This document shows, piece after piece, positions 1-64,000 of a DNA stretch of 64,000 bases. This DNA comes from Bispira polyomma (Eukaryota), in the NCBI GenBank assembly GCA_965649765.1, contig OZ287758.1, positions 13,330,001 through 13,394,000 of the forward strand, given 5' to 3'. The notes beneath the pieces are model-generated. The model worked only from the letters and a program-made list of their open reading frames with translations. It did not search any database and was not told the DNA's origin. The stretch's first letter is position 1. Each line of letters opens with the position of its first letter. The translations under genes were made by a program, and so were the position numbers.

Positions 1-3000
1 AAAATTCTGCAAAAATACGTTTTTGTTAAAGGCAAATGTAATGTCTGACTTTCTGAAAGTATAAAAGCCGTTTGATTGCAATGGAATACCTATATTTTCT
101 AAACAATTTTGGAAAGCCGATCTCACGTGAGATTGGACAATTGGTTATAATAGGGGTAAATTGGCTGAAAATCGTGGTCAGTGGTCTAGAAAGGAAAAGT
201 TCCCTAAAGGGGCAGAGATGATGGTGTTAAACAAAGAAATTTGTATAATGTGTGTTTTAGTTCTACTTTGCAAATTGTTTGCTCATTTTAAGATGACATA
301 AGCTCCTGGTGGGGCAAAAATTATCTTTTTCTAAGAAAATGCTTTCAAGCGTAAAAAAAACCTCTAGAATGAGAGGCTATGTTTAAAAGCCTGATAAACC
401 CGAAAAATTACAAGAGGAAAATTGTTATATCCAATATTGAATCATGTAAGATTTGACAAGCCTGTGAAATTTGTGTTAATTGATTTATATTAAATCAACT
501 TTAGGATGGAAAGAGGAGTTAATGGTTATACTCCTAGGCTGGTATTCTTGAACGTATACTCACCTTAAGCTTATCCTCAACTCAAATCTGGATTCTCCAT
601 AACTCTTGATATGGTAAAAATATCTAAAACCTGACTTGATATTTGAATTCAGTGTTAAAAGCTCTATAAAAATGCATGGTCACACATATAGGTTATTACC
701 ATATACAATGATTTCCACATGGTCTATATTTGAGTTGAGTATGAGTTTAAGCTGAGTATACGTTCGAGAATACGGGCCCTAATAAACAAAGTTATGGAAT
801 TGTGAGTGAAGGGAGCCATGTCCACTGTAATTTCCTAGCCATGATTTTTTGAGAAGAGAGATAGTTAATAGGTTAAAGTATTTTAGGGGAACTTTGTTCC
901 ACTAATACTGATTGTAGAAGTCTTGTAATAATTCAGCATTTGGTGGCTTGGCAGAATATATCCTGAAAAGAGTATTTGCTATGATATTATGTTTGCCTGA
1001 AATGTATTGAATTTCTATAGGTGTGTCATGAGTGTCAAGAAAAAGCCAAATAGTCTTCACACATATGGTTAAAAGGGTACCCCTAGTTTTCTGAGTGTTC
1101 ACAACAGGCAGTATGGCCATGTTATAGCAGTGAAAGTGTATATACTGGTGTGCCCATTTGGGCGCCCAGACACGCAGTGTGAGAATAATATTTAACATCT
1201 CAAGGTGAACAAACTCTTGATTGTAAATCACTAAGATCCCCCCCTCCCCTAAGACGTGTGAGACAAGCGTCTAAATGTTATTTGTTCCAATTTGACGCTG
1301 TGGATGGGTCGATAAAAGTAATGCCATTTAAAGTTTATTAGAATTTTTTAACCATGCCAGATCGTTCTATTAATAAAGGTACATGCATAAATGAACATAC
1401 AGTAATTTACCCAGTAACGACTAAGCATGATTATATGCCTATTGTAAATGTCACAACGACATTCCAAAATCTCAAAAAAAATTCTTTTGAATACTAATTG
1501 TTTCCTCTATGATGTCTATATCTATCCCCAGGCATGTGATATTTGTGCTTGGGGGATGAGCTTCTGCCTTGCAGCAAACGCAAATATTATTTTCTATGTA
1601 GCATATTGAAACCATGGTGACTCATATAGGGCCCAACTGCATCAGAACAGTGTTGAAAGGCCGCCATTCAATGGACCCAGTCACTGCCAGATCAATGTAT
1701 TCTCTTAGAACAAAATATCGAGTTTCAATGCATCGACAGGGTCTACACGCAGGTTGCGGAATGCTCTAGTGATGTCAACTGCAAATAAAAGTGTCAAATT
1801 CACTTTTCAAAGTAAATTTCAATCCATCGAAGAGTGATTTATTGATGTTCTCAATTACTGAGCGGCCATACAGAAGTGACAAATTTAGTATAACTCTGCC
1901 ACTGTTAATATCTTTCGGAAGCCTCAGAAGCGGTGAGCAATGGTAATGTGGAGAGTCACCTTCACTGGGCCTAACATAGTTCCTTTACTCTTTTCTTTTC
2001 AAGATAATTTCCTACATTCTTAGTGCGTTAAACAGCAGAAAGGTGGTACACCACAAGATTATTGTTCAGCTCAAATGGGTTGGTGAATGATAACGGGAAC
2101 CCAAATTTAATATATTGGCAAAGTAATTGATCAGGGTAGTCTCCAAAGACATACTCCTAAGCTTCAAAATGTAAGCCAGGTAAAAGTGGGATCCTAGCCT
2201 GTCGGTCCTGGACAGCAGTGTCCTTGATAACAGTGGTCCCTTGCAGCATGTCCTCTACTGATTGAATGTTCCTAGGTGGTCTCTCTGGGCCCATCAAAGT
2301 GAAGTCATCTCTAACCTGAAGTATTTCATCTTTAATGTCATCAATCAATGCATCAATTAAAATATTTAGTGTAATTACAACAACCCTGCTTATGGCATGC
2401 CATATCTCTCTTGAAATAGTGTACACTATTGGAAGCTTGCTAAACCAATGTTGGGTGATGAATTTCTACTTCATTATATGAATTCTCTATTAAAAAAGTT
2501 AAGTGCACCATTACTATGATTTCCCAAGTTTGAATAATTTCAAATAGTCCTTTTGGTCACATCAAAGTATATGTTGAAAAGCACCTTAATTATATCGGAT
2601 TTGTCTTTTAAATATACAATAGGAGTGATGGTTTGAATTGAATTAGAGTAACCCGCCAATTGTTTATTGAAACTTGAATTTGACAATTGTTATTGTCAAG
2701 CTGACTTTGATTGTTACTGTTGCTGTATCCATACAAGTGGTCTATCACAGTGTGAACTACTGGCTGGCCTGATGACTGAAAGCCATAGCTTTTTCTGTCC
2801 TAAAATTGAATAAACTGTTGAACAAGATTAGTGCAAGTATCATTCATACAGGAAATATTAATATTATTAACATCAATAGTACTATTTTCAATATTGATAT
2901 AAGTTCTTTTCAATGTTAATCTCCACTTTCGTGTATATATATTTACTGTTACTATTATTTTGTTCTCAATTGTTGACTATTCAGTTTTACCCTATGGCTG

Positions 3001-3760
3001 CCTACAGTGCTGCCCTTATCACTTATCATCAATGTTAGTCCATCTGGTTGAGAACCGTAAGTAAGAGAAGTAAGTGAGTGAACTCTTCCCCCCCCCCCCC
3101 TTTACTCAAGAGATTCATTGTCTTCAAAAGCCCGTTCTGCCAAGACAGAGAACTTATTGTTCAATACTAGACCTTTTGCTTTACGATTGTAGTGACAATC
3201 ATCTATTGTGTGCTTTTTGACACATTTTTGCAGAACAGCCCCCCCCCTCCCCTTTGTGACATGTGGGTTGTTGCACAATATGTGTAATAAAATGAGATTT
3301 TTTAAGACCAAGGGTGGCTTCCGAGGTGTCAACATTGCCATGTTTAATGTGTTTTTTTAAACTCTTTTGTTTCCCCTTGCTTGTGTTACATATTTTTGAC
3401 ACCTTGCTGTGAATTTTCTTTTCACTGCCACCCGAGGCCCCTTTTTCATTATGTACAAACATACTTAGTACTACTACTTTGAACCTTTTCTAGATCACTA
3501 AAACTAACTTTAGCCTTGAAATATTCACAAGCTTTATATATCATTAAATTGTCTAGCAAGCTAAAATCTTTAAAAAATTCTAGCTTCTGATCTAATTTTA
3601 CTCATTATGGTCCCTCAGTTTTTTACCCTTTTTAGACAATTACTGGTTCTGTGACTACCTTCACAAGTTTCACAGCTGGGCTTTTAAAATCGGCCACATG
3701 TATTATGACTGTTCAGTTATTTACATGTCCTATCCTGGAAAAACCAACAAGACAAAGACA
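1..3760 (-). mobile_element. Decayed tyrosine-recombinase (DIRS/Ngaro-type) retrotransposon, family A, copy 1 (YR remnant, RNase H, RT, upstream region; internal deletions)
   Basis: ORF 902-1231 has DIRS-type RNase H motifs (HLEMLNI..LRVW, C.N.A, I.GK.N..A..L.R). Frameshifted RT lies at about 1300-2200. Collinear with 4860-17345 and 45050-56980, with deletions at about 2307, 2773 and 3056. Confidence 0.8.
537..778. mobile_element. 242-bp MITE, PIF/Harbinger-like
   Basis: Imperfect TIRs of about 50 bp (ggctggtattcttgaacgtatactca... / ...tgagtatacgttcgagaatacgggcc). 3-bp TSD CTA at 534-536 and 779-781. Empty site at 27040-27042. Confidence 0.8.
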
Positions 3761-4125
3761 TTGTCATACTCTTGGATTCTCTGATAAACTTCAGCCTAGA
3801 TCTTTGAGTTGCTGTGGGAGGCTTTGAAGAGAAAAGTTCATTGATGCTGGCTTTTTCCTCTTGGTTTTTTAAACGTTCGTCCTGAGATTTTAACTAATCT
3901 CCCATACCTTTTCATTACAGACAATAATTTTTCAAAGTTTTTCTCACAGTATATTGCTCTGTGTATTGTTTTGTTCAATTTTTTGACAATCTTCCATTTC
4001 ACCTTTTGCCCCATGCAGAGACAATTGCTCAGGTATGGCGCTACCTCGAATCGACTTCTTATGCTACCTAAATAATACCACAAACATTTATGCTATTATC
4101 CCCCCTAGCTAACTCCTTTTGGTTT

Positions 4126-4848
4126 TGGCATTTATAAAATTATTTCCTATTTTAAATTTTTATGTATAGTTGTACATTTAACTCTTTGTGTAAATGAATT
4201 CTCCAAACACGTTAAATGTGGTTTTTCCCTACCTTTGCTTTACATGGTTTTTTAGGAACTATGTAAGTCACTGTAGGACTCGAGAGCAAAACAAGTCAGT
4301 CGCAGAAGTAGAGGGTTTACTGTATCTGCATCAACACACTTGTAAGCTAATTACTTAAGACTAATCAGAGGTGTCTTAGAGGAAGGTCTACCTAGTTAAG
4401 CTGTTTATTGGCCTAACAACAAATCAGAGCCAGTGTGTGGGAAGGTTTTCCTCCCTTTCCTGATTTACTTCATTGTAAATTTAATGACTAAAGTGTCAAC
4501 AAGTAAAAATTGTCCCAGCCTCCACCCAATAATTAGAGGTTACATGTATATATTTTAGTGATTGTATTATATGGTTATAAAAGAACATGGTTCAGATCAC
4601 TCTTTTGTCTACTTCTATACAAGTTATAATGCAACCTTATTGTTTATACACGTTATAAATTTTACATTTTATTTTATGGCTTTTTAGTCTTATTGACATA
4701 CCATGTTATGATTATATGGCATTTATAAAAATTTATCCTATTTAAAATTTTTATGTATAGTTGTACATTTAACTCTTGTAAATAAATTTTCCAAACATGT
4801 TACATATGGTTTTCCCCTGACTTTGCCTTACATGGTCTTTTAGCAACT
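4126..4848 (+). repeat. Direct repeat of about 133 bp (4126-4260 and 4717-4848) at the 3' end of YR element A; duplicated at about 44414 and 44908
   Basis: Both arms start tggcatttataaaa and end ttag(g/c)aact, with high identity. Confidence 0.85.
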
Positions 4849-5433
4849 GATTTACGCCACTCCCAGTAAATGACTTTCAAAGGTCAAGCAACATAATATT
4901 CTGCAAAAATACGTTTTTGTTGAAGGCAAATGTAATGTCTGACTTTCTGAAAGTACAAATGCAATTTGATTGTAATGGAATACCTATATTTTCTAAACAA
5001 TTCTGTAAAGCCAATCTCACGTGAGATTGGACAATTGGTTAAAATAGAGGTACATTGGCTGAAAATCGTGGTCAGTGGTCTAGAAAGGAAAAGTTCCCTA
5101 AAGGGGCAGAGATGATGGTTTTAAACAATGAAATTTGTATAATGTGTGTTTTAGTTCTACTTTGCAAATTGTTTGCCCATTTTAAGATGACATAAGCTCT
5201 TGGTGGGGCAAAAATTATCTTTTTCTAAGAAAATGCTTCAAAGGGTAAAAAAAAAACCCTCTAGAATGAGAGGCTCTGTTTGAAAGCCTGATAAACCCGA
5301 AAAATTACAAGAGGAAGATTGTTATATACAATATTGAATCATGTAAGATTTGACAAGACTGTGAAATTTGTGTTAACTGATTTATATTAAATAAACTTTA
5401 GGACAGAAAGAGGAGTTAATGGTTATACTCCTG

Positions 5434-5675
5434 GGCTGGTATTCTTGAACGTATACTCAGCTCAAAGTCATACTCAACTCAGATCTGGATTCTCTATGAC
5501 TCTAGATGCAGCAAAGATATCTAAAATCTGATATGATATTTAAATTCAGTGTTGAAAGCTCTATCAAAATGAATGGTCACAAGTATAGGTTATATCTAGG
5601 TACAATGATTTCCACATGGCCAATATTTGAGTTGAGTATGAGTTTAAGCTGAGTATACGTTTGAGAATATGGGCC
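5434..5675. mobile_element. 242-bp Harbinger-like MITE (same insertion as 537-778)
   Basis: Same TIRs; flanked by CTG (5431-5433) and CAG (5676-5678). Confidence 0.8.
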
Positions 5676-6141
5676 CAGATAAACAAAGTTATGGAATTGT
5701 GAGTGAAGGGAGCCATGTCCACTGTAATTTCCTAGCCATGATTTTTTGAGAAGAGAGATAGTTACTAGGTTAAAGTATTTTAGGGGAACTTTGTTCCACT
5801 CATACTGATTGTAGAAGTCTTGTAATAATTCAGCATTTGGTGGCTTGGCAGAATATATCCTAAAAAGAGTATTTCCAATGATATTATGTTTGCCTGAAAT
5901 GTATTGAATTTCTATAGGTGTGTCATGAGTGTCAAGAAAAAGCCAAATAGTCTTCACACATATGGTTAAAAAAGTACCCCTAGTTTTCTGAGTGTTCACA
6001 ATAGGCAGTACGGCCATGTTATAGCAGTGAAAGTGTATATACTGGTGTGCCCATTTGGGCGCCCAGACACGCAGTGTGAGAATAATATTTAACATCTCAA
6101 GGGGAATAAACTCTTGATTGTAAATCACTAAGATCCCCCTT

Positions 6142-8159
6142 TTAAAAATAAATATAGAGAAAACGCAGGTGTTTTGGTTGGGAAGCAAAAAACATGAGGC
6201 TGAAATATGCACAGACTTAAACTTAAACTGGGTACACAGGTTTAAGTTATTAGGCATGCATTTTGATACAGATACAGAAAAAATCAATGAACTGAACTAT
6301 GAACCAAAACTCTCTGAGATAGAGAAACTTTTGTCTGTTTATAAGAAAAGAAATTTAAGTTTAATAGGTAAAATTACTGTCATAAAAACACTTGCAATTC
6401 CAAAGTTGGTTTATCTACTTACAGTTTTGCCTCCACCAGAGGAAAATTTTTTCCTTGATATGGAACGAATGTTTAAGGGCTTCCTGTGGGATGGTAATGT
6501 TAGAATAAAATTATCACAGCTTGAACAAGATATCTCAGAGGGGGGTCTGAAGTTAACAAATCTGCGAAACTTCCATATTAGTCTGAAGCTATCTTGGATA
6601 AAAAGGTTAATAGAAACAGATGGGACTTGGCAAAAACTTTTTGAGTACATTTGTCAAGTTGATAAGTATAGAGTTTGGGAGTTAGACACAGAATCTTTGT
6701 CAAACCTTAGCTGTTTAAAGACTACTAACTCTTTTTGGAAATGTGTTTTGAACATTTGGATTCGGTATAAGAAAACCTATTCATATACTGATCCCAGACA
6801 TTATCCGATTTGGGGAACCTACTTTATACAGAATGCCAACTTGCTTAAATTGAGACCCATTTTTGAGAGTAGAGATATCCACTACCTAAATGATTTAATT
6901 AATAATATAGGTGAAATTTATGGCTATGAAGAACTCTGTCAGTGCTTAAGACGAAAAATAAATTTTGTAGATTTTTACAGCCTCATGCACAGTATACCTA
7001 GAGAGTGGAAATTAGAATGTAGATATAGATTAAAAAAGAGTGAGGTTAAACAAGTTGTACTAACTGAATTATTACAAATGCCTAAAGTTTGCAGAGGGAT
7101 ATATGTCAATTTATTAGAAAATACAAAAGTGATTCGTCCCCACATGCAAAAATGGTTCAGCATTCTTCAAGGGGATATTGATCCATCTGACTGGAACATA
7201 TTTTATTCGATGAACTTTAAATGTACTATAGAAAGTAAAATGAGAAGTTTTCAATATAAAATATTACACAGAGTTATACCGACAAACAAATATCTATATC
7301 TATGTGGCATAAAGAGTTCAGATAAATGTTATTATTGTAAGCAGTGGATAGAAACTATTGAACATCTTTTTTGGTTCTGCCCAATTATTCAGAAGTTTTG
7401 GGAGGAATTTAAAAACATTTTAAATCCTTATATTACTATAGATCAGTTTTTCATACCTAAATTAGTACTACTAGGTTATAATGGTGCAAAGAACAAAAGA
7501 CTAATAAATCATTTATTTAATGTAATGAAGCGGTATATTTATGTAACCAAATGCACTGACAGTGTTCTTAGCATAAATCGGTTAAAGCAAATTATTGTAA
7601 ATGTTTTCCTGGTAGAGAAATCTGTGGTTAATCAAAAGATTACTGGGAATGTTGATATCTTTTTTGAAAAGTGGCAACCATTATTAAATTTGATTGAGAA
7701 CTAAACCAAAATTGTAGTAACTTTTTGAAGTAGTATTGTTGAAGCTAATAAAATGAGTCAGGGTTTTTTTTGGGGGGGTGTTACAGGAATTAATGTGTAT
7801 TTAAAAAAAAAAAAAATGTTTATTTCCTCTTGTAGAACCACTGTATCTATACAAGTATTATAAAAAATGCAGTGTATCATTTTATATAACGCTGGGTACA
7901 AATTTCTATGCATACTTTTATTTTTTCTTTATATAACTGTTTTTTGATGCCCGGTTAAAGTTTTTAAATGTGCAAAATCTTATATATAAATCTTGTTATA
8001 AAATATTTTGTGTTTTTGAATATTATTCCTTTGGTTCAAGTACCCTGTGTGGTACAGTTTATTGTAAAGTCCCAGTGAGAGGGTTGCAACCTCTCCCCTC
8101 TGCATTTGGTGTCTGAAAAATACTATAAATAGAGGGAATAAACTATTTAAAAAAAAAAA
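6142..8159 (+). mobile_element. 5'-truncated L1/Tx1-clade LINE insertion
   Basis: TSD aagatccccctt at 6130-6141 and 8160-8171. AATAAA at about 8137 followed by poly(A). Empty sites at about 1233 and 46318. Confidence 0.9.
6169..7704 (+). CDS. C-terminal half of L1/Tx1 ORF2 (end of RT, thumb, CCHC zinc knuckle); open from 6142 with no true start
   Basis: Motifs LKINIEKTQVFWLG, LSLIGKITVIKTLAIPK, EGGL, LRSFQYKILHR-like (MRSFQYKILHR) and CYYC...ETIEHLFWFC. 511 codons without a stop. Confidence 0.9.
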   Translation: MFWLGSKKHEAEICTDLNLNWVHRFKLLGMHFDTDTEKINELNYEPKLSEIEKLLSVYKKRNLSLIGKITVIKTLAIPKLVYLLTVLPPPEENFFLDMERMFKGFLWDGNVRIKLSQLEQDISEGGLKLTNLRNFHISLKLSWIKRLIETDGTWQKLFEYICQVDKYRVWELDTESLSNLSCLKTTNSFWKCVLNIWIRYKKTYSYTDPRHYPIWGTYFIQNANLLKLRPIFESRDIHYLNDLINNIGEIYGYEELCQCLRRKINFVDFYSLMHSIPREWKLECRYRLKKSEVKQVVLTELLQMPKVCRGIYVNLLENTKVIRPHMQKWFSILQGDIDPSDWNIFYSMNFKCTIESKMRSFQYKILHRVIPTNKYLYLCGIKSSDKCYYCKQWIETIEHLFWFCPIIQKFWEEFKNILNPYITIDQFFIPKLVLLGYNGAKNKRLINHLFNVMKRYIYVTKCTDSVLSINRLKQIIVNVFLVEKSVVNQKITGNVDIFFEKWQPLLNLIEN

Positions 8160-11078
8160 AAGATCCCCCTTCCCCTAAGGCGTGTGAGAAAAGCGTCTAA
8201 ACGTCATTTGTTCAAATTTGACGCTATGGGTGGGTCGATAAAAGTAATGCCATTTAAAGTTCATTAGAATTTTTTAACCATGCCAGATCGTTCTATTAAT
8301 AAAGGTACATGCATAAATGAACATACAGTAATTTACCCAGTAACGACTAAGCATGATTATATGCCTATTGTAAATATCACAACAACATTCCAAAATCTCA
8401 AAAAAAATTCTTTTGAATACTAATTGTTTCCTCTATGATGTCTATATCTATCCCCAGGCATGTGATATTTGTGCTAGGGGGATGAGCTCCTGCCTTGCAG
8501 CAAACGCAAATATTATTTTCTATGTAGCATATTGAAACCATGGTGACCCATTTAGAACCCAAATGCATCAGAACAGTGTTGAAAGGCCGCCCTGCAATGG
8601 ACCCAGCTACTGCCAGATCAATGTATTCTCTTAGAACAAAATATCGAGTTTCAATGCATCGACAGGGTCTACACGCAGGTTGCGAAATGCTCTAGTGATG
8701 TCAACTGCAAGTGTCAAAGTCACTTTTCAAAGTAAATTTCAATCCATCGAAGAGTGATTTATTGACGTTCTCGATTACTGAGCGGCCATACAGAAGGGAC
8801 AAATTTAGTATAACTCTGCCACTGTTAATATCTTTCGGAAGCCTCAGCAGCGGTGAGCAATGGTAATGTGGAGAGTCACCGTCACTGGGCCTAACATAGC
8901 CCCTTTAGTCTTTTCTTTTCAAGATAATTTCCTACATTCTTAGTGCGTTAAACAGCAGAAAGGTGGTTCACCACAAGATTATTGTTCAGCTCAAATGGGA
9001 TGGTGAGTGATAACGGGAACCCAAATTTAATATATGGGCAAAGTAATTTATCAGGGTAGTCTCAAAAGATATACTCCTAAGCTTCAAAATGTAAGCCAGG
9101 TAAAAGTGGGATCCTAGCCTGTCAGTCCTGGACAGCAGTGTCCTTGATAACAGTGGTCACTTGCAGCATGTCCTCTACTGATTGAATGTTCCCAGGTGGT
9201 CTCTCTGGGCCCATCAAAGTGAAGTCAGTGAAAGATAGTGCCAAGAAACCCACGCTTTTATGAGGCTCATTAAAGCCCTTAATCTGATTAAATTTGACTG
9301 ATTACTTTGAAGAATTTGAGTGAAGTTGGCGCACGATGGATTTGTGTACATTTTTTTGACAATCAAGTCTCACAATTGACTTGTTATATTTGAGTCTACA
9401 TACATTTGCCTCAGTCTGACTTCGCACATCTCTAACCTGAAGTATTTCATCTTTAATGTCATCAATCAATGCATCAATTAAAATATTTAGTGTAATTACA
9501 ACAACCCTGCTTATGGCATGCCATATCTCTCTTGAAATAGTATACACTATTGGAAGCTTACTGAACCACTGTTGGGTGATGAATTTCTACTTCATTATAT
9601 GAATTCTCTATTAAAAAAGTTAAGTGCACCATTACTATGATTTCCCAAGTTTGAATAATTTCAAATAGTTCTTTTGGTCACATCAAAGTATATGTTGAAA
9701 AGCACCTTAATTATATCGGACTTGTCTTTTAAATATACAATAGGAGTGATGGTTTGAATTGAATTAGAGTAACCCGCCAATTGTTTATTGAAACTTGAAT
9801 TTGACAATTGTTATTGTCAAGCTGACTTTGATTGTTACTATTGCTGTATCCATACAAGTGGTCTATCGCAGTGTGAACTACTGGCTGGCCTGATGCCTGC
9901 CAGTTGTTCTCATCATACGTATTACCATGGATGTTAACACTTTCATGTACCTTGTAGTACTGATCAGGTACTGCTGACTGAAAGCCATAGCTTTCTCTGT
10001 CCTAAAATTGAATAAACTGTTGAACAAGATTAGTGCAAGTATCATTCATACAGGAAATATTAATATTATTAACATCAATAGTACTATTTTCAATATTGAT
10101 ATAAGTTCTTTTCAATGTTAATCTCCACTTTCGTGTATATATATTTACTGTTACTATTATTTTTTCTCAATTGTTCACTATTCAGTTTTACCCTATGGCT
10201 GCCTACAGTGCTGCCCTTATCACTTATCATCAATGTTATTCCATCTGGTTGTGAACCGTGTCCCTAATTACTGATTCACCGCTTGGCTGGTTGTTTACTA
10301 ATGTTCTTTTTGAAACACTTGAACTCAGGATGTGATGTTTCTTTATGTAATGTTTTACTACAATATCAGCATATGTGCCTATAAGTCCTGTGGTCCGCCT
10401 TATGTGTACATTTGCAATTGTTGAACAGTTTACAGATAGATTTACTGTCCATACAGAAACCAAGACACAGACAGGACAGACAGGGATATTGTAGCTCTGG
10501 TTTTTCCTGGAATTATACTACAGCTTGTCATAAAAAAATAGACAATAAGAAAGAGCATATAGTGGTGAATATGTTGGACTATTTATTTCGTGATTTTGGG
10601 ACACAAATATAGAGTAAAACTTTTAGAAACTTGGATAATCATGTAAAATCTTGTAATCATGAAAATAAAAGCACACTGGCCAGTGTAGCAAAAAGACTAA
10701 TTAGTACATAACAAGAGTGTTTACATAGTGAAGTGTGCACTGAAGTATGCAAATAAAAGCCCACTGGCCAGTGCAGAAAAAGGACCAACTGACAGTGGAG
10801 ATTTTGTTGGATATACATTTTAGCAAGAAAACATTTGTGACAAAAGCGTTAAATATTGTGGATAATACTACACACTGATTTGAACTTTCTGTACCTCATA
10901 TGGTGATGGGTTAACCCCATGCTTGTTGTGTTGTGTTTTGGTAAGAGGAACATTTTCCTGGGTTAACCCAGTGCATGTTGTGAATATTATTAGAAATGTG
11001 GATTATATTTGCTATGTAATATTACATTAGGAAATCTCTCACACTTGCTTATGTATAAGTTTTGTGCTTCTTCTTGTG

Positions 11079-12290
11079 ATGAATAGAGGAGGAACAGTCA
11101 AGAAATTGCACGATACATCTTTTAGTTCTACAGGAACCTCCAGTCCAAGTCCATATACAAATAGAAAGCCACTTGTGCAGATCAAAATGTTACAGGATGA
11201 TCAAGATACAGGATTACCATCTGACTGGGCAGCGCTGGACAGCAGTGAAAAGTTGGACAGGATTATGGTCACTCTAACCAATGTGGATCTAAATCAGCAC
11301 ATGCTTTCAGACTCCCAAACAGCAAACGAGCTCTCTTTTAGGAAGCTAAATCTTAAGGTATCTCAACTAGAGGGTAAGAATGTCAAGCTGGAGAGGGAAT
11401 TGGCCAGTCTTAAGACTCAGTACTTGAATTTGCAGCAACGATCAATGCAAACTAACCTTGTGTTTCATGGAATTGCTGAAAAAGACAGAGAGAATTGGGA
11501 AGACATCATCATGGAATTTTTGTCGGAGAAATTAAAAGTTAGCAGGAGTGACATATATAGTATTAGGAACTTGGCTGGTGAAATATGAATTGACATGGCT
11601 CACCGTGCTGGCAGAAAGACAGTTTTGCCAAGTGAGTGTCATCCCATTGTCATAAAATTTCTTACTAGGAAAGGGAAATCACTTGTGCTTCAAAATGTAA
11701 GACACTTAAAGGGAACTCAGTTTAGTGTGACTGAACAGTTACCTTCAATAATTAGAGAACAGCGACAAGCCCAAGTACCCAAAATGCAAGAACTTAGAAA
11801 GCAATTACCTGACAAAACACAGCATACTATCAAATTAGTTAATAATAAGCTATTACATAACAAGCATATTATGTATGGTGAATTTGTTAAAAATCCCTTG
11901 CCGGCTACTGATGCTACTGATGATATGTTTGAGTACAATGACTTGGTGCACTCTGAAGTGAATGAGTATGAAGACAGTTATTTCCAGGCTCATGCTATTC
12001 AGGTCAATAGCACCATGGAGGCATGTTTGGCAAGGAACATCAGCAGGCTCTGCACATCACTTGACCTATGTGTATCGATTTGAGGGTAGTTCTGGAGACC
12101 TAGTGGAAGGTTACAGTGATGACGGTGAGGTCAGAGGCAGCATAGAAATTAGACGGGCACTTAATCGGAACAACAAGAAAAATTTGTTTTTGCCATCACA
12201 CGTGTGCACAATGGGCCAAATATTGGCCAGAAGAGGTTTGATTTGATTAGGGATGTAACAGAAGTTGTGCTTAACAATGCTGGGCTGTGA
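11079..12290 (+). pseudogene. LINE ORF1: coiled coil + RRM + C-terminal IMPACT/YigZ (UPF0029)-like domain; one stop and two frameshifts
   Basis: LQQRSMQTNLVFHGIAE and IDMAHRAG...PIVIKF (ORF1 RRM), in frame across the TGA at 11586. Then SYFQAHA, SAHHLTYVYRF, SDDGE and (frameshift) AITRVHNGPNIGQKRFDLI. Confidence 0.8.
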
Positions 12291-12904
12291 ATGTTGAGAC
12301 TTATATGCTTAACAAATTTTAAGTATTGTAAATGCATATGGTTACCTAGGATAAATGTAATTAAGTTGTGCTTCCCAATGCTAGGCTGATATTGACACTT
12401 GTATTCTTGACAAATGTTGTACTAAAAATGCATATGTTTAACCAGGATAAATGTAATTAAGCTGTAAAATCTTTTAGCTACCAGTAGCGTCAGTTAAATT
12501 ATATCAATAAAAATAAACCTCTAAATTGATCATAGCTACGTTTAAACTGTTCTAATCACAGTTTACTATTCTTCTCCTTTACTAGATAACAATTTTTAAT
12601 CGAATCAAACCATAAAGCATGATAACCTATAACATTTTGTACATGTTTTAGTTTGCCAGTGGGAGATTACCTAGTGTAAATCCTTTATTTATGTTTATTG
12701 TAATTTCCCGTGGACTCAATTTATCATCTCATTCATTTTCCAACAACATGTGTGACTTATACATAAGGTTAGGTTGTTTTAAAGGTATATTTTCCTTTGA
12801 ATTGAGACTGTTCTGTAGCATTTCATGTTTATACTTAATATATTTTCTTCCGTGACTGACACATTACAGAATCGAGCAGCTCCAGGGAAGTTACTGTCAA
12901 ATTG

Positions 12905-14338
12905 TAGTAAATCTAGATTTAAAATATGTCATATAAATGTTTGAAGTGTATGTTCTAATAATTTTTTCAAACTTGATGTGATGAATTCCAAGTTATGCTG
13001 AGATGGCCAATATGATTTGATCTGTATGAGTGAGACATGTTTGGATTCAAGTATACCTGACTCTGATATATTGCCAGAAGGATATAGTGTTTATCATAAT
13101 GATCGAAATAGACATGGGGGTGGTGTAGCTATATACACTGCAGAAAATTTAGCTGTTAAAAATAGAACTGACCTTTGTAACTCAAACTTAGAAGCACTTG
13201 TATTAGAAGTCATTGTAAATTCAAAACATTGTCTAATTGTGTGTTGTTACAGATCACCTGGGGCAACAGTTGAACAAGCTGATAACTTCATTGCTGACTT
13301 TCAGTGTATGTTAGGCTTGATATATAACAGTAAATATGATTCTCTCTTTATATTAGGTGATTTTAATGACCGGTGTATAGACTGGGTTGATGACCATCCA
13401 AGTAGTGAATTAAAGGATAAATTTAAAAATTTGATCAGTGAAAATAATCTTTTTCAAATCATAGAATCTCCAACACACACTACACCAACGTCCGCTCATC
13501 TGCTTGACTTAATTATCACTGATTCTCCTGGTATTATTATGAATCATGGTGTGGCTGAACCAATTGGAGATCCACATCACAATATGATGTTTTGTGAAAC
13601 AGCTATTACTCATGTCAAAGATCATTCTTACACAAGAGATGTGTGGCATTATAACAGGGGTGATTTTGTGAATTTTTGTGGGGAGCTAAAACTTGTACCT
13701 TGGCATGCTCTTAGTGCTCTGGATATTGATGAAGCGATTGTCATTCAAGCTGCCCCGTTTAGCTAAGAGACAGATATATGTGAGCTATGCAAGACCTATA
13801 TTAGAGTATGGGGCAGAATTGTATGATAGCTGCTCTGTTGAACAACAAAAGATGTTAGAATCGATACAATGACACAGTTTTGCTTAACAATTACTGGGGC
13901 CTATAAAGCTACTAAACATAAATGTCTTTTATCTGAATGTGGATTAGAACTGCTCAAGGACAGACGTTTGATAAAAAAATTTGTCCTAATGTATAAAATT
14001 CTGAATCATTATTCTCCAGAATATCTTTACAAGTTATGTCCCAAGGGTGGTGTGCTTGGCTATAATCTGAGAAATAGTACGCATATTCAGTCAAATCTTT
14101 GTAAGAAAGACTATTAAATCATTCCATCAGTTATAAGACTTTGGAACCATGCTCTGTGTGTAAAACTGGTCCAGAAACTGTGACACATTATTTCATAAAA
14201 TGCCCTGCTTATGCTGCTCATAGAGATGAAATGCTACAGAACATAAGTACTCATATACCGGAAATTAATCTACTTGGTAGTCCAAGTGAGTTTATGGCAC
14301 TGGTTTTTTTAAAATTGATTGAACACTATTTGACATAG
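12905..14338 (+). pseudogene. CR1-group ORF2 remnant: APE endonuclease joined by deletion to the post-RT C-terminus
   Basis: Motifs KICHINV, ICMSETCLD, DRNRHGGGVAIY, LGDFN, LLDLIIT and CSVCKTGPETVTHYFIKC. Confidence 0.9.
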
Positions 14339-15957
14339 TACAGTTGTTTAATTCACACACCAATCGGTTCACTATTAATTAGATTTTAATGTCACACATG
14401 TTACATGTCATCCTATCATTCATCTTTTGTACTATGTAATAACTTCCTGTTTTGCTAAATTATCACTCAATAGTGTATCATATTTCTTTTTGTACTATAT
14501 GTTGTTGTTTAACTGTGTAAAATGTGTTTTTGGACAGGAACCCCAAGTGGCTTGTAGCTGTGGGTAATTGTCGTTAAATAAGTTATGTTTAAATAATTTA
14601 CTGTCCTGTCCTGTCCTGATTTTGTTACCCAAACTTAAGAGAGAGGTAAACCCATAAGCAAAATTGCTTTGATTGTGCCACTGTAAGTGTCACTGTCTGC
14701 CACTTAATAACAACTCCTTTTTGTTTGATTTTTTTAATTCCCACGAATATTTGTCAGAGGAAGAAAAACAATCAGTGCCACTTCCACTAGTATTGTTTTC
14801 CTGTCGAATAGGTCCCTTTTGTTTACATTGTGGGAAGAGAAATAAGAGAATGAACTCTTCCCCCCCCCCTCTCTTTACTCGAGAGATTCATTTTCTTCAA
14901 AAGCCTGTTCTGCCAAGACATTGTGTGCTTTTTGACACATTTTTGCAGAACAGTCCCCCCCTTTGTGACATGTGGGTCGTTGCACAATATGTGTAATAAA
15001 ATGAGATTTTTTAAGACCAAGGGTGGCTTCCAAAGTGTCAACATTGCCATGTTTAATGTGTTTTTTTTAAACTCTTTTGTTCCCCTTGCTTGTGTTACAA
15101 ATTTTTGACACCTTACTGTGAATTTTCTTTTCACTGCCACCGGAGGCCCCTTTTTCATTATGTACAAACATACTTAGTACTGCTACTTTGAACCTTTTCG
15201 AGATCAATATAACTAACATCAGGCATTTTAGCCTTGAAATATTCACAAGTTTTCTATATCACTAAATTGTCTAGCAAGCTAAAATCTTTAAATCCAGTAT
15301 TATACACAGCTCTTCCAAAATTTCTAGCTTCTGATCTAATATTACTCATTATGGTCCCTCAGTTTTTTAGCCTTTTTAGACAATTACTGGTTCTGTGACT
15401 ACCTTCACAAGTTTCACAGCTGGGCTTTTAAAACTGGCCACATGTATTATGACTGTTCAGGTATTTACACGTCCTATCCTGGAAAAACCAACAAGACATG
15501 GATCTCTTTTTGTAACACCCTTTTTGCTAGTAGTACTCAAATTTTGGCCATTAAAAACATTGATATTTTGGGAGTCAGTGAAGTGATGTTGCACATAAGC
15601 TCGACATATTATTTCTACTTTCTCTACCTGTAACTAGGACAATTTGTCCATCTCCATATTAGTTAGTACTACTGCATGGCACGCTTTTGTTGCCTTTCAA
15701 ATAAAAGTCGTGTGCATATTCCATCAGTCCCTATATAATCTACCATTGCAATTTCAATTTCTAGGGATGTTTCGTTATGAACAATGCGAGTGAAACCACA
15801 GATACACTGTACCAATGATGAATAGTCATAGCTTGGGCAAGTTGTTGTTTTCAATACATAATTCTGAGGCCATTCAACCACCTTTTTCACAATTACATTG
15901 TTACATCCTGTTCTCTGGAATTTAACTTTACCTTGCGAGGGATTTTTATTAATGGCC

Positions 15958-16712
15958 TTAAGGGTTTAGTAACGTAAACACATAAACTGATTGCCGATAA
16001 CCACGTTACGTGTTTTCGAGGTTCTCTGAAACTGCACAACTTCTATTTTGTTGCCTTAAACTCGGTTTATGAAAAACATATTTACATTTTTATGAGTAGA
16101 AATAATAAAAAATGATATCTATTTTAATTAAATGCTAATTTTTATATTTTACGTGTTGTTTTAATATATATTTTGGGACATATAATACAGTGGCAGTGTG
16201 TAAGATTGTAACAAATATGGTTAATATTTGTCAAAGTACATGCTTCACAAACGTGACACAATTAACCTACAATGAAGAAATCAATAAAAGTATTATACAC
16301 CACTATAAGAAGGAAGACTTCAGCATCGTTTTGAATGAATTCGTTTTTCAATAAGAGCACAAAAATTTTAGAGAAACATTAAAGTTACACTTTTCCAAAC
16401 AGAAAGATATTTTATATTCTTCGTTTTTATAAAATCAGGAAACATATTGACAAAAGTGAATCACCAAAAACAATATACACTTTCTCTAAAGTTGGGTAGA
16501 ATACATAATATCATATTATATGCTGGATCAATACTCGTATTATGTCACAACAAAAAACCTACTCTCCGTGATTTGTTTACAAATATGACATTCCTCCATA
16601 GATTACAACAAGTGTTATAGGGCTTTTTAATCACTTTGTGACAAACTACTTAAGTTTTAAATTGTGTAGGCATAAGAAAATAGTTAAAAAGATTACTAAG
16701 GAATTATTTTAA
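15958..16712. mobile_element. Probable DNA-transposon-derived insertion starting at TTAA (Kolobok-like left end); related end at about 17626; duplicated at about 55570
   Basis: About 750 bp absent from the homologous region near 30470. ttaagggtttagtaacgtaaacacataaa resembles ttaaagctttaccaacgtaaacacacaaa at 17626. No clear right TIR. Confidence 0.35.
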
Positions 16713-17299
16713 GGCTGCCATAGTGTGTATATAGGCAAAAATAAACTGATGCACATGTAGTATGATTGTAGTAGCAATCTGTCTCAAGAAATTGACACTA
16801 GACACGATACTGTCAGTAACTGTAACACAACTTGATTGACATTCACCTTCATTTACAGAAGTAGTAAAAACATAGACTCACATTTTTACTTTTGAGGTTG
16901 TCTACCAACGCTGCCTCCGGGAGTTGAGCTTGTTGGTCCATTTGCTCCAAAAATGGCAGAGTGACTGTGATTGCTTGAAAATCGCTGTTGACACAGCAGA
17001 TTGTTTATCCACTGGCCGCCACCAACGAGTTCACATTAATCATGTCAACAATGACTTCCTTTACTAAATCATCTGCACGAGCCATACAATTTCTTCCAAC
17101 CGGCGGTTTGTGTTTTTGAAAGCAATTTGGACAAAAAAACAATCTTAATACCTGGCAAGACTAACAGCAAGAATAAAACAGTAAAATATCTGTAAAAACG
17201 TAAAATAAACAAGTAAAATAAACAAACTCTTTGCCACACCAGGTATAATATTTTTCAATACTTCTCCTCTGTAAACGATGTGGGAAAATATTAAAGGGG

Positions 17300-17335
17300 A
17301 TCGCTTATATACCTGGCCAGGCATCCCATAATAGT
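17300..17335 (-). promoter_or_regulatory. Candidate TATA-box promoter at the 5' end of YR element A (also about 30700 and 56925)
   Basis: Minus strand reads attatgggatgcctggccaggTATATAAgc. Conserved in diverged copy 3, close to where homology between copies ends. Confidence 0.35.
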
Positions 17336-17499
17336 AATCTAACTGGTACCCCAGAACTAACCCCGCTATCGCCGTTATCCTGCTGTATGGATTTTATAGT
17401 TCTAAAAATAACTATAAAGGATAAGTAAATTGCATCAAGTTACTCAGATTTTGTTCTTTATATATACTTCACTTTGTATATTTTATATTATATATCAGT

Positions 17500-17630
17500 G
17501 ATTTTGAAATTCCCTGAAAATTTTAGAGATTTCATGAAATCACTGACCAATTCAGGTGTTTCATGAAATCCCTGAAATTTTAAGGAATTACTGATTAAAT
17601 CCATGAAATTTTAAGGAATCACTGATTAAA
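17500..17630. repeat. Degenerate minisatellite (tgaaatccctgaaatttt-like units)
   Basis: Repeated tgaaat(t/c)cctgaaa and aaggaat(t/c)actgattaaa units; copy at about 57118-57245. Confidence 0.6.
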
Positions 17631-18014
17631 GCTTTACCAACGTAAACACACAAATGCGTAGCCCGTAAATTATACTTTAGTTATGAAAATGTTTTAACTA
17701 TAAGTGTCCACTATGGCATCCTTATATTATATCTTGATTGTTTTAACCATTTTTATATGTAAATTTTATTTAAAAATTCAATATTTCTTTGCAAAGTGAT
17801 TGAAACCTCCATTTAACGAATATTGTATTGTGACGGCTTATAAACAGAAATATGAGAGTGTTTTCCAAAATCTGCTGTGTCCCCATATTTTAGCGTTTAC
17901 TTACGGTGAGATCATTCAAAATGATTACTGTTCTTCATACAGCTGACAACAAGGGAACCAGAATTTTGTATACGTTTTTAAAAGCCCCGATTTTCATTTT
18001 TACAATAGAAATGG

Positions 18015-18275
18015 ACGATTTGCCTGGTCAAAATGAATTAGTTTCTTTTCTCAAACCTATACGTAGACAAAAGCCCTGGGTTTGAAAGGTGGGTACTTGT
18101 ATTTCAGCTTGTTTTGTTATGTCTTTAACATATAACTTGGACAAAATCGCCTTGGTCAAAATAATTTACTTTTGCATTCAACCTATAACTTGAACAAAAT
18201 TGCCCTGGTCAAAATTAATTGTTTTTTGGTCTCCTACTTTTAACTTTGATAAAATTGCCCTAGTGAAAATGACAC
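18015..18275. repeat. Dispersed short repeats gacaaaatcgccctggtcaaaat (about 4-5 degenerate copies)
   Basis: Motif variants at about 18020, 18140, 18192 and 18250; copy at about 57630-57885. Confidence 0.55.
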
Positions 18276-19320
18276 GAACAGGTACCCAGGTGCGTACGCC
18301 AACCCATGGTCACTTAAGTCAGTGACTTCATCAGCTAATGTATTTATTCTTATCAAATGAATATTCATCGGTCACTGATTGCTTGTTTGTGTTTCATCAC
18401 TAACCCCTTAAATAGATCCCCTGTAACATTTATAATTCATACTTTGAGTCATCCAAAATCTGTTTATTTGTACGTATGTGAAACATGTCTCTTAGAAAAC
18501 CAGTGCACACCACACTAAAGGTGCTTAAATTTACAATAAATAATGGAAAGTGTGAAATGATAACTTAAACAATATTTGGAATTACTGTACACTGCAAGTT
18601 TAAAAGTATATAATGGTCACCTAATAAAACACCATGTCATGGCATTTGATCCAATATGTAAATGCAATTGTTAATTACATTTATGTAGGTCTGGTAGGTA
18701 AATACCAGGTTTAACATATTTAAATATTGGGATTGTAAGACTTTGAGACTTGTAAACCAATTGTAGACCAATTAATATGTCAAAATACTTAAATAAAAGT
18801 GCAAACTCCATAAATTTAACACTACAGGAGAGTCTTACAGGACACAGGATAATGTTAGAAGAAAAAATCTGACAGACTGTTTAACATAGGATGCTATCTC
18901 AATGATAAGCAGGCCTGTATTACAAACAATAGCAAGAAATGAATATCAAGGAACTCTATTGGAGGAAATTACACAGGCATTTTTTAAGAAAAACATATTG
19001 TTCAGTAGAGAAAAGTGATTTTAAAATTATTACAGGTACTTTTAAATCAATTAAAAATCAGAAAAAGGTGATTAAAATCAATACTGCAGGTTATTTACAT
19101 TTTGGGCAAAATTTTTATTTATTTACTAAAATATTTTTAACAATATTTTGCACTCTTGATACATATCTCAAAAGCAAGGAAACAAATTATCTGATCCCTT
19201 TGCCACCACCATGGATTAACTGCTCTCAGGCTGTTGTAACTCTCCAAACAATCTGCCAATCTACAAATGCCATAGTAATCATATTTACAACTTATACAGG
19301 CTTTTGGTAATAGTTCAACT

Positions 19321-20579
19321 TTAGATTTTATTATGGAAATTATATGTCAACTTCATGTCTTTGAATAGAGATGACTCAACAATACTATATGGAATATTTT
19401 TGTAAACAAATTGTGAGTCATTTGATTTACAATACTCTTGGGGTACTCTCACTTTTGGAATATATCTGTAGCACCCCAACTCATAATTCATTGCACACAC
19501 TGCCTTTTTGAGGTTTCTCATTTCGAGGGCCATTAATATACAGTCACCCCCTGTAATAATAAATGACTCAGTGAATTGTCCCCTTTGTACAACCATTTTT
19601 TTCTTTGCCATTTTCTGTACTTCCTGCCAGCTGTCTAAAACCAACAGAATACCGTCATAGATATCTTCACAAAAGCTTTTTGCAGAAGCCAAAATCCTTT
19701 GAAAATCTCTGACCTCCACTGTAAAAGATCTCCCAGCTGCTTTCACTTTCATTTTGTGAATATGGAGGAAATATTTATACAAGTCATAATCCAGGGATGA
19801 CATATTCCTGTGCCTTTCGTACAGAGCTCCATACTGCTCTGGATTATCGTCTTTGTTTAAGTATGTAGCCTTTTTATGGGTGACATAAATGATATCTTTC
19901 ATTTCCCAACAGAGTTTCCTCTTGAATAGAACCAGGCTCTCATCGTAAAACTCATTAATTATAACAACTGGGAAGTCTTCTTCAATCTTTTGAATACTGT
20001 GTGCTAGGTATGTTGTATTTTTCAAAGCCTTGGCAACGTCATAACAAAAATATTTATACATAGTATTTTCCAGGTACATACCTCTTTTTAGTCTGTACCG
20101 CTTCAAATCTGGATCAAAATAAGCGTCTCTGAGAAGTGTTTTAATGGGATCACCTTCATCAATGATGTCTGTAAATATGGGCTTTTTATATTCCATAAAA
20201 TAAAAAAAAGACCTAAAATTGTCAAATGGATGCCGTAAGGTGGCTACAAAAACAGTATCTGCATGCATAAGTTTAAGAATTTTATTTTTGTTGTAAGAAG
20301 AATGAGTAGAGTGTATGTCAAACTTGAAATATTTCTCCTCCTCAGGTTCATATTTCACATTTCCATACAGAGAATTGGGATGTGTTGTTATTGTTGTTTG
20401 TGTCAGATTTTTCTCTATGGACTTTCTCATTAATATATTACTAAAGGTGGAGCTTCCTGTCTTTGGGACCTTCAGGTAGTAAACATGTAGGTGCGGCTCA
20501 CAATAGCTATTTCTGGATTCGCTTTCCACTGTGGACACATATGCTAATTCAGTATTTGTCTCTGGGATGATGGACATTC
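19321..20579 (-). CDS. Galactose-3-O-sulfotransferase-family protein (GAL3ST-like), copy A, catalytic exon
   Basis: 5'-PSB motif LKVPKTGSSTFSNIL, 3'-PB motif TLRHPFDNFRSFFYF, INEFYDESLVLFKRKLCW and SLDYDLYKYF. Phase-1 acceptor ttttatgttag|GA at 20580/20579. Confidence 0.9.
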
Positions 20580-20979
20580 CTAACATAAAATGGACAAAGG
20601 ATAGGTATCACACAGTTCTTATATACATGTTACTATTAATGCTTCACCTCAATAGAAATGTTATAGAAATGATTTAAATATTAAAAATAGATATATTAAA
20701 TGCCCCTTCAGATTGTTACATATTTTAACAAATCTTTACACTTTATATTATTGAACAAATATTTCTAGGACTATCTTTGCAAAGGAAGTTCTTTATTAAA
20801 AAATTACATTTGTCAAGTTAATCGATCTTTTCAATTTGGGGATAAAATCATTTCTTAAATTGCCCAGTCATTCAGTGACACTTTAAAAGCTGCCATAACT
20901 TTCTAAAAGATTTATATTTGTGAGTATGACATCAATTATCTGACTATTATTACAAATAATACATGACAATTACACTCAC

Positions 20980-21070
20980 CAATTTGTTTGGTATTGGTAG
21001 AATACCATAACCCATAGGTTATTACCAGGACAAATACCATAATTGGGAGCACCACAAATCTCTTAATCAC
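20980..21070 (-). CDS. GAL3ST-like copy A signal-anchor (type II transmembrane) exon
   Basis: Translates (VIK)RFVVLPIMVFVLVITYGLWYSTNTKQI-G and ends G|gtgagt in phase 1. This matches the phase-1 acceptor of the catalytic exon across a 400-bp intron. The exon's 5' boundary is uncertain. Confidence 0.8.
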
Positions 21071-21741
21071 ACAAGGAGAAGAAAAAAATGCTCTTTATTA
21101 AGTGAATTATTTGTCAAGATTAGTATTAATATCATTAATATTAATGGCTTCACAGCACAAATGAATCAAGAACACTAATTAAGATATAAATACAAAACTA
21201 ATACATAGTAACACAAATACTAAGCATTTGTATCAGTCATTTATTTATTTAAAGCACTTGTATAGTCACAAAACAATAATGTACAAGAAAGCACAATATT
21301 TTGAGGTTAAATTTTATTGAAATATATCCGGACAATTGCTTTTAATTTTGGATATTTCTTCAAAAGGATATAATGTTAATTTATTATACATCCTTATTTC
21401 AATATAACATCTAAAAACTTGACCTATAATCAACTTCAAAGAATTCACCAAAATTTATTTAGTTTACTGTAGGAAAAGTAGGGAAAATTAATTCCCACTG
21501 AAAATGTTCACTATAATACATATATGGAACTGACCTGTCCATTTTGTCAAATGGAGAAACATGTATTGACTAAAAATGCAATATGAATACTTAAAAGTAT
21601 GGAATGATTTATCCTTACATTATTATATAAACACAATTTTTAATAGCACTGAACTTTATCAAAGTGTATGTACATATTGAAATATAAAAACACTGTTTAT
21701 ATTAAGCAATGGATTGTTGATATAAAAAGGAATTTACTGAC

Positions 21742-21765
21742 CCTGCCGGATATTATTTCATCCAT
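21742..21765 (-). CDS. Candidate first coding micro-exon of GAL3ST-like A (MDEIISGR)
   Basis: ATG...AGG|gtcagt in phase 0 would join ttttcttctccttgtgtgattaag|AGA in frame. ATG and donor are also present at 33409-33432 and 61363-61386. Speculative. Confidence 0.35.
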
Positions 21766-21784
21766 GATAAGCAAGCATGAAACT

Positions 21785-22078
21785 TTAGTTGTGAAATAAA
21801 ATACAGTTTTTGTTCAAATAAAAATAGTTGCAAACTAAAATACAGCTCTATGTTCAAATTAAAATGCTGGTGATGCAATAAACAATGGGATCAATATATA
21901 TTTCTTTCTTCAAATATGACAATCATATTGATTTAGTTGCAAATCAAAATACAGTTCTTGTTCAAATAAAAATAGTTGCAAACTAAAATATAGCTCAATG
22001 TTCAAAATAAAATGCAGGTGATACAATAAACAATGGGATCAATATATATTTCTTTCTTCAAATATGACAATCATATTG
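21785..22078 (+). repeat. Tandem duplication of about 148 bp upstream of GAL3ST-like A (copy at about 61406-61699; single copy near paralog B)
   Basis: Two adjacent copies of ttagttg...caaatatgacaatcatattg. Confidence 0.85.
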
Positions 22079-22829
22079 TTTGTGCTAGAGGTAGAGAAAA
22101 TACATTAGCCTGACCTTATACATGTACAATGTGCTATCGATGGGCTAGTAACTAATAACAACCACTTTGTACTTGTACAAACACCTCGTCAATGCATATT
22201 TACTGACACCCATAAAGCAATGTCATCAATATATATTTCTTGCTTTAAAAAACGACAATTATATTGATTGAGCGGGAGGCAGCACAATACCTCTGCCTGC
22301 ATAACCTTATACGATGTATTACCTATGGGCTGGTGACTAATTAGACTCACATTGTAATGTACACAATGTACATTGTACCAAACACCTTGTCACTGCATTT
22401 TTACTGTTACTGTTCACTGGTCACCCCTACTCCTGTATAAACATCTAAACATATATCCCCAGGTTAAAACAAAACAAATACAAATCAAGATTTACAATTA
22501 TACATTTTATATAAAGATATTTTCTATTTTAGTACTTTTTGGTTTGCACACCTTCATTGGTTGCCAATTATACTGGATTTTAAAACCTCTTACATAAACT
22601 GAATTAAACTGGATATCAAATAGTCATTTGGTGCATTTATATTCTAGCATACGACATGCAATTTTAAAATATATACAATAACAAATATTCCAAAACCAGT
22701 TGGAGACCAGTATTATAAGAAAAAGGCAATACCAGAAAAACTGGAAGCCATAATAAATCATAGGATACTAACATAACCAGATTAAAAATATAACCTGATT
22801 GAAGGAAATGCAGCTATCGGAAGCATAGT

Positions 22830-23040
22830 GTATAATGGCTGGCAGCAGAGTACCTTCCTTTAAATACCTCAAATCAAACTCCCAATTCAAGCTGAAGTCG
22901 GCAGGCGTAATAGGTTCTCTTCATGGAGTAATTTCAGGTAAACAAAACAAATCTCTTAAGTCAGATTGATTTAGACAAAGGACATAAAGGACGTAAAGAT
23001 AACAGTAAATTACTTTGTGTAGTGTAAGTACAGATCCTGG
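22830..23040 (+). pseudogene. Gag-like remnant of a further YR retrotransposon (plus strand); longer copy at about 34080-34540, duplicate at about 62450
   Basis: MAGSRVPSFKYLKSNSPIQAEVGRR...GKQNKSLKS resembles the family B gag region (SNSKI*AEVYQRIQEY...LKSGR). Confidence 0.45.
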
Positions 23041-23904
23041 GCATGCTGTATATATTAACTACCAATGCTACTATAGGCCCAATAACTCACCTCTGTTCAA
23101 ATTGCAAGTAGATTCACATTTGATTCCCCCACTGATTCCCATGTCAGAAGAAACTTAAACATGATTCACATATAATTACACAAACACTTTATACAGAACC
23201 GCTAAATTGTGTTACTCTGACCAAGTCAGATTTCCATAAATAATCCTTACATCCTAAATTTAAACGTTTTTTGGGTGTAATTTTAAACAGGCAGGTTGGA
23301 TTTTTTTTAGCTCTGACAAAGTTTTAATTTTTGTACATTTCCGGCATCAACATAAAAAAGATGTGATATAAAGAAATAAGGGATTAGTGACATCACCTGG
23401 ATAGAAATAATGACAGATTGATATGTAAAACATGTTTTTTATGTGATTTCAGTTTAAAAATATTGTGTGTAATATTACCAAAACCAGTGAAGCATAAAGA
23501 GAACCAAAGAGGGGTTGACAGAGAAAATGTGTGCTAATCAACAGAGTTAATATATTGAAAGTACTTGTGGACAGGTCTAGTGAACTAGGGGCCAAAACCA
23601 GTAAAGCATTAAGTGCACCAAAAATAGGCTGACAGAGTTATACTGGCAGTATATGTTGACAAGTCTAGTGAACTGGGAACTTTGTGTTTTAACATTTCAT
23701 TTGAGTTTAGCCAGTACTAATTGAAAGTGTCCTAAATATAGACCTATTCTGTGACAAGTACATCTAAATATATAAGGAAGGTAGAAAAGAATGTGGCAGA
23801 AAATATAGGATTTATTGTGTCTTGTTCATAGCAAATAGATACCAATTGTAAGTAAAACATAAAAAATTGCCACAGACAATACAAGTCAAATAAGGGTTAT
23901 AAAG

Positions 23905-24500
23905 ATGTCTAACCGGACTCCCCAAACTAAGAGACCCAATACAGATATGACATATTCTCCAGAAGGGCAATTGATGGATAAAGAAACGACTATTAGACAC
24001 TTATCTAACACCAGTAAAAGAAGAATTGAGTGATTTAAAAAATAAATTTGAGGTTCAACAATTGGAGCACAGAGAGGCTTTAAATACAGTAAAAGAAGAA
24101 ATGAAGCAATTACAAGCTGAAAATGTGACATTGAAGCAGCAGTTGAGGAGAGTTGAGCATTTTCAAAGGAAGAATAACCCCAGAATTGTCGGTATACCAA
24201 AGGTTAAAGACGAAAATTTGGACACTTGTGTAATTAGACAATGACTGTCTAAATCATGACCAACAGTTTCATGAGAAGACACTAGAGCGCATACACCGAT
24301 TAGGCCCATTTAAGAGAGGGATAACCAGGGTAGTGATTGCAAGGTTTACAAATTTTTAGGACAAAATCACGGCCTTGCAAGCGAGACATCAGATGAGACA
24401 GAAACACAGATTCATTATGTCTGATGATGTGTCTCGAGAAACAGACAACAAAATATTGTTTCCAGTTGTTGCAGCTTTGCGATCTTTCATACAGGATGGC
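23905..24500 (+). pseudogene. LINE ORF1 N-terminal part (coiled coil + RRM), frameshifted
   Basis: MSNRTPQTKRP..., heptad-rich LQAENVTLKQQLRRVEHFQRKNNPRIVGIP, then LERIHRLGPFKRGITRVVIARFTNF*DK. Confidence 0.75.
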
Positions 24501-24508
24501 CCGGCAAA

Positions 24509-24949
24509 TTGTCCAACCACTACAGGTGCAATCTTGAAGTGAATGGGAGAGCACTTAGTAGTTTGGAGAAGTACCTAATGCATGAAAAGGCAGCCGTGTT
24601 TCAAGACAATGATGCCAGCAACAAAATATTGGCTGAAAATGATCCTGTTATCATCAAGAGACTGGACAGAGTAGTTAAAAATTTTGAACAGACAGTCTGC
24701 GATAATCACATCGAGAAAGTTTTAGAAACAGCCTTACTAGCAAAATTTGGTCAGAGTACGGATCTGTTAATGTTCCATAGGTCGACAAGTGATAACCTCA
24801 TGGCAGAAGCTAACCCAAATGACAAACTATTTGGTACAGGCCTCTTACTGTTAAACACAGACTTTTGGCACCAGGATAAGTGGCAAGGGCAAAAGAAGCT
24901 AGGAACTGCACTGATGAAAGTACGGCGAATACTGAACTCAAAGAAATAA
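24509..24949 (+). CDS. NADAR (YbiA-like) domain at the 3' end of LINE ORF1
   Basis: Family motifs in order: LSNHY, SSLEKYLMHEKAAVFQD, IL...DP..IKRL.R.V.NF, AKF.Q...L, T....EANPNDKLFGTGL and WQGQKKLGTALMKVR. Confidence 0.85.
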   Translation: MSNHYRCNLEVNGRALSSLEKYLMHEKAAVFQDNDASNKILAENDPVIIKRLDRVVKNFEQTVCDNHIEKVLETALLAKFGQSTDLLMFHRSTSDNLMAEANPNDKLFGTGLLLLNTDFWHQDKWQGQKKLGTALMKVRRILNSKK

Positions 24950-25969
24950 ATGACAGGTAACTTACAGTGTAACAATTTAAGAGACAATGTTTGTTAACAT
25001 GACACTTTTTAAAAAGGGATTGAAGTACTTATTCTGTCTATAGTTTTAGAGATTATATATATATATATTATTAAAATAGATTTTCAACATTTCATAGGAG
25101 TGTTTTATTTAAGAGGTATTATATGTTAGATACATCATTAAGATACAATTAATATTTAACTACTTTGAATTGAGAAACATGTTGACTAGGATAATAAAAC
25201 TACACTAATTATTGATATTATGAAAATATATTGATATATTGATATAACCTTTAATTACATGTTTATTTACAATGTTTGGTTTTGAAAATGTAAATACAAT
25301 GATATAAACCTTAATTACTTTTGAACTGACAAGCTTTGTGTTTTTTTATTAGGGTTATATATACTTTATACAATGTTTACTTACAATGTTGGTTATGAGA
25401 CTTATGACAATGTAAAACTACACACTCTATCTATTCAGTTATTGTATTTATGTATGCATACATACTTGTTTGCATACATGTATATGAAAACTTTTTGGGG
25501 GTTAAAATTATAGCGTAAACTCAGCAATTTTAGAACTATGGACCTATTATAATTACTTGTACCTTTGATTGTAACCTGTTATTTTACACTTGTTCAAAGT
25601 ATATATATATATGATCAGGATTCACATATGTAGTGACAACATATCTATGGTGATAGTAAACTTCTATCCAGGCTGGTCACATCATTTCTACCAAATTTAT
25701 TTTATTACTTTCTATCATTTAGTTTTTTGTGGGATTTTTTTTGTTTTTTTGTGTGTGTTTTTTGTTTTAGTGTGTGTTGTAACCTGTATTATTCGGGTTT
25801 TTTTACCTGTTCCATTGCAAGAAATTAATGGCTAAGATTAATATATGTGTTGTGTTGACTGGGTTAACCATTTTGGTTATACTTAAAAGGAACGATTTAT
25901 TTTAAAATGTATTGCAGATTTGGTATAGTAAAAGTAATATTTTTTTGTAGAGTTTTTATCAAAACTATC

Positions 25970-26560
25970 ATGACAAATGTTGGAAATAATATAAGAGTGT
26001 TGTCTGCAAACTGTCAAGGTTTACAAAGTAAAGAAAAACGCTTTAATGTGTCATCTTTTTTTAAAGATAAAAATGACATTGTGTGTCTGCAAGATACACA
26101 TTGGACTGAAAAAGATATCAAAGGTGTAAAAAGATATTGGGAAATGATTTTTATATAAATGGATCAAAATCCAATTCTCGCGGTGTTGCGATTCTTTTGA
26201 GCGATAATTTTGAATATGACTATATATGGACCAAATAATGACGATCCATAATTTTTTAAAGAAATACAAAATATAATACAAGACACATCTACCGATTATA
26301 CAATAGTGTGTGTAGACTTCAATTTAGTTATAAATCCACAGAATGATACATATGATTAAAAAATATTTAAACAATCCAAGGGCACGATTGCAAGTGTTGG
26401 ACATGATGAAAGAATTTGACTTAGTAGATATTTTTAGATCAATTCATCTAGAAATAAAACGATACACATGGCGAAAACAAAACCCTAAAAAGTATGCAAG
26501 ACTTAACTTTTTTTGGTATCTGACAATTTGACTGATATTGTCAAAAATGTGACTGATATT
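25970..26560 (+). pseudogene. L1/Tx1 ORF2 APE endonuclease remnant
   Basis: Motifs IRVLSANCQGL, DIVCLQDTH, IYGPNNDDP, VCVDFNLV, LVDIFR..H....YTW and ARLNFF. Confidence 0.85.
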
Positions 26561-27504
26561 GTCAAAAATGTGGCTTCTGGAAGTATGAAACCTGTGTGAT
26601 TGTGATGGAATACCTATAGTTTCTAAACAATTTTGTTAAACAGATTGTTTGAAATAGAAGTACATTGGCTGCAAACATTGGTACCTAGTTCTTGTAGTGC
26701 CCTAAAGGGGCAGAAAAGATGTTTTTTAAGCAGAGGGATTTGTATAATGTGTGTTTCAGTTCTATTCTGAAAATTGTTTGCCTATTTTAGGATGACATGA
26801 GCCCTAGTGGGGCAAACATTTTGTCTTTCCTAAGAAAATGCCTACAAAGGTCAAAAAAAATTTCAGGATGAGAGGCTATGTTTCAAAGCCTGAAAAACTG
26901 GAAAAATGAAAAGAGGAAAATTGCTCTATACAATACTGGATCCTGTAAGATCTGACAAACCTGTGAAATTTGTGTTAACTGATTTACATCAAATAAACCT
27001 TTTGATTAAGGATGGAAAAAAGAGTCAATTGTTATACTCCTGATAAAAGAAAGCTATGGAATTATGAGTGAAGGGAGCTATGTCCCACTGTGATTTCTTA
27101 TTTTTTCCAAGAATTCCAAGAAAGATAGAAGCATTATTAATTTGTTGTAGGCTGACCACATTCAGAAAAGCCAAGAAAGCCTTAAATTGGTTACTGTGTG
27201 CTATTGTCTTAGGTCTTAGAGCTGTGTCAATTCTGTTGTAGGCAGATTGAATGAGTGGTTTTGTGACGTGACTCTGGTTATGTCTAAAATTAAACAGATA
27301 ATTTCAGGTTTAAGTATTGTATGGGAACTCTGTTCCAGTAATACTATTGTACAACACTTGTAACAATTCAGCATTTGGTGGCTTGGCAGAATATATCCTT
27401 GAAAGAGCATTTGCAATGATATTATGTTTGCCTGGAATATGTTAAATTTCTATAGTTGTGTCATAAGTGGCAGCAAGAAGCCAAATTGTCCAAATAGTCC
27501 TTAA

Positions 27505-27757
27505 ACCTTAGTGTAGTAGTTACAAGCGTCAGTTTTGAAATCACTGATCTCTCCCCTCTCGAGATCGAATGGCATGGGTTCGCCTCCCATCGATGTCTAT
27601 GTGGGAAAGGTGATAGTTTCTTACTATGGGCCGCTGATTTCAGAGCACAACCTTGATCAACTGTATGCACTGTTTCTTCCAGCGTTTTCAACTACCCTTC
27701 CCAATATTACCTAAAACAGGTACTACATTGGATGTTAAATATCTGAATTCAAATTCA
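27505..27757 (+). mobile_element. tRNA-derived SINE (same family as 35115-35308)
   Basis: Degenerate A box, B box gggttcgcctccc, and a shared body actgtatgcactgtttcttccagcgttttcaactaccc...gttaaatatc. Confidence 0.65.
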
Positions 27758-28029
27758 CAACCAGAACTAAGGTTATAGCAGTGAAAGAGTATACGCTAGT
27801 GTGCTCAGACACACAGTGTTAGAATAATGTTCAACATCTCAAAGTGCACAAATGTCAACTCTTGATTGTAAATGTTGAAGTGAGGAGTGTCATATACTTC
27901 CTCCTTTCAGACCCCAATGCTTCCCCCTAGACCTGTGAGACAAGCATCTAAAAGCCATTGGTTCAAATTTGACACTATTAGTTGGTCAATTAAAGTAATG
28001 CCATTTAAAGTTCATAAGATTTTTAGCAG

Positions 28030-29280
28030 GTGTAAAGACAGTATGAAACGTCTCACAAGATTCATTCAACAGGATGTGTAACTGAAATTATAAGACTATA
28101 TTTTGCTATATAAGTAGATTGATATCCAGTAACTTTCATGCGTTGGTAGCTGAGAGCCAAAATGACACCCCATTTAAGTCCTCTATGAAAGTTCCAACCC
28201 AGTTTATGTTTCATCTAAACTGTTCTTTGATTTTTACACGTTTTGGTGTAGTTGTCTCTTAGCTAGCATTTTACTTAGAAATACTCGTTCATATTTTATA
28301 CACTTGGCCACATACAGCAGCAAACCAACAAAGGACTGCAATTTATGTTTTGTACAAAATATTTTTGACTCCCAAGCATTACATCTCCCCTTAATTTCAT
28401 TAAATTTTTCAGAAGGTATAGATGTTGTGCATTCGACTCTCTAAAGTAAAATTCCAAGACAAAAAAATGATGTTCCCGGCTGAACCAGTTTCTTCTGACT
28501 TACGGTTAGGCTACAAAAGTAGTTCTTGCAGTGTGTGGTAAGTTTTCTGCATTTTACTGAAAAGAGAAACACATAAAAACATTAATGTAGTTATGCACTA
28601 CGTAACACGTTATAATAAACCTTACTGCAACAGAAGTTCTTTGAAATATAGTTTAACCATTCTGATATCCGATTGTCAGCGATTTATCAATGTAATATAA
28701 TTTCCAGTTGAGGCCTAACAAGTCGACATCACCAGGGTCGATAGCGATGTTCCTAAATGTCTTACTAACATCAACCTTGTATATCTGGCACCCTTTAGCT
28801 AATTTTAAATATTAACTAGTGAGGCTGTCAATGGATAAACATGACAACATAAATTAAATCCCCAAATAAGATGTGGGTGAAGCTCCTGCATTGACCAATA
28901 ATCATTGAGGCCATTATTGCCACAATAACACGCATATTGGCCGAGTTTGGTTTAACAGTGATCAGTGTATGTTTTTAATAGACGGTGTTTCAAAAGGCCC
29001 CAACATGACCCCGAATTCACATTCTTCATTCATATACACGTCAACATGTTGGGGGTATTTGTAAGCAGATTGTTACCATTGAATTATGTGATATTTGTAC
29101 GACAAAAATGCAGAGGAAAATCATATTTAATTAGGAGAGGCAATTGCCAATATGACTTTCAATATTTGTCCCACTGAGAGAAATGTAGTGCAGAGTAAAC
29201 ATGGATTTGTAATCCACTGTAGGTAAACCACCTATCAGCATGCATTTCTAAAATTCCGAGTTTGTTTGGTATGACGCCTT
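28030..29280 (-). pseudogene. RT/RNase H segment of a different YR retrotransposon family (C)
   Basis: Minus strand gives MLGPF, IYKVDVSKTFRNIAIDPGDVDLLGLNWK, VSQKKLV and SIPSEKFNEIKGRCNAWESKIFCTKHKLQSFVGLLLYVAKC. DNA does not align by eye to the family A RT. Confidence 0.7.
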
Positions 29281-30760
29281 TATCTTTGATTTTGTTACCC
29301 AAACTTGAGAGGGAGGTAAACCTTGAAGCAAAATCGCTTTAATTGTGCCACTGTTTTTAAGTGTCACTGTCCGCCACCATTAACAGCAAATCATGTTTGT
29401 TTCTTTTTTGTTTTAATTACCATAAATATTTGTCAGTCAGAGGAAGTAAAACAATCAGTGCCTCTTTAACTGGTATTGTTATCCGGCCCTTTTGTTCACA
29501 TTGTTGCAAACTTTTCACAAAACATTCCCATGCTGTGACATGTGGGTCGTTGCACAATATACACTGAGATTTTTTAAGACCAATGGTGGCCTGCGAGGTG
29601 TCAGCATTGCCTTGTTAATTTTGTTGTCTCTTTGAAAACTTTTTTGTTTCGCCTTGATTGTGTTTTAAATTTTTGACACTTTGCTGTGAATGTTTTTTTT
29701 ACTGCCACCTGTTGTTTACTACATCACTCTAACTAACACCAGGCATTTTAGCCTTTAAATATATACAAATTTTATATACCACTGACTTGTCTAGCAAGCG
29801 AAAATCTTGAAATCTAGTAGTTTACACAGCTCTTCAAAAAATCTAGTTTTTGATCCATTATCATCCATTATGGTCGCTCAGTTTTTTACCCTTTTTAGAC
29901 AATTACTGGTTATGTAAATGTCTTCATAAGTATCACATCTATGTTTATGAAACTGGCCACCTGTATTATGACCGTCCTTGAAGAACCAGCAAGTCATGGA
30001 TCCTTTTTTGTAACCCACCGTTTTGCTAGTACTATTCAGATTTGGGCCATATGAAACGTTGAAATTTTGGGAGACCACGAGGTGTCATTGTGCATGAGCT
30101 CGACATATTTTAGCTTCTTTGTTGATTTCTAACCAGGACAATTTGTCCTTCTCCATATTAGTCAGTAGTACTGCACACTGCTACGCTGCTACTACTGCTT
30201 TCACTGCCTCCTAGGAAAAATCTTACAACAGCATCTTAGAACAGTCCCCCATATAATCTAGCATTGCATTTTTAATTTCTAGGGATTTTTCTTCATGAGC
30301 AATGCAAATGAAACCACAGATCCACACTACCAATAATGAATCATCATAGCTTGGGCAAGTTTTTTGCAATAAATAATTCTGAGGCCATTCAACCGCCTTT
30401 TTGACAATTACATTTTTACCTCCGTTCTCTGGGATTTAACTTTACCTTGCGAGGGATTTTCATTGATGGCCCTCATCTCTTTGAGCCTCTGCTCAACTTA
30501 TACATCAATTTGGGCCTTCTGTCTCAAAACATCAACACAAAGCACGATACTGTCAGTACCTGTAACACTACTGGATTGACCTCACAGAAGTAGTAAGAAT
30601 GGTTGGACTCGCCTTTTTACCTGTGAGGTTGTTTGCCAACGGTGCCTCTGTGACTTTAACTTGTTGGTCTATTCGCTCCAAAAAATAATAAAGCTAGATG
30701 GCTTATATACTCGCCCAGCCATCCCATAATAGTAATCAAAATGGTAGCCCAGGTCATTCT

Positions 30761-30975
30761 ATTTGTTACATTTGCAGTTTCGGGATTTATTACATTTGTG
30801 GTTATTACGTTTGTAGTTTCTCAATTTGTTACATTTGTGGGTATAATTTTTTTCGAGATTATTACATTTTTGGTTGGACATTGCTACATTTGTGGTTATA
30901 GCTACATATGTGGTTGAAAATTGTTACATTAGTGGTTATAGCTACATTTGTAGTTTTTGTTACATTTATGGTTGC
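30761..30975. repeat. Degenerate minisatellite with core ttacatttgtggtt (about 10 units)
   Basis: Repeated (t/c)tacatttgtggtt variants. Confidence 0.85.
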
Positions 30976-31878
30976 CACACACGTGCAATGGTGTCGTGTT
31001 TCACAAGAATATTTTTTGGTGAATAGCCAGATTTAATAGTACATATTCTTCCTGTAGCCTTATGTTTTTCAGGCAGTAGCCCAATACAGCAGATCTTTTT
31101 AAGAATGCTGCCCAAATACTGCACTTGGCCTTGTAATGTATAGGGTGTACTTGACCTATGGTGTCTACATGAAAAGGCCGTTAACAAGGTGACTGTGTTT
31201 GACTTACTTTGCTTTTCTACTATTACAGTGTAATTCTGTGACATCACCTCAGATGACAAATTATATGTCAGCCATTAAGGCTCAGAGAAATATACATAAT
31301 GTTCAAGTATACACGTTTAGTGACCAGAGTATTGCTAATAACTAAAAAGCAGTGCAGTTGGTAGAACCATTAAATGTTAAACTTAAAAAGATCAGTGATG
31401 TAGACACTTTGACAAATACTGTTTCCATGTGTAATACCATTTATATGAAATCAAGTCAAATTAAAAGACCAGTAATTGATTTAATAAGTATCTCTTTCAA
31501 GTTTCGAAAAATGAAATATGTACAACCTTTGGTAATACAATATAACAACTATCCATAGGGTAATGGGGGTAATCATTTTAAAATCACTGAAAGTACTTTG
31601 AAATTAATTTTAAATTACATGGCAGTAAATTTAAAAGAGGATAATTTAAAATCATTACACCAGGCTATTTACATTTTTGTTAGAAGTGTAGTTTCTTCAC
31701 GACAGTAATTTTACAATAATTAACACACTAAACTAAATATCTAACCCTTTCCTGTTGACATAATTACACACTTCCAGTTAATAAAACCTAACTCAAAACT
31801 AATCCTAACTTAACAGCTGGATAGACTGTGTAAAGGTAATATAACAACTTCAGCCTCTGTTTTTTGGCAAATTATACG

Positions 31879-33110
31879 TCAACGGAAAAGATTTGACTTG
31901 ACAATTTTATATGGAATATTTTTATAAACAAATTGTGAGTCATTTGATTTACAATACTCTTTCGGTACATTCACTGTTGAAATATCTGTGTAGCACCCCA
32001 ACTCATAATTCATTGCAGAGATTGCCTTTCTGAGTATTCCCTGTCTTAGGGCCATTAATATTCAGTCACCATCTGTAATAATAAATGACTCAGTGAATTG
32101 TCCACTTTGTACAAACAATTTTTTCTTTGCCATTTGCTGTACTTCCTGCCAGTTGTCTAAAACCAACAGAATACCGTTATAGATATTTTCACAAAAGCTA
32201 TTTGCTGTAGCCTTTACCCTTTGAAAATCTTTGACTTCCAGTGTAAAAGATCTTCCAGCTGCTTTCACTTTCATTTTGTGAATATGGAGGAAATATTTAT
32301 ACAAGTCATAATCTAGGGATGACAAATTCCTGTGCCTTTCGTACAGAGCTCCATACTGCTCTGGATTTGTGTCTTTGTTTAAATATGTAGCCTTTTTATG
32401 GGTGACATAAATGATATCTTTCATTTCCCAACAGAGTTTCCTCTTGAATAGAACCAGGCTCTCATCGTAAAACTCATTAATTATAACAACTGGGAAGTCT
32501 TCTTCAATCTTTTGAATACTGTCAGCTAGGTATTTTGCATTCATCAAGGATTTGCCAACATTACAATGAAAATATTTGTACATACCATTTACCAGGGCCA
32601 TATGTCGTTTCAGTTTGTACTGCCTCAAATTGGGATCAAAATAATTGTCTCTGAGAAGTATTTCAATGGGATCACCTTCATCAGTGATGCCTTTAAATTT
32701 GGGATTTCTACTTTCTTTAAAATAAAACTTTGACCTAAAATTGTCAAATGGATGCCGTAAGGTGGCTACAAAAACAGTATCTGCATGCATACGTCTAAGA
32801 ATTTTATGTTTGTTGTAAGAAGAATGAGGAGTGTGCATGTCAAACTTGAAATGTGTCTCCACCTTTGGTTCATATTCAACATTTTCATTCAGAGATTTGG
32901 GATGTGGTTTTTTTGAGTTTACTCCAAATTGTGTCAGATTTAGCTCAATGGACTTTCTGTTTAATATATTACTAAATGTGGAGCTTCCTGTCTTTGGAAC
33001 CTTCAGGTAGTACACATGTAGGTGAGGCTCACAGTAGCTGTTTCTGGATTTGCTATCCACCGTAGACACATATCCTAGTCCAGTATTTGTCTCTGGGATA
33101 ATTAACATCC
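31879..33110 (-). pseudogene. GAL3ST-like copy B; in-frame TGA at 32062-32064, about 10-nt C-terminal deletion, transmembrane exon missing
   Basis: Same motifs as copy A. Acceptor ttttattccag|GG at 33111/33110. Homology continues 60 codons past the TGA. About 890 bp containing the TM exon is absent at about 33250-33300. Confidence 0.8.
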
Positions 33111-34814
33111 CTGGAATAAAATGTACAAAGGATAAATATTACACAACTCTTAGGCACAGGTCACAATCAATGCTTCACCACAATAGAAATGTTAAATAAA
33201 TGATTTAAATAGTAAAAATAGATATATTACATGTCCCTTCAAATTATTACATCAGTTGCCACAAATGTGTGTATCTGACCTCAAAGGTAACAAGAGGTGA
33301 CCCTTACATTATACACACACAGTTTTACCAGCACTGAACTTCATCGAAGTGTACATATCAAGTATATTTTAAGTAATGGAATGTTGATATAAAAGACAAT
33401 ATACTGACCCTGCAGAAACTTATTCCATCCATGATAAGCAAGCATAAAGACTTAGTTATAAAGTAAAATACAGTTAGATGTTCAAATTGAAATGCAGGTG
33501 ATGCAGAAAACAATGTGATCAATTTCTTCCTTTAAATAAGACAATATTATTTATTGTGCTAGAGATCATATTGATTGAGTGGGAGGTTTCACAATACCTA
33601 AGCCTGCATAACCTTATACAATGTACTATCTATGGGCTGGTGACTAATTAGACTCACATTGTAATGTACACATTGTACATTGTACCAAACACCTTGTCAC
33701 TCCATTTTTACTGTCTACTGGTCACCCCTACTTCTATACAAACATTTAAACAGAATGTAACTAATATTCCCCCAGGTTAAAACAAATACAAATCAAGATT
33801 TACAATTATACATATTATTTAAAGATATATTCAATTTTAATACTTGTTTCAGTTTACACACTTTTATTGGTTGGCAATTATACTGGATTTTAAAAGCTCT
33901 TATATACACTAAATTAAACTGGATATTAAATACTCATAAACTTATATATTTATATTCTAGCATACAGCATGTAATTTTATATTATATCTAATAACACACA
34001 TTCCAAACCAGTTGGAGACCATTGTAATAAGGAAAAGGCAATACCAGAAACACTGGGGCCATCATAGGATACTGACATAGCCAGATCAAAAATGTCACCA
34101 TGATTGAAGTCAATGCAGCTATCAGAGGCATAGTACAGAATGTCTTGGTGACGGTGACTGAACTACCAGCTAATTATTGCACCTCAGGAATGAAAACAGA
34201 AATTTATAATATCCTTGCGTATTTGGTGCACATGGATTACTTTATCCAGGAGCAGACAGTAAGACCCAACAAGCAAGCGCATGGGGAGTTATAGCAATAA
34301 CTATCACTCAGATCACCACTCACAGCTCATAGCTCTCTCAATGGACCAGCAACAAAAGTAGAGGTTAGATCTAGATTCAGAGCAACCACACAAAATCAGA
34401 ACAACATGGCTGGCAGCAGATTACCTTCCTTTGAGGGCCTTAAATCAAAATCCCCAATCCAAGCTGAGGCTGACAGGCGTATAAGGAGAATTCTCTTCAT
34501 AGAGTAATTCCAGGTAAAGAAACTGAGATTGGGTAACATGTCGTTAAGGTAACAGTAAATTACTTTGTATTGTGTAAGTGCAGATCCTTGACATCCTATG
34601 TATGATAACTAAAAATTGTAATATGGACCCAACAACTCACCTCTGTTTCAATTTCAAGTTGACTCACGATCGATTCCAATCACTGATACCCAAGTCAGAA
34701 GAAACTCACTCATAACTTACAAATAATTACACAAATTCTTTATACAGAACCACTAAATTGTGTTACCCTGACATAGTCTTATTTCCACAAACAATGCTTT
34801 CATCATAAGTTGAT

Positions 34815-35080
34815 CCGTATGTCGTTCCAGCATGGTGACACCTCGACCGCCACTGGAACCCCCACGTTGGACACCAACCGCCTAGCAGAGACAAATCCTG
34901 CCTCTCAGTGCCCCTATTTCACCCTGCCCCCGAATGGTTAGCTCGAGGGGGAAAAAGTAGACGGGATCCTGCTTACATATGACCGGTGGCTGAACCGGTA
35001 AGCCCAGTGTCACAATGCGTAAACAGGTAAACTTAGTAATGTAAATAGCCCTTAAGACTTAATAGAAAAACACTTACTTT
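34815..35080 (+). mobile_element. GC-richer SINE-like or other interspersed repeat fragment
   Basis: Abrupt GC/CpG-rich segment absent from the paralog-A flank. No clear head or TSD. Confidence 0.25.
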
Positions 35081-35114
35081 CAAGAAAAGACAACTACTAG
35101 TTGTGGTTAAAGGT

Positions 35115-35308
35115 TTTGAATTTTAATTTTAATTTGGATATTTAATGTCCACTCTAGTACCTTTTAGTAGGTTATATTGGGACGGGTAGTTGGAAATGCT
35201 GGAGGAAACACTGCATACAGTCGGTCAGTCGAACTCGCGCCACCCAGAGGTGAGACACCAGTGATTGTGAAGAGCAGGGCTTGTTAACCACTAGGCCACC
35301 ATGGCCCC
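35115..35308 (-). mobile_element. tRNA-derived SINE, internally deleted
   Basis: Head ggggccatggTGGCCTAGTGGtta (A box) and gaGTTCGAct (B box), with an AT-rich tail. 14-bp TSD ttgtggttaaaggt at 35101-35114 and 35309-35322. Confidence 0.85.
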
Positions 35309-36385
35309 TTGTGGTTAAAGGTGGTGGTTCGAAACTTTTTATGTGGTGTTCACTTGTGAAATTATAAATTCAATATGGAGACTTGTTTGGTAAAGCTACA
35401 AGTTACAGGAGACTAAGCTATGATTGGCCCCCATGTGGGTAGACCGAGGAAAGGATTATGCCATAGTATTCGCTTGGGTAGGTTTTATGGTATTAGCTAT
35501 AATTAGGGTAGATATAATGTGTGGTGTGGACTGAACTAGCAGCCCCCTGTAGTGACTTGGTATGCACAGTCCACGAGTGGTGAAGTTCAAGATGCTTAAA
35601 GGTAAGTTGAAGTAAGTTTAAAGGTAAGTAAAAGGTAAGTTCAATTGAAGACAATAAAAGATTCCCTTTGAAGTTTTATTTTACAGGCTAATATTTATGG
35701 TTTATATATTTTCAGGTTGACAATAAAATTTAATATGTTAAAATTTTTAGCCTCAAGCCCAACTAAAAAAATCAGGGGAGAGAGATACGCCCAAATTGAT
35801 CAGTTCAACGAGGAGAGGGGGTGGGGGTAAGTTATGAAATAAACATGGAATCTAACATGTTTGGAATTTATTGTTAAAACTGTTAGTTGACATCAATACT
35901 TAGCTTGTTACACAACAACATTAATAACTATTGCCATTGGGCTACTAACATCTAGTTAAGTAATACTCACTAATTTATAACTTAATTCACTATGTTAACA
36001 CTACCAAAATTCAGTTACTATTTACATCATTAAGCTGTGATAAGCGTTTTCATAAGGGATGATGACATTACACTAATTTAAAAATATGATGCACAAGCAT
36101 CGGCTTTATAAATACTTGTGTCAAAGGCAGGCCATTACATTTTGTTGCAAAAGCATCAGACTTGCTAGCAGTTGGATGTCAATGCCAACTCATTAATTTA
36201 TAACACCAGATGATCTAATTATCGTATTGTTTTACTACATCTGTTTACCTGTCTTTTGGGTTTAACTCCTTATGGTGTTACCATAAGTTCGTAATTAAAG
36301 ACATTAAGAGAGTTAAAACATAGAAATGAAGGCACAAAACCCCAAACACGATAAGTAGCAATAGCAGCAGTATTCAGAGTGGCAC

Positions 36386-37278
36386 TTAAGCACTTCCAAA
36401 CAGCTTCCCTTTTCCAATTTCCATGTTGCTTGATAGTTTTATATTGTTTTCAAATGCTAAGGTTGCTCCACTTCTTCTAAAGGAGCGAAAAGTAAAATGA
36501 AATGGGTTCAACCCAATTTTGGCTACCGTTGCTTTTAGAAATGAGCAAGCTTTAAAGGCTGTAAGGGGTACCGGGCCTTTTTTTGTTTGTATTTGTAACA
36601 GGGGGGTGGTATCTTTGTCCCCTTTGAACACTTTCAGAAGTATTATTAAGGCCTAAATATGACATAAAGGAGATTCTTTAAGTTCTGGTAACTGTACTAC
36701 ATCTATGTCACCTGAGGTTTGCATGTTCTTTGCACATGTCATAACTAAATAAGACCCAGGGGAGCCCTATACTACATTTCCTCCAGTAGGAAATCTTGCT
36801 TTATCAAACAGTGCAATTGCATTAGTAATTAAGGAGGCTAACCTGAACCCCCCCCAAAAAGGCACAAAGAAACAAAGCTTTGAAAGTTTGAAAGTCGTGA
36901 CAAGTTTATGTAGTTTTAATTAATATCAATAACAATTGCAAAGTAAAAATTCTTTGATTTTAATTTGCATTTTACAATTCATCCTAAATGATTTGACTAG
37001 CATCATAGTTTTCCTGCAGCTTAAGGCATTTTAGGTCATTCAAATATACCAAAAGTAATAGCTTAGTATTGACATATGATTTCTAAGAGACCCAGCTCGG
37101 AGATTGTTTTGTACCAGAAACTCCAAGTAGAGAACCACTGTCTGTGAGGGATGTGAAGACCCTTGTAGATCATGAAGGCCACAAACAGTCTAAAGTTAGC
37201 ATCATAAACAGAGAGAGTTCGAAGACGAAGGCCCTGAGCGATTCGGACATCCCCCTGTTGTTGTAGTAGCGCTACCAT
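36386..37278 (-). pseudogene. Tyrosine recombinase of family B
   Basis: GLRLRTLSVYDANFRLFVAF at the N-terminus. FTFRSFRRSGATLAF is the H-S-F-R-R box with H changed to R. Confidence 0.8.
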
Positions 37279-37399
37279 GCTATTGCTATAATATAAAGTT
37301 TTCTTTGAGCAGTATGTTGTTCAGCATAAAAGGCCCACATATAATTATGCTTAACAAATTGAATTAAATTTAGAAGTTAGGGTATAACATCTCCCTATC

Positions 37400-38770
37400 C
37401 ACTTCTTCCCATAAACAATTTCTTATTCATGTACTGGTAACTGTGCCATCTTGATACTAGCCCATATCATCAAAGCTACCAATATATATTTGCCGCTTCT
37501 TAGTGGACCATAGAAGTGCAGTTTTGTATAGCTTGTGGTATATCACAAGTATAAACCAAACCTTAGAAGTAACCTCCAACCATTTGTAATGATGCATCTA
37601 AAAATACCTCTTGGGGTTTTACCTTTACATTTTTAATAGCCACAGTTCTATTAAAATATTCTAAAAATTCATTAAACCATGCAATATCTCTATAAAATGC
37701 TTCGGGTAATTTAATATTTCCTCTCACAGAAGAATTCTTTAATACTTGTAAAATTTTGTTGATGAACATACGAGCTGGACTAACGCAACGATGTATGCAT
37801 AAAAGTTTGCCTGTTAACTTCTGTAATTGGTTACGTGTGGCAACTGTTTTAATAACCCAGTCTTTACACTTTTGTTTTACTTGTATTAATATTTCCTCTG
37901 GAATAGTTAATGTGCGATTATGCTCATCAATATTGATACCCAAACAAGTAATTTTAAGACTAGGAGGTCCCTCTTTTTACCTGTTCACCGGAAGCCCCAG
38001 ATACTTAAGAATACTATTTAGACTATAAAAGTTGTTACGTTTTACTAACACCTACGTAATCGTCAAGATAGTTAATAACCCATACACCCATACACCATTC
38101 AGGTCACTAAGTCCGTACACATCTGTCAAGCCGCCGCGTCCGTACAAAACCCAAACGGAAGTCTTATATCTATAAATACCTGTTCTTTCCATTTTAATCC
38201 GAGTACCGGATAATCAAAGGGATCTATACATAAGTTTCTAAATGCACGTTCCAAATCCGTTTTATATAATAGAGCTTGAAGACCAACTTTTTGTATTTGC
38301 TCTGCTACAGTATCTATAGTCGGATATGTCAGGGTAAAAGGGATTTTATCAAAATTTTTATTTACTGCAACACAACTATTAACGCTTTCAAATAATGGCC
38401 ATGATAGATCCACTGTGACCCTGACTCCACCATCGGGTTTATCACATATATCAAGGAAGAAAAGTGAGTTTCTGCAAAAGGTGCTTCACTAAGTGGCCCA
38501 ATCATGGCCTGTTTTTGTGTTTCTACTTTAAAGTATTAATCTACCCCTTCGTGACTTCTCATAGCAGATTGATGATTTTTATTTTCCTTATTATATTTAA
38601 ATATATTATAATCTATATCCATAGGGAATCCAAATTCAATATACTCTCCCAATACTTTCAAATCATAGTTTTTTAGTAATGGCCTCCATGCCTTAATGTG
38701 TAAACCAGGGACCCTTATACGGGCACCTTTATAATTTGGATCTCCATGGACTTTGACTTTAGTATGAATA
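37400..38770 (-). pseudogene. RT/RNase H of family B
   Basis: Motifs PNYKGARIRV, EFGFP, DLSWP, YKTDLERAFRNL, LPFG, VINYLDDYVG (about 38050-38080), LQKLTGKL and FLDASL. Confidence 0.9.
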
Positions 38771-39229
38771 GAAGCCCAATCAATTAATGGACCTATTTCC
38801 ACTGAATTTTTCACTTTAAACCCCTGTAATGTTGTGCATTTTGAACACATTTTATTTCTTAATGGCTCAATGTATAGGTGTGTATCTTAGTTATTACAAT
38901 GTGAAGTATCCTAAGTATCGCTACAATACCAATATGTGAAAAATATAATTTTATCATGCTACATAGCCCATTATCACATAATCAATTAATGGACCTATTC
39001 TGCACCAAGTGAACTTAACACCTGTGCGTGTGTGTTCAGTCCACTGTGTCATGCCATGCACTTTGGCAGATGTATTGCTCAATTACCATATATGGTATTA
39101 AATGAATATTACTACAGTGTGCAGTGTGTGTGCACACATATTGAAATTATACACATTATAATGTAATTATGGTCCTGAAAATCTAATTAAATGTTATTGT
39201 ATTACAGTAATATAAATCTCTAGGTGCAG

Positions 39230-39827
39230 TGTCTTAACATAGTCTTAGCCTTCTTTTGTGAATACCATTTAAGCCTTAAACTTAACTAAGACAAAAGTCT
39301 TAGATTAAAGACTTGACTTGGCCTAAGTTTTGGTTAAGTCTGAGACCTTTGTGAATACAGCCCCAGGGGTGGTGTCCACGAAATGGCTAAGTCTAGACAT
39401 TGTCCTAAATCTAGCACAAAAGTATACTAGATCTAAGACAAAAAGATATAGTTTAGTCCTTTTGTGAATACCATCACGTATTCACTGACAGACTTGAGGG
39501 GCGAATATACCTGTCTGTTTCCATCATCGGATGTCCAAATTTGCAGATACACTAAATCCAAAAAACTGGTAGTTTTTTCTAGTGTACAATACGGTTTATT
39601 AATATAAACTTCCCCAACCTCATTTTAAAAATTCGGCTGTCAGCCAGGTGTATTTTACTTCTCTATTTTATAATATTTTGATTTTTTCGGATGAAGGAAA
39701 TGGACATTGAAAAGCGGATATGGACACAAAAATCGCCCTTTAAGCCAAATCTGAGGCCTAAATCTAGCACAAAAGTATACTAGATTAAAGCCTGAGACTT
39801 GTCGAAGTCTGTTAGTGAATATAGGCC
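39230..39827. mobile_element. Stack of about three Harbinger-like MITEs (about 39230-39363, 39367-39475, 39474-39827)
   Basis: Recurrent gtattcac / gtgaatac termini with CAG at 39364-39366 and 39828-39830. Confidence 0.6.
39498..39739. mobile_element. Kolobok-like MITE nested in a Harbinger-like MITE
   Basis: Imperfect TIRs ggggcgaat...gatgtcca / tggacatt...aatcgccct, flanked by TTGA and TTAA. Confidence 0.5.
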
Positions 39828-42010
39828 CAGATCTAAAGCAGGTATTTTAGTTAAAAACAACAAAAATATGAATTGGGAGAGAGAAAAAAAAAAATTGTAA
39901 TATGTATTCAGATAATAGAAGTTCCAGTGTATACAAATTTTTGGCATATACTACACATATTTAGCTGTAAGTTTCACTTGGTCCATATTTTGAATATAGT
40001 CTATAAAAACACACACTTGTGTCTTCATATTACAGATGATCTCAAACTTTTGTTGCACTTAATCTTTGCATTCAAACAAAGTACATTGGCAAATTTGTGC
40101 AGTTGGAAAATGGCAAATTCAATGTAAAACAGTACTAATTCAAAACCTCCTAATACATGTATATACAAAATCATTAATGGATAATTATCCCTGTAGATTT
40201 ATTATTAAGGCAGTGTTTCTTATGTTTTACATACCTAAATTTATTTCAGAGATTTATATGAGTAATAAAACATTTAAATAGTTTTTCAGGGCCATAATTA
40301 TATAGATTATTATGTGTGTGTCATTTCATATGTGTGTTATGTTGATGTACAATGTACTAATGTTCATGTATTACCATATATGGTAATTGGATAAAACATT
40401 TACAAAGTTGGCATGACACAGTGGACAGAAAACACACATACACACAGGTGTTAAGTTCACTTGGTGCAGAATAGGTCCATAAATTGATTATGTGATATTG
40501 CCCTATGTATCATGATAAAGTTATGTATTTTACATATTTATATTGTATTGATATTTATAAAACACTTTGTATTGATAACTAAGACATACACCTATACATT
40601 GAGCCATTAATACGCAAAATATGTTGAATCTGCACAAAAGTACAGGGGTTTAAAGTGAAAAATTCAGTGAAAATAGGTCCATTAATTGATTGGGACTTCT
40701 ATCAGTCAACCATTTGATGTTTGTTTCAAAGGGTATTTCATTATAATATATCCTGATAATTGTTTCAGGAATATTATGAAGCCAAACTCCCTTTCCCATT
40801 GCTTCTTATTACAATAATTTTTGTCAATACTATTACTGCCCCTATTATTGGGACTATTGGTTATACTTATGTTATTTTCCTTACTCCTGCCACCACTGGT
40901 ATAACCAATAAATATTCTATTGTATTTACATTTTATTTGTTCTTTTAGCACGTGTGCATTATGCACATGACTATCCAGGTCACTGATCATGTGTTCTTTA
41001 TGATTACTTTCACCATATTTTTGTGACATGTGTACATTATGATTATTTTTACCACGTTTTTTGTAACATGTGTACATAATGAATAATTTTATCACGTTTT
41101 AAAAGTATGTGTACATTATGCTTTTCAAACATGTGTGCACTATGATTTTGACTTTTCTGTTCGTCAAATGTATGTGCAATATACTCATGACTTTTTATGT
41201 CATGTGTATTAAAATTATGATTTTGAAGTTTTAGTTCATTTGTTTAAAAAAATTGACACATGTTGCCATTCACACTATGTATGTCAAATTCTTTATTCTC
41301 AAATATATGTGATATACTAAAATTTATGTCATTCTCCAACACAGCCGAGTTATCACTTTCTATTTGTTCAGATAATTTGTATGTGCTATACTCAATATTA
41401 GAACTTCTCATTCACCTTTGACAACATGTGTTAGTGTTAAAAAGTGTTTCATTAAAATCAACTGTGATTGTTGTGACTCATTGAAATCAATCATTGTTGT
41501 GAGGGAAGCAAAATAGTTTGCAACTCCCTCCTGGCTTTTCTATCCCTTTTTCTAAACTCAACTTTTTCCGTGTTAGAACTGTGTACTTGTGAGTTACATA
41601 AATACTCTTGTTCAGTATTTGCTAATTTACTAACGACTAGCACATGTGATCAGATATCATTGTTAGTTTGAGCCCTGTGTTTAGACATACGCAAATTCAA
41701 GTAACGAAGATTGTTTTGTCCGCTGATTTATGCAAAGCTGTTCTAGAATAACTCATCTGGCTTTTGTAGTGCAATATATTCTAATGAATATGTGTTCTAG
41801 TTGTTAGCACCAAAACATGTGCTTTCCCCGTTTCCTTTCTAGAATTTTTTTGTTATGACTGTCTACGTCAATATAAGCTTCATTAGAATTCTCAGATTTG
41901 CACGTACTATTTGGCATATTTGTAACATAGTTTTACCAGTAGTCTCAGAAAGCACGTGGGTAATAATACCTGCAGTTCTGGAAAGTTCCATAAAGGTCAA
42001 ACCAATACAA

Positions 42011-42697
42011 GGGCCGTATTCACATAGAGGTCTCAAGTCTCAGACAAAAAATCAGTCTCAAAGTTAAGACTTTGTCTTAGTTGAGACAAAGTCTCAAGTT
42101 GCTATTCTCAGCTGAGACAAAACTAACATCAAATCACGAATCTATAAAATGTAAACAGACACATTGTTTGAATATTGGACAATAGTTCATCAAAATTGTT
42201 AGTATTTGTGTACTATAATTTTAAACAAGATTTGTAATATACATATTAGTGAAAAAAAGAAAACATCTAGTATATTAATTTATTAATATTTACCATCACA
42301 TGATCTACTTGAGTGGTTGCTATGAAGCTAAAAAGTGTTGTAAAAATGTCTCAAAGTAGGGCACTTTTGAGGCAAATGTTTTGATTGTTATTTAACATAT
42401 ATTTGATTTTTATTTGCAGGAATAAATAAAAGTTAAAAAATAAAGTTTATTTAAAATCATAAAAACAATAAGTATTGCCCTCTATTTATACAGCTTAATG
42501 CTTGAAACTTTTTATCAAATACTTGAGACACCTACCAACTAGTCTTAACTTCAAGTGCAAATCTGAGACAAAAAAATTGGCTGAGCCGTTTTGTGAATAA
42601 CAGTCAATTTGAGACAATTTTTTTTGTCTTAGATTTGCGACAAAAGTCTTAGACTTGAGACAAAATATTGTCTTAAGATCTTTTGTGAATACGGGCC
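42011..42697. mobile_element. 687-bp Harbinger-like MITE
   Basis: TIRs gggccgtattcaca / tgtgaatacgggcc. Subterminal tgagacaaa / aagtctca repeats. Flanks CAA and CAG. Confidence 0.75.
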
Positions 42698-43499
42698 CAG
42701 ACAAACACTTGGCACATAGCATAGACAAGTTTAGAACAAATGATTAATGATTAGTATCAGATTTTCTAATGATTTGTACCAGCTTTTCTCACCCAATAAT
42801 CAATATCACCATTTCTGCATGTACTGTTTCGCCTATCTTTTCCCTGAACATTAATTTCACCCATATTTTCTGTATTACACTTATGCTTGTCACTTTCATA
42901 TGTTTAACAACTTTGTTGAATATTCCCTGAACTACACGCACAATCAGCATGTCCTCCAGGGCTATCCAAGTTATTTATTACTGTTTTGTGACTGCATGTT
43001 TGTGCTTCTTTATTTTGGGTTCTATTTGTACATTCATACAAACTACTTCTCCACAGCATTTGGTTTGCAATATTTACTCTAACCTTATTCATATCAGATT
43101 GTTTTCCACCTACACACTCGTGAATCCAACTGGATTCATTTTTTCAGCAGGGGTATTTCTGTCCCTGTCTTTATATTTATTATTTCTATTTTCATTATTT
43201 CATATATATTGCAATTTTCTACCATTTCTGCAACACTCGTTTTTACTCACAAAAGTCACTGCTAATGGATTCAATACATGGCCTTTTAAGCCGTATGATT
43301 CAGATATATGTCTATTGTCATTAACTAATTTATAATCTTTAACAATAGGCCAGTTACAACCCACCCCTCATCCCCACCCCCACCCCCCTCCACCCTGTTA
43401 AACTTGCTGTTTATTGTCCTTGTTAACATTATCGTCATTTTTGAATCCCCCACCATTAGCACTTTTTTGCCTCATACACTTTACCAATGGGTCTTTATA

Positions 43500-44100
43500 C
43501 CTTTTTTTTTACCAAGTTTTCCTCAGACAATAAGAACAACATTGTTGGTAATTTACCCCATTGTGGATATGGTCATTACTTTGCCGACAACTACCTTTGT
43601 TGTAATGTATAAACGTTTGAATACCTGAGCTGGCAGAAGTGTGTTTAACACTATGTACTTTTCTCTGAGTGTTTCTATTCTTATTTTTTTTCTATTAAAT
43701 CAGGGCAGGACCAAGTAAGGTTACTTTTTTCCATATCCTGCAAAACTGCAGAGTGAGCTCGCCTAGCAGTGCTTATAAAGAGTTCGATAGCATCTTGCAT
43801 AAGGATAATATTGTATTGCAACACAGTTTTTCTAATACATGCATCTTTTGCTCCAATATACAATGCAACATGCCCTGAAACCACTGTTCGGTTGTCATCT
43901 TGTCATAAGTCGGCTGTTTAGAGCCTGACGATACCGAACAGTAGTCCTGTGGCCAACTAATAGGAATCTTTACTTTTGCAACTCCAGCATGGAACCGACC
44001 AGATTTTAAAGATGGCACTTTAACTATAGTCTCGACTTTTAACGTGTTATCATACTCTTGGATTCTCTGATAAACTTCATCAGCCTAGATCTTTGAGTTG
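43500..44100 (-). pseudogene. Gag-like ORF of family B YR retrotransposon
   Basis: Motifs LKSGRF...ISWPQDY...QPTYDKMTTEQWFQG, LMQDAIE...ARRAHSAVLQDMEKSNLTW and a Cys/His finger HYNKGSCRQSNDHIHNGVNYQQCCSYC. Confidence 0.75.
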
Positions 44101-45621
44101 CTGTAGGAGGCTTCGAAGAGAAAAGTTCATTTATGCTGGTTTTTTCCTCTTGGTTTTTTAAACGTTCGTCCTGCGATTTTAACTAATCTCCCATACCTTT
44201 TCATTACAGACAATAATTTTTCAAAGTTTTTCTCACAGTATATTGCTCTGTGTATTGTTTTGTTCAATTTTTTGACAATCTTCCATTTCACCTTTTGCCC
44301 CATGCAGAGACAATTGCTCAGGTATGGCGCTACCTCGAATCGACTTCTTATGCTGCCTAAATAATACCACAAACATTTACGCTATTATCCCCCTAGCTAA
44401 CTCCTTTTGGTTTTGGCATTTATAAAATTGTTTCCTATTTTTAAATTTTATGTATAGTTGTACATTTAACTCTTTGTGTAAATGAATTCTCCAAACACGT
44501 TAAATGTAATTTTTCCCTAACTTTGCTTTACATGGTCTTTTAGCAACTGTGTAAGTCACTGCAGGACTCGAGAGCAAGACAAGTCAGTCGCACAAGTAGA
44601 GGGTTTACTGTATCTGTATCAACACACTTGTAAGCTAATTACTTAAGACTAATCAGAGGTGTCTTAGAGGAAGGTCTACCCAGTTAAGCTGTTTATTGGC
44701 CTAACAACAAATCAGAGCCAATAATTAGAGGTTACATGTATATATTTTAGTGATTACATAAATCACGAGTGGTTATAAAAGAACATGGTTGAGATCACTC
44801 TTTTGTCTACTTCTATACAAGTTATAATGCAACCTTATTGTTTATGCACGTTATAGATTTTATTTAATGGCTTTTTAGTCTTCTTGACATACCATGCTAT
44901 GATTGTATGGCATTTATAAAAATTTATCCTATTTAAAATTTTTATGTATAGTTGTACATTAAACTCTTGTAAATAAATTCTCCAAACTCGTTACATGTGG
45001 TTTTCCCCTGACTTTGCCTTACATGGTCCTTTAGCAACTGATATACGCCACTCACAGTAAATGACTTTCAAAGGTCAAGCAACATAATATTCTGCAAAAA
45101 TACGTTTTTGTTGAAGGCAAATGTAATGTCTGACTTTCTGAAAGTATAAAAGCCGTTTGATTGCAATGGAATACCTATATTTTCTAAACAATTTTGTAAA
45201 GCCGATCTCACGTGAGATTGAACAATTGATTATAATAGAGGTAAATTGGCTGAAAATCGTGGTCAGTGGTCTAGAAAGGAAAAGTTCCCTAAAGGGGCAG
45301 AGATGATGGTGTTAAACAAAGAAATTTGTATAATGTGTGTTTTAGTTCTACTTTGCAAATTGTTTGCTCATTTTAAGATGACATAAGCTCCTGGTGGGGC
45401 AAAAATTATCTTTTTCTAAGAAAATGCTTTCAAGCGTAAAAAAAACCTCTAGAATGAGAGGCTATGTTTAAAAGCCTGATAAACCCGAAAAATTACAAGA
45501 GGAAAATTGTTATATCCAATATTGAATCATGTAAGATTTGACAAGCCTGTGAAATTTGTGTTAACTGATTTATATTAAATCAACTTTAGGACGGAAAGAG
45601 GAGTTAATGGTTATACTCCTA

Positions 45622-45863
45622 GGCTGGTATTCTCGAACGTATACTCACCTTAAACTTATACTCAACTCAAATCTGGATTCTCCATAACTCTTGATATGGT
45701 ACATATATCTAAAATCTGACTTGATATTTGAATTCAGTGTTAAAAGCTCTATAAAAATGAATGGTCACACATATAGGTTATTACCATATACAATGATTTC
45801 CACATGGTCTATATTTGAGTTGAGTATGAGTTTAAGCTGAGTATACGTTCGAGAATACGGGCC
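45622..45863. mobile_element. 242-bp Harbinger-like MITE (third copy)
   Basis: Same TIRs; TSD CTA/CTA as in copy 1. Confidence 0.8.
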
Positions 45864-48800
45864 CTAATAAACAAAGTTATGGAATTGTGAGTGAAGGGAG
45901 CCATGTCCACTGTAATTTCCTAGCCATGATTTTTTGAGAAGAGAGATAGTTAATAGGTTAAAGTATTTTAGGGGAACTTTGTTCCACTAATACTGATTGT
46001 AGAAGTCTTGTAATAATTCAGCATTTGGTGGCTTGGCAGAATATATCCTGAAAAGAGTATTTGCTATGATATTATGTTTGCCTGAAATGTATTGAATTTC
46101 TATAGGTGTGTTATGAGTGTCAAGAGAAAGCCAAATAGTCTTCACACATATAGTTAAAAGGGTACCCCTAGTTTTCTGAGTGTTCACAACAGGCAGTATG
46201 GCCATGTTATAGCAGTGAAAGTGTATATACTGGTGTGCCCATTTGGGCGCCCAGACACGCAGTGTGAGAATAATATTTAACATCTCAAGGTGAACAAACT
46301 CTTGATTGTAAATCACTAAGATCCCCCCCTCCCTAAGACGTGTGAGACAAGCGTCTAAATGTTACTTGTTCAAATTTGATGCTGTGGATGGGTCGATAAA
46401 AGTAATGCCATTTAAAGTTTATTAGAATTTTTTAACCATGCCAGATCGTTCTATTAATAAAGGTACATGCATAAATGAACATACAGTAATTTACCCAGTA
46501 ACGACTAAGCATGATTATATGCCTTTTGTAAATATCACGACATTCCAAAATCTCAAAAAAAAATTCTTTTGAATACTAATTGTTTCCTCTGTGATGTCTA
46601 TATCTATCCCGAGGCATGTGATATTTGTGCTGGGGGATGAGCTTCTGCCTTGCAGCAAACGCAAATATTATTTTCTATGTAGCATATTGAAACCATGGTG
46701 ACTCATATAGGACCCAACTGCATCAGAACAGTGTTGAAAGGCCGCCATTCAAAGGACCCAGTCACTGCCAGATCAATGTATTCTCTTAGAACAAAATATT
46801 GAGTTTCAATGCATTGACAGGGTCTACACACAGGTTGCGGAATGCTCTAGTGATGTCAACTGCAAATAAGAGTGTCAAATTCACTTTTCAAAGTAAATTT
46901 CAATCCATCGAAGAGTGATTTATTGATGTTCTCGATTACTGAGCGGCCATACAGAAGTGACAAATTTAGTATAACTCTAATGTGGAGAGTCACCTTCACT
47001 GGGCCCAACATCGCCCCTTTACTCGTTTCTTTTTAAGATAATTTCCTACATTCTTTGTGCGTTAAACAGCAGAAAGGTGGTTCACCACAAGATTATTGTT
47101 CAGCTCAAGTGGGATGGTGAGTGATAACGGGAACCCAAATTTAATATATTGGCAAAGTAATTTATCAAGGTAGTCTCAAAAGATATACTCCTAAGCTTCA
47201 ATATGTAAGCCAGGTAAAAGTGGGATCCTAGCCTGTCAGTCCTGGACAGCAGTGTCCTTGATAACAGTGGTCACTTGCAGCATGTCCTCTACTGATTGAA
47301 TGTTCCCAGGTGGTCTCTCTGGGCCCATCAAAGTGAAGTCAGTGAAAGATAGTGCCAAGAAACCCACGCTTTTATGAGGCTCATTAAAGCCCTTAATCTG
47401 ATTAAATTTGACTGATTACTTTGAAGAATTTGAGTGAAGTTGGCGCACGATGGATTTGTGCACATTTTTTTGACAATCAAGTCTCACAATTGACTTGTTA
47501 TATTTGAGTCTACATACATTTGCTTCAGTCTGACTTCGCACATCTCTAACCTGAAGTATTTCATCTTTAATGTCATCAATCAATGCATCAATTAAAATAT
47601 TTTAGTGTAATTACAACAACCCTGCTTATGGCATGCCATATCTCTCTTGAAATAGTATACATTATTGGAAGCTTACTGAACCACTGTTGGGTGATGAATT
47701 TCTACTTCATTATATGAATTCTCTATTAAAAAAAGTTAAGTGCATCATTACTACGATTTCCCAAGTTTGAATAATTTCAAATAGTCCTTTTGGTCACATC
47801 AAAGTATATGTTGAAAAGCACCTTAATTATATCGGACTTGTCTTTTAAATATACAATAGGAGTGATGGTTTGAATTGAATTAGAGTAACCCACCAATTGT
47901 TTATTGAAACTTGAATTTGACAATTGTTATTGTCAAGCTGACTTTGATTGTTACTATTGATGTATCCATACAAGTGGTCTATCGCAGTGTGAACTACTGG
48001 CTGGCCTGATGCCTGCCAGTCGTTCTCATCATACGTATTACCATGGATGTTAACACTTTCATGTACCTTGTGGTACTGATCAGGTACTGCTGACTGAAAG
48101 CCATAACTTTCTCTGTCCTAAAATTGAATAAACTGTTGAACAAGATTAGTGCAAGTATCATTCATACAGGAAATATCAATATTATTAACATCAACAGTAC
48201 TATTTTCAATATTGATTAAGTTCTTTTTAATGTTAATCTCCACTTTCGTGTTCATATAATTACTGTTACTATTATTTTTTCACAATTGTTGACTATTCAG
48301 TTTTACCCTATGGCTGCCTACAGTGCTGCCCTTATCACTTATCATCAATGTTATTCCATCTGGTTGTGAACCGTGTCCCTAATTACTGATTCACCGCTTG
48401 GCTGGTTGTTTACTAATGTTCTTCTTGAAACACTTGAACTCAGGATGTGATGTTTCTTTACGTAATGTTTGATAACAATATCAGCATATGTGCCTCTAAG
48501 TCCTGTGGTCCGCCTTATGTGTACATTTGCAATTGTTGAACAGTTTACAGATAGATTTACTGTCCATACAGAAACCAAGACACAGACAGGACAGACAGGG
48601 ATATTGTAGCTCTGGTTTTAATAAGTTTTTCCTGGAATTATACTACAGCTTGTCATAAAAAATAGACAATAAGAACATATAGTGGTGAATATGTTGGACT
48701 ATTTATTTCGTGATTTGTGAGTGATTTTGGGACACAAATATCGAGTAAAACTTTTAGAAACTTGGATAATCATGTAAAATCTTGTAATCATGAAAATAAA

Positions 48801-49193
48801 AGCACACTGGCCAGTGTAGCAAAAAGACTAATTAGTACATAACAAGAGTGTTTACATAGTGAAGTGTGCACTGAAGTATGCAAATAAAAGCCCACTGGCC
48901 AGTGCAGAAAAAGGACCAACTGACAGTGGAGATTTTGTTGGATATACATTTTTGACAAAAGTGTTAAATATTGTGGATAATACTACACACTGATTTGAAC
49001 TTTCTGTACCTCATATGGTGATGGGTTAACCCCATGCTTGTTGTGTTGTGTTTTGGTAAGAGGAACATTTTCCTGGGTTAACCCAGTGCATGTTGTGAAT
49101 ATTATTAAAAATGTGGATTATATTTGCTATGTAATATTACATTAGGAAATCTCTCACACTTGTTTATGTATAAGTTTTGTGCTTCTTCTTGTG

Positions 49194-50401
49194 ATGAATA
49201 GAGGAGGAACAGTCAAGAAATTGCACGATACATCTTTTAGTTCTACAGGAACCTCCAGTCCAAGTCCATATACAAATAGAAAGCCACTTGAGCAGATCAA
49301 AATGTTACAGGATGATCAAGATACAGGATTACCATCTGACTGGGCAGCACTGGACAGCAGTGAAAAGTTGGACAGGATTATGGTCACTCTAACCAATGTG
49401 GATCTAAATCAGCACATGCTTTCAGACTTCCGAACAGCAAACGAGCTCTCTTTTAGGAAGCTAAATCTTAAGGTATCTCAACTAGAGGGTAAGAATGTCA
49501 AGCTGGAGAGGGAATTGGCCAGTCTTAAGACTCAGTACTTGGACTTGCAGCAACGATCAATGCAAACTAACCTTGTGTTTCATGGAATTGCTGAAAAAGA
49601 CAGAGAGAATTGTGAAGACATCATCATGGAATTTTTGTCGGAGAAATTAAAAGTTAGCAGGAGTGACATATATAGTATTAGGAACTTGGCTGGTGAAATA
49701 TGAATTGACATGGCTCACCGTGCTGGCAGAAAGACAGTTTTGCCAAGTGAGTGTCGTCCCATTGTCATAAAATTTCTTACTAGGAAAGGGAAATCACTTG
49801 TGCTTCAAAATGTAAGACAAAGGGAACTTGGTTTAGTGTGACTGAACAGTCACCTTCAATAATTAGAGAACAGCGACAAGCCCAAGTACCCAAAATGCAA
49901 GAACTTAGAAAGCAATTACCTGTCAAAACACAGCATACTGTCAAATTAGTTAATAATAAGCTATTACATAACAAGCATATTGTGTATGGTGAATTTGTTA
50001 AAAATCCCTTGCCGGCTACTGATGCTACTGATGATGTGTTTGAGTACAATGACTTGGTGCACTCTGAAGTGAAGGAGTATGAAGACAGTTATTTCCAGGC
50101 TCATGCTATTCAGGTCAATAGCACCATGGAGGCATGTTTGGCAAGGAACATCAGGAGGCTCTGCACATCACTTGATCTATGTGTATCGATTTGAGGGTAG
50201 TTCTGGAGACCTAGTGGAAGGTTATAGTGATGACGGTGAGGTCAGAGGCAGCATAGAAATTAGACGGGCACTTAATCGGAGCAACAAGAAAAATTTGTTT
50301 TTGCCATCACACGTGTGCACAATGGGCCAAATATTGGCCAGAAGAGGTTTGATTTGATTAGGGATGTAACAGAAGTTGTGCTTAACAATGCTGGGCTGTG
50401 A
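49194..50401 (+). pseudogene. LINE ORF1 with C-terminal IMPACT/YigZ-like domain (copy 2)
   Basis: Same as 11079-12290, with an extra frameshift at about 49820. Confidence 0.8.
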
Positions 50402-51009
50402 ATGTTGAGACTTATATGCTTAACAAATTTTAAATATTGTAAATGCATATGGTTACCTAGGTTAAATATAATTAAGTTGTGCTTCCCAGTGCTAGGCTGA
50501 TATTGACACTTGTATTCTTGACAAATGTTGTACTAAAAATGCATATGTTTAACCAGGATAAATGTAAGTAAGTTGTAAAATCTTTTAGCTACCAGTAGCG
50601 TCAGTTAAATTATATCAATAAAAATAAACCTCTAAATTGATCATAGCTACGTTTAAACTGTTCTAATCACAGTTTACTATTCTTCTCCTTTACTAGATAA
50701 CAATTTTTAATCGAATCAAACCATAAAGCATGATAACCTATAAAATTTTGTACATGTTTTAGTTTGCCAGTGGGAGATTTCCGAGTGTAAATCCTTTATT
50801 TATGTTTATTGTAATTTCCCGTGGACTCAATTTATCATCTCATTCATTTTCCAACATGTGTGACTTATACTTAAGGTTAGGTTGTTTTAAAGGTATATTT
50901 TCCTTTGAATTGAGACTGTTCTGTAGCATTTCATGTTTATACTTAATATATTTTCTTCCGTGACTGACACATTACAGAATCGAGCAGCTCCAGGGCAGTT
51001 ACTGTCAAA

Positions 51010-53942
51010 TTGTAGTAAATCTAGATTTAAAATATGTCATATAAATGTTTGAAGTGTATGTTCTAATAATTTATTCAAACTTGATGTGATGAATTCCAAG
51101 TTATGCTGAGATGGCCAATATGATTTGATCTGTATGAGTGAGACATGTTTGGATTCAAGTATACCTGACTCTGATATATTGCCAGAAGGATATAGTGTTT
51201 ATCATAATGATCGAAATAGACATGGGGGTGGTGTAGCTATATACACTGCAGAAAATTTAGCTGTTAAAAATAGAACTGACCTTTGTAACTCAAACTTAGA
51301 AGCACTTGTATTAGAAGTTATTGTAAATTCAAAACATTGTCTAATTGTGTGTTGTTACAGATCACCTGGGGCAACAGTTGAACAAGCTGATAACTTCATT
51401 GCTGACTTTCAGTGTATGTTAGGCTTGATATATAACAGTAAATATGATTCTCTCTTTATATTAGGTGATTTTAATGACCGGTGTATAGACTGGGTTGATG
51501 ACCATCCAAGTAGTGAATTAAAAGATAAATTTAAAAATTTGATCAGTGAAAATAATCTTTTTCAAATCATAGAATCTCCAACACACACTACACCAACGTC
51601 CGCTCATCTGCTTGACTTAATTATCACTGATTCTCCTGGTATTATTATGAATCATGGTGTGGCTGAACCAATTGGAGATCCACATCACAATATGATTTTT
51701 TGTGAAACAGCTATTACTTATGTCAAAGATCATTCTTACACAAGAGATGTGTGGCATTATAACAGGGGTGATTTTGTGAATTTTTGTGGGGAGCTAAAAC
51801 TTGTACCTTGGCATGCTCTTTGTGCTCTGGATATTGATGAACGGGCCGATACTTGGTAGAGCATTTCTTAAGACTAGCTAAGGATTTCATACCCTATAGA
51901 ACAGTTGTAATAAGGCCGAGGGATAAATTCTTCATGACAGAAGATATACATAAACTTCTGAAGAAAAAAAATAAGCTTTGGAAGTAATGGAATCGTACTA
52001 AGAATACAGTGCATTATAACTGGTTTAGTGAATGTCGTAAACAAGTAAAATCAGCAATTATGCAATCTAAGGAAAACTAACACAATAGAAGTATTGAAAA
52101 ACACAAGTTGCTTGTCAAAAACTTATTGGCATTTGCTAAAGACAACCTATGGCCAAAAATGTAGGTCTAGCATACCAGTACTTATTTACAGAGAAAATTT
52201 TGTTTCCACAAATGAACAAAAGTGTGAGGTATTTAACCAGCATTTCTTCAGGAAGTCGAAACTTCCAGATGAATTACCTAAACTGCCAAAAATATTGGAA
52301 CATACCCCCTACAGCTTATGTTCAATACAGACATCCGAAGAGCAAGTGTACAAATTATTGCAATATTAATAAGGCAAATGGTTCTGACAATGTGAGTAAT
52401 AGGTTACTAAAGGAAACATGTGGTGTTATCTGAAACCTTTAAGTGACCTGTTTAACAGCTCCTTATCTCAAAGCAAAGTTCCTAGTTGCTGGAAAAGAGC
52501 AAATGTATCTCCAGTTTACAAAGGAAAAAATGATAAGCAAGATATAAACAACTATCGGCCAATCTCATTATTGTCAAATGTTAATAAAGTACTGGAACGA
52601 GTAGTCTTTTCTCACCTGTATAACTACTGTATCCAAAATAATATTTTAACTTGGAGGAACTCCGGCTACAAACCTCGGGACTCTACTATTAATCAGCTCA
52701 TTGCCATCACTCCTAAAATTTATAGTGCTTTTGAAAATGGACAGGACTGTTGCTTTGTTTCACTTGATGCCACAGCAGCTTTTGATCGAGTTTGGCACCC
52801 CGGTTTATTACATAAACTTAAAAATATGGAATTGGTGGAACACTGTTTCAATGGTTAAAAGATTACATAAAAAATAGGAAACAAAGAGTTGTGATTGGGG
52901 GTAAGAGTTCAAATTATATTGACATTAATTGTGGGGTCCCACAGAGGTCTATCCTTGGTCCATTACTTTTCTTAATTTATTTTAATGATATAGCTGATGA
53001 TCTTGACTCTGAAAGTTTTCTATATGCAGATGACAATCTTTGTGTAGGCCAATATCAAGTCTTGAATGCGATTTCTTGCTCCTTAATAAAGACCTTGATT
53101 GTTTAAATAAATGGGCAAAAAATGGTTAGTGAATATTAACCCTCTCAAAACCAAATATATAATATTTTCAAAGAAATTGACACCAACAGAAAATCCTGAT
53201 CTGTATCTGGGCGACAGTAAACTTAAAAAAGTAAGGTGTCCGACCTATCTTGGAGTAAAATTTAATTCTAAGATGACATGGAACAATCATTTAGAAAATA
53301 TAGCAGATAAAGCACTCAAAATACTATCGCAGCTAAAGCGATTGTCATTCAAGCTGCCCCGTTTAGCTAAGAGACAGATATATGTGAGCTATGCAAGACC
53401 TATATTAGAGTATGGGGCAGAATTGTATGATAGCTGCTCTGTTGAACAACAAAAGATGTTAGAATCGATACAACGACACAGTTTTGCTTAACAATTACTG
53501 GGGCCTATAAAGCTACTAAACATAAATGTCTTTTATCTGAATGTGGATTAGAACTGCTCAAGGACAGACGTTTGATAAAAAAATTTGTCCTAATGTATAA
53601 AATTCTGAATCATTATTCTCCAGAATATCTTTACAAGTTATGTCCCAAGGGTGGTGTGCTTGGCTATAATCTGAGAAATAGTACGCATATTCAGTCAAAT
53701 CTTTGTAAGAAAGACTATTACTACAAATCATCCCATCAGTTATAAGACTTTGGAACCATGCTCTGTGTGTAAAACTGGTCCAGAAACTGTGACACATTAT
53801 TTCATAAAATGCCCTGCTTATGCTGCTCATAGAGATGAAATGCTACAGAAGTACTCATATACCTGAAATTAATCTACTTGGTAGTCCAAGTGAGTTTATG
53901 GCACTGATTTTTTTAAAATTGATTGAACACTCTTTGACATAG
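51010..53942 (+). pseudogene. CR1-group ORF2 (APE + RT), multiple stops and frameshifts
   Basis: APE at 51125-51859. RT motifs WKRANVSPVYK, NYRPISLLS, LDATAAFDRVWH, GVPQRSILGPLLFLIY, YADD and YLGV. Confidence 0.9.
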
Positions 53943-56900
53943 TACAGTTGTTTAATTCACACACCAATCGGTTCACTATTAATTAGATTTTAATGTCACA
54001 CATGTTACATGTCATCCTATCATTCATCTTTTGTACTATGTAATAACTTCCTGTTTTGCTAAATTATCACTCAATAGTGTATCATATTTCTTTTTGTACT
54101 ATATGTTGTTGTTTAACTGTGTAAAATGTGTTTTTGGACAAGAACCCCAAGTGGCTTGTAGCTGTGGGTAATTGTCGTTAAATAAGTTATGTTTAAATAA
54201 TTTACTGTCCTGTCCTGTCCTGATTTTGTTACCCAAACTTAAGAGAGAGGTAAACCCATAAGCAAAATTGCTTTGATTGTGCCACTGTAAGTGTCACTGT
54301 CTGCCACTTAATAACAACTCCTTTTTGTTTGATTTTTTTAATTCCCACGAATATTTGTCAGAGGAAGAAAAACAATCAGTGCCACTTCCACTAGTATTGT
54401 TTTCCTGTCGAATAGGCCCCTTTTGTTTACATTGTGGGAAGAGAAGTAAGAGAATGAACTCTCCCCCCCCCCCCCCCCCTCTCTTTACTCGAGAGATTCA
54501 TTTTCTTCAAAAGCCTGTTCTGCCAAGACATTGTGTGCTTTTTGACACATTTTTGCAGAACAGTCCCCCCCCCTTTGTGACATGTGGGTCGTTGCACAAT
54601 ATGTGTAATAAAATGAGATATTTTAAGACCAAGGGTGGCTTCCGAGGCATCAACATTGCCATGTTTAATGTGTTTTTTTTAAACTCTTTTGTTCCCCTTG
54701 CTTGTGTTACAAATTTTTGACACCTTACTGTGAATTTTCTTTTCACTGCCACCGGAGGCCCCTTTTTCATTATGTACAAACATACTTAGTACTGCTACTT
54801 TCTACCTTTTCGAGATCACTATAACTAACATCAGGCGTTTTAGCCTTGAAATATTCACAAGTTTTATATATCACTAAATTGTCTAGCAAGCTAAAATCTT
54901 TAAATCCAGTATTATACACAGCTCTTCCAAAATTTCTAGCTTCTGATCTAATATTACTCATTATGGTCCCTCAGTTTTTTACCCTTTTTAGACAATTACT
55001 GGTTCTGTGACTACCTTCACAAGTTTCACAGCTGGGCTTTTAAAACTGGCCACATGTATTATGACTGTTCAGGTATTTACACGTCCTATCCTGGAAAAAC
55101 CAACAAGACATGGATCTCTTTTTGTAACCCCCTTTTTGTTAGTAGTACTCAAATTTTGGCCATTAAAAACATTGACATTTTGGGAGTCAGTGAAGTGATG
55201 TTGCACATAAGCTCGACATATTATTTCTACTTTCTCTACCTGTAAGTAGGACAATTTGTCCATCTCCATATTAGTTAATACTACTGCATGGCACGCTTTT
55301 GTTGCCTTTCAAATAAAAGTCTTGTGCATATTCCATCAGTCCCTATATAATCTAACATTGCAATTTCAATTTCTGGGGATGTTTCGTTATGAACAATGCG
55401 AGTGAAACCACAGATACACTGTACCAATGATGAATAGTCATAGCTTGGGCAAGTTGTTGTTTTCAATACATAATTCTGAGGCCATTCAACCACCTTTTTC
55501 ACAATTACATTGTTACATCCTGTTCTCTGGAATTTAACTTTACCTTGCGAGGGATTTTTATTAATGGCCTTAAGGGTTTAGTAACGTAAACACATAAACT
55601 GATTGCCGATAACCACGTTACGTGTTTTCGAGGTTCTCTGAAACTGCACAACTTCTATTTTGTTGCCTTAAACTCGGTTTATGAAAAACATATTTACATC
55701 TTTATGAGTAGAAATAATAAAAAATGACATCTATTTTAATTAAATGCTAATTTTTATATTTTACGTGTTGTTTTAATATATATTTTGGGACATATAATAC
55801 AGTGGCAGTGTGTAAGATTGTCACAAATATGGTTAATATTTGTCAAAGTACATGCTTCACAAACGTGACACAATTAACCTACAATGAAGAAATCAATAAA
55901 AGTATTATACACCACTATAAGAAGGAAGACTTCATCATCGTTTTGAATGAATTCGTTTTTCAATAAGAGCACAAAAACTGGGATAATTTTAGAGAAACAT
56001 TAAAGTTACACTTTTCCAAACAGAAAGATATTTTATATTCTTCGTTTTTATAAAATCAGGAAACATATTGACAAAAGTGAATCACCAAAAACAATATACA
56101 CTTTCTCTAAAGTTGGGTAGAATACATAATATCATATTATATGCTGGATCAATACTCGTATTATGTCACAACAAAAAACCTACTCTCCGTGATTTGTTTA
56201 CAAATATGACATTCCTCCATAGATTACAACAAGTGTTATAGGGCTTTTTAATCACTTTGTGACAAACTACTTAAGTTTTAAATTGTGTAGGCATAAGAAA
56301 ATAGTTAAAAAGATTACTAAGGAATTATTTTAAGGCTGCCATAGTGTGTATATAGGCAAAAATGAACTTATGCACATGTAGTATGATTGTAGTAGCAATC
56401 TGTCTCAAGAAATTGACACTAGACACGAAACTGTCAGTAACTGTAACACAACTTGATTGACATTCACCTTCATTTACAGAAGTAGTAAAAACATACAGAC
56501 TCACATTTTTACTTTTGAGGTTGTCTACCAACGCTGCCTCCGGGAGTTGAGCTTGTTGGTCCATTTGCTCCAAAAATGGCAGAGTGACTGTGATTGCTTG
56601 AAAATCGCTGTTGACACAGCAGATTGTTTATCCACTGGCCGCCACCAGCGAGTTCACATTAATCGTGTCAACAATGACTTCCTTTACTAAATCATCTGCA
56701 CGAGCCATACAATTTCTTCCAACCGGCGGTTTGTGTTTTTGAAAGCAATTTGGACAAAAAAACAATCTTAATACCTGGCAAAACTAACAGAGCAAGAATA
56801 AAACAGTAAATTATCTGTAAAAACGTAAAATAAACAAGTAAAATAAACAAACTCTTTGCCACACCAGGTATAATATTTTTCAATACTTCTCCTCTGTAAA

Positions 56901-58933
56901 CGATGTGGGAAAATATTAAAGGGGATCGCTTATATACCTGGCCAGGCATCCCATAATAGTAATCTAACTGGTACCCCAGAATTAACCCCGCTATCGCCGT
57001 TATCCTGCTGTATGGATTTTATAGTTCTAAAAATAACTATAAAGGATAAGTAAATTGCAGTTACTCAGATTTTGTTCCTTATATATGCTTCACTTTGTAT
57101 ATTTTATATTATATTTTGCAAATTCCCTGAAAATTTTAGGGATTTCATGAAATCACTGACCAATTCAGGTGTTTCATGAAATCCCTGAAATTTTAAGGAA
57201 TTACTGATTAAATCCATGAAATTTTAAGGAATCACTGATTAAAGCTTTACAAACGTAAACACACAAATGCGTAGCCCGTAAATTATACTTTAGTTATGAA
57301 AATGTTTTAACTATAAGTGTCCACTATGGCATCCTTATATTATATCTTGATTGTTTTAACCATTTTTATATGTAAATTTTATTTAAAAATTCAATATTTC
57401 TTTGCAAAGTGATTGAAACCTCCATTTAACGAATATTGTATTGTGACGGCTTACAAACAGAAATATGAGAGTGTTTTCCAAAATCTGCTGTGTCCCCATA
57501 TTTTAGTGTTTACTTACGGTGAGATCATTCAAAATGATTACTGTTCTTCATACAGCTGACAACAGGGGAACCAGAATTTTGTATACGTTTTTAAAAGCCC
57601 CGGTTTTCATTTTTACAATAGAAATGGACGATTTTCCTGGTCAAAATGAATTAGTTTCTTTTCTCAAACCTATACGTAGACAAAAGCCTTGGGTTTGAAA
57701 GGTGGGCACTTGTATTTCAGCTTGTTTTGTTATGTCTTTAACATATAACTTGGACAAAATCGCCTTGGTCAAAATAATTTACTTTTGCATTCAACCTATA
57801 ACTTGAACAAAATCGCCCTGGTCAAAATTAATTGTCTTTTGGTCTCCTACTTTTAACTTTGATAAAATTGCCCTAGTGAAAATGACACGAACATGTTCCC
57901 AGATGCGTACGCCAAGCCATGGTCACTTAAGTCAGTGACTTCATCAGCTAACGTATTTATTCTTATCAAATGAATATTCATCGGTCACTGATTGCTTGTT
58001 TGTGTTTCATCACTAACCCCTTAAATAGATCCCCTGTAACATTTATAATTCATACTTTGAGTCATCCAAAATCTGTTTATTTGTACGTATGTGAAACATG
58101 TCTCTTAGAAAACCAGTGCACACCACACCAAAGGTGCTTAAATTTACAATAAATAATGGAAAGTGTGAAATGATAACTTGAACAATATTTGGAATTACTG
58201 TACACTGCAAGTTTAAAAGTATAAAATGGTCACCTAATAAAACACCATGTCATGGCATTTGATCCAATATGTAAATGCAATTGTTAATTACATTTATGTA
58301 GGTCTGGTAGGTAAATACCAGGTTTAACATATTTAAATATTGGGATTGTAAGACTTTGAGACTTGTAAACCAATTGTAGACCAATTAATATGTCAAAATA
58401 CTTAAATAAAAGTGCAAACTCCATAAATTTAACACTACAGGACAGTCTTACAGGACACAGGATAATGTTAGAAGAAAAAATCTGACAGACTGTTTAACAT
58501 AGGATGCTATCTCAATGATAAGCAGGCCTGTATTACAAACAATAGCAAGAAATGAATATCAGGGAACTCTATTGGAGGAAATTACACAGGCATTTTTTAA
58601 GAAAAATATATTGTTCAGTAGAGAAAAGTGATTTTAAAATTATTGCAGGTACTTTTAAATCAATTAAAAATCAGAAAAAGGTGATTAAAATCATTACTGC
58701 AGGTTATTTACATTTTGGGCAAAATTTTTATTTATTTACTAAAATATTTTTAACAATAATTTGCACTCTTGATACATATCTCAAAAGCAAGGAAACAAAT
58801 TATGTGATCCCTTTGCCACCACCATGGATTAACTGCTCTCAGGCTGTTGCAACTCTCCAAACAATCTGCCAATCTACAAATGCCATGGTAATCATATTTA
58901 CAACTTATACAGGCTTTTGGTAATAGTTCAACA

Positions 58934-60192
58934 TTAGATTTTGTTATGGAAATTATATGTCAACTTCATGTCTTTGAATAGAGATGACTCGACAATACTA
59001 TATGGAATATTTTTGTAAACAAATTGTGAGTCATTTGATTTACAATACTCTTGGGGTACTCTCACTTTTGGAATATATCTGTAGCACCCCAACTCATAAT
59101 TCATTGCACACACTGCCTTTTGGAGGTTTTTCATTTCGAGGGCCATTAATATACAGTCACCCCCTGTAATAATAAATGACTCAGTGAATTGTCCCCTTTG
59201 TACAACCATTTTTTTCTTTGCCATTTTCTGTACTTCCTGCCAGCTGTCTAAAACCAACAGAATACCGTCATAGATATCTTCACAAAAGCTTTTTGCAGAA
59301 GCCAAAATCCTTTGAAAATCTCTGACTTCCACTGTAAAAGATCTCCCAGCTGCTTTCACTTTCATTTTGTGAATATGGAGGAAATATTTATACAGGTCAT
59401 AATCCAGGGATGACATATTCCTGTGCCTTTCGTACAGAGCTCCATACTGCTCTGGATTATCGTCTTTGTTTAAGTATGTAGCCTTTTTATGGGTGACATA
59501 AATGATATCTTTCATTTCCCAACAGAGTTTCCTCTTGAATAGAACCAGGCTCTCATCGTAAAACTCATTAATTATAACAACTGGGAAGTCTTCTTCAATC
59601 TTTTGAATACTGTGTGCTAGGTATGTTGTATTTTTCAAAGCCTTGGCAACGTCATAACAAAAATATTTATACATAGTATTTTCCAGGTACATACCTCTTT
59701 TTAGTCTGTACCGCTTCAAATCTGGATCAAAATAAGCGTCTCTGAGAAGTGTTTTAATGGGATCACCTTCATCAATGATGTTTGTAAATATGGGCTTTTT
59801 ATATTCCATAAAATAAAAAAAAGACCTAAAATTGTCAAATGGATGCCGTAAGGTGGCTACAAAAACAGTATCTGCATGCATAAGTTTAAGAATTTTATTT
59901 TTGTTGTAAGAAGAATGAGTAGAGTGTATGTCAAACTTGAAATATTTCTCCTCCTCAGGTTCATATTTCACATTTCCATACAGAGAATTGGGATGTGTTG
60001 TTATTGTTGTTTGTGTCAGATTTTTCTCTATGGACTTTCTCATTAATATATTACTAAAGGTGGAGCTTCCTGTCTTTGGGACCTTCAGGTAGTAAACATG
60101 TAGGTGCGGCTCACAATAGCTATTTCTGGATTCGCTTTCCACTGTGGACACATATGCTAATTCAGTATTTGTCTCTGGGATGATGGACATTC
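58934..60192 (-). CDS. GAL3ST-like copy C, catalytic exon
   Basis: Identical to copy A except for 3 residues in the ORF-track translations (D/N, R/K, K/Q). Same acceptor. Confidence 0.9.
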
Positions 60193-60592
60193 CTAACATA
60201 AAATGGACAAAGGATAGGTATCACACAGTTCTTATATACATGTTACTATTAATGCTTCACCTCAATAGAAATGTTATAGAAATGATTTAAATATTAAAAA
60301 TAGATATATTAAATGCCCCTTCAGATTATTACATATTTTAACAAATCTGTACACTTTATATTATTGAACAAATATTTCTAGGACTATCTTTGCAAAGGAA
60401 GTTCTTTATTAAAAATTACATTTGTCAAGTTAATCGATCTTTTCAATTTGGGGATAAAATCATTTCATAAATTGCCCAGTCATTTCAGTGACACTTTAAA
60501 AGCTGCCATAACTTCCTAAAAGATTTATATTTGTGAGTATGACATCAATTATCTGACTATTATTACAAATAATACATGACAATTACACTCAC

Positions 60593-60683
60593 CAATTTGT
60601 TTGGTATTGGTAGAATACCATAACCCATAGGTTATTACCAGGACAAATACCATAATTGGGAGCACCACAAATCTCTTAATCAC
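60593..60683 (-). CDS. GAL3ST-like copy C signal-anchor exon
   Basis: Same sequence as 20980-21070, with a G|gtgagt donor. Confidence 0.8.
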
Positions 60684-62879
60684 ACAAGGAGAAGAAAAAA
60701 ATGCTCTTTATTAAGTGAATTATTTGTCAAGATTAGTATTAATATCATTAATATTAATGGCTTCACAGCACAAATGAATCAAGAACACTAATTAAGATAT
60801 AAATACAAAACTAATACATAGTAACACAAATACTAAGCATTTGTATCAGTCATTTATTTATTTAAAGCACTTGTATAGTGACAAAACAATAATGTACAAG
60901 AAAGCACAATATTGTGAGGTAAAATTTTATTGAAATATATCCGGACAATTGCTTTTAATTTTGGATATTTCTTCAAAAGGATATAATGTTAATTTATTAT
61001 ACATCCTTATTTCAATATAACATCTAAAAACTTGACCTACCATCAACTTCAAAGAATTCACCAAAATTTATTTATCATAATAGTTTACTGTAGGAAAAGT
61101 AGGGAAAATTAATTCCCACTGAAAATGTTCACTATAATACATATATGCAACTGACCTGTCCATTTTGTCAAATGGAGAAACATGTATTGACTAAAAATGC
61201 AATATGAATACTTAAAAGTATGGAATGATTTATCCTTACATTATTATATAAACACAGTTTTTAATAGCACTGAACTTTATCAAAGCGTATGTACATATTG
61301 AAATATAAAGACACTGTTTATATTAAGCAATGGATTGTTGATATAAAAAGGAATATACTGACCCTACCGGATCTTATTTCATCCATGATAAGCAAGCATG
61401 AAACTTTAGTTGTGAAATAAAATACAGTTTTTGTTCAAATAAAAATAGTTGCAAACTAAAATACAGTTCTATGTTCAAATTAAAATGCTGGTGATGCAAT
61501 AAACAATGGGATCAATATATATTTTTTTCTTCAAATATGACAATCATATTGATTTAGTTGCAAATCAAAATACAGTTCTTGTTCAAATAAAAATAGTTGC
61601 AAACTAAAATACAGCTCAATGTTCAAAATAAAATGCAGGTGATACAATAAACAATGGGATCAATATATATTTCTTTCTTCAAATATGACAATCATATTGT
61701 TTGTGCTAGAGGTAGAGAAAATACATTAGCCTGACCTTATACATGTACAATGTGCTATCGATGGGCTAGTAACTAATAACAACCACTTTGTACTTGTACA
61801 AACACCTCGTCAATGCATATTTACTGACACCCATAAAGCAATGTCATCAATATATATTTCTTGCTTTAAAAAACGACAATTATATTGATTGAGCGGGAGG
61901 CAGCACAATACCTCTGCCTGCATAACCTTATACGATGTATTACCTATGGGCTGGTGACTAATTAGACTCACATTGTAATGTACACAATGTACATTGTACC
62001 AAACACCTTGTCACTGCATTTTTACTGTTACTGTTCACTGGTCACCCCTACTCCTGTATAAACATCTAAACATATATCCCCAGGTTAAAACAAAACAAAT
62101 ACAAATCAAGATTTACAATTATACATTTTATATAAAGATATTTTCTATTTTAGTACTTTTTGGTTTGCACACCTTCATTGGTTGCCAATTATACTGGATT
62201 TTAAAACCTCTTACATAAACTGAATTAAACTGGATATCAAATAGTCATTTGGTGCATTTATATTCTAGCATACGACATGCAATTTTAAAATATATACAAT
62301 AACAAATATTCCAAAACCAGTTGGAGACCAGTATTATAAGAAAAAGGCAATACCAGAAAAACTGGAAGCCATAATAAATCATAGGATACTAACATAACCA
62401 GATTAAAAATATAACCTGATTGAAGGAAATGCAGCTATCGGAAGCATAGTGTATAATGGCTGGCAGCAGAGTACCTTCCTTTAAATACCTCAAATCAAAC
62501 TCCCAATTCAAGCTGAAGTCGGCAGGCGTAATAGGTTCTCTTCATGGAGTAATTCCAGGTAAACAAAACAAATCTCTTAAGTCAGATTGATTTAGACAAA
62601 GGACATAAAGGACGTAAAGATAACAGTAAATTACTTTGTGTAGTGTAAGTACAGATCCTGGGCATGCTGTATATATTAACTACCAATGCTACTATAGGCC
62701 CAATAACTCACCTCTGTTCAAATTGCAAGTAGATTCACATTTGATTCCCCCACTGATTCCCATGTCAGAAGAAACTTAAACATGATTCACATATAATTAC
62801 ACAAACACTTTATACAGAACCGCTAAATTGTGTTACTCTGACCAAGTCAGATTTCCATAAATAATCCTTACATCCTAAA

Positions 62880-64000
62880 TTTAAACGTTTTTTGGGTGTA
62901 ATTTTAAACAGGCAGGTTGGATTTTTTTTAGCTCTGACAAAGTTTTAATTTTTGTACATTTCCGGCATCAACATAAAAAAGATGTGATATAAAGAAATAA
63001 GGGATTAGTGACATCACCTGGATAGAAATAATGACAGATTGATATGTAAAACATGTTTTTTATGTGATTTCAGTTTAAAAATATTGTGTGTAATATTACC
63101 AAAACCAGTGAAGCATAAAGAGAACCAAAGAGGGGTTGACAGAGAAAATGTGTGCTAATCAACAGAGTTAATATATTGAAAGTACTTGTGGACAGGTCTA
63201 GTGAACTAGGGGCCAAAACCAGTAAAGCATTAAGTGCACCAAAAATAGGCTGACAGAGTTATACTGGCAGTATATGTTGACAAGTCTAGTGAACTGGGAA
63301 CTTTGTGTTTTAACATTTCATTTGAGTTTAGCCAGTACTAATTGAAAGTGTCCTAAATATAGACCTATTCTGTGACAAGTACATCTAAATATATAAGGAA
63401 GGTAGAAAAGAATGTGGCAGAAAATATAGGATTTATTGTGTCTTGTTCATAGCAAATAGATACCAATTGTAAGTAAAACATAAAAAATTGCCACAGACAA
63501 TACAAGTCAAATAAGGGTTATAAAGATGTCTAACCGGACTCCCCAAACTAAGAGACCCAATACAGATATGACATATTCTCCAGAAGGGCAATTGATGGAT
63601 AAAGAAACGACTATTAGACACTTATCTAACACCAGTAAAAGAAGAATTGAGTGATTTAAAAAATAAATTTGAGGTTCAACAATTGGAGCACAGAGAGGCT
63701 TTAAATACAGTAAAAGAAGAAATGAAGCAATTACAAGCTGAAAATGTGACATTGAAGCAGCAGTTGAGGAGAGTTGAGCATTTTCAAAGGAAGAATAACC
63801 CCAGAATTGTCGGTATACCAAAGGTTAAAGACGAAAATTTGGACACTTGTGTAATTAGACAATGACTGTCTAAATCATGACCAACAGTTTCATGAGAAGA
63901 CACTAGAGCGCATACACCGATTAGGCCCATTTAAGAGAGGGATAACCAGGGTAGTGATTGCAAGGTTTACAAATTTTTAGGACAAAATCACGGCCTTGCA
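62880..64000 (+). mobile_element. 5' part of the second copy of the NADAR-bearing L1/Tx1-type LINE (ORF1 from 63526), cut by the window end
   Basis: Near-identical to 23260-24379. Confidence 0.85.

Follow-up and report, generated by a model that had tools for sequence, protein, structure and literature searches.

A decayed UPF0029/Impact_N domain at the end of a LINE ORF1 in Bispira polyomma belongs to a large, unnamed class of four-module ORF1 proteins

ORF1 is the least understood part of LINE retrotransposons, and its accessory domains (esterase, PHD, zinc knuckles) hint at functions in building or targeting the ribonucleoprotein particle (RNP). To our knowledge, the "ancient" domain shared by IMPACT and YigZ is among the few universally conserved domains that have gone without a known activity for more than 20 years, the known role of IMPACT being exerted through its RWD domain. 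Yih1 and IMPACT have been reported to be ribosome-associated, with the function of the ancient domain unknown (PMC4503747). On the retrotransposon side, type II ORF1s have been recorded from the L1, CR1, L2 and R1 clades (PMC4120745), and esterase or PHD accessory domains have been described in CR1/L2 ORF1s (Metcalfe & Casane 2014, PMC4120745; Schneider et al. 2013, PMC3905857; Kapitonov & Jurka 2003, cited in PMC4120745). Two surveys that list ORF1 domains (PMC4120745, PMC5203782) contain no occurrence of UPF0029, and a search of the literature on UPF0029, YigZ or Impact_N together with transposons, in part swamped by the word "impact" and the surname Yigzaw, returned no publication on a fusion of UPF0029 to a LINE ORF1; looking up the other assemblies by accession likewise turned up no paper.

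Here we describe such a fusion in a 64,000-nt stretch of the Bispira polyomma genome (the window; contig OZ287758.1, positions 13,330,001 to 13,394,000). The ORF1 class to which it belongs shares the coiled coil, RRM and CTD of human LINE-1 ORF1p (2yko/2ykp/2ldy), with about 195 aligned columns between a predicted model of an intact ORF1 (L003) and the human trimer (2yko, E 5.8e-7), but adds a fourth, C-terminal UPF0029 domain of ~115 aa after the CTD. With IMPACT/Yih1 (6bqi; Foldseek E 1.6e-8, VIA Z 10.9) it has in common the Pfam family and, completely in its L1-like families and in part in the window family, the signature residues; unlike IMPACT, the LINE form has neither RWD nor acidic linker, is multi-copy and is fused to a LINE RNA-binding protein, while bona fide IMPACTs recovered in the same searches carry both PF05773 and PF01205. 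The structures closest to the window-family domain are YigZ and TT1547 (1vi7, 2cve; rmsd 1.7-1.9 A over 112-117 residues at 17-24% identity). The C-terminal domain of YigZ (DUF1949, ferredoxin-like, EF-G domain V-like) is nevertheless missing from the LINE form because the ORF1 stop codon falls a median of 4 residues past UPF0029, and the models end at the last UPF0029 helix. As in the CR1/L2 elements with esterase or PHD, an accessory domain sits on a modular ORF1 and one ORF1 type would occur on different ORF2 backbones (reticulate evolution), the difference being that the accessory domain here is UPF0029. We consider the best overall explanation, at a probability of roughly 0.8, to be that the window holds the decayed UPF0029 tail of a LINE ORF1, a standard module of its class with a proposed RNA- or ribosome-directed role.

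The domain lies within an element bounded by an 11-bp target-site duplication (TSD), as originally predicted (Table 1). The 11-mer occurs four times in the window, at the four TSD positions of the table, against 0.04 occurrences expected. The homology of ~38 other copies stops at 14594-14597 on the 3' side, and on the 5' side the homology of other copies begins at 10472-10479 (copy-1 coordinates); the sequence upstream, 10310-10445, is a different repeat whose own homology ends at the copy-1 5' TSD. A (CTGTC)n microsatellite was considered as the 3' tail and rejected, since the other copies end before this repeat, which belongs to the target site. The element is an old, dead LINE insertion. 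Within its ORF1, weak coiled-coil Pfam matches fall at residues 70-134, and an RRM-CTD profile built from intact ORF1s matches the window at 11433-11564 (32 bits) and 11589-11840 (46 bits); Pfam Transposase_22 matched neither this ORF1 nor the ORF1s of its intact relatives. Self-comparison with the second copy showed that ~1.5 kb of the reverse transcriptase (RT) is gone from the copy-1 ORF2 at 13732/13733, and the tandem duplication in the spacer is seen at copy-2 coordinates 50373-50480 and 50474-50576. There are 179 3'-end candidates versus 24 ORF1 candidates, in line with 5' truncation.

Table 1. Features of the LINE insertion and of its duplicate, in window coordinates
Feature	Position	Strand	Basis or remark
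5' target-site duplication ATTTACTGTCC, copy 1	10440..10450	+	exact 11-mer again at 14596-14606
Decayed LINE, copy 1, probably non-L1 (CR1/Jockey-like): 5' UTR, ORF1, spacer, ORF2 remnant, 3' UTR without poly(A)	10451..14595	+	homology with independent copies unbroken across ORF1, spacer and ORF2
ORF1 remnant: coiled coil, RRM-CTD (11433-11840), UPF0029	11079..12290	+	translations; in-frame TGA 11586-11588
UPF0029/Impact_N remnant	11961..12287	+	frame 1 to 12030, +1 frame 12031-12189, frame 1 from 12190; stop 12288-12290
Inter-ORF spacer, ~0.73 kb, with ~100-bp tandem duplication	12291..13016	+	spacer in all copies of the subfamily
ORF2 remnant: AP-endonuclease, then C-terminal part with CCHC knuckle	13017..14338	+	ORFs
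3' target-site duplication ATTTACTGTCC, copy 1	14596..14606	+	exact 11-mer match
Same insertion in second duplication arm	48566..54199	+	keeps degenerate RT; UPF0029 remnant 50073-50398; TSDs 48555-48565, 54200-54210

The second copy, which the original prediction placed at 50060-50401, is not a separate insertion. Positions 8864-24379 and 46978-64000 are the two arms of one segmental duplication (at least 15.5 kb, 97.4-98.6% identity), and the domain at 50073-50401 sits inside it with the same TGA, the same two frame-breaking deletions and the same TSD as the first copy. The LINE insertion came first and was later copied within the segmental duplication.

The C-terminal segment of ORF1 is a decayed UPF0029/Impact_N (PF01205) domain. 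It is read as three peptide pieces, the first in the frame of the RRM-CTD (that of 11064 and 11589), the middle one in the +1 frame and the last in the first frame again. The breaks, placed by aligning five further subfamily copies, are a deletion of 17 bp at 12030/12031 and one of 1 bp at 12189/12190. Because the domain is broken in this way, the window copy alone scores below the PF01205 gathering cut-off of 27 bits (18.1 bits, E 0.0028, middle piece only). In place of a repaired consensus we used natural one-frame copies of the subfamily (L035, L038, L044 and L048) and the intact ORF1s of other families. The unbroken copies L035, L038 and L044 scored 46.4, 44.0 and 41.3 bits, each over profile positions 2-105 of 107 and with the same stop, while the intact ORF1s of other LINE families reached 88-96 bits over positions 1-107. 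Furthermore, the AF2 model of L044, whose domain has a pLDDT mostly above 90, takes the YigZ/TT1547 fold (VIA-align Z of 17.3 for 2cve, 16.6 for 1vi7 and 10.9 for the Yih1 structure 6bqi). In short, UPF0029 is matched clearly, and ORF1 continues through the segment in family members instead of ending before it. The original prediction was right in assigning the segment to UPF0029 and in reading it, as the translations and the RRM-CTD profile bear out, as the C-terminal end of a LINE ORF1 that shares the RRM frame, and it was right about the missing RWD, as no PF05773 was found in any LINE ORF1.

The window family differs somewhat from its relatives in the residues that define the domain. L1-like LINE families keep the complete signature, S-x-F-Q-x-H, A-(T/S)-H-N-x-Y-A-Y-R, D-D-G-E and (S/T)-R-W-Y-G-G-x-x-L-G-x-x-R-F. 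The window family keeps S-FQ-H, A-x-H, Y-R, DDGE and R...G...RF, and has changed ATHN to SAHH, YAYR to YVYR and RWYGG to RVHNG. Its domain is acidic, with a pI of ~4.7 versus a median of 8.5 in the other LINE families.

UPF0029 recurs as the regular fourth module in a large and so far unnamed class of LINE ORF1s. We found 427 candidate UPF0029 sites in the Bispira polyomma genome, and every one of the 150 that were scored passed the Pfam cut-off; the copies number in the hundreds and are spread over all chromosomes. Many of the sites lie in open ORF1s of 450-516 aa, and the RRM-CTD was directly upstream in 23 of 30 sampled. The plan of these ORF1s is fixed: a disordered N-terminus, a trimer-type coiled coil, the RRM, the CTD, a linker of 18-39 residues and UPF0029. 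No fewer than five further families of the genome have this four-part ORF1. In the AF2 model of one of these proteins (L003, pLDDT 80.5), a long helix (121-236) is followed by the RRM (239-327) and the CTD (331-368), and Foldseek matched the model to Yih1 (6bqi), TT1547 (2cve) and YigZ (1vi7; rmsd 2.2 A over 120 columns). Consistent with this, phmmer aligned a LINE domain to the ancient domain of yeast Yih1 (E 1.8e-17). The design is also present in public data, where 134 cluster representatives were recovered at E<=1e-30 and both modules stood in fixed order in 101 of the best 150. These proteins are unnamed and, at 50% identity, fall into more than 100 clusters, most of them labelled molluscan in the Atlas. 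Independent copies have ORF1, spacer and ORF2 in one contiguous stretch, and one example from another assembly has an ORF2 with Exo_endo_phos, RVT_1 and zf-RVT. Finally, read depth climbs about tenfold from 5' to 3' along an element of an L1-like family; the sequencing reads matched to the element are DNA-like unitigs.

The module probably occurs on more than one kind of ORF2. Most of the UPF0029-ORF1 families examined are L1-like, and recently active L1-like families, with TSDs, A-rich tails and both frames open, are among them; at least one such element, open in both frames, ends in an A-rich tail and is flanked by a 17-bp TSD. The window family, which is older, has instead PF14529 (Exo_endo_phos_2), YADD, a GVPQ-S-LGPLLF motif and no poly(A), and its RT is 26% identical to the L1-like RT. 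In the second copy the equivalent ORF2 gave Pfam matches to Exo_endo_phos_2 (37.9 bits) and RVT_1 (52 bits), and an Atlas search with the RT piece returned generic RT clusters only. Judged by these sequence features, the ORF2 of the window family would fit a non-L1, CR1/Jockey-like element, in agreement with the CR1-group label of the original prediction.

When families are compared, UPF0029 is conserved better than any other part of ORF1. With dS saturated, dN was 0.27-0.56 for UPF0029, 0.33-0.74 for RRM plus CTD and 0.50-1.04 for the coil. Within the window family omega is ~0.8 and the copies evolve almost neutrally, so selection is shown for the class and not for the window family in particular. 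The host has a single IMPACT gene on another chromosome, with RWD exons and an ancient domain split over four exons. This gene was found with a Physella IMPACT query (a protist IMPACT query, P0056, matched nothing in the genome) and its domain was compared exon by exon; in the tree, molluscan (Physella) and other IMPACTs were used in place of a joined host IMPACT model. The LINE domains formed a clan of their own (support 93/70) outside all eukaryotic IMPACT, which formed another (96/98), and they are 28-42% identical to IMPACT, whereas IMPACTs across eukaryotes are 50-63% identical to each other. This separate grouping, together with an intron-bearing host gene elsewhere, suggests that the domain is old equipment of these LINEs and not a recent capture. 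The idea of captured cargo, if taken as a recent local event, is not supported, given at least five other families, 101 of the best 150 clusters, saturated dS and a separate group in the tree. As an AU test did not reject a single clade of LINE domains and animal IMPACT (delta lnL 40, p 0.105; p 0.25 for the control clade of animal IMPACT on its own), the sequences allow that the LINE domain may have originated in an old capture from early animal IMPACT. We put it at about even odds that UPF0029 is a long-standing, selected ORF1 module that sits on at least two ORF2 backbones and forms a sister lineage to eukaryotic IMPACT.

The module has the ribosomal-protein-S5-domain-2-like fold, which it shares with EF-G domain IV, uS5/uS9 and RNase PH, and below the direct relatives our second tier of structural matches (Z 5-7) contained uS9/uS5, EF-G/TetM domain IV, RNase PH/exosome, MutL, GHMP kinases and YicC. 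We tentatively propose, at somewhat less than even odds, that UPF0029 is a module for contact with RNA or the ribosome, of which each ORF1p trimer would display three copies. Such a module would keep nascent ORF1p on its own translating mRNA, or bring it back there (cis preference, RNP assembly), and it might aid translation of ORF2 over an inter-ORF spacer that in this class is unusually long (0.7-1.5 kb). Against the ribosome-contact reading counts the finding that the ribosome-binding region of Yih1 overlaps the linker and not clearly the ancient domain (PMC4503747). The charge of the domain gives no clear support for nucleic-acid binding, and the acidic pI and the partial loss of two signature motifs in the window family make a poor fit with plain nucleic-acid binding.

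The invariant His, Asp-Asp-Gly-Glu and Arg could belong to an active site just as well as to a binding surface, which also counts against the contact reading. It is possible, though we think it rather doubtful, that the domain is an enzyme, for example a hydrolase or transferase. The invariant Ser/His, His-Asn, Asp-Asp-Gly-Glu and Arg would then make up its catalytic site, and its substrate could be RNA, a nucleotide, a tRNA or a peptidyl-tRNA-like molecule; the activity would serve the element's own RNP or counter host restriction. Nearly every LINE copy keeps these invariant polar residues, which in YigZ/Yih1 lie together in loops on a single face (PMC4503747). Many families of the same fold class are catalytic, including RNase PH, GHMP kinases, Lon and the YicC endoribonuclease (Z 6.7), and the esterase of other LINE ORF1s is a true enzyme (PMC3905857, PMC4120745). 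The literature searched reports, however, no activity for any UPF0029 protein, and the window family has altered several of the signature positions while retaining the fold.

We regard it as improbable that the domain mimics IMPACT and tunes host GCN1/GCN2 (the integrated stress response) toward LINE translation. The homology with the ancient domain of IMPACT would suit such a role, since IMPACT/Yih1 inhibits GCN2, but it does so by competition of its RWD for GCN1 (PMC4503747), and RWD was undetected in any LINE ORF1. The low identity to IMPACT and the separate clan described above also speak against mimicry, and GCN1/GCN2 is not a likely target of the domain. Finally, there is next to no chance that we are looking at a host IMPACT exon, retrocopy or pseudogene beside a LINE at a single locus, or at a domesticated ORF1-IMPACT host gene: the window copy alone does fall under the Pfam cut-off and both window copies do go back to a single event, but copy number and architecture refute this reading, with hundreds of copies on all chromosomes, a fixed module order, TSDs, adjoining ORF2s and a 5'-truncation depth profile, a host IMPACT that lies elsewhere and is split by introns, and the same fusion in other assemblies.

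Returning to UPF0029 as a regular ORF1 module with a proposed RNA or ribosome contact, the class would, if it is indeed unreported, constitute a new subtype of ORF1 that combines type II with UPF0029. For genome annotation, several hundred copies would otherwise be mistaken for IMPACT-like genes. If our reading is true, these elements would give the first example of the ancient domain at work in a defined RNA-protein machine with no RWD. That would point to a core function directed at RNA or the ribosome and provide a direct assay for it, with a simple genetic read-out in retrotransposition when the domain or its invariant residues are present or removed. An RWD-less ancient domain that is selected beside an RRM in a retrotransposon argues for an RNA- or translation-linked role.

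To characterize the end of the window ORF1, where the original prediction had read an IMPACT/YigZ domain in three peptide pieces, we translated 11064-12300 in three frames and recovered all three. The frame of the RRM part leads into ...EYEDSYFQAHAIQVNSTMEA, the middle piece, SAHHLTYVYRF...GYSDDGEVRGS, lies in the +1 frame, and the final piece, AITRVHNGPNIGQKRFDLIRDV..., returns to the first frame, which runs to a stop at 12288-12290. Alignment of this DNA with that of five further subfamily members mapped the breaks to two deletions; an in-frame TGA lies further upstream (see the table). In the broken copy, an RRM-CTD profile matches ORF1, and Pfam gives a sub-threshold UPF0029 match that covers the middle piece only (18.1 bits, E 0.0028). 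The genome holds about ten further ORF1-length copies of the subfamily at 89-92% identity. None of these has a fully open ORF1; in six (L035, L038, L039, L041, L044 and L048), a single frame carries the disputed segment through to the stop seen in the window copy. Three of the six were scored against PF01205: L035, L038 and L044 gave 46.4, 44.0 and 41.3 bits over profile positions 2-105 of 107. L044 was also modelled with AlphaFold (190 aa, pLDDT mostly >90 in the domain), and the model was aligned with 48,161 PDB representatives. It matched TT1547 (2cve; Z 17.3, 1.7 A over 112 residues), E. coli YigZ (1vi7; Z 16.6) and yeast Yih1 (6bqi; Z 10.9), and all later matches had Z <=6.7. Because the one-frame copies match PF01205 and the model has the TT1547/YigZ fold, the predicted UPF0029 identity stands. 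The domain of L035, L038 and L044 is strongly acidic (pI ~4.7, net charge ~-9), against median pIs of 8.5 in other LINE-borne domains and 7.2 in IMPACT.

Coordinates of features in the window and of inter-ORF spacers (window positions unless a locus is named)
Feature	Position	Basis or remark
TSD ATTTACTGTCC, 11 bp	10440-10450 and 14596-14606	flanks element
RRM-CTD profile match, ORF1	11433-11840	profile
In-frame TGA in ORF1, upstream of UPF0029	11586-11588	translation
17-bp deletion in UPF0029 segment	between 12030 and 12031	subfamily DNA alignment
1-bp deletion in UPF0029 segment	between 12189 and 12190	subfamily DNA alignment
Inter-ORF spacer, window	12291-13016	
Inter-ORF spacer, locus L051	L051:2331-3393	
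Inter-ORF spacer, locus L056	L056:7169-8654	
~100-bp tandem duplication in window-family spacer	50373-50480 and 50474-50576	copy-2 coordinates
RT coding lost from copy 1, ~1.5 kb	13732/13733	post-duplication
Same RT stretch in copy 2	51841-53336	retained, degenerate
Segmental duplication arms	8864-24379 and 46978-64000	97.4-98.6% identity
Galactose-3-O-sulfotransferase gene, 421 aa	19321-20586, minus strand	PF06990, 125 bits; intact-looking
Twin of this gene	near 58976-60334	
Third copy of gene region	31885-33252	87% identical

The element (10451-14595) was correctly called TSD-bounded, since in addition to the flanking TSD the 3' homology of ~38 other genomic copies stops at 14594-14597, the 5' homology of other copies starts at 10472-10479, and the sequence upstream of 10450 is part of a different repeat. 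This target repeat (10310-10445) recurs at >25 genomic loci with 69-81% identity, and the homology of those loci breaks off at the TSD. The element has no poly(A) and runs from ORF1 through a 0.73-kb spacer to an ORF2 remnant; in independent copies the homology is continuous across all three parts, and at no fewer than 12 loci ORF1 is followed, after 2-3 kb, by the same RT. The supposed second copy at 49.1-54.2 kb is no second insertion: it belongs to one arm of a segmental duplication that is at least 15.5 kb long and reaches the window end, and TSD, TGA and deletions are identical in both arms. The arms differ by the later loss of RT coding from copy 1, and the duplication also carries a sulfotransferase gene. 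The window copy itself is an ordinary dead insertion. The window as a whole is AT-rich animal DNA (34% GC, without N) on contig C11 of a 1.04-Gb assembly.

A PF01205 search of the whole genome returned 427 candidates, and all 150 of the 150 scored were above the cut-off (60-96 bits), many within open frames of 400-540 aa. In three intact ORF1s (509, 516 and 451 aa) UPF0029 forms the last 105-110 residues (E ~1e-25). An AF2 model of the 509-aa ORF1 (pLDDT 80.5) consists of a 116-residue helix, an RRM, a small CTD, a short disordered linker and UPF0029. Since Foldseek matched this model both to the human L1 ORF1p trimer (2yko; E 5.8e-7, 195 columns) and to Yih1, TT1547 and YigZ, the predicted structure is that of an L1-type (type II) ORF1p with a fourth domain: it shares the coiled-coil helix/RRM/CTD fold of human L1 ORF1p but adds UPF0029. 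RRM-CTD was found directly upstream at 23 of 30 sampled UPF0029 sites. No upstream match was seen at the other seven, in most of which the open frame begins just before UPF0029, as would be expected of copies that are 5'-truncated or decayed. The same RRM-CTD profile, which derives from UPF0029-ORF1s, additionally gives a weak match (19 bits) to the ORF1 of a neighbouring LINE (24255-24353 and 63876-63974).

UPF0029-ORF1s appear to occur on more than one LINE backbone. In the element at locus L051, ORF1 (509 aa) and ORF2 (1186 aa; Exo_endo_phos, RVT_1, zf-RVT and FADD) are both open, the spacer between them is 1.06 kb long, and the element has an A-rich tail with a 17-bp TSD; the domain DNA is identical in eight copies of its family, and unitig depth is about tenfold higher at the 3' than at the 5' end. 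This family is L1-like and recent. In the L051 5' UTR, the first ~80 ORF1 codons of the element recur as a degenerate duplicate (L051:541-790 against L051:801-1050), possibly a 5' monomer-like repeat. The window family, by contrast, has an Exo_endo_phos_2 endonuclease and RT motifs YADD and GVPQ-S-LGPLLF, shares only 26% RT identity with the L1-like family and lacks poly(A). The original CR1-group assignment fits, judged from ORF2 domains, motifs, RT identity and 3' end. Searching the genome with the window-LINE RT piece gave 16,236 first-look candidates; among them are families, 68% and 46-51% identical, whose open ORF2s span 1011-1151 aa. One candidate (C5:43312271-43312663, minus strand) lies ~2 kb downstream of a UPF0029 match (C5:43314754-43315074), which suggests a second non-L1 family carrying such an ORF1. 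Every UPF0029-ORF1 family examined has an unusually long, non-coding inter-ORF spacer of 0.7-1.5 kb. Type II ORF1s are known from L1, CR1, L2 and R1 backbones, and swapping of ORF1 between LINE lineages is documented (PMC4120745).

Homologues also occur outside this genome. A word-based search turned up 56, all but two with PF01205 and none with a functional name, and the Impact_N clusters of the ESM Atlas are labelled mostly Mollusca. In an exhaustive phmmer search of 1.84 billion cluster representatives, 134 reached E<=1e-30; both modules stand in fixed order in 101 of the 150 best, where the linker is 18-39 residues long and a median of 4 residues separates the domain end from the C-terminus. 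A contig from another assembly encodes a 544-aa ORF1 (Impact_N), a 1.5-kb spacer and a 1264-aa ORF2 (Exo_endo_phos, RVT_1, zf-RVT). Published surveys of ORF1 domains list coiled coil, RRM, CTD, CCHC, PHD, esterase and some DUFs, with UPF0029 absent (PMC4120745, PMC5203782), and our literature search found no publication linking UPF0029 with retrotransposons. While type II LINE ORF1s are already known, UPF0029 appears, judging from these sources, to be a new accessory domain on them.

In comparisons among five families of this genome, synonymous sites proved saturated (dS undefined or >2). UPF0029 nevertheless has the lowest dN (0.27-0.56, against 0.33-0.74 for RRM+CTD and 0.50-1.04 for the coiled coil) and is, by this sequence comparison, the most constrained part of ORF1; its near-invariant positions are those common to IMPACT. 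Within the old window family copies diverge almost neutrally (omega ~0.8), as expected of dead copies. In the host, IMPACT maps to contig C4 (~58.6796-58.6849 Mb), with RWD exons and the ancient domain in four exons, which were compared one by one. We calculated a maximum-likelihood tree from 60 LINE domains, 12 bacterial homologues and 22 IMPACTs sampled across eukaryotes. In it the IMPACTs grouped as one clan (support 96/98) and the LINE domains as a second (93/70, found in 91% of bootstraps), with the window family inside the LINE clan on a long stem (2.3 substitutions per site). Recent capture from the host gene is excluded by these separate clans and because LINE domains share only 28-42% identity with IMPACTs, far below the 50-63% among IMPACTs across eukaryotes. 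Capture long ago, from an early animal IMPACT, would be compatible with the tree (AU test, p 0.105). Single-domain UPF0029 proteins of ~150-185 aa (L065, L066, L073-L076), from TGA-recoded, Patescibacteria-type (candidate-phyla-radiation) genomes, match the IMPACT/LINE profile at E 1e-26 to 1e-38, far better than the YigZ-type proteins of ~215 aa that are usual in related genomes (E 1e-10 to 1e-17), and have a much shorter branch in the tree.

Finally, we considered what the domain might do. The second-tier structural matches of the L044 model were uS9/uS5, EF-G/TetM domain IV, RNase PH and exosome subunits, MutL, GHMP kinases, Lon and YicC, a set that we take to be the "ribosomal protein S5 domain 2-like" fold. 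This fold is common in RNA- or ribosome-binding and in phosphoryl-transfer proteins. Our best guess, to which we give a probability of about 40%, is that UPF0029 may give the ORF1p trimer a third module for contacting RNA or ribosomes. The literature assigns no function to the ancient domain; Yih1 and IMPACT associate with ribosomes, and the invariant features of Yih1 and YigZ are grouped on one molecular face (PMC4503747). The main rival, only somewhat less likely, is an enzymatic role. The window-family domain, acidic and with altered signature motifs, suits neither reading well, and it may have a relaxed or changed function. Mimicry within the GCN2 pathway, where inhibition works by competition for GCN1 binding (PMC4503747), is unlikely because the LINE proteins have no RWD. 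As a contact module on the ORF1p trimer, UPF0029 would aid co-translational RNP assembly; alternatively, it could help ORF2 translation over the long spacers.
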